From: Mayamaea pseudoterrestris
Taxonomy: Eukaryota
Reading direction: 5' to 3'
Length of the DNA stretch: 64,000 nt
Assembly: GCA_027923505.1 (NCBI GenBank)
Contig: BROI01000014.1
Coordinates: forward strand, 124,001 to 188,000
Position numbers and translations under genes: made by a program. Under the pieces are notes generated by a model. That model worked only from the letters and a program-made list of their open reading frames with translations, searched no databases and had not been told where the DNA came from. Below, piece after piece: positions 1-64,000 of this stretch (its first letter is position 1; each line of letters begins with the position of its first letter).

Positions 1-2190
1 CAATGCCTTCTGTTCAACAGCAAACGACACTGACATTAGGCAGCCACCTTGACACCATTAGCGGAGCGGCACAGTTGCTCGTCAACAAATGACCTTACCA
101 GTCTGCGGTGGATGGGCGTCCATGCAATTCCTACTACGCGCACAACATGACGACTCTTAAAAAACGTTGAAACATAACCGTGCTTTGCTTGCGAGTGCTC
201 TGGGAACCTGGAACACCACTATCATGTCCACGTACAAGAGACTTGCTTTTAAAAGCGGACCTTACAAGCAATTCGACCTTTATGTGGAGTCTGAGTCACC
301 ATGGAAGGAACGGAGCTCTTGCAGGTTAACAATTGGTATCAAGGCGCGGCAGCTGCTATTCGAGGACGACATGACAATCCATGCTGAGAATGCTATCAAC
401 AGATCCGGCTGTCGACGAAATGAGGCAAGAAGCCACTTACTGCAGACGAATCATGCAATGCCATGTTGATACTATCGCCGCAAACCTTGAGACAGCAGAC
501 ATGAACTTGCTCTGCTATGCGATCAGTCTTTCAAGAGGATGCAACTTTGAGAATTAGATGAAGAGCGTTGCAAATTGCTCCATCTTGCGTATGCTGAGAG
601 ACTTACAGGTCGGATCAAGTTGGCAATACTGACGGCGGTGGCGTCGTCTGTGGTTTCAAATGGCACCGCGAGCGGTTCTGCTTCTGTCCGCATGTTTGGC
701 GCAATGGGAAGCACGACGCCTACAAGCTCTCTGCCGACTGCCGGGCATGTCCGGCATCAACAAAATTAATGTGCACCATTTGCTATTCAACACGCATCAA
801 TCATAAAATACAAAATCTTCATTGTGCAGCCGATGCTGTGCTGAATTTTTTCAGCTGCTCAACCTGTAATGCAAACCTCCACTGCGGACCAATGCTTGTT
901 CGTGGTGCACTCTCAATACACTTGTGCATGCATTCATTGTTATGCCGACGCGTTGGAGAGCGGGCACGTTGCCGAATGGCTCTCCCGGTGCTCCGGAGTG
1001 GTTGCTAAGAGGTACTTGCAGTGCGTGGCATCCTGCATGGGTCTCCCTTTGAAATGCGTGCTTGTTAACTGGCGCTTGGGAGCAGCTCCTAGGCGTTGAC
1101 AACCTGAATGGCAAACATAAAAAGCCTGCTTAGCGCCAGTGCGTTGAGAGAGCAGCTCCTGCCATCGAAAATGCTGCTTTGAGTGCTTGAAATTCGATGA
1201 GATGATTTTTTACAACGTTTGCGATCGGTTTGGAGCACCGTTGGCTGGGTTGGCGGACTCATTTGGCGACAGGAACCAGCACGGGGCAGTCATTCATCGT
1301 GTTACAGGTGCATGTGGTGCTGCTGCTGCTGCTGCTGCGTGATCCGGTGGGAATGAGCTTTTTGATGTTGAACTTTGGCTATCTTGCCGAGCGAGAAGCT
1401 CACGAAGCGATAATCTCGCCTGTCGTTAACATGGGTACATTGATGTCAAACACACGTTGGGGGCTGAACAATGTCGCAATCAAGGCTCGGGTGACTTCCG
1501 TGCTGCATTCAAGGCTCACTATTCGCAGAATCCAGTGATGCAGCTTGCACAAGCCCTGTTCCCCCAGATAGGCGCTCAAGTTGTACTGGAGGTAAAAATA
1601 GTGGGTTGCGGCAAGAACTTGCTCCATATCGACATTGACTGCTTGAGAACAAAGTTCGAATTACAGCACACATGAGCGTTAAGTTTGTTAGGCAATGCAT
1701 GTACTCTCATGGATGATTTTGTCAAAAGCGATCATCACCGGGAACAGTGGGAGTCGTGACTAGAATGATCACCAACCCTAACGCATTGATGTGGTGCATG
1801 TAGAAGCAATCCCCTTATGGTGCAAGCTGACAATCAATTAAAAGTTCCAATGCACGAACCTTCCAGTGGCGACTCAGTCTCCATGGATGGAGGAGTCATG
1901 TTAAAGTCATCGACTTTGCCTCGCCAAGCCACGAGCAGAACCAAAAAGGCCTGGAAAAGCTCAATTTTAGAATGGGTTTTTATTATTGTTAGTTTTTAAC
2001 GTCTTTGACAAACCTCTGCCCCGATTATCTTAGTTTTATGCTCACAAAGAGCGTTTCCTTCGTTTCCAGTACAATCCTGCAAACCGCAATTGTCTACAAG
2101 ATAAATGCGGATCGAGGGCAGCAACGATCGTATTAAGGTCTTGCTATGGAGCGGCGCACCGGACCTTGATTTGGAATGTCTATCACTGCA

Positions 2191-2691
2191 CAAGAATGGC
2201 CATAAAATGCTCATTATATGTGCTACAACAACCTCCCAAAGCTCATCCGAACCGCAACTTAATGGTCTACAAGATTGTTGGAGTTCGACGGCGGGAATGA
2301 TCAGTAGTAACAAGTGCGGCCATTAATTGCTCATTATACGGGCTACAACAACCTCCCGTGGTTCATTCGAACCACATTGTAATAATTAACAAGATTATTG
2401 AAGTCAGACGGCGCCGAACTATTATTACAAAAAGGTCTATAAACTTGCTCATTATATGTGCTACAACAACCTCTCATAGCTCATTCACTGTCAAACCACA
2501 ATTCAATGGTCAACTAGGATTGTTGGTGTTCGATGATGGCGAATCTCAATAACAAGAATGGCCATTAAAAGCCCATTATACAAACCTCCCATGGCGCGCA
2601 TTCAAACCACAATGTTCAACATCAAAGTTCGGCGGCCAAAAAAACAAGAATGGCCATGAATGCTCATTATACGTGCTACAACACATCTCCC
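2191..2691 (+). repeat. Degenerate ~120-bp tandem satellite, left segment (~5 units)
   Basis: Core GCTCATTATA(T/C)GTGCTACAACAACCTCCC recurs at ~2209, 2329, 2447, 2571 and 2662. The intervening sequence is also homologous between units. Confidence 0.85.
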
Positions 2692-4840
2692 AGGACTGTG
2701 GAACAACGCGAACGACGACCGCGCACGATCGTGGACTACAGTTTCTTTGGCGTCATCGACGAATCCGTTCCGGTTGCACCATTCAAGTCAATGTACTTCG
2801 GCCGCGCCTTGCATCAGATCATGTATAACATTGTGCGAGCCAACCCTCGTTATGGGCGTCTATGTTGCCAAAATTGACATTGCCGACGGTTTCTACCGCA
2901 TCAGGCTACGCCCGGCCGACATACCAAAACTGGGCGTCCTCTTTCCCACGAGTCCTGGCAAAGAGCAACTCATCGCTTTTCCGCTCATGCTCCCCATGGG
3001 TTGGGTGCACTCGCCGCCATTCTTCACCTTGGCTACCAAGACGATCGCCAATGTTGCCAATGCCACGCCGCGCCACAATACCACAACGCACGCACCGGCT
3101 ATAAGCAGAGGCCGACACGCCACCTGCACCCGTGCCTGACGATCCGCGCGCCGACTCCGCCCCCAGCACAATGCTGCTGCCAGCCACATCCACGGCGACG
3201 TACTTTCAGCGCCCGGTTGGCCATCATGATTTGTATGTCAATGACTTTATCGGATTGTGCCAAGGCGGCTGGCAACGACAGCGCTAGTTACGCCATTATT
3301 TTTTCCACGCTCTCGATATGTGTTCCACCCGCTCCTGCCTTCTGACAATCCACATTGACAAGAGCCGGCCACTAGGAAGACAATCCTTGGTTGGGATATT
3401 GACACTGTCGCCAGCACCGTCACGCTCCCGCCTCACCGACTCGCGCGGCTCCACGCTATCCTTGAGTCAATCCCTCCCACGCGACAGCACCGGGTGGGAC
3501 ACAAAACTTGGCATAAAGTCTTGGGTGAGCTTCGCTCCATGTCGCTCGCGTTGCCGCCTGGTGTTCGGGGACTCTTCAGTTTGCTGCTGCAAGAGGCGTT
3601 CCGACACCCCCTCAAACACGCGGGGCGCCTGCACCTGAAACCCGCCGTGCACACGTTTCTCACCAACTTTCACGCCGTGGCACGTCGCCTCTCCGCACGA
3701 CCAACTCGAATCCTCGAAATGGTGCCTCAACCCACGGGCCCTCCGGCACGATGGATACAGCCAGCCATGGCATGGGTGGCGCCGTGTTCTTCAGTCGCCG
3801 CATGCGACCTTTCATGTGGCGCCATCCTTTCACGCCACTCATCCAATCCAAATTGGTGGCCAGCAACAATAGCAAATTGGAACTGGCCGGCAGCGTCGCA
3901 CATCACGATGTCATCGCTCAATTGGCCGATGTGGCCCTCCATGACAACATCACCGCCATCAGCTGGCAACAATGCAGCTCCACCACCACAGTCGGTCCGG
4001 CCGCACTTCTCCGCCTACAAAGCTGGCACCAACGCCACTGTCGCTACGTCCCGCGATACGTTACGTTCCGGGGCCCTGCAACGTCATGGCCGATGACGCG
4101 TCACGTCTCTGGGAATTATAAGACAACGAGTTTCCAATCCTGCATCTTCGCGCAGCTCTTCCGAATGGGAGACATCGCACCCGCGGTCAACCCGTCCGGG
4201 CAAGCACCATGGATGACGTTATTCGTGCCGTCGGTCAAGCGTTCGCCCTCATGGGGATCCGCGACTTTCTCCTCCGCCCCGGTGAGTACACTGGCGTCAC
4301 AGTCGACTTGGAACCCTTTCGCGGTTTTGTGACGTTCAGTTGTTCCACGCTGGCGGCATCATGAATCTCGCCACTGCACACGCGCCAGACTTGGCACGCT
4401 CCATCGACTGCAGCTTTACTTTCACCACACAAATGAATGGTAAACGCGGGGAGGTCGTCGCCCACGGCGTCACTGGCAACCCCCTTTCTGCCCCACTCGC
4501 ACTATCATTAGCCGCCTACTTCACCTCCACGCCCGCTCCGCGCCCGCGCGGCCACCGTCTTTCTCCCGGAACCCTACGCGCTCCGCTCCGGGACATCACC
4601 ACGGCACTCCGCGACACCGTGGTGTTGCTCAGCCCCGTGCTGGGCATTCTGCCTACTGACTTCAACTCAGCTCGCTTCGCGCCGGCGGCGTCTAGCCAAC
4701 TTCTCTCCTTTTACGTGGACTCCGACCGCATACGCCTCATTGGTCGTTGGCACTCTGACGCCAAGCTAAGATACCTCCACGATCAAACCCTGCCCTCCAT
4801 GCACCACTACGCCCACCTCATGGTCGCTGGCGGCCACTTA
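2692..4840 (+). mobile_element. Decayed, 5'-truncated tyrosine-recombinase retrotransposon (DIRS/Ngaro-like): RT, RNase H, YR
   Basis: Frameshifted pieces in the order RT (RRPRTIVDYS; KIDIADGFYRI; LPMGWVHSPPFF; YVND in place of YVDD at ~3234), RNase H (DTASHGMGG; NNSKLELAG; DNITAISW), then YR (FLLRPGEY at ~4268; RIRLIGRWHSDAKLRYLH). Confidence 0.85.
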
Positions 4841-4939
4841 AATGATATTATCAATTATTATGTTTATCTCATGTAATTCTCGCGCCGTCTCGCGCTCTGT
4901 CCAAGCCCTATATAGAATTCATTGTTCATAGAATAATGC

Positions 4940-5405
4940 AGTTACTATACGTGCTACAACAACTTCCCGTGGCCTATTTAAACGACAATTTAATATTAAC
5001 AAGATTGTTGGAGTCCGACGCCACCGAACTATCATTAACAAAATATTGCCCATAAAATGCTTTTTATACGAGCGAAAACAACCTCTCATAGCTCATTCGA
5101 ACCAAAATCTAATGCTACAACACAAAGGTTTATCATCGGAGTTTGGCGGCCAAACAATAAAAGGTATGACCAAAAATTTAAATTACTTATAGCTCATTCA
5201 AACCACAATTCAATGGTCAACTCAATTCTTGGTTTGTGATGGTGGCGAATGCTCAAAAACAAGAATATTCATGAAGTCATTGTGGCGAATGCTCAATAAC
5301 AAGAATATTCATTTAATGCTTATTGTACGTGATAAATTAACCTCCCATGGCGCATTCGATCCCAAAGGTTTATTATCATGTTCTAAAAGCTCATTCGAAC
5401 AGCAA
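4940..5405 (+). repeat. Continuation of the same satellite (forward orientation), AT-rich
   Basis: ATACGTGCTACAACAACTTCCC at ~4948, ACAACCTCTCATAGCTCATTCGAACC at ~5078, and further degenerate copies to ~5400. Confidence 0.75.
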
Positions 5406-5569
5406 ATCTTTTATACTCATTATGCCACATTCGACTTCGTGTGGTCTTAAGTCAAGAAAATGCAGATTTGGATCGCCGGCTAACAATCGCATGAATTACT
5501 AGCCTTTATTTATCCTGGCGTTAATAGTGGTGACTGTAAAAAACTCAGTATCGTCGTTGGTAATTGAGC

Positions 5570-6175
5570 TAGCTTTAGATTCAAACCGGCAGAAAACAAT
5601 AGAAATTTTTAAATGAGCTATAAGAGGTTGAAGTAGCACGTTCAACAATCGTTTAGCTCATTGAATTGCGGTTTTATTGAGCTATCAGAGGTTGTTGTAG
5701 CACATGGATTTAATGGCTACCCTTGTTGTTGTTTGCACGCCGAACTCCGATGATGAACATTCAGATTCGAAAGCGCCATGGGAGGTTTGTTGTATCACGG
5801 TATAATAAGCATTCTATGGCCGCGATTGTTATTTAGCATTTGCCGCAATCGAACACAACAATCTATTTGACCATTTAATTATGGTTTGACTCAGCTATGA
5901 GAGGTTGTTGTTGCACGTTTTAAGAGGATTTTATGGCCATTCTTGTTTATGATTGTTCGGCGCTGTAAATTTTTGTTCGAATCAGCCCTGGGAGACTGTT
6001 GTAGCACGTATAATGAGCATTTAAGCTATGGGAGGTTGTTGTAGCACAGATAATGAGTATTTTACGGCCATTCTTGTGAATGATAGTTTGGTTCCCGTCG
6101 GACTCCAACAATCTTGATGGTCACATTGTATTGTGGTTCAAATGAGCCACGGGAGGTTGCTGTAGCACGTTAAAT
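5570..6175 (-). repeat. Same satellite in inverted orientation (right arm of a fold-back)
   Basis: Reverse-complement core GGGAGGTTGTTGTAGCACGTATAATGAGC, in degenerate copies at ~5620, 5685, 5780, 5898, 5990, 6030 and 6150. Confidence 0.85.
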
Positions 6176-8296
6176 GATCCATTACCTTAACCCTAGTGCG
6201 CGTCCATCGCGATAAGCGAACAGCGCCCCATGGAATCCACCTAGCCTTGCCACCACCTGCTGCCGGTCCCAAAAGTTACGAAGCAGCCGGCACACTTGCG
6301 GTCCTACTCCATATCTTTTGTTCTATTGCGATCCAGCGTGTTGTGGAGTCAATGAAGATCTTGTAAAGCGGCGTCTGCTCAATTGCAGCAACTTCATTAA
6401 TAATGCTCGAGATCACTTTCCACACAACGTCCAATAGCCCGAAATCCCCCGATGGCTTTCACCCGTCATAAAAGCGCCAATTACCTTGTCCCAGTTACGC
6501 CGGCTTGTGAATTCTTCCCTTTGTGTGCAGGCCACGCCTTGAGGTCATCTGCACGCAGCCCGGACGGACCTGGCTATTTGCCAGATCGAAGGCGTGTGAC
6601 GGCCGACGCAATTTCCTTCGCGGAAGGCATGGTCACGGACTCAAAGGTGCAAAGGATGAAAAGATTGAGCTATGATGCATGGAAGCCGCTTTCGAGTCCT
6701 CCGAGACGAGTCTACAGGATACTAGCGACAAGGAACTGAATTAAACACCTTATAAAGCTCTTAGCGCACGGCGTACATACTGACTGAGTGGTCCTCGGTA
6801 ATTACTCTCTCAAGGCAATTTCAGCAACGCATACGCCGCCTAGAGCACCCATCAGTCCGTGTAACGGACGGATAAATAAGCCGGGAAACAAGAACATTTG
6901 GTTTCTAAAACGGAGCTCAGTTAATTCATCGGTTACGCCGAGTTACATTCCACTGACACTTATTTCGTGTGGAACCCCTCAACGTATCACCAGAAACGTC
7001 AAGATTGCGCGCACATCCCTTCGAATTCGAATGCTAATAAAGGAGAGACGAGCGACAGTGCAGTCGAGCGACAGCAACAAGGAGGATCGACCAAGTGATG
7101 GAGATTCACTCCCTCAAGACGGCTCCTCCAAGTCGAGTACCGATGGAAACTATCACACATCTCAGGAGGGAATTTGCACCTAGAGTCAATCATTTGCCGC
7201 CTCCTTTGCTTCCTGTTAACAGTCGTTTACAAAGAAAGCAATGCAGATTAGATTCGGCGCAGGATTCATCGTCTGTAATGAAAAAGTCGAACGTTAGCGG
7301 CGGTGCGAGTGTCGGAGCCAGTCGAGCGTGACACAAGCACATCATCAATCAACCTCACGATGCCTCAAGTTGCCAGCGGGCTGCTGTCGCAACCAAAGCA
7401 AGTTGTCTCCCTTTGGCTAGTAATGCAAAGGAGCTCATCAAGAGGAGAAGATTCTATGAGGACCATCACCGTTTGAGGAATACGACAAGTTCATGAGACG
7501 AGACGCGTGGATTGTCGAGAGCCGCTAAAGGACCGCAAGTTGCTACAACCCAGGGGCTCATACTGGGCCTCTTGACGACGGATTTGATCTGAGTACGAGC
7601 TGGACAAGGTTGAGTACGTTACGCTGCGGTGGACTGGTCCAGGCACCAGTGTACGTAAGTACAGCCTCCTGTCTGTTAGGTGATTACACCATCCGCCTTT
7701 AAGTGAATCATATGAGGTACTAAAGGACATATAGAAGTAACGGTGCTGTGACCACTACAACATACTTGTGGTGAGGTAGGGGTTAATGGTGGTAACTCCA
7801 AGATGTGTCGGCTCAGCGTCTCCGAAGGACGAATCTTCAAATAACATTTGTATCCCTCAAACACACCATGAACAGGTTTCATAGCTATTCCAATATTATT
7901 TTACAGTACCTGTTTGATGATAGCCGATTCTGCTTGCCGAAGAAGGCGGTGGATGGAGGGGTAGTATGTATTTTGTGTCGATGCATTTTCGTTGTATTGC
8001 CGTCCAGCAACCAATGAACCGTCGGTAGGGTAGGGGTATGGACTTTTTGGTGCTTTCGCTCCTTGTTAGCTTGTTGCATGAACGTCTTGGAACCTATTAA
8101 TGTTGTCAAGTTTGGACCAAGGGAAGGACCGAAGAATAGTTATCGTCACACACGCGTCGTAGCGGGAATGATATGATGACACAATCGGCGGAGCGCTGAC
8201 TCACACCTTCACCGATGGACAATGGTTCATTGACGAGATTGCAAGCACTCCGTGTAATTACACTACTGTACCTTCCATTCTTCGTTAAACTAAAAC

Positions 8297-8991
8297 ATGC
8301 GAGTCTTCGCTCTTCTTACCGTCCTTCCAGTCGTTGCTGCTTTCTCTTCATCGTTCACGTCGACGAGTCGGGTGGCCTGCCCATCCAACTCAAACAACTT
8401 GTCGATGGAGTATATCCGTGAGTGGCGCGATGCAAAAGTGTGACTGTGTTACTTTCGATGTTGCTTACTTCATCATTCCTTTTTGCGTGCCTTCCAGCTG
8501 CTGGCATGTCAAAAGATCAGTGGCGCAAGATCAAGGAGGCCGAAAAATCGAAAACCAAAGGAAAGAATTTGGGTGCTCAAGGCATTACGACGTTCAAGTC
8601 GAGAAGCTTTTATGATTGGCAGAAGAGTGGTGGTGTAAATCTATTTCCGGTAGATCCCACAAAGGCGAAAGATCCAAGCGAGCTGCCATACATGTGAGTG
8701 ATATTGCAGCTTGCGTACGCGGCATCATTAATTTGGGAACCTATGCATGGAATCTTCAATACTTTTGTGTCATATTGTCGACTTTTGTTTCTTTCACTGC
8801 TGACTGATGATCATGAACATTCTATAAGCTGATCCCCGTTCTCACTCTTTAGGCAACGGCCTGGTGGTAAACCAGACAACTCGGACCTGAAGAAGAAAAA
8901 TCCATTCGGCTTTTTTGGCAATACAAAGAAAAAGGCAGAAGCTGTGGAGGCAGAAAAGCCTCCGTCTACAAACTGGTGGACACTTAAGTAA
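8297..8991 (+). CDS. Small, probably plastid-targeted hypothetical protein; 3 exons (8297-8417, 8498-8693, 8853-8991)
   Basis: Signal peptide MRVFALLTVLPVVAA-F followed by a Ser/Thr-rich transit-like stretch. GTGAGT...AG introns at 8418-8497 and 8694-8852 join in frame (MEYIPAGMSK...LPYMQRPGGKPD...NWWTLK*). Confidence 0.8.
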
Positions 8992-9735
8992 TGCGGGAGA
9001 TGTCCAGAGCTTTTGTTTGCATCTACTAACAAGTCAGTGCAGAACCTGCTTAAGCAATACATAGTCTAAGCATGTCTGTTTTTCAATACCTAAAAGGGTA
9101 TGATAGTTGCAGCTTTAGTCGCTATAATTATTATGGCTGTACTTTCTTCTTGCCGCCGCGCGACGCACGATCGAATCCGACTTCGAAACAAGCTCAAGAA
9201 TACTAGTCGTCAGACGAAGCAACTGTTGCTCGCTATCACGAGGGTGATCGCCTTTATAGTGATGGTTGCCGCTGCCGGCACTGCTGTGAGGTGCGCGACG
9301 TCTCCCACCATCGGCATGTTAATGTTTTTGGCCGCATGTGTTTTCCTTTAATCGGAGTGCAGTGTACATTTGGTAGCAACGACCGTTCCACGCACACGAC
9401 AAATCTCCTTGATAATTTACTGTTAGTAGTAATGACCTATCGGTTGACGAAGTGTGAGAACAACGCCAGGTTCTGGTAAACTTGACGCCATGCGTTTGAC
9501 CATGCGCCTCGAACGTTTCACAAAGTGTGGTACTACATTGCGCTATTACGGTTCAACGACTATCAACTCCAAAGATGAGCATGTCAACTGAAGATATACA
9601 CATTCAAACGCTCGATTGTGCATGTGTGTGCTCGTGTAGTAGAATCTCGATGGCAGTCTCAACTTTTTCTTTGCCCCATCATTTGTTTCTCGAGCACACA
9701 CAATTGGACAATCGTAAGCAATAAAGAACCAAAAT

Positions 9736-12700
9736 ATGAAACTTGCGAGTATCTTAGCCGTCTTGACTGGGATGTTCCGCGCCAAGGACGGCATGGCTGT
9801 CGACTCCGAGAGCACCATGGAGACGGAGATGTGGACTCGATTTGTCCAAGAAAATGGCTCCTTCGGTTCGATTCCCACTTCCGTTCCAATCACTACCGCA
9901 CCATCCGCCCTTGGGCCTGGAGCTGGCTCGCCGATTCCGACTGCAAAGGTAACGACGAGTCCATCTGCCGTCGCTGCTCCTGTACCAACGCAAGAACATC
10001 CTACCATGTTGCCGGCTCTCCCCACGGCTTTTCCACCTTTTCCGCCAACATTTTCAACGAAAGCCCCAACAACGGGCAGACAAGGTCCAACGACAAATCC
10101 GACTCGCATTTTGTCAAAGATTCCAACTCTTTTGCCCAGCGTTATCACCCAGCCTTCTCGCTCGCCTTCCCCTCATGTCCAAGTTTTGCCCAGTACGCAG
10201 CCATCTTCAAGTCCAGCTTTGGTACCTTCGGGTGTACAGTTGCCGACATTGCTGCCTTCACCGACGAGCCAACCAGCAAGAGCAAGTATCCCGCCAGTCC
10301 AACCAGAAATTCCTTCTGCCACAGTTGTGCCAACGACTCAATTGCCTGGATCGCCTGCTCCTGTTCCACCATCAGTTATTAGTCAAGCTCCAGCGCTTCC
10401 CAGTGTTCCACCAGTCCAAGTAGAAGTTCCCTTCGCCACAATGGTGCCAACGATTCAATTGCCTGGATCGCCCGCTCCTGTTCCGCCAGTTGTGCAGGCT
10501 CCATCGACAAGTCAGCCTTCTATCAGTAGTCAAGCTCCAGCCCTTCCCAGTGTCCAAGCACCCTTTACAATGCAGCCGTCTGCAGTAAGTCAAGCACCAG
10601 CAGTCCCTAGTCCGCAAATGCCAACGGCACAGCCATTTGCAATCAGTCGAGCACCGATTGGCCCGAGTGCTAAAGCTCCTACAACGCAGCCATCAGCTAT
10701 CAGTCGACAAATTCCATCAGCACAACCAACTGCAAGCAGACAAGCACCTATTGTCCCAAGTGTAAAAGCTCCAACCATACAGCCGTCAGCCATCAGTCGA
10801 GCACCGGTTCCAAGTGTGCAAGCTCCAACAGTTCCGAGTGCCCAAGCTCCAACGACACAGCCATCTAATGTCAGTCAAGCACCGGCAGTACCAACCATAC
10901 AGGCCCCGACCGTCCCCAGTATTCAGGCTCCAACGACGCTGCCACCTATCGTTAGTCCTGTTCTAGCGATGCCAAGTGTTCATTTTCCAACAGCAACGAC
11001 ACAGCCGTCTGCCATCACCTTTGCTCCAGTAATTCCTAGCGTGCAAGCTCCAGCCACACAGCCATCGGTCATCGGTCCAAAACCTGCGGCGCCAAGCGTT
11101 CAAACCCCGACAGCAACGGCCCGGCCATCGGAACTTACTCTTGCTCCGGCGGTTCCTATAGTCAGCGTTCCAACAATACAGCCGTCATCTGTGACTGCTC
11201 CGCCTGCCCAGGCTGAGGTTCCAACTTCTGTCACATCAGAACCAACGACGCAATTGCCTGGATCACTAGTTCCTGTTGCGCCAAGTGTAGGAGCTCCTAG
11301 TGCAGTTCAGCCATCTACAATCAGTCAGACGCCATTCGTTCCTGGTGTCAAAGGTCCTACGGCGCAACCCTCAGCGTTTAGTCAGGGTTCAACAATTCCA
11401 AGTGGCCAGACTCCAAGCGCGCCGCCGCCTACTAGTCAAGCCCCAGCAGTCCAAGCTCCAACTACTCAGCCTCTCCCCACGCAAGGTCCGCCCGTTACTA
11501 GTATTCAATTTCCGACGGTGGTACCATCGTCTGCGATCAGCCAGGCTCCAGTGATTCCTAGTGGGCAAGCTCCGACATTGTTAGCGCCGTCTGCTGTTAG
11601 CCACGCGCCAGCCACTCCAAGCGTTCAAGTTCCAACGACAACACCGTCTACTATTCAAGCTCCCGCGCTACCAAGTGTACAAGCTCCAACTGCAGTCCAG
11701 CCGTCAGTGACCAGTCAGCCACAGGGCATACCCAGTGCTCAGGCTCCAAATACACAGCCGCCCACGGTCATCCAACCTCCAGCACTTCCTAGTGTACAAG
11801 CTCCAACTGCAGTCCAGCCGTCAGTGACCAGTCAGCCACAGGGCATACCCAGTGCTCAGGCTCCAAATACACAGCCGCCCACGGTCATCCAAGCTCCAGC
11901 ACTTCCTAGTGTACAAGCTCCAACTGCAGTCCAGCCGTCAGTGACCAGTCAGCCACAGGGCATACCCAGTGCTCAGGCTCCAAATACACAGCCGCCCACG
12001 GTCATCCAAGCTCCAGCACTTCCTAGTGTACAAGCTCCAACTGCAGTCCAGCCGTCAGTGACCAGTCAGCCACAGGGCATACCCAGTGCTCAGGCTCCAA
12101 ATACACAGCCGCCCACGGTCATCCAACCTCCAGCACTTCCTAGTGTACAAGCTCCAACTGCAGTCCAGCCGTCAGTGACCAGTCAGCCACAGGGCATACC
12201 CAGTGCTCAGGCTCCAAATACACAGCCGCCCACGATCCTCCAAGCTCCAGCACTTCCTAGTGTACAAGTTCCGACAACACAGGCGCCTATCATCAGTCGA
12301 GGTCCGACTCTGCCGACCATTTTCACCAGATCTCCGGTGGCTCCAAGTGCCGGAGTACCAACGCTGATAAGTCAATTCCCGGTGGTGCCCAGTGTACAAA
12401 GACCGACAATACAACCATCGCTTGCACAAACTCTTCCGGTAGTTCCGACATCTGTAACTCGAACGCCAACAACGCAGCAGCCTGGATCGCCGAGTGCTAT
12501 TACTTTAGCACCAATTTTGAGTCATGCTCCAGTGCTTCCAAGCTTTAAAGCTCCGACAGCGCAACCGTCGGCCATAACTACGTCGCCAGCCGTTCCAAGT
12601 GTGCAGGCTCCAACTCAAGCACAGCCGTCAGTGGTGAGTCCAGCTCCAGTCACAACTATATTGCCTGCCATGCCACAGAGTCAAGCGCCTATCAGTTCGC

Positions 12701-13629
12701 CTCCTGTACAGCCTGGAGTTCCATCACCGTCCGCGCCGAGTCAACAAATTCCTTCATTGCCGACCCCAACGTTTCCAACAGCACAGAGTCGAAAGCCTAT
12801 CAGTGCCCCTCCAATTCAACCGGCTATTCCATCCCCGTCTACGCCGAGTCAACAAGTGCCGTCATTGATAATGCCACCGCCTTTGCCAACCACTCAGAGT
12901 CACATGCCTGTCAGTTTGCCGCATGCATTCCCATCTCCTCTCGCGCCAACGCAGCAGGTGCCGTCTTTGATATTACCACCGTCGTCGCCAACCACTCAGA
13001 GTCAAGAGCCAATCAGTGCGCCGCCTGCGCAACCTGCATCCCCATCTCCTCTCGCGCCCCCGCAGCAGGTGCCGTCTCTGCAGCCACCGCCGTCGTCACC
13101 GATTTTCCAAAGTCAAGCACCTGGTTCTTTGAATCCAGTGCCGTCTACATTCCCATCTCCATTTGCACCAAGTCAACAGATACCTACGATACCCTTACCG
13201 CCATCGCCGACTATGCAGACTCAAGCGCCAGCGCAGCAGCCACAGACTTCACCACCAGTGTTGTTGACACAATCACCTACTCTTCAGCCTCAAGCAATTG
13301 TCCCGACATCAGCCGCGAAAACAAGCGAGCCTACTATTATGATGCCGTCCAATGCTCCTGCCGTCTCTCAAGGTGGACCTTCCGGAAACATAGGAGGCGG
13401 GAAGGGTGTCACACCTGTCCCATCGGTCCCGGGCAGGTCGGAACCGACGTCGGCAAATGTACCGGCCAAGAGTTGTCCGCCAGTCGCATTCACCGCCGGT
13501 AGACCGAGTAGGGGTAGAATCATTAAGAGCAAGCGAGGAAGAGCCGGCAAGACGAGTGCCCCAAAAGCGAGTCATGGTGGAAATAACAAGTCTGGATCTC
13601 CATCGGCACAGACGCATCCGATCCATTAA
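9736..13629 (+). CDS. Secreted mucin-like Pro/Ser/Thr/Gln-rich protein (cell-wall or extracellular-matrix candidate), 1297 aa
   Basis: N-terminal hydrophobic signal, long P/S/T/Q/A/V low-complexity body, and a basic Gly/Lys/Ser-rich C-terminus. The ORF is uninterrupted. Confidence 0.8.
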   Translation: MKLASILAVLTGMFRAKDGMAVDSESTMETEMWTRFVQENGSFGSIPTSVPITTAPSALGPGAGSPIPTAKVTTSPSAVAAPVPTQEHPTMLPALPTAFPPFPPTFSTKAPTTGRQGPTTNPTRILSKIPTLLPSVITQPSRSPSPHVQVLPSTQPSSSPALVPSGVQLPTLLPSPTSQPARASIPPVQPEIPSATVVPTTQLPGSPAPVPPSVISQAPALPSVPPVQVEVPFATMVPTIQLPGSPAPVPPVVQAPSTSQPSISSQAPALPSVQAPFTMQPSAVSQAPAVPSPQMPTAQPFAISRAPIGPSAKAPTTQPSAISRQIPSAQPTASRQAPIVPSVKAPTIQPSAISRAPVPSVQAPTVPSAQAPTTQPSNVSQAPAVPTIQAPTVPSIQAPTTLPPIVSPVLAMPSVHFPTATTQPSAITFAPVIPSVQAPATQPSVIGPKPAAPSVQTPTATARPSELTLAPAVPIVSVPTIQPSSVTAPPAQAEVPTSVTSEPTTQLPGSLVPVAPSVGAPSAVQPSTISQTPFVPGVKGPTAQPSAFSQGSTIPSGQTPSAPPPTSQAPAVQAPTTQPLPTQGPPVTSIQFPTVVPSSAISQAPVIPSGQAPTLLAPSAVSHAPATPSVQVPTTTPSTIQAPALPSVQAPTAVQPSVTSQPQGIPSAQAPNTQPPTVIQPPALPSVQAPTAVQPSVTSQPQGIPSAQAPNTQPPTVIQAPALPSVQAPTAVQPSVTSQPQGIPSAQAPNTQPPTVIQAPALPSVQAPTAVQPSVTSQPQGIPSAQAPNTQPPTVIQPPALPSVQAPTAVQPSVTSQPQGIPSAQAPNTQPPTILQAPALPSVQVPTTQAPIISRGPTLPTIFTRSPVAPSAGVPTLISQFPVVPSVQRPTIQPSLAQTLPVVPTSVTRTPTTQQPGSPSAITLAPILSHAPVLPSFKAPTAQPSAITTSPAVPSVQAPTQAQPSVVSPAPVTTILPAMPQSQAPISSPPVQPGVPSPSAPSQQIPSLPTPTFPTAQSRKPISAPPIQPAIPSPSTPSQQVPSLIMPPPLPTTQSHMPVSLPHAFPSPLAPTQQVPSLILPPSSPTTQSQEPISAPPAQPASPSPLAPPQQVPSLQPPPSSPIFQSQAPGSLNPVPSTFPSPFAPSQQIPTIPLPPSPTMQTQAPAQQPQTSPPVLLTQSPTLQPQAIVPTSAAKTSEPTIMMPSNAPAVSQGGPSGNIGGGKGVTPVPSVPGRSEPTSANVPAKSCPPVAFTAGRPSRGRIIKSKRGRAGKTSAPKASHGGNNKSGSPSAQTHPIH
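11656..12270 (+). repeat. Coding tandem repeat, 117 bp (39 aa) x ~5
   Basis: QAPALPSVQAPTAVQPSVTSQPQGIPSAQAPNTQPPTVI repeated with near-identical DNA at period 117. Confidence 0.95.
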
Positions 13630-15284
13630 ACAAGGGTAGAAACGTATGCACAGAACAACATTAAGTAAAATTCATTTCAAAGCTTTGTAATCTTCTACGC
13701 CGATAGCGCGTTTTGGCCGAGATTCAGAGACAGCAAGAGCATCCATCATGCCTTAACATGTATGCCACCCCATATCGTCCATCGTTCAAACCAGAACAAA
13801 GTTAGTATGTTTCGTAACTTATGGCATGGAATTGAGTCTCGAGTCAGTTCTCTTGATATAATTACGTTTGTTCCCATTCAATGAGCAGGAAACGTTTTTT
13901 TGAGATCCCCTCGATTAGATTCGTCGGCCATTCACTATCCATACCTTCTACCTTCACCCATCTGCTTCCCCTATAAAAGCTGTATCTGCTTTATTGCCTC
14001 TTGGCGCACGCTTCTGCATAGTATATGCTCCTGCTTTGTGTCGTTTGTACAATAGCGGCAATTTTCCTTTCGCTTACATCAGCATCCCCGGCGCGTGCAA
14101 CAGCCATTCGTTGCATGTAAATTATTCAGTGTTCTGGAGACCTGCATTTGCTTCAAATTATATGCCAGCGAATATCAATCTTGCCATTGTCTGTCTTCTT
14201 GTGCCGGTGTGCGCACCTGTTGTTGTTGTGCCTTGTTCCCGTCGTAACTGATGGCGATGACTTCTTCGCTGTGTCTGATGTTGCGTTGCGCAAAAAGGTC
14301 TAGGAGTGTCAATTTATCGTAAGTATATGCGTCAATGGGAATTATTGTGGACGATGTGATGCCGCTTCTACTCTTGTCGTCGCCCGTTTTGACGTCTTCG
14401 TCGTCCTCTCGCTATTTGCGTTGACTTTAAACTCACCTCCAGCAAAGCTTCAATTGTCTTTATATGCATCTTTCAAATCGCCTCCTACGACTATTGCCAC
14501 TAATTTAGATGTTGGAAGTCCTTTAATACAAGCTGAGCGATGCTGCTAATATTTTAACAACAGGACCCTTCTTTCTCGTCCAATCTGCTGCTGCCTGGTG
14601 CCACCTTTATTTTATAATTTGGTAGCAGGTTTTGGAATAGCGTGCATGAAAAGAAGCCCTGGTGCTGCCGTCTTTCTTCTCGTTTCGTCGTCGGTAATTG
14701 TTGCATCGCCCTCGTTGGTAGAAACCTCTTTAGGCTCCAGCAGTACCAGATTCCACATCGACATCGACACAAATGCTTCTTGTAGACAATGTTGTCGCAT
14801 TCATTGCCTTCATGTCTAACCGGTACGCCCAATGTGCAAAGTAACAATGCGTGGACGTCATGAAATGAACCGGATTTGAAGCCTTCGTTCGACGAAAGAT
14901 TGGTAGGAGGCGATTGATTGAAGTAACGGCGCATTCGTTGTGCGTGACCTTTCCACTCTTATCAAAGTACCAGCATTTCACAGTCAAATCCGGTGTAGTT
15001 TCAGTAGCTTGGTATACTCATATTGTCTTTCGGCACACACGGCGGCGGATGAATCGAAAAGTTGATGGAATCAAGTCAGTACCGATAGGACATTAAAATT
15101 TGACGTACTGGTATCTTAGATTAACTGTAAACTTCCACACCTGTTGATAGTTTTTCAGACATGGTTTTCACATGTGCTTATTAACCATTTTAGCGAGCGC
15201 GTTCCGCTTCACCTCACTCCAATCGTCGGTTGCAGGATGCAGCCATCACTTGTCGTACTACTTTGAAGCAAAGCAAAAGCGACC

Positions 15285-17714
15285 ATGGGAATCTTCAAAA
15301 AGAAACAGAGCAATATCGTGCCTTCAATTCAGCTCAAGGACAGCGAGGAGGAACGATCGGCTGCTGCTGCAAGAGGAGCAAGCAACAAACTCGTGGAGCG
15401 ACTCAGCAAATTCCAGCGAGTCCAGTCGAAGGACTCTGCAGACACTCGTTCGTCAACGAGCGAACATGACAAAATCCACTTAGTCGAATATGTTCCTCCT
15501 CAATTTGACTTTGCTATGAGTAGCTCAGTCTTTCAGAAGTCATCATCCAAACGCTTTCAGATCTTGGACAACGACGACGTATCCGTCGACGAGTCAATTT
15601 TGGATGGAGTTACCGGTAGCAGTAGCCCCGAGAGTGCTCACTGCTCCAAGTATCAGCCACCTCCGACATTCCTATCTCCGACTAGGCCACTCATCAGTCT
15701 CATGAATAAAGCTGACGCTCTCGGTACACCAGGTGACGAGTCGGTGCAGGAAGAAACATTCCGTCAATTCGTCTTTGACAAATCAGGGATCTCAGGAGTG
15801 GCCGAAAAGAAGAGCGATTCGGGCACTCAAGACTCGGACATTTTTCGCCTTGCTGCGGCAGCGACTTTGAACATTCAATCGACTAAAGCAACGACGGCTG
15901 AAAAATCGAAAGAGGTGCAACAAGCGAGCAGATGCTTGGAGTTGGACGTGAAGGACACGTCCTTTCGCAGCAAGCCGACATTTGAAAAGCATCAAGCATC
16001 ATCTGTTGTCAATATTGATAACGACAACCATTTGCCGGCGCACTTCGATGGTGGCTTTGTCAAGGACGATTTGAGCTTTCTCGAGCCTGCAACATTCATG
16101 GAGCAACTTTCAATGGAAATGAAAGCCGAATGCAATTACGCATTTGAGAATGGAAGCACTCGACAGCTCGCCGAAGACTTTTCAAAAATTGCTGATGATT
16201 TGGAGTGGAAACCAACTCAAGCGTTTTCTGCATCCATGGATGACATCACAGCATGTCGTTCTTTTCCGAACGCCACGGCTTTCACAAGTGGCAAACAAAC
16301 TTCCAAGTTACAGACAAATGTCGTTCAGTCTCCCAGTTTCACCTCACCATTGAAATTGCCTTCTCAAAGCAAGTCTTCACAAGCCGTCAGCTCCCAACGG
16401 ATCACTCAATCTGGGTTTACATCATCCTTTAAATTTCCATCTCCAAGCAAGACTTTGACAGCTGTCACCTCCCAACAAAACCTTCAATCAGACGAAGTGT
16501 CCATTACATCCCGGAGCTCTCGCACGTCGTACAAAGTATCGCCGCATCAGCGCCACACGCCTAGCTCTCGCCGCCGCCATGTGGCCCAGCCTATAGATAA
16601 TGCTTTCAAAGTCATCGATGCCGTGAACAAACCTTTCGCTGCCTGGAAGGGAGCTCCCGCAGAAGAAAATGTCGCTGATCATGGCGCCATGTTGGACGAA
16701 AATTATTCATCATTCCTTACAGCCGAATCAATTTCTCGGCTAAATGTTGACGTAAGCGCCAAAAAATCCAAGCATGGGAGTCAGTGTGACTTTTCCACTT
16801 TTTCGAATGCCAACGCGACTGTATTCCATGCATCGACCGTCGATCCCTTCGCTGATTTACCTGACGATCTAGAAAACGAAAATGATCCATTTCAAATTGG
16901 CATTGACAACAAGTTTAATTCTGCTTGGGATTTGAAACGATTGCCGACGTTTCCGAATAAATCAGTCGACCCACTCATTGAATCTATTCGTCGCGCAAGC
17001 AAGCAGCATGAGCCGTTCGACACATTAAGCCGCTCCACCAAACCAGACCCGTCGCCTCGAGCAATACCAGCTTCGCGGTCGGACGGGGACATGAGAGCAA
17101 ACAACAACGGTTACAATGACGAATGGGGTAAAGAGGGTCGCAAGCCAATAGGTGACATGGAAATTCCCCACACTTGTTCAGATGGCGCTTTGGGAACCAG
17201 CGTCAAGAATCCGATGTATGGACAGCGTCATAAACAGCCTTCAGTTGTTCCTGCCAACGCCATTCTGGGCTCCATGCTATTTCGTCAAATGGATTCGACC
17301 GCTTCAGCCGGAACTCACATGAAGCCTCCTCCGCCATCACAAGTGTTGAACAAGCCACGCCGAGCAGCAAGTCAATCAACGCCAACCAAAGAGATGACCA
17401 GCATTCCCTCAACAATCGAGGCGGCTGCCGCAGACGACGCCAGCGCCATTTCGAATGTGACGGAAGCAGTCAGTTCAGCCTACGTGAACAACTTCGAAGC
17501 GTGGAAGCAAAATGCGAGAAACGCGCTGACTCACTACAGCAACATGAAAAAGGTGGACTATCGTCCCAGCGCCCGGCCCGCTGGAGATGGCCGTGATTCG
17601 AAGAATCAAAGTCAGCGAGTGACGTGGATGAATCGCGTGCAAGAGGAACACCGCCGCATTTTTGAGGCAAACAAGCCGGCAACAGCAAGACAGACCTATG
17701 GAGGAGCAACGTAA
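15285..17714 (+). CDS. Hypothetical Ser-rich, probably disordered protein, 809 aa
   Basis: Long uninterrupted ORF with no recognisable domain. Confidence 0.75.
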   Translation: MGIFKKKQSNIVPSIQLKDSEEERSAAAARGASNKLVERLSKFQRVQSKDSADTRSSTSEHDKIHLVEYVPPQFDFAMSSSVFQKSSSKRFQILDNDDVSVDESILDGVTGSSSPESAHCSKYQPPPTFLSPTRPLISLMNKADALGTPGDESVQEETFRQFVFDKSGISGVAEKKSDSGTQDSDIFRLAAAATLNIQSTKATTAEKSKEVQQASRCLELDVKDTSFRSKPTFEKHQASSVVNIDNDNHLPAHFDGGFVKDDLSFLEPATFMEQLSMEMKAECNYAFENGSTRQLAEDFSKIADDLEWKPTQAFSASMDDITACRSFPNATAFTSGKQTSKLQTNVVQSPSFTSPLKLPSQSKSSQAVSSQRITQSGFTSSFKFPSPSKTLTAVTSQQNLQSDEVSITSRSSRTSYKVSPHQRHTPSSRRRHVAQPIDNAFKVIDAVNKPFAAWKGAPAEENVADHGAMLDENYSSFLTAESISRLNVDVSAKKSKHGSQCDFSTFSNANATVFHASTVDPFADLPDDLENENDPFQIGIDNKFNSAWDLKRLPTFPNKSVDPLIESIRRASKQHEPFDTLSRSTKPDPSPRAIPASRSDGDMRANNNGYNDEWGKEGRKPIGDMEIPHTCSDGALGTSVKNPMYGQRHKQPSVVPANAILGSMLFRQMDSTASAGTHMKPPPPSQVLNKPRRAASQSTPTKEMTSIPSTIEAAAADDASAISNVTEAVSSAYVNNFEAWKQNARNALTHYSNMKKVDYRPSARPAGDGRDSKNQSQRVTWMNRVQEEHRRIFEANKPATARQTYGGAT

Positions 17715-18216
17715 AGCGCTTGACTGATAGTCTCAGAAAAGCTTGAGTAAGAGTCGGCATTGACAATGGATGGGGATGATCAAATGATTGTTGTACTGCC
17801 ATTTTTCGTGTCATATAATAATTCATACCAATTAATAAGGCAGTGAGGTTGCCGTTTAAATTGTATCTTCTGCCAGTCAAGCGGCTTTTTTCAGTGATCG
17901 CAACTGCTAATTGTTAATTGCATACCGATACATTAGGAGCTTGAAGGATAGCTGGTCGATCAGGAAGGGCTTATATATAAAATGCGTCCGTTGCGCACAA
18001 ACTTTCGGAATACCGGAGCGACTGCATCTGTCTTGGTACTCAACTTTCGTAGAAGCTACGTAGCGTTTTCACTAATAACGCGCGAGACCGTTTGCCTCGT
18101 CGTCGAGCACAACATCATCATCCAAGTCCATCGAGCACCTCCTCTGAACACACACAAGGTTGCTACTCGTACAGCTATAGGTGCGCTCTGTGACAGCGCG
18201 AGCAAAGAGTACAATC

Positions 18217-20958
18217 ATGGCAAGTGCGGGTCGGCCTTTGCTGGATGAGCAGACGAAAGAGCTAGTAGTAGGCAGCAATGACGGTCCTTCGACGAGCACA
18301 AACATTGCACGCAACGACAAAACACTCGATTCGGCAAAAACTTGTCCGTCGCCTTTAGACTTTTACAGAGAGTTTACGCAGCAATCATCGTCTCCAGTCT
18401 CTGTTGCGCAAGCTGATTTTAGTCAAGAGCATGATTGTGTCGCGAGAGAGCATGAGGGTCACATTCCGGATGCAAGCACCAAGAGCTCCGACGAGCCAAC
18501 CACACACGCAACAACAATCCCCGTCGCGTATAGCACCTGCATTGCATCAGCCTTTGGAACAAATGTGAACCTTTATCGCGACATTTTCAATGTTTCAAGC
18601 ACGGTGTCAGAGCGAGACTTGCGAATGGCATACTTCCGTCAAGGCCGAGCAGTGTTGACGAATGATGCTTCATCGGGAATTGGCAACATTGGCACGCAGC
18701 CGCCTCTTGCCACCGACAAGGCATCCAAATCTAAATTCCAAGCCGTCAGTATGGCCTATGAAATTCTCAGTCGACCGGAATGGAAAGACTACTACGACAA
18801 GCACGGTCTGCCAATGGGCGAGCGAGTAACGGCATCAATGCTTCAAGGGACGAGTAGCTGCAGCCATTCATTCGACAATCAACCTGCTCGAGCTTCCTCT
18901 TTACGACTCAAGCAAAAAAGAGAGACAATGCCTCGCAGAATCCGATGGAATGAGCATGTGGAGGAATTGATTTACACCCAGGATGAGGATGAGCTATTGT
19001 TTAAACTTGGCTATTCAATCGATAATTCATTCCAATCAGATGTAAATGTCACGCACAGAAAAGACTCTTTGGGACATGGGCGATCCTCGAGAAAGTCGAG
19101 GAAGAAGGTGTGGCTCGAGGCGCAAGATTTGGGCGATACTTTGGACCGTTTCAACGAGGATTCGCAGCAGCAGCCGTCCTTGGTAGCAAGCTTTTTGAAC
19201 GATTTGGAGAAAAGTTTGGATGGATTGGAAGCTTCGGTTGATTCGTTCATGAGTTTCTCGTGGATGGGAGGTGGAACTGGTGACGATGGTGGTGGCGGCA
19301 ATGAGAATGTGAAGTGTCAAGACACGAGCACGATAATCCACCTTGCCGATGATGAACGGGATGTGAAAGAGAATGTTGCTGAGATAGATGGCGACGAACA
19401 ATCACGCTCGATAGAACTGGAATATGGCAAAGCAATCCAAGGCGATGGTTTGAAGGGATTAATCCAAATGGTGGACGAGCCTGAAATCGAAAGAGAGCCG
19501 AAAAATATTGAATCGATCCTGCATCCAAATTTGCCAGCATCATCGGACGAGTGCCCATCAAAAGATCCACTATATGAGTTGTCGCCGATATATGATTCTC
19601 TGATATCAACGCCACAATTTACTGCAAAGTCTTTTGGTTACATTGACTTCCCAGACAGCAAACGAGAGCAAAATATTGAGACTAGAGATTCTGCGGCGTC
19701 GCCCACGTCTCTCGTCGATTATCCAAGCAAAGCTTACTCACCTGAGCAAGAAAAGACTGCCGATGAAGATTTCGCAACAACAGTGATTGAAGCGCGCGAG
19801 GATGCATGCAGCGTGGAAAGCCACGACGCCAGCAGGAAGAACGACCCTACGGCAGAAATTTTCGCACTTTTGACAAAGCCGTATCAAACGAATGAATCTC
19901 TACCGCAAGCTATCATCGAACCCATGGCTAGGCAACTCTTTGTTGAAATTAAGGATAAAGATGACGAAGCTACAAGCATCGCAGTGGACTTTTTTCGCAC
20001 CAGCAGCATCGAATCTTCAAATGGAAAGGCACATTCGTCCAACCTTCGAATTTCCAGGGAAGACTTTGTCAAAAATTTCACGTCGGATCCATGGAAGTGC
20101 ATTGAAAGTCCATCGCCAAATTACGAATTTTACAAAGTAGACAAACGAAACGCAACTCATCATCAACGTGACAAAGAGTTCGTTGTTGTCGCCAAACCTC
20201 ATCCATCCAACAAGAAGGCAGCTCGATTGGAGGAGCGAATTGTAGATCAGTCAGAGCCTAATTTTAACCCGTTTGGTGACGAGCCGCCATGCGAAGAACC
20301 ACAAACTCTCTTTTCAAGCGTCGTGCGTCTTGATGATGGAGAAATCTCAGTTAGCACAATTGGTGCGAGTGAAGCTGCAAGCGGTTGGTCAATTTCCGCT
20401 CAAGAAAAAACAAGCGATCTTGGCATTAGTGCTGCGCAGTTTGGGAACGCAGCAACTTCCGTTGGCAAAGCTAAACCTTCCAAATCAAGCTTCCCTGTCA
20501 CTGTGCCCGCATGCAACAAGCCATACGATTCTGCACATATACATACCGAAGTATTCCACTCTAAAAAATCAATCCATGATCAAAACAAGACGATTCAGTC
20601 TTCGTCCTCGTTTGCGACTAATGATAGTGACGTACTACTGCTGGACGGTGCTTCTTCGATGGTCTCGTCTCTGACTGGGAAGCCCAGTGTCGTCTCTGCT
20701 TCGATGCCTACTTGCCCTTACATATTTACAATAAACGACGAGGGCCCAAGGATCATTGGTGAAAGGAAGCCCGACGGTTTTGGCCGCAAAGCTGCAGCCA
20801 ACGATGACGATTTCGCCGCGAGACTGTCTTCGTTTGCTACTCTTGTGGCTCAGGAAGTTACGAACTTTGGAGACACTCTTTTAAGTCTTTTCGGCAACGA
20901 TAGTAAAGGCACTGCTCTGGATCTCATGCTCGACAACATAAAGAGGCCTACAAATTAA
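18217..20958 (+). CDS. Protein with a divergent DnaJ-like domain and long disordered tail
   Basis: NLYRDIFNVSSTVSERDLRMAY...KFQAVSMAYEILSRPEWKDYYDKHG matches J-domain helices. First ATG is at 18217. Confidence 0.75.
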   Translation: MASAGRPLLDEQTKELVVGSNDGPSTSTNIARNDKTLDSAKTCPSPLDFYREFTQQSSSPVSVAQADFSQEHDCVAREHEGHIPDASTKSSDEPTTHATTIPVAYSTCIASAFGTNVNLYRDIFNVSSTVSERDLRMAYFRQGRAVLTNDASSGIGNIGTQPPLATDKASKSKFQAVSMAYEILSRPEWKDYYDKHGLPMGERVTASMLQGTSSCSHSFDNQPARASSLRLKQKRETMPRRIRWNEHVEELIYTQDEDELLFKLGYSIDNSFQSDVNVTHRKDSLGHGRSSRKSRKKVWLEAQDLGDTLDRFNEDSQQQPSLVASFLNDLEKSLDGLEASVDSFMSFSWMGGGTGDDGGGGNENVKCQDTSTIIHLADDERDVKENVAEIDGDEQSRSIELEYGKAIQGDGLKGLIQMVDEPEIEREPKNIESILHPNLPASSDECPSKDPLYELSPIYDSLISTPQFTAKSFGYIDFPDSKREQNIETRDSAASPTSLVDYPSKAYSPEQEKTADEDFATTVIEAREDACSVESHDASRKNDPTAEIFALLTKPYQTNESLPQAIIEPMARQLFVEIKDKDDEATSIAVDFFRTSSIESSNGKAHSSNLRISREDFVKNFTSDPWKCIESPSPNYEFYKVDKRNATHHQRDKEFVVVAKPHPSNKKAARLEERIVDQSEPNFNPFGDEPPCEEPQTLFSSVVRLDDGEISVSTIGASEAASGWSISAQEKTSDLGISAAQFGNAATSVGKAKPSKSSFPVTVPACNKPYDSAHIHTEVFHSKKSIHDQNKTIQSSSSFATNDSDVLLLDGASSMVSSLTGKPSVVSASMPTCPYIFTINDEGPRIIGERKPDGFGRKAAANDDDFAARLSSFATLVAQEVTNFGDTLLSLFGNDSKGTALDLMLDNIKRPTN

Positions 20959-21099
20959 ACACGTAAAAACTGTTTTATGCTTTTATTTTTCGAGCCTACC
21001 GTCGCTCGCACGTCGAGTAGTTGAAGTCCGCAAGTAGTATATTAGTAATGCATCTTGTCGGCCCAAATGTATACGGATTGAGAAGAGCGGGATAAATCA

Positions 21100-22939
21100 T
21101 CATCTCAGCAGCAGACCGCGCAGCTGTACAACACCATCTTCAATAGTGAGAGCGAGCTTTGCGAGAAAATTGTTTACTTGATCAAAGCACCATGTCCATT
21201 CGCCCCCGAAACGTGACAAAAACTCCCACGTAGCTGATTTGCGACAAGCTGCCGCAACGTATGCTCCTGCTTCCGACACCAATGAATTCGTCCTCGTCAA
21301 AATTGACGTGAGCGCCGAAGAAGACATGGAGGTGACACAAGCCACAAGCGATAGAAGCGAGTCGACAATAATAGTAGCTAAGCTTGACAAGGATGAGGCA
21401 ACGAACCGGCGGCTATATTCAAAGCTACCAAACACGCATTCGATCCCACGAGCCGGCAGCATCAATATTCCATTCCGACTTTGATCTAGCAGCCGACTCG
21501 CGCCCGCCCCTATATATTTAAAAAGCGACCAAATAGCTCGAACTGGAAATAAAAGTACATTCGAAACACGTCTTCCTGCGCCTCCGAACGCACGGTTCGG
21601 CCAAGTCAGCATTCTCCGAATTCCAAAAGCAGCATTATTTGCAAGGCTCTTGACAGCATTCTCAAACAAGTGCACTTCTTGCTCCGTGGACCTCGCGTAT
21701 CCGACAGCCATGATACTGGATACAAGCAACCCTATGCCAACTGTTGTAAACACAATCGTACTTGCCGGTCTTACGGCGTGTCCAAGACTGTTACGCAAGG
21801 CTTCACCAGCAGTGCGCTGTACAATATCATCTCCCAACACATCAGTGGCAAATTCCATGCTGCATTGGAAAACAAAACACAGCGTTAGTTATCTCTAATT
21901 GCTGCTACGCACGATGCATGCTGATATAAACTCACCTGTGATCAAGAACGTCCGAATCATTCAACGTTGCATGGGCCGACTGTTTCAGCAACTCAGTAAT
22001 GGTGGTAGGCACCGGCTCCTCTCGCGCCATTTTCTGCAGCATGGCAACTATGGAATCCTTGACCTGAGGATCGTCGACAATTTCAAGCACCAACTGTTGC
22101 ACTGCGCGTTTTATATTTTCGTCTTGAATCACCTTATTACAAACCTGAATGACTTGCGCCACCGTTTCCTTGTCATTGATCAAGTCGCGAAAGAGTTCCG
22201 CCAGTAGTTTATTGAGTGCGGTCTTGACTGGCTCGGACGACACCACCGTCACGACAAACTGCTGCGCCGCCTGCTGCAGCGTCCGCGACTGCATGACATC
22301 CTGCAGTATCGGTTCCAGTGCATTGTGGTATTTGAACGTTTTGCTTTCACCATCCTCCAGTATCACTTCCTCCTCCTTGCCCCATTCCGTCCTTGCCAGC
22401 TTGCTAAGGTCATCAATCACGTCGCTGCTGGCAAAAAAGTCGTCGTAGTCATCCTGCTCGAGAGTCTTGATTTGCTTCATAATGTACGGTGACGCCAGTA
22501 TCAAAATGGTCAGCACCGAAATTAACACAACGGCTACTTGATCACCTAAATTCAAATCCGTGACAACTCCCTTTAATCTTTGGAATTGCTGTTGGGCGAC
22601 GACGCTGGCGTTGGAGTGTGGAGTAGTGCTTGTTGTTGTCGCTGTCGTTGGTGCATTGCTGGTTGCTGCGTCGCCTGATTTTAGTGTAGCAGCATCTTTT
22701 TCGCTATCACCCTTCTCGCTGCCTTTTTGACTGCTGAAATACCGAAAATTCCGAACGCCATATTTAGAATGCAACGATTGTCGTATTTCGTTCGCGTGAT
22801 GTAAATTGATTGGTGCGGTTGATAAGAGCCTCATTGCCATGGAAACGGACGACGACGACGATGGTGCGATCCTGTTTCCGCCACACGTGGCAGTCGAAGA
22901 ACGCACCACTCGACAGGCGTTATGCCCTATTCTCAGCAT
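21100..22939 (-). CDS. Hypothetical membrane protein with mitochondrial-type presequence; 2 exons (22939-21936, 21859-21100)
   Basis: Arg/Ser-rich N-terminus and two hydrophobic segments. A GTGAGT...GCAG intron at 21935-21860 joins the two ORFs in frame (VLDHS-MEFATD). Confidence 0.8.
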
Positions 22940-23601
22940 GTTGAAGCTTTGGAATATCTATACTACGCAGCCAGTCGAACGCAAGATGCTAGAGTATATA
23001 GAGGGGTAAGGATTCTTTGTGGGGAGCGTGAGAAGGTGCGAGCCAAGCTCATGATCACGAATGTCGCACTGGTAAAATGAGGGATGCAGTCGTACCGGTT
23101 ATGAACTGCATCGAGCGCTTGGGAGTGCTTTTTCCTCGACTTGCGGCCGCAAACGCAAGGCATCCAACATCTCGAAGAAGATACTTTTGAGAGAAAAACG
23201 CTTGCAAGGTTACACTCACTTTACACGTAGGTCAGCAGTCTACCATTGCCGCGCGAGCGAGAGTATTGGAGACGATAATACGACTGTCGAGTAGCGCGCT
23301 GTCAATCAACGCAGCAAGTTTGCAAGGAGTTTAAAAAGAAGCAGCGCTGAAGGCGTAGTCAACATTCTGTGAAACACTGGGTGCTCGCTGGCTACGGTGA
23401 AAGGCTAGGACAGAGTTGTAGAGGCTGTTGAAAGACATTTTAGTTTCGTTAAGATACAAGCTGCGGCTACGGATGTTGGTGGCAACAGATTGTGAGAGCA
23501 GTCGATGGTTTGCCGAGCATGAGCGGTTCTGCTTGCAAAGCCGAAGGGTCCGGAAGCACATGGTCGGAGGCCCAAAGGGGCATTTCTTTTGGTCGTCCTT
23601 C

Positions 23602-23753
23602 TCCACTCCGTGGTTGTTCTTCAATCCAGGAGAACGGTTCTGCAGGCTGTTCTTCAAGTTGAGCATTGTTCTGCGGTCCACTCCGTGGTTGTTCTTCAAT
23701 CCAGGAGAACAGTTCTGCAGGCTGTTCTTCAAGTTGAGCATTGTTCTGCGGTC
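23602..23753. repeat. 75-bp tandem duplication (2 copies)
   Basis: TCCACTCCGTGGTTGTTCTTCAATCCAGGAGAAC(G/A)GTTCTGCAGG... at 23602 and 23677, with one mismatch. Confidence 0.95.
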
Positions 23754-24000
23754 AGTTCTTGAAGAAGTTCAGAGGGCTTTAGTAGCAGTGACGTCACAGT
23801 TCAGCTAGGCATTGTCATCCTAGCTCGGCATGCCCGTGGCTTCACATCCCTTTTGCTCCAGCTCAACTATAGTCTTTTATCATTGCGACGGCTACCATTC
23901 GAGGTCGCCATATTGGATAAGCATACAGGTGCTTACCAAGGAAAGTCGCCAAACCTTGCGCGCCATCGCGACTTAAACAAGCATTGCCAGCAAAAGACTT

Positions 24001-24526
24001 CACTTTTCAGAGTGACTGAGTGGATGCAACGTCAGCAGAAAACCTGTGTACGTTGCTGTGTGGGTACTGTCAATGTTTTGGTGCACTTTTCAGAGTGACT
24101 GAGTGGATGCAACGTCAGCAGAAAACCTGTGTACGTTGCTGTGTGGGTACTGTCAATGTTTTTGTGCACTTTTCAGAGTGACTATGTGGATGCAACGTCA
24201 GCAGAAAACCTGTGTGTACGTTGCTGTGTGGGTAATGTCAATGTTTTGGTGCACTTTTCAGAGTGACTGTGTGGATGCAACGTCAGCAGAAAACCTGTGT
24301 GTACGTTGCTGTGTGGGTAATGTCAATGTTTTGGTGCACTTTTCAGAGTGACTGTGCGGATGCAACGTCAGCAGAAAACCTGTGTGTACGTTGCTGTGTG
24401 GGTAATGTCAATGTTTTGGTGCACTTTTCAGAGTGACTGTGCGGATGCAACGTCAGCAGAAAACCTGTGTGTACGTTGCTGTGTGGGTAATGTCAATGTT
24501 TTGGTGCACTTTTCAGAGTGACTGAG
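24001..24526. repeat. Tandem array of 83/85-bp units (6 full + partial)
   Basis: Units start CACTTTTCAGAGTGACT at 24001, 24084, 24167, 24252, 24337, 24422 and 24507. Each full unit carries the inverted repeat GCAACGT...ACGTTGC. Confidence 0.97.
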
Positions 24527-24903
24527 CATGAAATCGTTTGTCCAGCTCCAATTGCCCATTGGCGCGAAGCAAATGCTTTTCATGAACGTAGGTAGGCTTT
24601 ACCTCATACCGGGTTACTATGAGTCATTCAGAGAATAATAACGAAGAGTAATGGTATCTAATCACGTGTCACTTAGGAAGGGTTAAGTAGATGCCACGTG
24701 AGGGTCTGAGGGTCCGCACCGCGATGTATCGTGGTGAACTTCACCCCGCGACCCTCGAAATGCTCGCCTGGCTCGGGAGTGCATTGGCTCGCTCAGCAAT
24801 AGGCTCCCAATGCGCCACGAAACAGCATGTACTCCTCACATTTCGCCGATGAAAGAATGTGTCGATGGCGGCTCCTTGACTTTCAATTGCCATTAACAAA
24901 ACA

Positions 24904-26925
24904 ATGGCTTCAATCGGCGGATGGTGCGTTCTGCACCCTGATCTGCAGAGCAAGCTTGACAATGAGCTTGTTCTTTCTGCGGCACATAATGGATTCACTC
25001 TGTCGCCTCCTCCATTTCGCTTCCGCTGTAATGTATGGCACTACACCAACGGACCAGTCTTGGCCGAGAAGACTCAGATCACTTCTTACCTCTCTTACTA
25101 TTCGATGCTTTGGCGGTTTCTCGCAATGATTGGAGACTGGGAATCAATGCTTGTTCTCCTTCTGCCTAGGCCTATTGGTCTTGGCAAGGTTCCTTCCATG
25201 AAGGTTGAGTCGCTGGTGCTGTTTCTGCGTTGGAAGAAACTCGACACGAACACATTTTTGCGTGACGACGATGAGATGCTTCTCCGTGACGCTAACTTCA
25301 ACGAACCAATTCGTTGCAATGGTGGATGGAAGAGTAACCATAGCATGAAGGCCTTCGCCTCAGCCATTGTATGGCTCCATATGTCCATTGGATACGAGGC
25401 GCAGGATTCTTTCAAGGAAAAGTGTGTTGATTGTTTGAATCTTTTCCGCGTCGACCAAAATAGCCATGGATGTAACGAACACTTTGGCAACCGTCAGATC
25501 AAACGTATTGGACAGCCGACACATTGTTTCAAATTTGCCAACGGAAAAAAACAGTTGCTCGACAAGGACTACGAGGTACACGGATCCTGTGCCATTGCAC
25601 CATGGCAGCTTCGCAAACTTGGCGCGTTGCTTGTCTACGAAGGACTTGTTGGTTTGAGCGTTTGGGTTGCCGTTCTGATTGCAATCAACTTGTATTTGAG
25701 AGCAGACGACGAGTTGCTGACGATATCAATGGAGAGTTTTGAGGCGTCGTCCTTCCACGTCGAAGCAAACGGACGAATCAACGGTGTCTGCCTCAAGATA
25801 CGCGGAAAGACCGACTCGCGTGGACAGTACTTTCATCTTTGGGCGGACCATGAGTATCCGGACATCTGCCCAGTCCGCCATCTGCTGCTGTTGGTGCATT
25901 TGCTTGGCGTTAAGAAAGGTTGGTTGTTTCAGTCGCTCCGGTCGCTCGGGGCAAACACGAGGCGCGACGACGGAGACTACAGAGGCACTAAACGACTCGA
26001 CTACGGAACAATATTCAAGTATTTAAAAGAGCGCTTTATTGAATTATTCGGTCCTGAGACAGGCAAGGGATTCGGTATGCACTCGTTCCGCAAAGGTGCT
26101 TACTTGAAAGCGGCGTTTCAAAAGGCGGACTTGCGAATTTGCCAATACGACGCTCGCCACATGCGCCATGAAGAAGCCGTCTTGTATTTGGGGAACGCCA
26201 ATACACTTGTTTCATCCAATGAAATCAATCCAAGCCCAGGAAACGAGCTTGCCAAGGCATACAGAGGCGTTCGCAATGGTGGCGCGCAACCAAGTCCCCA
26301 AGAGCATGCCGGTAAATCACTCGCCCAGCTCGCCGACGAGTTTGTGTTGCAACTAAAAGTGCCGCATGGCGTGGCGCGCAACGTTCGCTCATTGGTAATT
26401 GAGGCGCAGCAGTTTCAGTGGTCGACTGTCGAAGGAGATTGCCTCGAGCAATGGCTAATGACTGTTCCAGTGGAGCTTCGTAATCCTTGCAAAACCATTT
26501 GCTTGCGATACAAAAGGCAGGTCGAATCAATTTATAAGCAGCAGCAGTTGATTGAGGCAGAGAAGGTTGCAGCAGTTACGCCACCGTCGTCGTCGTCGTC
26601 GTCAAGCAAACGCGCAAAGAATGCGACGCCGCCAACAAATTTCTTTGCGGGGCGAGAGACGATTGCTCAGTTGAAGTCACTTCCTCAGAAACTTGACGCC
26701 TTGCTCGAGCTGCATGATAGAGTCGAGGCGATTGGTGGCGTCGAAAGAATTGTTCTTGATGCGAAGGAAAAGAAATATTTTGCTCGAACGTTGGCGCCCG
26801 TCGCGCGTTGTTTCAAAAACCATTGCGGCGAGGATAGAGAGGCGTTCGTCGGTAGATGGGAAAGGACATTTGCAATCAAGTTTAGTGAGTCATGCTGCAA
26901 AGGCGTTGGTGAATGTGGCCGTTGA
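24904..26925 (+). CDS. Tyrosine recombinase / integrase-family protein, 673 aa
   Basis: Catalytic residues in canonical order and spacing: R266 (NLYLRADD), K302 (IRGKTD), H393-x-x-R396 (GMHSFRKG), H419 (DARH), Y428. A CPV motif and WLF follow the Lys strand. Intronless. Confidence 0.85.
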   Translation: MASIGGWCVLHPDLQSKLDNELVLSAAHNGFTLSPPPFRFRCNVWHYTNGPVLAEKTQITSYLSYYSMLWRFLAMIGDWESMLVLLLPRPIGLGKVPSMKVESLVLFLRWKKLDTNTFLRDDDEMLLRDANFNEPIRCNGGWKSNHSMKAFASAIVWLHMSIGYEAQDSFKEKCVDCLNLFRVDQNSHGCNEHFGNRQIKRIGQPTHCFKFANGKKQLLDKDYEVHGSCAIAPWQLRKLGALLVYEGLVGLSVWVAVLIAINLYLRADDELLTISMESFEASSFHVEANGRINGVCLKIRGKTDSRGQYFHLWADHEYPDICPVRHLLLLVHLLGVKKGWLFQSLRSLGANTRRDDGDYRGTKRLDYGTIFKYLKERFIELFGPETGKGFGMHSFRKGAYLKAAFQKADLRICQYDARHMRHEEAVLYLGNANTLVSSNEINPSPGNELAKAYRGVRNGGAQPSPQEHAGKSLAQLADEFVLQLKVPHGVARNVRSLVIEAQQFQWSTVEGDCLEQWLMTVPVELRNPCKTICLRYKRQVESIYKQQQLIEAEKVAAVTPPSSSSSSSKRAKNATPPTNFFAGRETIAQLKSLPQKLDALLELHDRVEAIGGVERIVLDAKEKKYFARTLAPVARCFKNHCGEDREAFVGRWERTFAIKFSESCCKGVGECGR

Positions 26926-27229
26926 TAATGCTAGTAGTTGCCTTTATTTGTTACTTGTCGTCCATGGTTGATCTCGCAAGCGTCCGTCGAGAAACCAGAG
27001 TTGAAGTTGCGGCAGGCGAGTTTCTGTAGAAAAGTAGATCCGTGGTAGAGTTTCTACGGAGGAGCCATCACCGGTCGTCGGAGAAACTCTGGCGAAACAT
27101 CGGCGTTGAGGCCATTGGCCGGCGCGCATGGACCAACTAAGTCCAAAACGTGTTCAGTACCGGGTCGAGGGTCTGCACCATAGTAATGCAGTTACTAAGC
27201 GCTGCGAGACGAAGGCTGTGCAGCCTCAC

Positions 27230-28087
27230 ACAGTGCAGTGCAACCATGAAGCTCCCAAGTTCATTTCCAGTGACGGGCCCTCTGCGGCCACTGGGGTGGA
27301 ATACGGAGGTGATTGTAAGGGCTGCAGTGTCAAGGGGAGTCAAGGCAGTGGTCAGTGGTCCTAGCAAGGCAAGAGCACAAAAGGTGTCAAGGTTCCTGGC
27401 GACAGTGCAGTGCAACCATGAAGCTCCCAAGTTCATTTCCAGTGATGGGCCCTCTGCGGCCACTGGGGTGGAATACGGAGGTGATTGTAAGGGCTGCAGT
27501 GTCAAGGGGAGTCAAGGCAGTGGTCAGTGGTCCTAGCAAGGCAAGAGCACAAAAGTTGGCAAGGTTCCTGGCGACAGTGCAGTGCAGCCATGAAGCTCCC
27601 AAGTTCATTTCCAGTGATGGGCCCTCCGCGGCCACTGGGGTGGAATATGGAGGTGATTGTAAGGGCTGCAGTGTCAAGGGGAGTCAAGGCAGTGGTCAGT
27701 GGTCCTAGCAAGGCAAGAGCACAAAAGGTGCCAAGGTTCCTGGTGACAGTGCAGTGCAACCATGAAGCTCCCAAGTTCATTTCCAGTGACGGGCCCTCTG
27801 CGGCCACTGGGGTGGAATACGGAGGTGATTGTAAGGGCTGCAGTGTCAAGGGGAGTCAAGGCAGTGGTCAGTGGTCCTAGCAAGGCAAGAGCACAAAAGT
27901 TGGCAAGGTTCCTGGCGACAGTGCAGTGCAACCATGAAGCTCCCAAGTTCATTTCCAGTGACGGGCCCTCTGCGGCCACTGGGGTGGAATACGGAGGTGA
28001 TTGTAAGGGCTGCAGTGTCAAGGGGAGTCAAGGCAGTGGTCAGTGGTTCTAGCAAGGCAAGAGCACAAAAGTTGGCAAGGTTTCTGG
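27230..28087. repeat. Tandem array of 172-bp units (5 copies)
   Basis: Units start ACAGTGCAGTGCA at 27230, 27402, 27574, 27746 and 27918, with only a few substitutions between units. Confidence 0.97.
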
Positions 28088-28088
28088 T

Positions 28089-31000
28089 TGTAACTTGTAA
28101 ATCAAATCGTTGCACCTTTCGCTTGTAGCTGTCCTTGGATGGCCAATCCAAGCTTGCAGTTGCTACAATACGAGAGACGAATAAATCGCTTTCTTAACTC
28201 TTCAAGCTTAGTAAGTCTGCTTGTTTCTACTCTATATCGCACTAGTTTCAGCAATATACTTGTTGAATCGCTTCGAAGCCGTCGCTGCCACGCATCACGC
28301 GATCGTGAGGCTGTGGTGAGCCGCGAGTGCCGCTGTGTCACCCTATCGGACATTCGGTGTGACTTGCCCGATTTTCGCTGTTTTCGTTCGCATCCTGCAA
28401 CTCCCCTCAAGTCATACCTAATAGTTAGATTCCTTGAAGAGCAGGTTCTTTAAGTGCTTGCTTGCCGTAGCCCGTGGAAGAAACTTGGTAAGTACATCCG
28501 CCGGGTTTGTCGTTCCCATGATGTGGTTGAAATTAATAATTCCCGCCGCAATCGCTTCGCGTACACGGTGAAATGCCAGTGCATTGTGTCGCTTCGTCAG
28601 ACTAGAGTGCGGTAGGTTGCTGCTTTGCGTTACCGACTTGTTGTCTCCAAACATCCATGAAGGTCCGTCGAGCGGAACTCCCAACATGCGTAGCGTGAAG
28701 CGAAGATCCATGATCTGCTCCGTGCTCACTCTCGCTGCTGCAAACTCCGGGCAACGTCGCCGTCTCGACCGTCGCTTGGCGTTTCGAAAGCCAATCAACG
28801 ACTGTTCCATTCAACATGTGTAGCATGCCCATCGCTGCCCGTCCCGTCGTGTAATCGTGGTACAGGTTCGCATCTTCGAACGTTGACATTCGCCTGCGCC
28901 TTGCCGCGCGGCGTGGGCATGTTCACGGAAGCTCCTTCGCAGATCTTGCCGACACTGTAATCCCAATCCATCTTGTCAACTGTCGCGTATCGCTCGTCCG
29001 TTGGAATCGAAACGTTGAATCGAATCGCTCCATCCGGGTATCGTCGTAAGTATCCGCAAATATGCTTCAACCGTTCCAAGTGCCCCGCTCGTGGCGCAGC
29101 TCGGAATCTCCCCATAGTCATGACAGCGCAGTGAATGTCGAATCGACATAAACTTACTGCCCATTGCAACGCACCAATTATCGATTGATACTTCGCAATT
29201 CCATCGACGTCAAGTTCTTTCGTTTCGTCGAGTTCCGGATGATCGCCGTCGCGTAGTGGACTTGTCTGCGGTCGCGGTTCCTCGCCGAACATTTCTTTGT
29301 AGTTCGCTAGTAGTCGTGTGACGTACTTCTTCGCTCCGAAGCATATTATGCTATCGCCGTCACCCCAAACGTCTGCGACCAAATGATATGCTACTTGACC
29401 GACGCTCTTCAACTTGTAGTTGTAGTTCTCAATTAAAAGATCCGTTAATTCCTTCGGATTCTTCATCGCTATCGCTAAATCATCGACATACACACAAACG
29501 TATTCGTAGTGCGTGCCTTTATCGCGCATCCACACGTCCGGTTCTGCGATACACGGCGTGAAGCCAATGTCGCGGAGCGTGTCGGCAAAGTGTTCGTGCC
29601 AGCGTGCGCCTGACGTGCGAAGACCGTATAATGCCTTCACAATCGTGAGCGTGTGACCCTCGAGCTCCCCGAACTCCGGACCTGCCACAATAAAAACCTT
29701 CTCTTTCGTTTTCGCTTCCAAGTATGCGTTGCCGACGTCAGCTGCCCACAGTTCCAGACCGTTGAGTTCCGCTAACATCGCTACCATTCGTAGACTTCGC
29801 AATGACACAACGCCCGAGTAAACTGGAATCCTTCGGCGGCTCTCATATGTCCTCCTGCAACGAGTCGTGCTTTCCGTCGCAAATCGTCTTGACATCGAAT
29901 ATCATGTGCACGTTTATTCGTTTCCCACGGCGCCGGCATAACGCTTTACCGACTCCTTGATCTGCGAACGTGTCGTAATCATTTATCTGATTTAATTCCG
30001 TTCGAATCGCATCCGTCCACAGCGTGTTGCCGTTGATCTCGTCGAGAGCTTTCGCATCTTTATAATTGCGCGGCAACCTTACGCCGAATATGTAGCGTGC
30101 GCCTGTTTGCTTTCGATTTTCGTTTCGCCGCTGTTACCATCTGTCGAAACTTCTTTCGCTTCCGAGTGTAATGCTCCAGCTGCTTCCATCCTGGCTTGTC
30201 GAGTAAGCCGTGCTTGAGTCCATACTCTGCGATCGTTATCGGATCATCCTTCTTCATGATCGCGAGAGGCTCCACGTCGTCGTTCCGTCAGTCCATTCGA
30301 CGAGAACGTTACTTGAACTTCCTTTGTATGTCGGATCGTTCGGTTTCAAATTAAGCTCGTGTCCGATTACCTTCGTGAATACCCACTGAGTCGCCGGATC
30401 GTTTCGTATATCTTCGTCCATCTGTCGTTCGATTAAATCCGACAGTTCGTTGGTACTTTCGCTGGCTCCTCTCCCATTTGGATTAGGAAACCTTTCGTCG
30501 TTTCGAGTAGCTCGTTATCGCGTACTTCGATATATTCGCATACAGTCGCTCGCATTTTCTGACCGTTTTCGTGTTCCCTACGGACCAGTGTCCGATGAGT
30601 TCGCGCTTGGAGAGAACAGAGGGCATTTATTCCTGATTCTTGCTCAGCCCTTCTGAAGAACTTCGCTGGTACGTTGGCGTGGTTCGCCATCGGAATTGTT
30701 TCGTCGTCGTTTCCTTCGTAGTTGTCGTGACTACTCTGTCACATGCGTGCTATGGTAGCGTCCTGTCGCGAGATCTGAGTTTCAAAATTTCCGCTCGCTT
30801 GCGCGTGTAGCTTCTTCAGAAATCTCCTCCAGACTCAGGGAAGGGAGGCAACTCTCGTGGTAACAAGTAGCTGCGCGAGACCACGTTGAGCGCGGAATCG
30901 CCTGAAGCGTGTCGTCCGTCAGAACGAGAAAAGTCATGTGCGGACCGCTATTCTCTGCGATGCCCACGAATCGGCCGTTGCCCCAGATCGTACCGCCGAG

Positions 31001-31430
31001 GGAAAGCTCCCTGCGCCTCAAACGTGACCGGTTCCCACCGCACTTGAAATGTAACAAAGGCGAAAGATATCCGGCAGATTTCACCGAACGCAACTTCCGT
31101 TGGCGTGCGCCATCCCAGCGATTTCGTCGCGAGGACGTTCAGTATCATGATTACGAATTTAATCAGCAAAACCCAGCAATGGCCTGCAGGAACCCGAATC
31201 TCGTTGGAGGTTCTCCATCATTGGGCTTAATTTGCGACGTGTGACGTTCGCATGGATTTTGTTCTGGATGACCCGGTTCTGTGGTCACTTGAGGAATATT
31301 GGCCAACCGACAGAGGATCCCTCACAGCCTTAGCCAGTCTCCGACTTGGCTTTGTCGCTCGAGCAGTCCGTTAGGAGCGCCCACTTCGCGGATAAAATCC
31401 TCTAACGCGTTGACATTTCGCTCTCCGACT
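28089..31430 (-). mobile_element. Ty1/Copia LTR retrotransposon (diatom CoDi-like), frameshifted and 5'-truncated within integrase
   Basis: Minus-strand fragments in Copia order: integrase C-part (GWRTPTEVAFG; GRFVGIAENSG), EPLAIMKKDDP...LLDKPGW, PRNYKDAKALD, RT (ADVGNAYLEA; KALYGLRTSGARW; YVDD), RNase H (GDNKSV; KRHNALAFHRVREAIAAG; NPADVLTK). A polypurine tract GAGGGGAG at 28408-28401 is followed by a candidate LTR ~28399-28089. Confidence 0.92.
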
Positions 31431-32308
31431 TCCATCTCATCACCTTCCTTGCCCTTCCTTGCCAGCTTGCTGTCATCAATCACTCCTGCTGGCGAAAAAT
31501 CTCTGTCTCCTGCTCATTTTTTGATAATGTACGGCGACGCAAGTATTAGAATGGTTAGCACCGAAATCAGTACAACGGCCACTTGATCACCTAAATTTAA
31601 ATCCGTGACGACTCCCTTTAGTCTTTGAAATTGCTGTTGGGCAACGACGCTGGCGTTGGAGTGTGGGGTAGTACTTGTTGCTGTTGTCGTTGTTGCAGGT
31701 GCATTGCTTGTTGCTGCGTCGCCTGATTTTGGGAGAGCAGCATCTTTTTCGCTATCACCCTTCTCGCTGCCTTTTTGACTGCTGAAATACCCAACCATGT
31801 ACTGATGCAACGATTGTCGTCTTTCCCTGATCGTTTCTGGTGCGCTGGATAAAACCTCATTGCCATGGAAACGACGAACTCAATCTTCCTGCTCGAAACG
31901 CACCACTACGCGCTCTTTCTCCTGTACTTTTGAATAACTATACTAGGGACCCTCGAACCAGCGTAAAGGGATTCTTTGCGACGAAACGCGAGGCCAAGCC
32001 CATGGTGGTCGATGTCGCACTGGTGGTAAACGGACACAATCGTACCGGTTTTGGACGACTGCTCCGAACGCTTGGGAGTGCTTTTACTCGCATCGCGGCC
32101 GCAAACGCGAGGCACCAACATCTTGAAGAAGATACTACTTTTGGGAGAAGAATTCTTGCAAGTTTACACTCACTTTACACGTAGGTCGGCAGTCAACCGT
32201 TTTCGCGCGAGCGAGAGTATCAAAGACATTGGCGATCGGCTGTCAACAACGCAGCAAGTTTGCGAAGACTCCAAAGAGACGGAGCGTGACGCGCGTGATC
32301 TACATTCT
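31431..32308 (-). pseudogene. Diverged partial copy of the 5' part and promoter of the 21100-22939 gene
   Basis: Aligns by eye to ~22351-23368. Encodes YFSSQKGSEKGDSEKDAA...DLNLGDQVAVVLISVLTILILASPYI, with many small deletions on both sides. Confidence 0.85.
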
Positions 32309-32330
32309 CCTTACGGACACAGTCATTATA

Positions 32331-32563
32331 GCTTCTTTCCAGCAACCGAATTGGCTCAATTGTTTTTTACGACATCAAATTTGAAAGATTTCTAACATCA
32401 ATTTTTGATCGCTCTGTAATAGATACAACCGATAAATCACACAAACATTTACCAGTTCCTGGCTTCTTTTTCGGCAACCGAATTGGCTCGATTGTTTCTT
32501 ACAACATTAAAGTTTGAGATCTCCAAGTCTTGTTCGTTTGATAACAGATTCAACCGATAAATC
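32331..32563. repeat. Diverged direct repeat (~105 bp; 32331-32438 vs 32462-32563)
   Basis: GCTTCTTT..GCAACCGAATTGGCTC.ATTGTTT.TTAC.ACAT.AAA.TTTGA...CAACCGATAAATC occurs twice. Confidence 0.8.
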
Positions 32564-32610
32564 TCGGAATTTACATTCGCTCGCTCGTGACAAAGCAAAC
32601 AACTACCACT

Positions 32611-35371
32611 ATGAACGACGGTTTCCTGCCACCTGGGTCTCTGGAAGCCATGATGATGCAAATGATGATGGACGACGACAGCGACGCTCCAGCTGGACCT
32701 CCGAAGCTGACTTGTCCTCTCTGCAAGACGGAGCACATTTACAAGCCTGCCGACGATTCGCTTCGCCTCGAGGACCGCTGCTCGCACGAGGCCCGCCTCG
32801 TTTATTGCAAAAACACTTGCTCCATTTGCTTGGAGGAGTATGATTCACATGTTGCTTTAAAGTGTGGACATTTGATTTGCGCCAACGATTTTGTCAAGAT
32901 TGGCGGTCGCATGAAGGCCAACGCCATGAAGAGTCTTGCGGCAGTCACGCGCGAGGCGGAGCAAGAGCGACGCCGCGCGTTGGCAGATCGACGACGAGAC
33001 GTGCAGGAGGCGCTACCGGAAAACATTCCGGCGCATCTCATGGCCATGCTGTCGGGTATCGCCAATGGCGGACAACACCCGTTGGCGATGCTTCAGCGAG
33101 CCGCTCAATTTGGATTTAATGCTGAAGATGATGATGATGATGATGACGACGTCGAAGAGGAGGAGGACGACGACGGCTCTACTACAGATGAGGAAATGCC
33201 TCCACTGGCACCTAATGTACGCCGAGGACGCATCGTCGATGACGATGCCGCTAGTGAAAGTAGCAGCAATACCGATTCGGACGATGAATTGCCAGCGTTA
33301 ATTGGACCCAATCAAGAACCAGTTGCCTCCAGTAATATTGGCAATGATAGCGACGACGAGGACGACATACCGGAGTTGCTTCCTCGTGGCCATCGCGCTC
33401 CTGTCGAGCCACCTGGGCGGCCACGAACAAATGCTGCGGCTGTCGTTCCTCATGTCATTATTAGTGTAGGTTATGGTAGTGACGACGACGATGATGACGA
33501 TGATGTGCCGCCAATGATCCCTCGAGGTGATGATTATAGCTCTGCTGGCGACTCGGGTAAGATTTGCGTGTTTGGTTGTGTTATATCAGGCGACTTGCGT
33601 CTACAAATCTTACAAATGCGCTTTTCCTTGCACAGACTCACTACCGGATCTTGAGCAAAATCAACACTTGGTTCATTCATCAAGCGAAGATGGGTCTGAT
33701 GCTTCAGATATCCCACCACCTCTTTCTCGTCGACTTCCTGCTGTCCAAGCGGCTGCCGCTCGTTTACGGACTGCTCGACAAGGATCACGCCGTCGATCAG
33801 GGCAGTCATCTGACGACGATACGTCATCAGATGCTGACTCCATCCCAAGCCTCACGCGCCGCAACGAAGCAAACATTTCCGACGACGATGATGATAGCGA
33901 TGGTCCGCCAGTGTTATTGAATCGTACCACTGGAAATAGCAACGACCGCCAACGAACAAGGCGTGCGGCAGCAGGACGACCATCGTCTGCTCGGAGCAAT
34001 GCCAGTGCTACTCGCCCTCGCACTGCACCGGCAGCTGCTTCGGCGCAGACTAGTGACCCAGCGCGTTCTGGTGACGCCCAAGTCCGACAGACTTATGAGG
34101 AGCATTTACAAGCAGCTCGAGCGAAGGCTACCAAGATGAAGCCCAGTCAGTTGAAAAAGGAGCTTGGCAAAATGGGCGTATCGTACAACCACATTATTGA
34201 AAAGGCGGAACTTATTGAAGCGTACGCAAAGGAAAAGGCACGTCGCAACACTTGTGGGGGACCCCAGCAAGCCGCTGTCAGCAATGCTCTTACTCCTGCT
34301 CCAGTCGATCCGTATGCGGATTTACCCGCACTTGTGCCTGTCTTTGAACCACCAGAGAATGGTGCATGGATTCGTGTGCCCAAAAGCTCCTCTGTGGACG
34401 AGCTTCAGTACATTTACATGGAGGACGGCCAGCTGCGATCGCATTCGATGCATGTGTTTGGTGATGGGTATTCTTACACACCGTTGACGAGCTACGACGG
34501 GTTTTCCTTCCTTCATGCGCAGTCGAATCAAGGCGATGGCGCGCACGAGATTTACCAAGTTCATTGCACAGACCTGAGTTTAAAAATTTTCGAGCCTTCT
34601 ATACCCAGCGATACAACAGTAGAAATGATGCCATGCGGAACCGGTTCCTTTTACATGCTGTATCCTGAAAAGAAGTGGGTGGTTGAATCAACGTTTAAAC
34701 TTGTCTACCGCAGTCAACGCTTACCCAAGCCTCGTACGCTTCTCACCAACGTGCCGTTTTCTACGCGAATGTATACGTGCTCAAGTGGTTTTGTCTGGCT
34801 GGATGTCGGTCGCGACGACACGAACGGTTCTTCGTCGTTCTCATTAGAACCTGGGCTCTGGTATGTAAGTCGATGGGAGACGAAGCATATTTTAACTTCT
34901 GCTGAGCTACCAGATGACGAGAATCGTTTCATCACGGTTGATGCGAAGCGGAATGGACTCTGGTTACTTCTTCCGACCGATGGCGATGTCGATGCCGCGA
35001 CTTGTTCACTGATCCATGTCAGCCGCCATGGCCAAGTACGTAAAAATATTGTAGAGCTTCAATTCTCAAAGGTACAAGCCATTGTAAATGCAGGTGTGCA
35101 CCGGGATGGAGTATTTGTGCATTACAAGATAATGGATCGTTGGAGGCTTGGCTTGGCAATTATGGGGAGACCTACGATCGAAGGTTACGCCGATTGTGCT
35201 CGCCATTCTCAGATTCTCAGCTGTGGTTGGGGAGGAGTATGGATTTGGAGGAAGGGCGGACGACAACGAACATTCAATCTGACATACGTTGACCAGGTGA
35301 GAAAGTCGCATGAGTATGCAACAAGCTTTCCTCGTGACGCAGAGCTCGTGGGACTACAAGAGCAGGACTGA
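32611..35371 (+). CDS. RING-like zinc-finger protein with acidic region, HeH/LEM-like motif and C-terminal beta-rich domain; intron 33557-33635
   Basis: CPLC...CSICLEE...CGHLIC; KMKPSQLKKELGKMGVSYNHIIEKAELIEAY. A GTAAG...CACAG intron joins the two ORFs in frame. Confidence 0.8.
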
Positions 35372-35564
35372 GGAGCAACATATCTCAGTTCAAAGGGATC
35401 TGATGACTCTGTAAACTTTACTGATGATGATGGGTTCCAAGTCAATATTTGATAATATGATTCACTGAATGTCATCGCAGTTGGCAGTACCTTAACTGTA
35501 AAGCACGTTTGTATATTAATCTAATTCAAGGCTTCTACTTGCGCTGAGTACGTTTATGTATATG

Positions 35565-36710
35565 CTACAGCTCGGCGGATTTCTGTTGACGCTCTCGTTC
35601 CTCCTGCAGTCGTCGCTTTGCCACTCGTTCCTTGCGCTTGGCTTCTCGCGCCACGAATTCAGGATTCATACCTATTCCATACATGGGACAGTTCTTGCAG
35701 CCTCTACTGGGACAGTTGTTGCACCGTGGCGCCATGTTGCCACTAATCTTTTGCGCGCCAGTAAACTGGACGGGCCCTCCCACGCGATGTGACATGTTGC
35801 TGCCAAGCTCTCCTTGCGAAACAAGTCGTGCCTTTGGATTCAAATTCTGCCCCCGCCGTTCAATCTCCAGTTCGACAAGTTCATCATACGGAATATAGTG
35901 TATACAGTCGACTGGACAAGTTTCGATAGCCACTTGAATGGTTTCTTCGTCGTCGCCCCACTGCTGAAAGACGCGAGCACGCCCGTGCTCCTGGTCCATG
36001 AAGAAGGTACTTTGGGCAATCATGGCGCAATTGGTGCAGCCAATGCAGGTATATTCGTCAACGTATACCATTTGGCTGCGTATTGGTTCGTTGGTTTCGG
36101 GATCGCGGTCCACCAATGCGTGGCTTTCCACCGTTTGCATGTCAATGTCGTCGACGAACGACTCTTTGCGATACTTCGCCATGCCTTCCACCTCTTCCTT
36201 CTCCAACGCCGTGTCAATGGCAATGCCTAGAGTACTCGCAATAATGTCAGACGGAAAGTTCCATTCCATCATTTCACGAGCCTTGTCGGCGCGCTCCGCT
36301 TCAGTAAGAATGAATTCTGTTTCTTGGCCGGCAATAGACTGAAGGGTATCTAGCCATGTTTCGGCCATGGCGTCATCATCAACTGCGTTCGACAAGGATG
36401 CTTCATTTTGTATATCGTTGGCACTTTTCTCGTCTGTTGGTTCAAAGGTTGACCAGAAGGATCCATCTTCCTTTGCCTCTAGTTGCGCTCGCCAATCTTG
36501 ACTCGTCGCATCATCATTATCAGCGTTGGAAACTGTCCACTGGTTGTCCGCTTTGGACCATTCGCCATCGTCACTTGAATCTGATTGAAAAATTGTTGGT
36601 AAGTGCTTATGTCGAAAAGTGTTCCGTCGAAAAGCGGTAAAGGCTGCCGCCGAAGAACATGGAAGGAAAAAGCACAAGAAGTGGCATCTCTTATTGATAA
36701 TTCTGGTCAT
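35565..36710 (-). CDS. Plastid-targeted ferredoxin-domain protein (single-cluster Fe-S domain like that of plastid DnaJ-Fer proteins)
   Basis: VYVDEYTCIGCTNCAMIAQSTF...GRARVFQQWGD...AIETCPVDCIH. Signal peptide ending AAA-F from ATG 36710. Confidence 0.85.
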   Translation of the reverse strand: MTRIINKRCHFLCFFLPCSSAAAFTAFRRNTFRHKHLPTIFQSDSSDDGEWSKADNQWTVSNADNDDATSQDWRAQLEAKEDGSFWSTFEPTDEKSANDIQNEASLSNAVDDDAMAETWLDTLQSIAGQETEFILTEAERADKAREMMEWNFPSDIIASTLGIAIDTALEKEEVEGMAKYRKESFVDDIDMQTVESHALVDRDPETNEPIRSQMVYVDEYTCIGCTNCAMIAQSTFFMDQEHGRARVFQQWGDDEETIQVAIETCPVDCIHYIPYDELVELEIERRGQNLNPKARLVSQGELGSNMSHRVGGPVQFTGAQKISGNMAPRCNNCPSRGCKNCPMYGIGMNPEFVAREAKRKERVAKRRLQEERERQQKSAEL

Positions 36711-37061
36711 TGCTCGCCTTCTCTGTAGTTTCAAATGAGCTATAGAGTGATTTGCAGCAATATCGTGGATTGAGCATGCAAACGCTGAAAAATGCCTCGT
36801 CTCATTTTGGATTGATTTCGTTGGCCATTTTCGATGCGGAACGCCATGGTCGACCACGCGCACGCGCGACCAAACACGAGCGACGTCAGCAGGAGAACCG
36901 CAGCGACTTTTGCAGCACCAGTACGACACGTTTCGATGAACTCGTCCGTCGCGACCATGAGCAGTTAAAAAGGACTTTGTTGCTTCGTATCGGCGCATCT
37001 ATCGTTGCTTGGCTTGTGCTGGAGTAGCTATATATGTACAGAGTATAGAAAAAGCTGTACT

Positions 37062-38078
37062 ATGGGAAGAGATGGAGTTATAAAAGTATCAGAAGGAGAC
37101 GTGAACGAGTCTGAGACGAGGCAACCAAACGCACCCATCTTTCAGACGCATGTCCGCGAGTTTTTAACTCCGTATCTGCCTCCGCCAGTCGTTCAGGCCA
37201 TTCACAGAATAGATCCAAAGCTCGAGCCTTTTACTGGACCGGAAGCATGTATCACGATTGCATTCTCCCTGCTGGCGTCGTGGATGGTGTTGCTGATCAT
37301 TCGATTCATTGCCTCCAAACGCTTCACTCGAACAGGATCAGCGATTGCAGGCCACGACAACACCAAGAGCTCCTTGCTGCTACATCAAGCCGACGAATTA
37401 AAGTTTGATGCAACCGTTCTACTTGTCGGACCTCCTGATGCCGGCAAGACGCGCCTATACTACCAGCTCATGATGCAAGGCAGCGACGACACATTGCTTA
37501 AAATGCACAGCAATGTTCCGACATTGACTAGTCTCGAACCAAACGTTGGAGTCGTGCACCGAATTCGCTACATTGACTGGCCTGGAATCTCGTCGGTTGC
37601 TGTAAACGATGAAAATACTGCATTTTCCTCCATATGGAAAAGTGTGCCGCGCCTTATCCTCGTGATTGATTCAACACACTCTGGTATGGGACCAGCCGCC
37701 GACGTGTTGTATACACTGCTGCAGGAACTTTACATGGCCAAGCAATCTTCTAAACGAATTAAACATCAGCTGCCGGTCATTTTTGTCGCTTGTCACAAGC
37801 AAGACGTACCCAAGGCCAAGAATCCCAAGCGCATTCAGTTGCAGCTGCGAACAGAACTGGAGCGCCTCCTGCAGGTCAACAAGGCCGCTGCAGCCACTAT
37901 TGCGCAAGATGGAGATGCGGCAACAAAGGAAATTGTGCAATGGTGGCCTGTTGGTGAGCCGCTTGAGCTTGATCAGTTGGATTTCTGCAGATTACACTTT
38001 GCTTCCACGTCGTGCGCCAAGGAAGTGTCGGAAGAGCTTCAAACGTTTTGTAAAAGGGGCGAGCTATCATCGAATTAA
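37062..38078 (+). CDS. SRPRB: Signal recognition particle receptor beta subunit
   Basis: N-terminal TM, then a small GTPase: LLVGPPDAGKT, TLTSLEPN, DWPG, ACHKQD, and IQLQLRTELERL typical of SR-beta. Confidence 0.8.
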   Translation: MGRDGVIKVSEGDVNESETRQPNAPIFQTHVREFLTPYLPPPVVQAIHRIDPKLEPFTGPEACITIAFSLLASWMVLLIIRFIASKRFTRTGSAIAGHDNTKSSLLLHQADELKFDATVLLVGPPDAGKTRLYYQLMMQGSDDTLLKMHSNVPTLTSLEPNVGVVHRIRYIDWPGISSVAVNDENTAFSSIWKSVPRLILVIDSTHSGMGPAADVLYTLLQELYMAKQSSKRIKHQLPVIFVACHKQDVPKAKNPKRIQLQLRTELERLLQVNKAAAATIAQDGDAATKEIVQWWPVGEPLELDQLDFCRLHFASTSCAKEVSEELQTFCKRGELSSN

Positions 38079-38235
38079 GCGCGTGTATTAAAACAACGAA
38101 TGAACTTTATTTGCATGAGTACAACTATCCATGGCGTAAGAGGTGAGCACTACCTATGACGAAAGAATAGCTCTATCACGTCTCATTATAAATTAAGTAT
38201 GTTCATCGCATTACATTGATAAGAATGGGGAAATT

Positions 38236-41200
38236 CTAATCCGAGTAACTGTAGTTTTTCACCCAGAGGCCCTCGTTGATCACCCACTTGAACGTTGCTT
38301 CCTTGCTTGGAGCCTGCATTCCCCACTGATGTCGAGGAACTGGATTGTGGATCGCATTACGGATTTGCGACTCGCACCACATGTCTACCAGCGACGCACT
38401 GTACCCGCCGTCGCCTGCTTGAAAGGATGTGCGAACTAAACAAAGCTGGGCTCTAAGATTAAAGGGGTCAAAATCATCCTCCTTCATCTCCTTCGCTTCG
38501 TCAAAACGCTGACGAAGGTCGTGCACTTCCAGTCGAAATGCATTCCTGACAGGAACAAAAGCCAGTCGCGCCAGGTATCGTCGAAACATTGCGTTTAACG
38601 TTGTCGCAGCCCTTGTTTGCTCATTACTCCGAATGCGCTCCAGTGCTTCAAATGCTTGATGGCGCAAAAAGACCTTTGTCTTGCCCATTTGAATACCAAC
38701 CTTAGCGTAGTCACCACCGTTCAGTCCTCCTTTCTTCCAAGCAGAGGTAGGGCTGATTGGAAGTGGTCGATCCGTGTGCGAATTCGCTTCCGAATTTGAG
38801 TATGCTCTTATTGTACGATTGCTGCTAAACAACAAGGGAGCAGGACAATTCTTGCCGTTACTATCTGCAGCGTCTTTTCCTGAGCTCTTTGGGAAAGGGA
38901 CTGGAGGCAAAGACAAGCCTGCCGCTCTCATCGACCCAACACTTTTCGGCGGGACTTTGTTAGTTTTTTCGGATGTGGCTGGAGAAGTCAACACTTTTGA
39001 TGATAAGGAAGACCAATAATTTTTTGCTTCTGCAGTAGTTGGAATTGTGGTAGGAGCCTCTGACAATGCCGACTCTGATGTGATTGTGCTGTCGTCAGTT
39101 TCAAGTAAGATAAGTTTGCGATATAAAAGCTTGACAAGATCCTTGCATGTAGCTTCCGCATCTGCTGCTGACATCGTGTTATTCTGTGTAGGCCGAGTTA
39201 TTAACCGTTTTGGACTGGTCGAAGCAAACGAGAAATTTCTCGGTCTGCTGTACTGTTTGTTACAAGGCGAGCTGTAAGTCGTTTTCCTGCTTAATTCTTT
39301 CCATGCAAGTGCTCGATAGCGGCGAATAAATTCTGCATGTGGGTAGTGTTGTGTAAATCCAGCCCGCGCAACACGAACAGCTTCAAGAATGCCTCCGCAT
39401 CGTAGCTGGTCAGCAACAACCGCTTGTTCAAATGCGTCAGGCACAAGCGCATCATTCGGCTTGAGACAACGGACAAAGTGAGGCGTTGTCAGATCAATTT
39501 TCTGCCGGAGGATCTTAAGTTGACGTTTAAATTGTTCACCGACTGTCGCTCTACCGACCACAGAATCGGCTCGATGTATCTTGGCAGGAGTAGGCGGCTT
39601 GGTTGTATCAATGATGGGCTGCTGAGTTCGTTGCTCCATGAAACATGCCAGAGAGCGGACAAAGACACTCTTGCTATTGCCCAGTAGCTCGATAGATTCC
39701 TTAGGAAGCTCATCACGATTCTTCTCAACGAATCCTTCCGCAGTATACGCGACGGGCCCAGCATAGTGCAACACCGAAAACTGCAGATTTGCTTGCTGCT
39801 TGCGCGTGGTCACGAACCGAGTCTGGCTTTTGCAACTGTTGTACAAGCTTAACGCAAAAGCTTTATCCGAAGGCCCTGGTGCCCGACACTGATCGTCCAA
39901 GATGCTAAGTATACCGGACCCTCGCTTTTCTAACAGGTCAAGAACGTCTTGATTTTCAGGGAACTCTATGAAACTCCACTCGATGCCCTCTCGTTCGTAC
40001 TCTGCTTGCTCATTCTTTAAGACGAACGCATTGAATTGCTGCTGCAATGCTTCGTTACAGTAGTTGATGCAGAGCTGCTCAAAGCTGTTCCGAACAAACG
40101 ACTCAAAACCAAAGATATCCAAAATGCCGATACTGGCAACCGGTTTGCTAGACGAGCCATTTTTTATGAGGGAGTTGTCGATCTCAGTATCCTCGTCGGC
40201 GATTTGCTCCTTAAAGGCAATTGATTCATTGATGCGCTTGACCAGATAATCGAAAAGACCACTGTAAGTGGCTTTTAACAAGCCTTGGAGTCCTTTGTAG
40301 GCACGATCTTTCTGAAGCGATCGTTTAATTGTATTGTTTCCAGCCTGAATAGTAAAGGAGCAGAGAGATTCGTTCAAAGCTTCTGGTGCAACGCCTAGCA
40401 AAGAACAGACAGGCAGCAAGTGTACATTCATTTTATCCAACGCGCATGTTTCTTCGGAGAGTTCATTGAAAGTCAAATTACTGGCGTGGAGAATGGCGGC
40501 GGTCAAGCCCAATATATCCTTAGCGTCCTCGCTTGTGAACTTCATCGTTTGCAAAGCTTGACGCAACGTGCGATACGTTTCCCTATCGGATACTCCATCG
40601 CGACGTCCGTAGGTGCCGCGGGCAGTCATTTTAAAATCTTCTGGTGTCGCCGTTCGAGCCAAAAAGAAAGCCGTAAGCTCGCGGGCATCCATATCTCCTG
40701 ACAGCAATTCGTAGAATATATGGTAGTTGCGCTCGCCATGAGACTGCGTGACAAGACGGACCTTCTCAAGAAGATAGGTATCAATTTTGGCTCCGACAAG
40801 CTTGCCCGAGCGAGTAAACTGCATATCAATGTATTTACCAAATCGTGACGAGTTGTCATTTCTGACGGTCCGGGCGTTGCCAAAGGATTCGAGAATCGGG
40901 TTGGACTGTAATACTTGTGCCTCGATCGTATCACCACCCGCCGCAGAAATCAAGCTAACACCCGATAAAACATTGTCAGCGTCATTTTTGCTGTTGTTGG
41001 ACAATATTGACTTGCGCCAGGCTGGTGGTTTGGTGGGCGTTTTACCAAGCGAAGACCATGACGGCTGGTCATACGCTCTACTTTTCGACGGCGACATGCG
41101 ACGAGGCGAAGGCATTCCACTACTCCCGGCATTAGTCTCCTTGACTTTAAGATGAGCTCGCTTCTCCGGCGCTTGGAGCTCAGTCGATCGCTGACTCAAT

Positions 41201-41994
41201 GCAGCCAAGTACTTCATGAGAAACTTCGTGGAGACTGTTTTGCCTGAGCCACTCTCTCCAGACACGAGGATACTCTGATTTGCTTGAAGTGAAACTGCAT
41301 TCAGATTTTCTTCCAGCTTGCGCATCATGTTTCGGTAGGAGCTATCAGCAATGGCGTAAACATGTGGAGGCAACTCGGATTTGATGTTTCGCTCAGCTCG
41401 CTCAAAGTACTTCTTCATGACTGACTCGCCGTACAGATTTCGAATACTTTGAAAGGGATTGAGCGCGAGCAACACTGGTCCAGTGTTTGTATAGATTTGG
41501 TCCATGGCATAGCGATGTTGCAAACTTTCCACAACAGCCGGTTCGTGCAAATGTGTGAGAGTGATCAGATCATGTGGCGGCTGTATGATGCCTTCCTCGT
41601 TGCATGGATAGTCATTGCCTAAGACAACCTGTCCAGCTTGAATCGCCGTTGGTGGCAGATTGATCGTTTCGCCATCTTCCGGCGCGTCAGGCAGAGGTGA
41701 ATCGAGCTTGACGACAACCGACTCAGCGTCACTACCCACAAGATATCCCAATCGCCATCCCCACTGAGAGGTTCGGTTATTAGAGCTACCAGACGTATCA
41801 GTGAAGCAGCTGTCATTGTCGGCAAAGCTGTTAAAGGAACTATTCAAACTGCCGTGGAAAGATTGGTTGGAGCTTGCCGTCCGGAAGGATTTGTTCTGCC
41901 TCGAGCTAAATGAGGCATTGTTGCTGCCTTTGAGGCTCTCAATCGCAGATTGTTGGACCCAGATGCGGGTGCTGGAGTCTCGATCGAAGTTCAT
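38236..41994 (-). CDS. Myosin heavy chain with a short tail (unconventional)
   Basis: DLITLTHLHEPAV, GESGSGKT P-loop, LESFGNARTVRNDNSSRFGK, LDIFGFE, FEQLCINYCNE, PHFVRCLKPN, GKTKVFLR, and one IQ-like motif. Start could be 42096. Confidence 0.95.
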   Translation of the reverse strand: MNFDRDSSTRIWVQQSAIESLKGSNNASFSSRQNKSFRTASSNQSFHGSLNSSFNSFADNDSCFTDTSGSSNNRTSQWGWRLGYLVGSDAESVVVKLDSPLPDAPEDGETINLPPTAIQAGQVVLGNDYPCNEEGIIQPPHDLITLTHLHEPAVVESLQHRYAMDQIYTNTGPVLLALNPFQSIRNLYGESVMKKYFERAERNIKSELPPHVYAIADSSYRNMMRKLEENLNAVSLQANQSILVSGESGSGKTVSTKFLMKYLAALSQRSTELQAPEKRAHLKVKETNAGSSGMPSPRRMSPSKSRAYDQPSWSSLGKTPTKPPAWRKSILSNNSKNDADNVLSGVSLISAAGGDTIEAQVLQSNPILESFGNARTVRNDNSSRFGKYIDMQFTRSGKLVGAKIDTYLLEKVRLVTQSHGERNYHIFYELLSGDMDARELTAFFLARTATPEDFKMTARGTYGRRDGVSDRETYRTLRQALQTMKFTSEDAKDILGLTAAILHASNLTFNELSEETCALDKMNVHLLPVCSLLGVAPEALNESLCSFTIQAGNNTIKRSLQKDRAYKGLQGLLKATYSGLFDYLVKRINESIAFKEQIADEDTEIDNSLIKNGSSSKPVASIGILDIFGFESFVRNSFEQLCINYCNEALQQQFNAFVLKNEQAEYEREGIEWSFIEFPENQDVLDLLEKRGSGILSILDDQCRAPGPSDKAFALSLYNSCKSQTRFVTTRKQQANLQFSVLHYAGPVAYTAEGFVEKNRDELPKESIELLGNSKSVFVRSLACFMEQRTQQPIIDTTKPPTPAKIHRADSVVGRATVGEQFKRQLKILRQKIDLTTPHFVRCLKPNDALVPDAFEQAVVADQLRCGGILEAVRVARAGFTQHYPHAEFIRRYRALAWKELSRKTTYSSPCNKQYSRPRNFSFASTSPKRLITRPTQNNTMSAADAEATCKDLVKLLYRKLILLETDDSTITSESALSEAPTTIPTTAEAKNYWSSLSSKVLTSPATSEKTNKVPPKSVGSMRAAGLSLPPVPFPKSSGKDAADSNGKNCPAPLLFSSNRTIRAYSNSEANSHTDRPLPISPTSAWKKGGLNGGDYAKVGIQMGKTKVFLRHQAFEALERIRSNEQTRAATTLNAMFRRYLARLAFVPVRNAFRLEVHDLRQRFDEAKEMKEDDFDPFNLRAQLCLVRTSFQAGDGGYSASLVDMWCESQIRNAIHNPVPRHQWGMQAPSKEATFKWVINEGLWVKNYSYSD

Positions 41995-42486
41995 GGTGAA
42001 ATGGAACAAACACTGACTGCCATTTACAGTACTACGGTAGTCGGAATGATCGGCGACATCAAGTTTGCCGTGGACCTCCCCCCAATGCATCGCCATTCGC
42101 CATGGTATCTTTTCATCTCTAATTTGCGCTTTGTGAGCGCGGGCCGATTAGCCAATCACGCGTACCCCTGCGCTCTTCACAATTTTAGCTATGTATAAAG
42201 CGCCTGTTATATTGGTACATGCGGCTATTCGTTGCTACCGATACACCCACCACGATGCGACAGCTGATGATTTAACTTAATACTTGATAATGATAATAAC
42301 TAGGTGATCGAGTCGATTCTATGTGATGCACAAATCTACTGGTGCATACTCTACCGGTATCCCACAGCAAAACAACCGCTTTGCAACCTCTTTCTACCCG
42401 ACTTATCCTACAATTAACAGTCGTTATCGATTCAAAATAACAGTTAAGACTATATAAAGCTTATATCTCACAATAAGGTCCGATGT

Positions 42487-44394
42487 TTAAGAAAGCTCGT
42501 CCTCGAGTCGATCGCAAATATAAACGGGGACTCTCGGACGAATGTACCGCACGCGGCTGTACAATCGGCAGTTCCTTTTACAGTAACGCGTAAACGCACT
42601 TCGAGCGCTTGCCTGACGGGCAGAGTCGCCGCAAGACCTTCTCAGAGCCCTTTCGACGCACAGATCTTGTCCTCTAAGGAACAAGCCACAGCTGCACCGA
42701 TCCTTGATCTCTCGAAGACATGACCGACCGCGAGCGGAAGGCTGTTGCGGCTTCCTGGTTCGCATGCCCACCGGGCGAGCGGGAGCGGGCGTAGTGAGTT
42801 GAGGAGATGGTGTACTGACAGGCTTATTAGTAGGAATTGTAACTGGGGTTGTTGGTTGAGCGAGCGACGGTGATGCGGAGGGGACAAGAGAGATTGTCGG
42901 GCCTGCGCTTGGAGCTATTGCCGGAGCTTCAGTTCGAGCAGATACAGGGAAGGCGGATGGCGCAATAGATGGTAACTGAGCAGGTGAGCTTGTAGGAGCC
43001 CGGGTTGGAACACGCGTGGGAGCACGAGGCCTGCCTGTTCGGCTGGATATAGGAAAGGCTGTTGGCGCTGAAGTTGGTGGAATCGTTAAGCAGCGCGGAC
43101 ACGTCGGCGCAGGTGAGGGAGCGACAGGCCGCGTCGTTGGAAAAATTGGCCGTGGCGTTCTTGCTGCAATCGGAAAGCTTGACGGTTTATTTGATGGAAG
43201 CTTGCTTGGGCGGATAGATGGTCGGGGCGGGATATTGGAAGGCCGATTCGACGGTAGTCTTGAAGGAGAAGCAGATTTAAGAGTCGGCCTAGGCGTTCTT
43301 GCTGCAATCGGGAATCTTGAAGGTTGATACGACGGACGCTTGCTTGGGCGAACAGATGGCCGGGGCGGGACATTGGAAGGCCGGCCCGACGGTAGTCTTG
43401 AAGGAGAGAAAGATTTTAGAGTCGGCCTAGGCGTTCTTGCTGCAATCGGGAACCTTGAAGGTTGATACGACGGACGTCTGCTTGGGTGAACAGATGGCTG
43501 TGGCGGGACATTGGAAGGCCGACCCGACGGCGGTCGTGAAGGAGAAGCTGATTTGACTGTAGGCCGTGGTGTCCTTGCAGCCACCGGGAAACTAGAAGGC
43601 TTACCCGAAGGTAGTCGTGACGGAGGAGCTGATTTGACAGTCGGCCTAGGCGTCCTTGCTGCAACAGGAAAACTCGAAGGCTGGCGAGACGGCGATCGTG
43701 AAGGAGAAGCCGTTCTCAGAGTTGGTTTCGGCGTCCTTGCTGCAACCGGAATATGCGAAGGTTGACCCGACGGCGATCGTGAAGGGTAAGCCGTCACAAG
43801 AGTTGGTCTTGGTGTCCTCGCCGCGACAGGAGAGGGTGATGGTGGAATTGACGGACGAGTGCTTGGATGTACCGTCGGAGCTGCTGTGGGCGATGGCGTT
43901 GGCGCTACCGGAGAAGTCGATGGAGCACTGGAGGGACGAGCACTTGATGCAGCTGTTGGCACACTCGTTGGTTGCTGCGTAGGAGAATATGACGGAGTCC
44001 AGGAAGGGCGGACGCTTGGCTCGACGGTTAAACGAGTTGTCGGTCGTGGTGATGGCATGTAGGACGGTCCAATGCTTGGTTTCACAGTAGGAAGAGGAGC
44101 GGGCGCAATCGTAGGTCTTGGTGTTCGAGCCGCCACGGGAGAAGCTGATGGCGCGTAGGATAAAGCACTCGTCGGCCCAACTGTGGGAGCCTGCACCGGA
44201 GCAGCAAAAGTACTAGGCCTTGGTGTCCGTGATGCTACCGGAAAACTCGACGCTGGTTCGGTCGGACTGCTCGAAGGATGAGGAGTGCAGTCGATCATGG
44301 TTGAATTTGGTGAGCCAGCGGGAGAGTTCGTTTGGCCAGACGCCAATGACACCCACACTGCAAGCAGAAGCCATCGCAAAGAGTGGTGATGCAT
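42487..44394 (-). CDS. Secreted Pro/Ser/Arg-rich repeat protein with a Cys-rich C-terminal domain, 635 aa
   Basis: Signal peptide; ~12 P(V/I)AARTPRPT-type motifs in 27-aa and 46-aa repeats; C-terminal CL...CSCG...C...C...YC..NC domain. Confidence 0.85.
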   Translation of the reverse strand: MHHHSLRWLLLAVWVSLASGQTNSPAGSPNSTMIDCTPHPSSSPTEPASSFPVASRTPRPSTFAAPVQAPTVGPTSALSYAPSASPVAARTPRPTIAPAPLPTVKPSIGPSYMPSPRPTTRLTVEPSVRPSWTPSYSPTQQPTSVPTAASSARPSSAPSTSPVAPTPSPTAAPTVHPSTRPSIPPSPSPVAARTPRPTLVTAYPSRSPSGQPSHIPVAARTPKPTLRTASPSRSPSRQPSSFPVAARTPRPTVKSAPPSRLPSGKPSSFPVAARTPRPTVKSASPSRPPSGRPSNVPPQPSVHPSRRPSYQPSRFPIAARTPRPTLKSFSPSRLPSGRPSNVPPRPSVRPSKRPSYQPSRFPIAARTPRPTLKSASPSRLPSNRPSNIPPRPSIRPSKLPSNKPSSFPIAARTPRPIFPTTRPVAPSPAPTCPRCLTIPPTSAPTAFPISSRTGRPRAPTRVPTRAPTSSPAQLPSIAPSAFPVSARTEAPAIAPSAGPTISLVPSASPSLAQPTTPVTIPTNKPVSTPSPQLTTPAPARPVGMRTRKPQQPSARGRSCLREIKDRCSCGLFLRGQDLCVERALRRSCGDSARQASARSAFTRYCKRNCRLYSRVRYIRPRVPVYICDRLEDELS

Positions 44395-45679
44395 TGTGGC
44401 TTACTACACAAGGCGAACAGCTCTTGTAATCAATGAATTTGCTGCAAAAGGAAGAGAAGCGTGATCTGAGACGAGCCATGGAGATCCATCCTCGTCATTT
44501 GCATGGAAACGCGAATGGTCTTCGATTTCGGCGGCAAATGATGGGAACGTGCGAACGGATTCGACTTGTTGACTTTCCTGCGGCAAGTTTAGCTGATAAA
44601 GTTCAACGGTGAGAAATAGTTGAACGGACAATGACAATGGCGGTTCATTCATGGACCAGCAAAACATGTTAGCTACTTGTTTTTGCACATCGACGTCTTG
44701 CCAAACCTGCCGTCGCAACGGTGCACGATTGACGCTCACGATCAACACGCTTTGCACTATGCATCACAGATCCACTCATCTCAATCTTCTTGTTACTGTA
44801 CGAAGCCGTGTTTGCACGCCTTTTCTTTTGCCGCATTGATTTACTCGACTGATAGATTTTATTGTTTGCATGGCCAAGTTGTTGGACATGAAGGCGGTTT
44901 GCCTATTGTACAACAACGTCGCGTTTGGTGGCTTATGCATCTCCTTCAGCACAACGTCAAGCAATCGGATACTTCCCTTGGTTCGGCCTTCCATCGAGCA
45001 GCAAGGCGGAGCAATATAAGTGCGTAATGGGTCGCAAAACGGGTTGATTGTCTTTTCTTATGAGAATTCCTATCCAATCTGCCATGCCACGTCTTGTCAG
45101 CTGCGGTCGGCATCAGCTGCATCAAGGCATATGCAGAATGCAATGCTTGCCAGCTTTATGAAAAGCATGTTTATTGTTGTACCTGCAATGATCATAATCA
45201 TATCGAACTTGCTAGCTATGACAAGCGGAAAACATACAAGGCGGGCGAGAGTTTGTTCGGTCTGACTCTCGTCAGATCGGTCCCTTCCCCCTGTGGCAAA
45301 GTGAAAATTCCGGAGCGCAAAACACGTTTTCGGTACAAGGCCTACACAAATTTCTACGCGGACTATGTGTCTCGGGACTCGATAACGGTCAACGGATTAC
45401 ATCGGCATTGGACAAAGTACGACGCGCCGGTCCTCCCGCAAGGAACGACACGGCGCTACACACTAGCTAGGCATTATTGCATACTAGCTAACAAGCAGGC
45501 TTAACACATTCGCGGGGCGGGGAGGTGGTAGGATCAATGGTTTTACAAGCCTGCAATGACTTTTGCGCGCTCCGCGCGCACAAACATTGCCAAACACTAC
45601 GGTAGATGCAGTAAATTGACTGGCCCGGGTAGAAGATGTCGCAGAACCACCGGTCATTTATGAGTCAAAGCGCCAAGCC

Positions 45680-46224
45680 CAGAGTGTCACCTAGTGCAGG
45701 ACCCAGTCTCCATCATAGTGCAGCACCAATATTTCCTCTTCTGCGGCTTCCAGGTTGTCTTCCAACACCCGCGCCCCAGCAGCTTGTTAACAAATGTGCC
45801 ATTCAGTGACCCAAGCACCAAGCCCAGTGATCCCTGCACCGTACCAAGCAGCTTGCCATCAAGTGTGCCATCAAGTGGTCTATGCGCCAAGCCCAGTGTC
45901 TCACCTAGCGCAGGACCCAGTCTCCTTCCCAGTGCAGCTCCAAGCTTGTCACCATCTGTGGCTCCCAGTTGCTCTCCCAGCAGCCATCCCAGCAGCTTGC
46001 CATCAAGTGTGCCATCATGTGGTCCAAGCGGCAAGCCCAGTGACTCACCTAGAGCAGGACCCAGTCTCCTTCCCAGTGCAGCATCAAGCTTGTCACCCTC
46101 TGTAGCTCCTAGCTGGTCTCCCAGCACCCAACCCAGCAGCTTGCCATCAAGTGTGTTGTCATGTGATGCAAGCGGCAAGCCCAGTGACTCACCTAGTGCA
46201 GGAGCAAGCAGCAAGCATTTGTAA
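45680..46224 (+). pseudogene. Orphan fragment of a Pro/Ser-repeat (PSxxPS) gene with 144-bp units
   Basis: PSSLPSSVPS...KPSDSPSAGPSLLPSAAPSLSPSVAPS repeated at a 48-aa period. No ATG start or signal peptide, and few CpGs. Confidence 0.5.
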
Positions 46225-46565
46225 TCAATACACTCCTACATAGCAAATGAAGTACCAAGCTTGCCACATATATTATTATTATTACGGGTTTACTGCATGT
46301 GCATGTGGAAAGTGCCACGCAGTCAGGTCAGACCCCGGTCCCTCGGTGCAATTTGCTCAACAAGAGAGTGAGTTACGAAGCCTGACAATGGCGGTGCGAC
46401 CGTAAGCATGTGCATCGCAAAACGAATTCTGACGCCTGCCTTCCGTCCCCGGTTTTCGAAGGACGTGTCGTTCCATGGCGAAGCGAGAGAGCGATTTTGC
46501 CTCAAAAGTCGTTGATGGACGTAACATTCGAGATAAAGTAGCAGTGGGCACCAAAGAAAGAAATC

Positions 46566-49048
46566 ATGGACCCGACGGAACGCCGCAAGCAGCGAGAGCT
46601 GAAACGAGTCGCGGCAGCACGACAAGCCGAAACGCCTTTGTCGCCAGCTGATAGAAGCGAACAGGATGCGCGTGTCGTTGAACTCCTTGCCAAGAACGAG
46701 GACGCGATGCTCAGCGTTGTTGCCAAGATTAACCAAACGTACGAGCAAAAGCTCCACAAGCCTGCTCCATTCATGACATTTGTTTTTGTTGGCATGCAGT
46801 CCACCGGCAAGAGCACAATCATGGAGCGCTTTCTCGGAGCGCCCTTGAATATAATCCAGGAAGGAACGGGCACTCGCTGCCCGCTCGATACGACGTGTAT
46901 TCATGATGCGTCGTGTAACGAGCCGGTTTGTACCTTGTACGGCGACGAGCTTGGCGATTCTGAAGGCGGAGAAAACTTGTCGGTTGGTCAAGTGTTTGCT
47001 GATATTGTCGCGCATAACAAACGCCTCGGCCAAGAGGATCGGTTTAGCACTGTTCCCTTGCGTCTCCATTACCGAGCCAAGTCTGTTCAGAACATGCGCT
47101 TTGTCGACACGCCCGGCATTATTGAAAATTTGAGCACGGTAAGTTGATTGTGACTGTGTAACAACCATTCCACAAATCGCAATTAAAGCTTACAAGCATT
47201 CATCATTCTGTACAGGGTCGGGACAATAGAGCGCAGATCAAGTCGATTTTGGTGAGCGAAATGAGCAAGGAGAACACCAAACTCTGCGTTCTTGTCGAAC
47301 CAAAGGACTATGGCACAAATACCATTATTCGAATCTGCGACGAGACTTTTGGACCGTCAAGAGACTGGACACGGAACAGTATTTTTCTCATGACCAAGTT
47401 TGACAAGCAGCTGGAGGACTCGCGCTCAGGAAGCAAAGCGAACAAATTCTTTGCGGAGTACTTTGTCAACGGTTGCTGTCCGTACCTGACCATCACTCCC
47501 ACCCTTCCCAAGGAGGATCTTGGAGCGGACGCGTTATTTGACGCCCGCCGCAAGCTGCTTGAATCTGCCGATCGCATTGAAAGCGAACGCTTTGACATTT
47601 GGAAAAGAGAGCTTGATGCATTTCGTAATACAAACGATGACGAAGACCTCGACACTCGGCTCGCTGACAAGCTGGGTTTCCCATTGGCGAAGAAGAAGAT
47701 GAGAGCAATCATGCTTGAGGATACAATCAAGCGCCTACCTGAGGTCACTGCCTCCCTTCGCTCCGAGCTTGCCGCGTGCCGGGACGAGCTTGCCGTTCTC
47801 CAAGAGCGACAGCGTTTGACAGATCCGCGCGAGTTGAAACTCATTGTTACAGACATGTTGCATTCGATTGAAGCGCGGCTTATCGCATACCTGGACGGAG
47901 ACTTATCGTCGGCGTTGCACTACCCGGAATATCTCCAGACCCTTTGGGACGAAGTTAGCGTCGAGGATGCTTCGGACTGGGCATCAAAGCCGTTGAACTT
48001 TTATACGGAAAAGGAAGACGATTGGCGCGACCTGATGGCTGATTCCAAGGATTTGCCGGCCGAGCTCATGACGGAGGCACGCTTCCTCGGCGGGAAGCAA
48101 GTTCAGCGTGCCATCAGCGTCTTCAAGTACACTGCATTGGGCTGTCTACCAGATCCCGACGAGTTGAAGGATCTGGTGGCGAATACTACAGGGTACATGG
48201 GTGGAGGCTTGAAGCAAGAAAATTGGGAGCATGCGTTGGTTGAGATTACTAGAGTCCTCATGCATAGGGTCTCGCAGCCTGGTGTCAACTACATTGTCAA
48301 GCACATTGGTAGTATTCTCCGTCGCTTGTTCAATTTGGCGATGCTCGACGTCAAGCAAGGAAAAGAGAAGTCTGCAACGTACAAGCTTGTGCCGCCGGCT
48401 GTGGAAGCACATCTCTCGTCAGAGTTTGACACCATGCTGTGGGACATCATGAAGACTGCAGCGGAACGAACTCACTACTCTGTTGAACCGTTGTACACAA
48501 CGGTGAATCCCGGCTTGCCTAATTTCATGCCAGCCAGCGGTCTTGATCAGATGCGCTCGTATCGTTTGGATGCTGACGGCGAGTATGTTCTCGTGCCTTC
48601 TCAAAAAGACACGGTGGAAGAAAGTTGGAAGGAAGGATTCGGTCGCCGCATTGCAGCTCTCATGTCAGGCGCGCGACAGGCGAAAGAGTTTTTGAAAAAC
48701 GAATTTCAAACAAAAGTGCAGACCAAGAAAACATTTTTGCCAAGCGATCGGTCCTCAATGATCGCCAACGAGGAGGTTGATACGATTCTTCGAGTGTCCT
48801 TCGAGTATCTCGTGGCGCTGCAGGAGCTTGTTTTGCTCCATGTTGAATTTCAGGTAAATCATTATCTGTATGAAGGGTTTAAGACGGAAGTGCACCAGTC
48901 CATGATGCAGATTGGCGGCAACGCGGATTGGGCGACTCTTGTGCAGCCTGATTTAAGTGTGAGTGAGCGTATTTCGGAGCTGGAGGATCAAATGACGAGT
49001 TTGACGGAGTCCCTTCGCGAAGTGGAAAAGCTCAGCTTGAAACTTTAG
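46566..49048 (+). CDS. Dynamin-related GTPase (DRP5/ARC5-like by overall look); intron 47139-47215
   Basis: G1 GMQSTGKS, G2 GTRCPL, G3 DTPG, G4 TKFD. A GTAAGT...TACAG intron joins the ORFs in frame. C-terminal coiled coil. Confidence 0.9.
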
Positions 49049-49310
49049 CTGTACATGCCATCTTGTGTGTTTGATATTGTTGCAGTGCCCAGTCGAGTCT
49101 ACCCATGGCTGATGCATCGTTCACTAGAAGTATCGGCACTAAACAAATTTAGCTGGGATAGATATCGCAAGTCATGCATGCTTTCTGGACGCATCGGGAC
49201 AGTACTATAGATAGTAATCAGAAATGTAACCTTATCCAACGTGTAATATCTAAACATTTATAATTGGATCCAAGGCGTCAATACACAAAGCCAGCGGACA
49301 CGGCGCCACT

Positions 49311-51897
49311 TTACTTTTTAAGTCGCGAAACAGTTCGCGTGGATGCTGGAGTCCGCCCTCCATCTTGTTTCTTCCTATGAAACAGTTGTTTTAGAAAGCC
49401 CTTCTTCTTGTTCTTGCTCTCTGGCGTTTGTTGGATCTTTTGGCTTATTGTTGATGTCGGCGCGGTGCTTACTTGAGGTCCTTCAACGTCGGTCGACAGA
49501 TCGAGCCGGTGCTCAATGCTTGGATTGTGCGTTACTTCGACATCTTCCGTCTCGTACTGTGGACAAGAACCATGTTAGACACAATATAAAACGAAATCTT
49601 GTACTAATAGCAATGGTTGAACTTACCGCATGACTGACAATGCCCGACGGATCCTGCTCCCGTTCTATAACGGGTGACGAGACACCACTCATTGACGAGA
49701 TGTCGTCGTGGTTGACGGCATGTGTCGCCATTGGGGTGACAGGCGGCAGCTTTGTATGATCCATACCTTCTGCGCTCTTTTGTTCATGCATGACACCTTG
49801 ATTTGATCGAACAAACGAAGGCAAATTACCGGCCTGTTCCTTCTCGTTGTTTGCCTTGAGAAGTGCCTTGGTTTCAAGCAGTTCCAACAGCACAGCCTCA
49901 CGGCCTTCATATGCGCGCATAATGGTTGAGACGCGGTCGATCTGTCCCGGCACAGACGTCTTTCCATACACATAATTCAGCAATTCTGATACTTGCGCAA
50001 TCACTGCTGGCGACGTGCCATCTACAGAGTCCGAAGAGTATTCGGAAACACTACCACTGCCACTGCCTCCTTCGTCGTCATCGCCAACGTCTTGCTCCTT
50101 GGTTTCTTTATTTGGCCATTCATTGTTGTCAAACGCTCTAACTGGACTTGGCGGATTGACCATGTGCATTCGCTCTTTTGCCACGTACACTGCATTCGCT
50201 GCTTGTGAGCTCGACTTATTCTTCTTGACAGCATCCGTAAATGACTCCACATTCTCCTCCGTAGTCCGAGGAGTTTGTTCTTGGGGTGGTCGATCATATC
50301 GGACGGAAAGCTTGTGTACCAAATGATCTTCTCTGCCCTTGTACTTATTCAGCAGCTTGTCCAATAGCTTAACCTTTTCAGGTTCGTGCTCATGCAGCAA
50401 AGTCTTGACAACGTAACCGTAGAACTTGACCGGTTCGTCTGCAATCGTCTGCTCCCTTGTAAAGCCATATTTGGGAGGGAAATCTAGACCGAAATTCTCA
50501 ATGAGCTCGCGCGGAACCTGTTGCTTTTGCTGAAAGCCATTCATGGCTCGTTGCTTCTCAATCAATAATGACGGCCCGCCAAGACTTTCCATGACGGATA
50601 CATCTGCTTGGTCAAAGCGATCGTCATACTCCAGTTCCTTGATTGGAACATTGACTTCTTGGTCAATCTCGGGTGGCGGCATGACAATGGGAAGTACGGG
50701 AGGTTCAATCACTGGCGGCAGCGCTTGTGGATGATGAATGGCCTTGGGAGCCAGTCCGAGCGGAGCTTGGTGAACGTTCGGTATCGACGCCAAGGGTTTG
50801 GTCATGCGCCCTTCGCTCTCATTCGTCTCCAAGGTTCCATCATCCTCGTATTTTGCTTGCTCGGGCATTGCCATCATCATCATGTCCTTCTTTTGCTGCC
50901 TTGGTTCATCGTCGTCAGTTGTTTCCTGTCGCGTGTTATCGTCTTCCGTTTCGCCTTCATCGACTAGTGCTTGCTTCTTCTTTCGTCGCATATGCTTCTG
51001 ATCTATCGACTCGTCATAGGTAACATATGTCGACTCGTCTTCGACATCGGATGCAAAGCTTTCTTCTTCATCGGAAAAGTACTCATCGTCCGGCCGCCGA
51101 AAAGTATCCACGCGGCAAACATTGTTGGAATTGGCGCAGATAGTGTCAATGAGAACGTCAAGAAAAGACTCTGACTCGTATGGATCCTTGCGAGATGACT
51201 TGCCCTTCAACTTCTTGGTCTTGCGCGAGACGGGCTTGATGTAAGACTCGTCCCCATTCATCGAGCTTTGCAACGTTTCAGTCTCGTCTTCGCTGACCGA
51301 GTTCTTTTTATTGCGCTTCGATTTCTTCTCCTTTTTCTTTTCCTTCTTATCTTTTGGCGGAGACAGTCCATTGTCTACCCATTTGACAGTGCTCGGCTGG
51401 TCTTTATTCGCGGCAGCAGCAAGCTTTTGCTTCACTCCTTGTCTCGCTTGCAACGTCTCCTTGCGAGGCCTCCGAAACAAGAGATTCACACTCTCCGGAT
51501 CTGCCTCAATGATAATATCCATAATCTGATCAAAATTCAGTCTCGACACGGTTCTATCGTTGATTTGAAGCAGCTCGTCGCCAACTTGCAGCTTGCGTGA
51601 CAGTGCTGCAGCGCCAGTCCGTGGCAAATCGCAGATTCGAACTCCTCGCTGCAAGCTCTTTTGGTTTGGATCGTACATTGGCTCAAAGACAATTCCCATT
51701 GGCTTCTTCAGTGACAATCGAATTAATCCTGTACTGGACGGTGTTCCCAAATCCTGCATTTCTTGGCCATCGTGGTCCGTCGCCGTGCTCAAGTATCGGT
51801 TGGGCGTCATTGAGCGATGGCTGGCATATGGCTCGGTTTGAGCCTGCGGAGTCCCGCCCATGCGAGGGGCCGACGCATAGCGTCCACCAGTCTGCAT
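49311..51897 (-). CDS. PDZ-domain protein; intron 49626-49557
   Basis: LKKPMGIVFE...GAAALSRKLQVGDELLQIND; two YxGRE motifs. A GTAAGT...ACAG intron gives a last exon ending in TAA at 49311. Confidence 0.85.
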
Positions 51898-52202
51898 GCT
51901 AGTATGTTGTATATATATGTCGCTGTGAGGTACTCAAGTAGTTTAACGTAGTCGAAAGGAGTCAGCTGCTGCCCATGGTCTCCTCGCCGACCGAAATGCA
52001 GCGTCTCCGCTTCGCCCTCCGTTGATCGGAATTGATAGGCGATGCCGGCGCATTTGGCAATTTCAGGCTTAGTTAACTTTCGTGAAGATACCTCAACGCA
52101 CACGCTCCGATCGCAAAAATTCCATCATCGGTACGACACCAATCCGGTACTGAAACACACATCATCGCCGCGCTGCGCCGCGACCTCACAACAATTTTCA
52201 CC

Positions 52203-53573
52203 ATGGCGATTGCTCGCGACTCACACTCTACCGAGAGCGACTTGTGGCTTGCTATCGCCCACAAGCTTGGCGAAAGCCTCTATAATTTTTCACAAGTTCG
52301 AAAATATAGTCCAATATTGTCGCCACGTAGCTTGGGCTTTACGGAACAGTGGTGCAAGGATTGGAACGAGTTGACTGACAAGGAACAACATGTTTGGCAG
52401 AGCACTTCGCCCTTGTTGGACACGCCATATCCGCAAAAATCAGTGACGTTACTTCAGTTTGAGCCCGCTTGGGAGGACCAGCTTGCACTTGCTATTGCCA
52501 AGATTGAGTTTGTCGTTGTCAATACGACATTTGCCAGCACGGAAGCCATTGGACAATTGCCTTGCTTGTATGATTTGCAACAGGATCAAGCACCGGTGAT
52601 TGTCGGAAGAGCGACAAGGAATGAACTAGGAGCAAAGAATTCTATATTACAATATCTTGTCGAGTCGCGCAAGATTGACTTTGACCATCAGTTGCCAGAT
52701 TCCTTGCGGTCGCTCTCCAAGCTATACGAAAACATGATTACTACGACCCTTTCCTCGTCCTTGAGCGTCTTGCGTCATAACGACCCTTACTCCTGGCACC
52801 AAGTCTATCGTCAGCAGTATCAAGCGGCTGGTGGCGGTCGCTTTGCCTCGCTGCAAACGTGGAGTATGAAAATGTTTGGTCGATCCATATTGTCTTTTGA
52901 CGAACGAAAGCAATCAATGGCGCAAGCCGTACAACAAGCACGAAGGGTTTTTGAATTGTTGGAGCAGCAGATATTATCCAACGCTGATCAATCATGCTAC
53001 TTGATGGGAACCAAAGAACCCGCGTCGGTAGACATTTCTCTCTGGGGAGCCTTGGCGACTGCACTGACCAACGTGCACCTTGTCATTGTCTTGGCAGATT
53101 TCCCAGCTCTCTGCGCATATGCGCAACGAATTTGGAACTCGTACTTTATGGAAGCGAACACTGAACAAGATTGGATGGAGTGGAACGTTCAAGAGAATGC
53201 TCGCAACGCATTCTGTAACCTGCCTTTGGCGCCGAAATCCGACATGGATTTGAAAAACGCCATTGACTTGATGGAGCAATTGTCGCCGCAGAGCCGCAGT
53301 CTACACGAACGGCTCGTGGCGGCCAAAGACGCACGAGCCATGGAAGAGGAGCAGTTGCCAGATACAAGTCGATCCTTTTACACTTGGCATCAATGGCGCA
53401 CAGGCGGCAATTATGCTGGCGTGACGAATTTAAACGGAGGCTCGCGTGACGAATCAACGGAAGAGTCGGAAAAGCTGCGCAACTACATACGCAGCGATGA
53501 ACTCTGGATGGCGGCGACAGGGATTGGTATTCTTGCGTCAGTCTTTTTGTTCGGTGCCAGTCGGCCCGAGTAA
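52203..53573 (+). CDS. Metaxin-like / GST C-terminal-domain membrane protein
   Basis: GQLPCLYD; ARRVFELLEQQI...YLMGTKEPASVDISLWGAL...FPALCAYAQRI; C-terminal TM anchor. Confidence 0.7.
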   Translation: MAIARDSHSTESDLWLAIAHKLGESLYNFSQVRKYSPILSPRSLGFTEQWCKDWNELTDKEQHVWQSTSPLLDTPYPQKSVTLLQFEPAWEDQLALAIAKIEFVVVNTTFASTEAIGQLPCLYDLQQDQAPVIVGRATRNELGAKNSILQYLVESRKIDFDHQLPDSLRSLSKLYENMITTTLSSSLSVLRHNDPYSWHQVYRQQYQAAGGGRFASLQTWSMKMFGRSILSFDERKQSMAQAVQQARRVFELLEQQILSNADQSCYLMGTKEPASVDISLWGALATALTNVHLVIVLADFPALCAYAQRIWNSYFMEANTEQDWMEWNVQENARNAFCNLPLAPKSDMDLKNAIDLMEQLSPQSRSLHERLVAAKDARAMEEEQLPDTSRSFYTWHQWRTGGNYAGVTNLNGGSRDESTEESEKLRNYIRSDELWMAATGIGILASVFLFGASRPE

Positions 53574-53634
53574 GTTTCGCTACAATTTCATTCAAATGTT
53601 ATGTAACTTTCAATATGCTTGTACGAAAAAACTT

Positions 53635-54717
53635 TTAGTTTGGTTGATGTGTTCGCCGCCGTCGCGTTACTCTCCCAGCAGGTGCAGATAATTTGTCTTC
53701 AACATCGTTGCTGTTCACTATGGCTGCTGCAACGACTCGCTTTTTCTTCCTACCGACAGCCGCCGCATCTGTCACAACGGATGCTTCCTTCGTCACTACC
53801 TTTTTCGTCGCAATTAGCTTTTGCATCGACGCTACGATAGCTGACGTTCTTCCACCCGACTTGAGAAACGTTAGTGGACGCCCATGATGATCATTTCCTG
53901 ACTTTTTCTTGGTCCACCGATGGTTGAACAGCCACGTACTTGGATACTGTTTGTTTTCATTCAAACAGTCAATAGCGACTTTCAATATTTCCTGCAGCTT
54001 GAGCAAGAGTTCTCTCGCTTGATGTTCGCCAAGCTGCGTCTGATTTGGATGCAGCTGCAGCTGATACAAGACTTCGTCGGCGACCCAGTTGCCAACGCCC
54101 GAAACGACGCGCTTTTGATCCAGCAGCAGCGTTTTGATGCCTACGGTCTGGTGGCACAGTCTTGCAGCAACATGATCAATATTGCAATCCACTGCATCCG
54201 GAGCGAGTTCGTCGAACAGCTGCATGGAGTCGCACAATTGGCACGCGCTAAACTTGCGTGGATCGCAAAAAGCCACTGGATAGTCTTCGTTAGTTTGTAG
54301 CATTAGATAAGTAAACGGCGGCGGAAATACTGATCCGTCGTCCTTGACATTCTCCAACACGGTGATTCGTCCCGGAGCCGTCACGCGGCCAGTCATGCCC
54401 ATGTGTAGAAACAAGTATTTGATGATGGGTGCATTGACAGATGTAGTGGTGGACTCACTGGTAGTTTCTTTATCTTTCGCAGCATCATTCTCGTCAGCAG
54501 ATGCCATCTCTAGCACCATACAAAGTAGTTTTCCTTTTCGCAGCACGTTCGTACAGTAGCAATGATTCGATATTGCTTCCATGTCGTCCATGGACAGCCA
54601 CTTGCGAGGCAGCGGATCGTCGTTCAATCGGTGCAACGAAAGTGTCTGCGTCCGATCCGTTGAGACCAATGGCAGCAGCGTTTGTCGAAAGTGCTCGACT
54701 TCGGGAAGTTCCGGCAT
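53635..54717 (-). CDS. FPG: Formamidopyrimidine-DNA glycosylase (Fpg/MutM family)
   Basis: N-terminal MPELPEVE, RKGK, HMGMTG, DPRKF, and the H2TH motif LLLDQKRVVSGVGNWVADEVLY. Confidence 0.95.
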   Translation of the reverse strand: MPELPEVEHFRQTLLPLVSTDRTQTLSLHRLNDDPLPRKWLSMDDMEAISNHCYCTNVLRKGKLLCMVLEMASADENDAAKDKETTSESTTTSVNAPIIKYLFLHMGMTGRVTAPGRITVLENVKDDGSVFPPPFTYLMLQTNEDYPVAFCDPRKFSACQLCDSMQLFDELAPDAVDCNIDHVAARLCHQTVGIKTLLLDQKRVVSGVGNWVADEVLYQLQLHPNQTQLGEHQARELLLKLQEILKVAIDCLNENKQYPSTWLFNHRWTKKKSGNDHHGRPLTFLKSGGRTSAIVASMQKLIATKKVVTKEASVVTDAAAVGRKKKRVVAAAIVNSNDVEDKLSAPAGRVTRRRRTHQPN

Positions 54718-54990
54718 GATACTAGTAGATTGTGGCTGTTTTGAAAAAGGTGGGTATGTACAAGGGGAGCGCAGGACGAGTTGATTCACAGAGTCAGCAG
54801 TCAACTCGATCGCCGACATCATCATCTGCCGCGCCGCGCTGTGATGCGCCGCGCCGCTTTTATATGTCGTACCGGTACAAGTTCAAATTCTAAAATGACC
54901 ATGATGTCACGCCGTCACTGCCGGTCACAGTGTTTCGGCCGCCGACATGCAGCATCGCCAGTGCTGACGACAATATACATAACCTGCCCA

Positions 54991-56928
54991 ATGGCGCTAT
55001 CTTCCTTGGCGTCGTCGCAATCGGCTCGAGCGCAATGGCTTCCAACTGTTCAGCGCTTGAAGGACCGAATGCCAAGGCCTACTCCAATGCATTACACGTC
55101 AGCCATGGTATTGCTTGTCATTATTTTATTCAATGCACCGTTTCACCACAATAAAGCAAGTCAATTGCGATACACGGAACACTGTCTCGACCTGGAGCTT
55201 GCCGTCGAAGCGACGGCCGCTTCCATGCGTCACGCGTCATCGCAACATTATCCAAAGGGATTCTGCCAGCGACTGCCACTGCATCAGTCGGCGCCCTGGA
55301 TATGGAACCACCAAGCGCAGCAAATATTGGACGCAACGTTTGATCCTCTCCGTGATGGATCATCCAAATGGCTCGCCGACGCCTTTGACGCGCTGCCACC
55401 AATGTCCTTGACGACGCGAGGACGGCCGCAACATGACGTTTGGGGAGCCTTTATCAACAAGATTGAATTGAGAATGAGTGAAGACGACCTATTACAACAA
55501 GCAAACCCTATCAAAGTGCTTGTCATTGGCAGTCATTATGATGCTTCCGTCTCGTGCGCAATGAAAGGAGCGTCGTCGCCATTCAACGTGGACTGTTCAT
55601 GGCCGGCGCGCCTGCAAACGCTCATCGATTTTTATTTTGGCATAGGAATCATTCAAATCGACGTTCAGTCGTTGGAGCACGACACCACCAGTCTGCTCAC
55701 GCATGCAATACAAACCAATCAACTTGGGGCGCACAATGCGGACCTGATTATTTACGGCATGTCGTCGCAGGAGCTGCATCGCGATGCAATGCTTTCCGAC
55801 GTGAATTTGGAACACGCCATCAACATGGACGCACGCGTCAAGTACTACCAGCGGCTGCTGCTCCGCGTCCAAAATTTCATCCGGGCTTGTTTAGATAGTC
55901 AGCCGTGCGAGGAATATGTTCCGCCGGTGCTGCTCGTGGATGACTACGTTGGAGGATTGCACGACAAGATTTTGATCGAGTATAGCATGACGCGCGCCTT
56001 GCAGCAAGTGGCGGACCACTACCGGATTGGTTACGTGAGCTATCCTCATTTGGTGCGGAAAATAGTCATGACTGATGCAACTAATGATAATCCGTGGGCA
56101 CCAGATTGGTCCAAAAACAAGAAGAACATTCAGCACGGTCGAGGGGCACACGTGGGTTTTCTGTGGTCGCTGCTTTACAACTTTCTGGAGTACACAATAG
56201 ACTACTGCAGTCACGAAAGTGACATTCAGGAGTATCGCCAGGTGCAAAAGAATACGAAACTAGTAGAAAACTGGGTCATTGATCGCATACAGCAACCTCC
56301 GCCTTATTTGAATGGAGACTTGCTTTGGACGAATGTCAGTCCACAATGGAAAGAGTCTGTCGATGCGCTGGAACTACGGAAACGTAACGTATGCGCTGGC
56401 CGGCAACGACAATCAAGGGCGAGGCAGTGCTCCTTTGCCATGTGGGGACGAGGATCCGATGGCTCCGTCATGACGGCGGCGGCTACTCAAGCTATGCTGA
56501 AGCCATACATGAAGCGCATGTCAGGATTCACAATATTGGACGGTGGTATCATACGCGCTAGCCAACCGCATGCTACACTTGAATTAGTGGTTCATGACGA
56601 AGACCGTGATGTTGACCAGGCATCTCTGTTCCTTGGGCCCGGAGAAATGAAAGTTCTGCAGGATCCAATGAACCAACTGGATAATGCAGAGTTAAAACTG
56701 ACCATAACCAGCGGTACGGCGAATGCTACTACAAGTACTACAGTAAACGTTGTCGATCGAATGTCCTGGCAGCAAGACATCCCCGAGAATGAACCAGGTC
56801 AAGCGATTCACCTGCTGATCGAGCTTGTCGCTGGAGCGACGGTTGACATTGTGGCTTTATTTCTGTGCACGAGCGAAGATGTATCTTTATACGGCAACGG
56901 CGCGTGGGTTGACCGGAATAATAGATAA
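54991..56928 (+). CDS. Hypothetical type-II membrane protein, SGNH-like fold possible (start uncertain)
   Basis: Long ORF with N-terminal TM; IKVLVIGS...SWPARLQTLID...ADLIIYGMS...HGRGAH resembles degenerate SGNH blocks. Confidence 0.65.
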   Translation: MALSSLASSQSARAQWLPTVQRLKDRMPRPTPMHYTSAMVLLVIILFNAPFHHNKASQLRYTEHCLDLELAVEATAASMRHASSQHYPKGFCQRLPLHQSAPWIWNHQAQQILDATFDPLRDGSSKWLADAFDALPPMSLTTRGRPQHDVWGAFINKIELRMSEDDLLQQANPIKVLVIGSHYDASVSCAMKGASSPFNVDCSWPARLQTLIDFYFGIGIIQIDVQSLEHDTTSLLTHAIQTNQLGAHNADLIIYGMSSQELHRDAMLSDVNLEHAINMDARVKYYQRLLLRVQNFIRACLDSQPCEEYVPPVLLVDDYVGGLHDKILIEYSMTRALQQVADHYRIGYVSYPHLVRKIVMTDATNDNPWAPDWSKNKKNIQHGRGAHVGFLWSLLYNFLEYTIDYCSHESDIQEYRQVQKNTKLVENWVIDRIQQPPPYLNGDLLWTNVSPQWKESVDALELRKRNVCAGRQRQSRARQCSFAMWGRGSDGSVMTAAATQAMLKPYMKRMSGFTILDGGIIRASQPHATLELVVHDEDRDVDQASLFLGPGEMKVLQDPMNQLDNAELKLTITSGTANATTSTTVNVVDRMSWQQDIPENEPGQAIHLLIELVAGATVDIVALFLCTSEDVSLYGNGAWVDRNNR

Positions 56929-57259
56929 CTCTCTGTCAAGCCAAGTTTGAGTGAATTGGGATCTTCGTCACCGCGCTACTCTCGACCGACACTGGCTATC
57001 AGCATATCGCCATTTTCAAGGGGTCATGGCAGCTAATCTGAAAAATGATATACGCTCTTTTATAACTTGTTCATTCATATTATTTATTATCAGACAGTCC
57101 TGACCAAAACAGCCTTTTCGCAATAGCTTTCAAACCTACGAAGAAGTAGGGGTATCTTTGTAACGCAGTGCTATAGTGTAGCTTTACAAAGTCTTCCTTC
57201 CAAGGTTCAACAGTATACAATTCATTTAGTCATGTAGGCCAACATGCATGGTAAAATCA

Positions 57260-58351
57260 TTAGTCTGATGGATCAGCAAGCAGATTGTTTGATGATGAAA
57301 TTGGCCGCAAGGGATCCGAAACGTCCACATCCATGGGCGCCGGTTGCTGCTGCTGCTCCTGTTCGTTGCTACTGCTTTCGCCACCAACGACTGGAGCTGC
57401 AGTCGTTGTCAATGCCTCACCACTTGCAGTCGTATTTGTCATTGCCGTCTTGAGCACAATAGGTATCTGCGGTCCTTTGGTAGCTCCATATGCCTGTGGC
57501 TCCTGCTGCATGGTGACGGTTTTGCGCAACACTGGCATTGTTTTACTCATGCGCTTGCTGACACTCGATGCGCAAAGTATATCAAAGGTTCGCGCCGTCA
57601 ACTGATGCTGCTTCGGAGGCAACAGTATTCCATTGTAGCACTGTGGTGGAATCGGTGGAAGTGGCACTCGGTTGATTTGTTGCGCCATGAGATTGAGCTT
57701 GGGAACGTGCGACGACGAGCTCGTAGCATTTGCATCTGGATTCATGTCAATGGCCAGCTGCAAGTCTTGACGCGTCACTTCCATTCGATTCGCCGACAGC
57801 GCGTAATCCTGCGCATCCACGAGCAAGTCAATGGAATACGTTCGTGCATGCTCCAGCAAACAGGCCATGGCTTGGGGCGTCACGTCGGCCCGTGACAAGC
57901 CGGCGTATGAAAGTGCTCGCTCAACGATTGTTTCCATGCGTTCCGGAAGTGCTTGAAACGCGGCTCCGTCATTCTTAAATTCTGGAATTGATGGTAGTAC
58001 ATCTTCCATTTGATACCATAGTGGATCCGTTCGTTTGGAAGCTTGCTGCGCCTTTTGCAGCGCCAAATCAGCTTGGGCGGAACGTGCCTCGTTCAAAATG
58101 TGTTGCGTTTGCGAGGCTGACGTTGGCTTGGGAGTTGTCGCCTTGCGGCGCCTTGGAGCGGCTCCTGATGAAGCTGGTTTCTTGGGTTTGGCTTGAGTTC
58201 CAGCTGCACCTGATGCTTTTGTGACCGTCTTTTTCTTCTTGGTTGTTGTTGCTGTTGCTGTCGACGATGTTTGCGGCGCGTTGGAAGGCTTTGGCCCCGA
58301 CGGACCGGGGGCTGGCGCAGGAGGAGGACCAGCTCCAATATTGCTTGACAT
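57260..58351 (-). CDS. TAF9: TFIID subunit 9 (histone-fold)
   Basis: PQAMACLLEHARTYSIDLLVDAQDYA...VTRQDLQLAI...AQQINRVPLPPI...GILLPP..HQLTARTF. Confidence 0.85.
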   Translation of the reverse strand: MSSNIGAGPPPAPAPGPSGPKPSNAPQTSSTATATTTKKKKTVTKASGAAGTQAKPKKPASSGAAPRRRKATTPKPTSASQTQHILNEARSAQADLALQKAQQASKRTDPLWYQMEDVLPSIPEFKNDGAAFQALPERMETIVERALSYAGLSRADVTPQAMACLLEHARTYSIDLLVDAQDYALSANRMEVTRQDLQLAIDMNPDANATSSSSHVPKLNLMAQQINRVPLPPIPPQCYNGILLPPKQHQLTARTFDILCASSVSKRMSKTMPVLRKTVTMQQEPQAYGATKGPQIPIVLKTAMTNTTASGEALTTTAAPVVGGESSSNEQEQQQQPAPMDVDVSDPLRPISSSNNLLADPSD

Positions 58352-58625
58352 TATGATTTATGTAAGCTCTAACAACAGTCTTATAGTCACACGCAGAGAA
58401 GGCTGTCCGACGGCTGAAATTGTTGCCATGGCCGAGCGCGAAGCATAGTCTGTTCGTAGTCGGACCGGTTTTCAAGAACTACTGCGACATTTATTTGTTG
58501 ATCGCATTGGATGCGACGTCCACAACTTTGTTCTTGTTCACAGCATCATGCTTCTCTCATCGTCATCAATTGTCATCAGTTTCGCACTTGCACAATAATT
58601 TGAATCGAGATAGGTTTCAATAAAT

Positions 58626-59261
58626 ATGGAAATGAACACTACTGCAAACCAAGTATTGTCTCTGCATGCAACCGCATCGCAGCTGGAAGCCATGAACGAG
58701 CTTGAAACGCTCCTGACTTGTCGGCTCTGCCAGAAAATGGTCCAGCAACCGGCGTCGCTTGGATGTGGACATACGTTTTGTGAAGTTTGCATCACCACAT
58801 ACGCGGAGAATAATTGGTACTGTCCAGGTATGTATGACGGATCATGAATATTGGAGCAGAGCCCTTTCAACTTCAATGATTGTTGCTCGTTTGCATTCAC
58901 TGTACAAGAAGCGTTTACATACTCAATCTCCGAGTGCATTCGCTTTCAAATCGATCTATTACAATTTTATACAGTTTGCAATCTTCCCATGGCCATGACG
59001 CGCAAGGGCGGCGGCAAGTACTACCAGTCGAATCCAATGATACTGGAGCTGGTGGAGTCCTTGACAACCATGAAAGTAGCACTGCAGAATGCTCCGAAGT
59101 GTTGGTGGAAGTACCAAGTACCACTTATCAACGACAGTTTGCCTCATAAGGATACTTGCAATGCTGCGGCAGCGGAGGAAACGCTTGTTGAGGATAGTGT
59201 CAAGTCGGATGACGAAACGGATGATGATGATGGCGCGTTGTACGAAACGGCGCAATATTGA
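58626..59261 (+). CDS. Small C3HC4 RING-finger protein; intron 58828-58974
   Basis: LETLLTCRLC...CGHTFCEVC...YCP|VCNLP is restored by a GTATGT...ACAG intron. Confidence 0.85.
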
Positions 59262-59642
59262 TCAGAGTTGTTACTCATATCACACCGACCGAGAAAGCAA
59301 GATCTTCTTCTACGTCTTTTCACAAGTCTTCGGATTGACGGAACCAAGTTTATTGCAACATCTTGCGTCACTGCTTCTTCACAGTTCAGGACATGTGTGT
59401 CGCTTGCTCGCTACATTTTATTCTCAGGGTTTAGACTTTAACTGATGCAGCCACGACACCATCTATCACCAAAGATTGTCTCATCATTATGATGCTGCCG
59501 TCGCCGTCTCGCTACTCTATTAACTTGATCAGACATAAAGACATAGCTATTTCAAAACCGATCCGACATTCTAAGCCGTCACATCGTGGCGCGCCAATCG
59601 TCACCATGGGAATCGCCCATTCGTTGCGCAAAACACCAAACC

Positions 59643-61001
59643 ATGCCGTTCTCCTCTCTACCAACAGCGTCTCTCACATTCTTGCGTCCAGAAGTACAAG
59701 AAATTCACAACAAACTCAAAACATTTGTCGAGACCGAGTGCATTCCAGCCGAAGCCGAGTTTCGCGCTCATTTAGCGACCCGACACGGACCTGATCGATG
59801 GACGTCTGCAGCAGTTCCTCCCTGCTTAAATCGTCTCAAGGCGCGTGCCAAGGCACTTGGACTCTGGAACTTGTTTGTACCACAACATTTAATTCAAAAA
59901 ATACCGGATCCGTCGCTGCGTCCGCCGCAAGTTCTTTCCTATCGCGAGTACGGAGTCTTGTGCGAAACCATGGGTCGTTGTCCCGACGTGGCGCCGGAAG
60001 CTTGCAACTGCAGCGCACCCGATACAGGAAACATGGAAGTCTTGATGGAGTTTGGAACGGCGGAGCAAAAGGAACGATATTTGTTGCCGCTGCTTCGAGG
60101 CGACATTAGGTCTTGCTTTTTAATGACCGAGCCCGACGTGGCGAGCAGTGATCCAACCAACCTTGAAACAGTGCTTGTCAAGCAGCAGCAACGAGTCAAT
60201 AATCGAACTGTTTACGAGCTTCGTGGCAAAAAGTGGTGGAGTACGGGAGCCATGGATCCTCGCTGCCGGTTCGCTCTCGTTGTTGCCAAGGTTGTTGACG
60301 AACATGTTCACAATGACACAAGTCAGCATACCGAAAAGCAAAAGCATGCGGCGCATACCATTGTCGCCGTTCCACTGCCACACCCACGAGTCAACTGCGA
60401 GCGCGCCTTGACAGTGTTTGGCTACGACGATGCGCCACATGGACACGCCCAAGTTGCTTTGAATGGCGTCATTTTGGACGAATCCGATTTGATTCTTGGT
60501 CAAGGCAGTGGTTTCGCCGTCGCGCAAGCCCGCCTAGGACCTGGTCGGATCCACCACTGCATGCGGGCCATTGGGATGGCAGCAAGATGCTACGAGATGA
60601 TGCTGGAGCGCTCCATGCAACGCAAAACGTTTGGAAGGTTACTTTGCGAGCATGGTGGATGCCAGGAAATGATTGCCGACTCGTATGCCGATTTGGAGGC
60701 GGCACGCTTGCTCACCTTGAGCTGCGCTGCTAGCATGGATGAAGTTGGCGTCAAGAATGCCCGCGTCAAGATTGCCATGATCAAATTGGCAATACCTGAA
60801 ATGACTCATCGCGTCATTGACCGGGCGGTACAAGTGTTTGGCGGAGCGGGGCTTTGTGAAGATTTCATCTTGGCCAAGGCGCTGGCAGGTATTCGGAGTC
60901 TTCGGATTGCGGATGGACCCGACGCTGTTCACAAGCGAACAGTGGCACGGTTGGAACTTAGCGAGGCAAAGAGAAAGATACATGGCAAGAGTCGTCTTTA
61001 A
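59643..61001 (+). CDS. Acyl-CoA dehydrogenase (ACAD10/11-like), peroxisomal signal SRL
   Basis: NCSAPDTGNMEVL, FLMTEPDVASSD, GKKWWSTGA, AQARLGPGRIHHCMR, LRIADGPDAVH; C-terminal -SRL PTS1. Confidence 0.95.
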   Translation: MPFSSLPTASLTFLRPEVQEIHNKLKTFVETECIPAEAEFRAHLATRHGPDRWTSAAVPPCLNRLKARAKALGLWNLFVPQHLIQKIPDPSLRPPQVLSYREYGVLCETMGRCPDVAPEACNCSAPDTGNMEVLMEFGTAEQKERYLLPLLRGDIRSCFLMTEPDVASSDPTNLETVLVKQQQRVNNRTVYELRGKKWWSTGAMDPRCRFALVVAKVVDEHVHNDTSQHTEKQKHAAHTIVAVPLPHPRVNCERALTVFGYDDAPHGHAQVALNGVILDESDLILGQGSGFAVAQARLGPGRIHHCMRAIGMAARCYEMMLERSMQRKTFGRLLCEHGGCQEMIADSYADLEAARLLTLSCAASMDEVGVKNARVKIAMIKLAIPEMTHRVIDRAVQVFGGAGLCEDFILAKALAGIRSLRIADGPDAVHKRTVARLELSEAKRKIHGKSRL

Positions 61002-61200
61002 TTGGTACCAAGCCATGAAAAAGAGGTTTACAACTTTTTATAATTTCACAATTGGAGGTAAACATGGCAAAGAGTAAGATACGAGGCAAGAGTCGTCTTT
61101 GAAACTCTTAGCTATAAAAAACGAGGTTTACAACTCATTATATTTTTCAATGAGCAACTTGCCCCAGTATTCTTCGCAGTCATCCGCACCAGCACCGAAA

Positions 61201-61761
61201 CTAGTATCTCGGTTCTGGAACGGTCCAACCCCTGCCTTGCAATTCTTTTTTGAAGAACAGCAATCGCTTTTGATTCACTCCGAAATCACTTTCGCCAACC
61301 CTCGACGAAGATCTGACTTGGACTTGATTGCCATCGTTTGCAGCAACCTCAATAAGTAAATCATCCACGAACGGCCGGCCACCATTCATAAACTTGGCAA
61401 AGTTTCCAAAGTTGCGATATTCGATGCGAGCAGTCCCCTTGTCCGCCAATGCATCTTGCGCAATCGTATAGCCCGAGTTGTCGACGCCACCTTGTCCTTC
61501 CTGTGGATACGATGTAACGACTGCTCGGATTGTGTCGACTACATCAGACTTGCTGACACCTTCCGGCGGAGTCCAGGACGTGTAGATGCAATTCTGAGTT
61601 CCGCGTGGGCATGCTTCCATCGCTTGCGCTATCGACGGATCCAAAAAGGCGCATCCTCCCATGGCGACAGCTGCCATCGCCTTCTGCAACAGATCGCGTC
61701 GAGAAGAGGTGCTGAACGCGGAGCAACCGACGGCGAAAAGGAGCAAGGGCGAGAATTTCAT
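61201..61761 (-). CDS. DUF1499-like plastid/thylakoid-lumen protein
   Basis: Signal ending SA-F, then RRDLL + hydrophobic AQA (twin-arginine type); CPRGTQNC; FVDDL...VRSSSRVGESDFGVNQKRL. Confidence 0.8.
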   Translation of the reverse strand: MKFSPLLLFAVGCSAFSTSSRRDLLQKAMAAVAMGGCAFLDPSIAQAMEACPRGTQNCIYTSWTPPEGVSKSDVVDTIRAVVTSYPQEGQGGVDNSGYTIAQDALADKGTARIEYRNFGNFAKFMNGGRPFVDDLLIEVAANDGNQVQVRSSSRVGESDFGVNQKRLLFFKKELQGRGWTVPEPRY

Positions 61762-62162
61762 GATCTAAAGCAGTTCAAAGGGTATGTTGTAAGCAGGTAC
61801 TGTACCGCTTGACTCGTCACAGTCAGCGAAAAAATAATAATGATGGCCACAAAACAGTGAAGGATATGAATCTTTTTCTGACGCAGCGGTACTCCAATCG
61901 CCAAACAGGAGACGCATCACCGGTGGAAGCATTACAATACCGGGCCAACAATTAGTGTAAGAGAATATATCTGATGATCAAATGCAAAAGTAGCTTTTAT
62001 TGGCCAGAGTACCATAGGGGTGTGGCTTACCTTGATTTGAGTGACAATGCCAAGGAGATGACGATATTTGAAAAATTGCAAGCTGGGGGCAATGGTAAAC
62101 TTTACAGAACTTGGACTTCGACTGCGGGCTGCTGATATGTAGTTCAAGCAAGTACTGCCACT

Positions 62163-63773
62163 TCATTGCTTGGTTATCGTCACCATTCGGCAACCAGCCG
62201 AAAGGAGCCGTCGATCAGTCTCCAAACGCTCGATAATTTTCCGAGCTATGAACCTTCCCCACACTTCGTATCCCAAGTCATTTGGATGAATGCCATCTGA
62301 GGCCAACAAAGCTGCTCCCACTGGAGCCAAGCTGTCCAAATCGTCGACCAAAGCAATGCCATCCAAATCAAGCTGGTATAGGTAGTCATATCCTTGATCA
62401 GTCGCTAGAGACTTATAGTGCTCGTCCATTAAGCCTTTTATCTTGTTTTGTACATTGTTGCCCACGTCACTAAGCTTCAAGATGATTTTCTCGGATCGAA
62501 GCTCCTCCCAGATCGAACCTTGCCGTTGCTGCGCATCAGAAAATACCTGCCGACCGGGGCTTTCCACAAACAACACAAGGTCCGGATATAGCTCAGCAAG
62601 ATTCTTCTTGTTTCGATCCATTGCATGCACAAGAGGCACAAGAAACCAACTGAGTGGAACAAGATGACTGAGTATTGTTGGCTCAATTGGAAGCGCCGGA
62701 AAAACAATCATGGGAGGATCGCCACCACGAGTTGAATCCATCTCATTATCGTCCGAAGAGTCGTTTACAAGACATTGTTCAGCTTCTTCTACCCGGGCAC
62801 CAATAATATTCATTCTGCTTTGAAGAGCTTGTACAATGTTCACGAGTCGACTCTTGATATTGTCCTCATGCTCTGTATTGCTGGCCTCTTTGTATGGATC
62901 CTTCCGTCGAGGCGTTAAAAAGGGAAGAAACGTGTCCTTCAAGTCGTTCAGGCCACATAAGATCACCGCTATATCATATTGACCGAGGAAAGCCGGCCTT
63001 AATGACTGACGGCGTAGCATTCTCGTTACTCTTTTGTTCAACTCTTCTCTCCGTCGTTCATCCCGGTCATCATGCGACTCGACAGGCACAATCACCTTCT
63101 TGAGGTTCTTGACATCGCGCTGAAAGCCAGCACTGAACCGTTTCCACCAGCGTCCAAATGGATGCGTCACTTCTTGCTCGTCCACCACGACGGGTTCCTT
63201 GTGAATTTCCCACCATTCCTTGGCAGCTCGGCGAGTCACTTCCGCGCGAATTCGAGTCTCGTCTTGCCACTCCAAAATCTTTGCAATCAGCGGCGTTCGA
63301 AGATCATCTAAATCAAGAATCTGACTGACAACTTCAAGCGACGTTGAACCTGGTGAGCCTATGCATGTCCAATAGACGGCGCGTCCGCCCATGGCCTGCG
63401 AAAGGCCTTGAGCAATCGACTCTGGTAATGCTGGAGTAGATGATTTACTCATTCCTACGCCTGCCGCCAAAGAGTCTCCCAATACAAGTATACGAAGCGG
63501 AGGTTCATTATTCAGCTTTGTTGTGTGTCGACGTAAAAGACTGTTGACGAGTCCTTGAGTAATGCTGGAAGTGGGCTGCGTTTTGGAACCCTCAACGATG
63601 ACTATTCCGCGGCTGGGCGTCTCTGGATGAGGAGCATTCCCGTGGTTTGTTCGATAATCGATCAACAGTAGAGCTCCTTGTAATATTGAAATAACAGGAG
63701 TAGATACTGCCAAGCCAAACAACCAAGGTCGAATGTTTTTTGGAAGCGCCACTGAAGAAAATTGCCTCGACAT
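62163..63773 (-). CDS. SGNH/GDSL hydrolase-family protein
   Basis: ILVLGDSLAAG (block I), GLND (block III), DGIHPN (block V); N-terminal TM. Confidence 0.88.
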   Translation of the reverse strand: MSRQFSSVALPKNIRPWLFGLAVSTPVISILQGALLLIDYRTNHGNAPHPETPSRGIVIVEGSKTQPTSSITQGLVNSLLRRHTTKLNNEPPLRILVLGDSLAAGVGMSKSSTPALPESIAQGLSQAMGGRAVYWTCIGSPGSTSLEVVSQILDLDDLRTPLIAKILEWQDETRIRAEVTRRAAKEWWEIHKEPVVVDEQEVTHPFGRWWKRFSAGFQRDVKNLKKVIVPVESHDDRDERRREELNKRVTRMLRRQSLRPAFLGQYDIAVILCGLNDLKDTFLPFLTPRRKDPYKEASNTEHEDNIKSRLVNIVQALQSRMNIIGARVEEAEQCLVNDSSDDNEMDSTRGGDPPMIVFPALPIEPTILSHLVPLSWFLVPLVHAMDRNKKNLAELYPDLVLFVESPGRQVFSDAQQRQGSIWEELRSEKIILKLSDVGNNVQNKIKGLMDEHYKSLATDQGYDYLYQLDLDGIALVDDLDSLAPVGAALLASDGIHPNDLGYEVWGRFIARKIIERLETDRRLLSAGCRMVTITKQ

Positions 63774-64000
63774 GGTCGAAGTCGTCGGGCTTCCAGTAAT
63801 CAAGCTACTATGCTTTAGATATTATTCAATCCTTTTTTACAATCGTAGTCGAAAATCCAATTTTCGTCGTCATGCCCGATGCTCAATTTGCTTTATTATA
63901 TCATCTTCCCCCATGGTGGAATCGAAACGAACCTGTCGAAACGTCAAACACGTCGTACCGTAACTGAGACGAACGCCAGCCGCTCCATTGCACGTTGACA

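Follow-up and report, generated by a model that had tools for sequence, protein, structure and literature searches.

The window analysed here, a stretch of 64,000 nucleotides of DNA from the freshwater diatom Mayamaea pseudoterrestris, carries an uninterrupted tyrosine recombinase (YR) gene. Two divergent host genes border the intergenic region in which the YR gene lies, within a composite insert of older date. A host sequence, duplicated and since diverged, bounds the insert on both sides, and the left junction (23368/23369) is sharp in the alignment; this composite structure and the duplication that brackets it had been missed in the initial annotation. Tandem arrays were called with Tandem Repeats Finder (TRF), and the identity of their copies was measured by blastn against a reference copy. 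The features of the locus are the following:

22387..23368, unstranded: left copy of the host duplication, covering the 5' part of the gene at 21932-22939 (minus strand) and the region upstream of it
23369..31452, unstranded: composite insert of 8,084 bp, with the YR gene, three repeats and a truncated Copia element
23602..23753, unstranded: direct repeat of 75 bp x2 in the left part of the insert (2.0 copies, 98% matches)
24001..24524, unstranded: 83/85-bp array, 379 bp 5' of the ATG (6.2 copies, 97% matches, score 964)
24904..26925, plus strand: intronless YR ORF of 673 aa with an ATG start, encoding a tyrosine recombinase of probable Crypton type
25378..25482, plus strand: N-terminal-domain motif H159-x14-C174-x2-C177-x12-C190-x2-H193, a putative zinc-binding module
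25699..26187, plus strand: catalytic core from R266 to Y428 (R266, K302, H393xxR396, H419, Y428)
26809..26916, plus strand: C-terminal Cys/His cluster (C636, H640, C664/C665, C671), in a region conserved family-wide
27230..28087, unstranded: 172-bp array, 304 bp 3' of the stop codon (5.0 copies, 97% matches, score 1632)
~28089-28399: putative Copia 3' LTR, limits read from the sequence
28418..31452, minus strand: 5'-truncated, frame-broken Copia pol (RNase H, RT and part of a putative integrase)
31453..32308, unstranded: right copy of the host duplication, which includes a pseudo-copy, truncated, of the 5' part of the 21932-22939 gene

The YR reading frame runs without interruption, with an in-frame stop codon 27 nt upstream of its ATG, and, judged from its residues, the encoded tyrosine recombinase has a full catalytic set. 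This set is conserved in the 28-sequence family alignment and among 96 relatives of at least 550 aa, in which R266 is found in 96, K302 in 94, H393 in 89, R396 in 91, H419 in 93 and Y428 in 92 sequences. The same relatives retain H159, C174, C177, C190 and H193 of the N-terminal domain (93, 96, 96, 96 and 94 of 96, respectively), a Cys/His pattern that points to a zinc-binding module, as well as C636 (88/96), His or Cys at position 640 (86/96) and C665 (85/96) of the C-terminal region. When the family HMM was run on all six frames of the window, the YR ORF was the sole finding (E = 3e-201; runner-up E = 0.23), and Pfam searches of its flanks recovered no RT, transposase or second protein of its own. 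The only RT nearby is of Copia type and lies on the opposite strand (RVT_2, E = 3e-20, 28795-29895). The initial annotation had described an intronless, stand-alone 673-aa recombinase with a complete catalytic set and without RT or gag, and all of this, including the numbering of the residues, is borne out.

Homology searches placed the protein in a family of 780 representative clusters (E ≤ 1e-3; clusters of <50% identity), whose members, of ~690 aa, consist of an N-terminal H-C-C-C-H domain, the YR core and a Cys/His-rich C-terminal region. The window protein itself had no match in Pfam, PHROGs, NCBIfam or the PDB sequences, so that its assignment to the YR fold rests on its motifs and its relatives. 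Protein P0050, which aligns with it end to end (residues 61-672, E = 1e-46), matches NDC10_II with 28.0 bits, above the Pfam cut-off of 26.3, and the integrase PHROG phrog_1 with E = 1.1e-9. Matches to NDC10_II were obtained for 3 of 28 family members (3 of 55 in a larger set) and cover the catalytic domain in its first half, a feature in common with CryptonF elements and their derivative Ndc10/Cbf2; the integrase PHROGs, of phage tyrosine integrases, were likewise each matched by 3 of the 28 members and Phage_integrase by one, across the HxxR..Y part, and no other family was recurrent. The closest Atlas clusters contain NDC10_II, GCR1_C, Phage_integrase, DUF3435 or DUF3504; among the clusters listed, two are mostly diatom and the top one is partly viral, and residues 470-673 of the YR protein had no match in Atlas. 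Scans of viral and prokaryote DNA collections recovered no member of the family. Alignment of the family profile with P1 Cre by hhalign was weak (E = 0.018, probability 2.6%) and paired R266, H393, R396, H419 and Y428, five of the six catalytic residues, with Cre R173, H289, R292, W315 and Y324; the order is alike, and the spacings of 23 residues between R396 and H419 and of 9 between H419 and Y428 are identical in the Cre alignment. With lambda Int, the H..Y box alone was aligned (E = 0.13, not significant). The YR protein has roughly twice the length of Cre and carries the additional Cys/His motif in its N-terminal domain as well as an additional C-terminal domain; its host is eukaryotic, and no recognisable lox-like site lies near the gene.

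Three intact copies of the YR gene, with protein identities of 96-99%, are present on three Mayamaea pseudoterrestris contigs (917,834, 733,383 and 724,790 bp). The copies differ at 6 and at 25 positions, all outside the catalytic residues, and the differences fall slightly more often in less conserved columns (not significant, p = 0.21); the source name of the 99%-identical copy is 'hypothetical protein MPSEU_000765500 [Mayamaea pseudoterrestris]'. In the tree, the three copies group in a single clade, with tip lengths of 0.007-0.029 and a stem length of 0.48, and this combination of short tips and a long stem fits recent copying within the genome. The earlier view of a young, possibly active element is consistent with these three copies. 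Because the Mayamaea genome is diploid, with a heterozygosity of 2.97% and an assembly ~3 Mb above the k-mer estimate (PMC9724779), the 99%-identical pair could be leftover alleles.

The 6x83/85-bp, 5x172-bp and 2x75-bp repeats and their distances from the ORF were confirmed by TRF. The first two copies of the 85-bp array are 83 bp long, and identity to the reference copy ranges over 92.9-100% for the 85-bp units and 97.1-100% for the 172-bp units. Neither unit occurs again in the 64-kb window by blastn, and both periods are indivisible by 3. At a TRF score of at least 80, the window yielded 14 rows representing ~11 distinct arrays, three of which combine >95% matches with at least 5 copies: two flank the YR ORF, and the third, with a period of 117 bp (a multiple of 3), is part of the coding sequence of a 1297-aa ORF (9736-13629). 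Two homogeneous non-coding arrays less than 400 bp from one gene are therefore unusual for the window, an observation on a single locus that carries no statistic. Inverted repeats are limited to 7 nt with a 19-nt spacer in the 85-bp unit, and none of at least 7 nt occurs in the 172-bp unit. The left and right flanks have no common 10-mer in either orientation, their best local alignment scores 26 (shuffle median 22, 95th percentile 28), and comparison between them revealed no long direct repeats and, as initially noted, no terminal inverted repeats (TIRs). Palindromes resembling lox or FRT (11-nt arms, 5-9-nt spacer, at most 2 mismatches) are absent from the arrays; the scan returned 2 overlapping matches, both within the ORF, against 3.5 expected. 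The arrays have no match in Rfam, and the fold z-scores of the 85-bp unit (-0.27, +0.12) and the 172-bp unit (+0.91, +1.79) indicate no excess folding; that of the 75-bp repeat (-2.24, plus strand), equalled by 9 of 200 shuffles, is marginal, and the ORFs across this repeat have no Pfam match. With neither shared 10-mers nor lox/FRT-like palindromes, and with neither an Rfam match nor excess folding of the two units, the proposals that the arrays act as recombinase binding or recombination sites, or as an ncRNA template, find no support.

The 172-bp array stops ~10 bp or less from the putative Copia 3' LTR. The Copia pol is split over ~10 stop-to-stop frames, and five upstream fragments have no Pfam match; the integrase part and the LTR limits are putative, being read from the translations and the sequence, and a second LTR is not present. 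The two copies of the host duplication align by blastn at 73% identity (993 columns, of which 148 contain gaps), and a 121-aa frame of the right copy is 77% identical to the product of the left gene over 120 aa (E = 3e-45).

We consider it probable (roughly 0.6) that the YR gene encodes the recombinase for a diatom DNA transposon of Crypton type that is low in copy number, YR-only and probably CryptonS-like. The lack of an RT, transposase, second protein, TIRs and long terminal repeats agrees with Cryptons as described in PMC8969392, which have none of these. CryptonS, a stramenopile group described from a diatom (PMC3212892), likewise has a stramenopile (diatom) host, a single YR protein, no RT, a low copy number, a conserved C-terminal region, no GCR1_C and neither TIRs nor long terminal repeats, a likeness judged from this published description. 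The short terminal direct repeats of CryptonS (mostly TATGG) were not identified at the YR locus, where the flanks contain CCATA/TATGG motifs as often as expected by chance, and the account of CryptonS available from PMC3212892 makes no mention of flanking tandem arrays, whereas the YR ORF is flanked by two. None of 28 family members matches GCR1_C, with which CryptonF binds DNA at its C-terminus, at E ≤ 0.1, and, unlike in Ndc10, the catalytic residues are all kept in the YR protein. The arrays most likely represent minisatellites, expanded within the untranslated flanks of the gene, in the element or at the locus, and we do not read them as recombination sites. Thus, of the first interpretation, the stand-alone, multi-copy and intact recombinase stands, and the array function is unsupported; the epithet 'undescribed' is doubtful, given that relatives match NDC10_II, a Crypton-derived fold, and phage integrase profiles, and that YR-only Cryptons including CryptonS are known from a diatom (PMC3212892). 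Diatom repeat tables also include Cryptons (PMC5859163, PMC7466962).

That the gene belongs instead to a domesticated host family, a still-catalytic Crypton-derived recombinase with a cellular job beside incidental minisatellites, appears unlikely. Such a role would accord with the retention of all catalytic residues across a very diverse family, the intactness of the three Mayamaea copies, a GC3 of 0.547 within the 0.41-0.56 spanned by nine other window ORFs, and the well-known domestication of Cryptons (PMC3212892). Yet domesticated Crypton genes are, according to the same source, mostly without catalytic residues, and 780 clusters together with near-identical copies in one small genome look more like transposon lineages; the closest relative beyond Mayamaea is just 46-47% identical, and the copy lies within an insert, next to a Copia remnant. 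Full-length members in 18 of 19 relative clusters checked lie on contigs of 1.9-4.3 kb, which could be transcripts and would then mean expressed genes. The same sizes approximate the array-free core of the locus (24525-27229, 2.7 kb), as short-read assemblies breaking at flanking repeats would produce, and so may also suit a new YR element, spanning ~23369 to at least 28087, in which the arrays are working parts, whether subterminal recombinase loaders, crossover sites or products of the recombinase. Both arrays, the only non-coding ones of their homogeneity and copy number in 64 kb, indeed lie close to the ORF and inside the insert with its left edge at 23369. Working arrays are nevertheless very improbable: the two have no 10-mer in common, the flank alignment stays within the shuffle range, the lox-like matches fall in the ORF and below expectation, the units are without notable dyad symmetry, and known YR sites are single, short and common to both ends (PMC3212892). 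Tandem arrays as element parts are not described in the Crypton literature examined and would therefore be new, and, as the 172-bp array ends at the Copia remnant, this locus does not define where any element would end on the right.

It is also conceivable, if quite doubtful, that the whole 8.1-kb block was imported or reshuffled by break repair or duplication, with the YR copy as a passenger without working ends. The bracketing ~0.9-kb host duplication argues for this, as does the right junction, which cuts Copia within pol and the host gene within its coding region, neither being a transposon end; active CryptonF, moreover, inserts near genes and is reported to cause rearrangements (PMC9977147). 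The copy in the window lies in a rearranged locus and may therefore be an immobile remnant. The YR ORF is intact, however, and the duplication is far more diverged than the three YR copies among themselves, so that the gene could have arrived by normal integration at a site that was already rearranged.

As part of a Crypton-type transposon, the recombinase would cut the element out in circular form, and the circle would re-integrate by site-specific recombination between a few base pairs of element-end sequence and a matching target, often near genes, under the model of Goodwin 2003 for Cryptons (summary in PMC3212892; observation for an active CryptonF in PMC9977147). A YR-only Crypton-type transposon is of a kind already described from diatoms, and the YR family to which this recombinase belongs is large and poorly catalogued.

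The tyrosine recombinase (YR) gene of the window is an intronless, uninterrupted ORF of 673 aa, with an in-frame stop codon 27 nt upstream of its ATG. The initial annotation had placed this intact ORF between two near-homogeneous tandem arrays, with a 75-bp repeat further to the left, and ORF calling together with Tandem Repeats Finder (TRF) bore out every detail of this description. The locus comprises the following features.

Features of the YR locus (window coordinates)
22387-23368, left copy of a host duplication: 5′ part and upstream/promoter side of the minus-strand gene 21932-22939
23602-23753, 75-bp repeat, 2.0 copies (TRF)
24001-24524, 85-bp array, 6.2 copies, 97% matches, copies 1 and 2 being 83 bp long (TRF)
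24904-26925, plus strand, YR ORF, 673 aa
27230-28087, 172-bp array, 5.0 copies, 97% matches (TRF)
28089-31452, minus strand, Copia remnant: reverse transcriptase (RVT_2, E = 3e-20), RNase H and a putative integrase part
31453-32308, right copy of the host duplication, in the same orientation as the left one: truncated pseudo-copy of gene 21932-22939

The catalytic residues occur in order and with canonical spacing, and were kept among 96 relatives of at least 550 aa (out of 153, the 57 shorter ones being left out) as follows: R266 in 96, K302 in 94, H393 in 89, R396 in 91, H419 in 93 and Y428 in 92. The complete catalytic set R266/K302/H393xxR396/H419/Y428, originally recognized by eye, is thus confirmed by conservation in 89-96 of 96 proteins. 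In A1, the family alignment built here from the window protein and 27 hand-picked full-length matches, the columns of R266, K302, R418, H419 and Y428 are invariant and that of R396 almost so. The window protein itself matched nothing in Pfam at E ≤ 1 except a DUF7016 fragment, nothing in PHROGs and NCBIfam at E ≤ 0.01 and no PDB sequence, and the A1 profile retrieved nothing usable from the PDB. Family protein P0050, which aligns with the window protein over residues 61-672 (E = 1e-46), had no significant phmmer match in the PDB; it matched the integrase family phrog_1 (1.1e-9) and, with 28.0 bits against a Pfam cut-off of 26.3, NDC10_II, being the only one of 55 additional members above that cut-off. 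NDC10_II, the Crypton-derived fold of yeast Ndc10, was found in 3 of 28 members (E ≤ 0.1) and in 3 of the 55 additional ones (E ≤ 0.001). Phage_integrase was found in one of the 28, across the HxxR..Y part, and two integrase PHROGs in three of the 28 each, with no other PHROG family recurring. Direct profile comparisons were weaker. When the family profile was aligned to P1 Cre with hhalign (E = 0.018, probability 2.6%), five of the six residues, R266, H393, R396, H419 and Y428, were paired with the catalytic residues R173, H289, R292, W315 and Y324 of Cre, K302 not falling on the Cre lysine; with lambda Int, the H..Y box alone was aligned (E = 0.13). The neighbours in Atlas, a language-model protein cluster resource, carry NDC10_II, GCR1_C, Phage_integrase, DUF3435 or DUF3504, and two of these clusters are mostly from diatoms. 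Judged by its sequence, the gene is a real and intact tyrosine recombinase of the Crypton type, with its links to known families running via its relatives.

A full HMMER scan over 1.84 billion representatives recovered 780 relatives of the window protein at E ≤ 1e-3, 401 at E ≤ 1e-10 and 85 at E ≤ 1e-30, the typical relative being ~690 aa long and alignable along its entire length. Word-based protein searches, from a single sequence or a profile, returned only three proteins, with no family match among shorter proteins. Pattern searches with closer alignments or single proteins yielded 234 and 55 pattern matches in metagenome contigs, 129, 2 and 64 in viral contigs and 12 and 38 in prokaryote genome contigs, none of which was a relative. 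The 90% cluster of family protein P0019, with a member of 736 aa, also includes peptides of 40-44 aa named from Megasphaera cerevisiae, which look like a clustering artefact rather than a bacterial relative. Two Cys/His motifs recur in the family: an N-terminal domain motif, H159-C174-C177-C190-H193 (H-x14-C-x2-C-x12-C-x2-H; 25378-25482), kept in 93-96 of the 96 relatives, and a C-terminal cluster, C636, H/C640 and C665 (C..H..C(C)..C; residues 636-671; 26809-26916), kept in 85-88 of them. Neither motif was named by any library searched, and an Atlas lookup of the C-terminal part returned nothing; we infer that both may bind zinc.

The host, Mayamaea pseudoterrestris, is a freshwater pennate diatom. 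According to the genome report (PMC9724779), its assembly (BROI01000001-41) comprises 30.6 Mb in 41 contigs with haplotigs purged, heterozygosity is 2.97%, and repeats, chiefly Copia, make up 19% of the genome. One 90% cluster unites three Mayamaea proteins of 673, 672 and 670 aa, encoded on contigs of 917,834, 733,383 and 724,790 bp and 96-99% identical in a protein-level comparison that may include leftover haplotigs; besides the window gene, they are GKY98076.1 and GKY98126.1. The source record of the 99%-identical copy calls it a hypothetical protein of M. pseudoterrestris. The two other copies deviate from the window protein at 6 and at 25 positions, which include no catalytic residue, and the comparison of these differences with column conservation gave a p-value of 0.21. 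The three copies form one clade (support 1.0) in the tree built from all 96 relatives, with short tips (0.007-0.029) on a long stem (0.48), and their sisters are two environmental proteins, ~46% identical. In 18 of 19 other clusters, the full-length members lie on contigs of 1.9-4.3 kb, and in the remaining one on a 19.2-kb contig; contigs of this size may represent transcripts, repeats that were collapsed, or assemblies interrupted by repeats in the flanks. Within the window, searches, that with the family HMM included, detected no more YR-family fragments besides the YR ORF, and a 694-aa ORF (54844-56928) proved to be unrelated to it.

Cryptons are described as YR-only DNA transposons of low copy number, with no terminal inverted repeats (TIRs) and a terminal direct repeat of a few bp, according to two papers (PMC3212892; PMC8969392). 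One group, CryptonS, is described in the former from seven oomycetes and the diatom Phaeodactylum, and is characterized there by a conserved C-terminal region, absence of GCR1_C and, in most elements, TATGG termini (PMC3212892). The repeat table of Phaeodactylum lists 13 Crypton copies covering 16.6 kb (PMC5859163), and that of Cyclotella also includes Cryptons (PMC7466962). As with Cryptons, the recombinase studied here is accompanied by neither a reverse transcriptase (RT) nor another transposase: 15 ORFs in the flanks had no Pfam match, and the sole RT nearby is of the Copia type (RVT_2) and belongs to a separate, decayed element on the opposite strand, in agreement with the initial annotation, which had assigned no RT to the gene. 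Likewise, comparison of the flanks revealed neither TIRs nor long direct terminal repeats, the best alignment scoring within the shuffle range, which upholds the original impression that obvious TIRs are absent. The stramenopile host, the absence of GCR1_C (no match in 28 members at E ≤ 0.1 or in the 55 additional ones at E ≤ 0.001) and the conserved C-terminal Cys/His columns are as in CryptonS; the TATGG termini of that group have no clear counterpart, TATGG/CCATA occurring once or twice per flank, that is, at chance level.

Other assignments fared worse. DUF3435, expected of a Starship captain, was found in 0 of 28 members (E ≤ 0.1) and 0 of 55 (E ≤ 0.001), and DUF3504 of CryptonA likewise in 0 of 28 and 0 of 55; the two appear just as rank-23 and rank-24 Atlas look-alikes, respectively. 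A DIRS or Ngaro element was rejected, there being no RT on the strand of the gene or in its flanks and no terminal repeat structure. The gene agrees with the Crypton kind in every feature tested, and is CryptonS-like as far as the described features of that group go. We favour, with a probability of roughly 0.6, the reading that the gene is the central part of a CryptonS-like transposon of low copy number. An intact ORF with its catalytic positions unchanged in all three copies might also be a recombinase retained by the host; we consider this unlikely.

The YR gene is embedded in a composite block. Between the two copies of the ~0.9-kb host duplication, which share 73% identity across 993 columns including 148 gaps, lie 8,084 bp (23369-31452) that hold the three repeats, the YR gene and the minus-strand Copia pol; the pseudo-copy in the right duplicate is 77% identical to the product of gene 21932-22939 over 120 aa. 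The duplication bracketing this insert may have arisen by tandem duplication, break repair or recombinase-driven rearrangement. The Copia pol is spread over ~10 frames and breaks off where it meets the duplicated host segment; there it reads as ending within the integrase, a part for which Pfam gave no match. The segment at ~28089-28399, preceded by a polypurine tract, looks like the 3′ LTR of this Copia; no second Copia LTR was detected within the window. The putative LTR comes to within ~10 bp of the final 172-bp unit, suggesting that the Copia may have inserted into the array or next to it, and nothing at this locus defines where a YR element would end on the right. Such a setting would also suit a gene that is an immobile passenger of a rearrangement, which appears quite unlikely to us: the two halves of the host duplication have diverged much further from each other than the YR copies have, indicating that the YR gene probably arrived after the duplication had formed.

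Elsewhere, the window consists of eukaryotic DNA dense in genes, which encode a myosin, SRP receptor beta, an Fpg glycosylase, a TFIID subunit and an acyl-CoA dehydrogenase. At a TRF score of at least 80, it contains 14 rows corresponding to ~11 arrays, three of which combine >95% matches with at least five copies, namely the 85-bp and 172-bp arrays and a coding 117-bp array inside a 1297-aa ORF. Coding tandem repeats that are homogeneous and whose period is a multiple of 3 were observed at 11656-12272 (117 bp, 5.3 copies, 97%), 43148-43854 (138 and 81 bp) and 45831-46203 (144 bp), the first two residing in long ORFs with no Pfam match (9736-13629 and, on the minus strand, 42487-44394). The periods of 85 and 172 bp are not multiples of 3, and ORFs spanning these arrays had no Pfam match. 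No further copies of either unit were found within the 64-kb window beyond the two arrays, and none of 10 ORFs read across the arrays and flanks had an exact counterpart in the protein collection, by which the same arrays might have been recognized beside the other copies.

The arrays had initially been proposed to act as recombinase binding or recombination sites, or as an ncRNA template. This proposal gained no backing from the k-mer, alignment, palindrome, substructure, Rfam and folding tests, all of which were negative, with the 75-bp unit marginal. The left (23369-24903) and right (26926-28417) flanks have no 10-mer in common in either orientation, and in a local alignment they matched best at 24702-24720 and 27162-27179, with a score of 26, where shuffles gave a median of 22 and a 95th percentile of 28. 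In this pair, a 19-bp sequence recurs almost identically and in direct orientation across the ORF, the two copies differing by one gap and one mismatch; it would bound a 2.5-kb unit containing neither array; with its score inside the shuffle range, it is a mere lead for finding termini. A scan for lox/FRT-like sites returned two overlapping matches, both within the ORF, against 3.5 expected, and inverted repeats in the repeat units are no longer than 7 nt. Rfam and tRNA gene scans gave no match, and the 85- and 172-bp units were predicted to fold as RNA no better than shuffled sequences do (z from -0.27 to +1.79), with a marginal z of -2.24 for the 75-bp unit. The 172-bp unit was also considered as a centromere satellite and rejected, the array having five copies only, a GC content of ~0.53 and nothing else in favour.

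The close bracketing of the ORF, with the 85-bp array 379 bp upstream and the 172-bp array 304 bp downstream, is what would suggest that the arrays are functional parts of the YR element; positive support was lacking and some of the evidence speaks against it, making this improbable, and the literature searched, a selection rather than the whole, contained no mention of tandem arrays as components of Cryptons. Also improbable in our estimation is that the ~690-aa YRs with the H-C-C-C-H motif are a separate, uncatalogued protist superfamily outside Crypton A/F/I/S, with the unrelated flanking arrays as working parts, for example as multi-site landing pads for loading the recombinase or as products of its own unequal exchange.

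Among the orders of eukaryotic DNA transposons, Cryptons are the least understood, having few copies and no structural hallmarks. A study of Chlamydomonas describes an active CryptonF that inserts near genes and drives rearrangements, and Crypton activity is stated there to have been directly observed in that alga only (PMC9977147). From one diatom gene we reached 780 clusters at 50% identity, consisting mainly of unnamed environmental sequences; most family proteins are missed by Pfam, so the family is likely under-annotated in protist genomes, and the conserved Cys/His modules offer handles for profile building and biochemistry. If the arrays did travel with the YR gene, now only a possibility, they would be a new structural feature of YR elements. 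With three intact copies in a small and well-assembled diatom genome, M. pseudoterrestris would provide a practical system for testing Crypton mobility.
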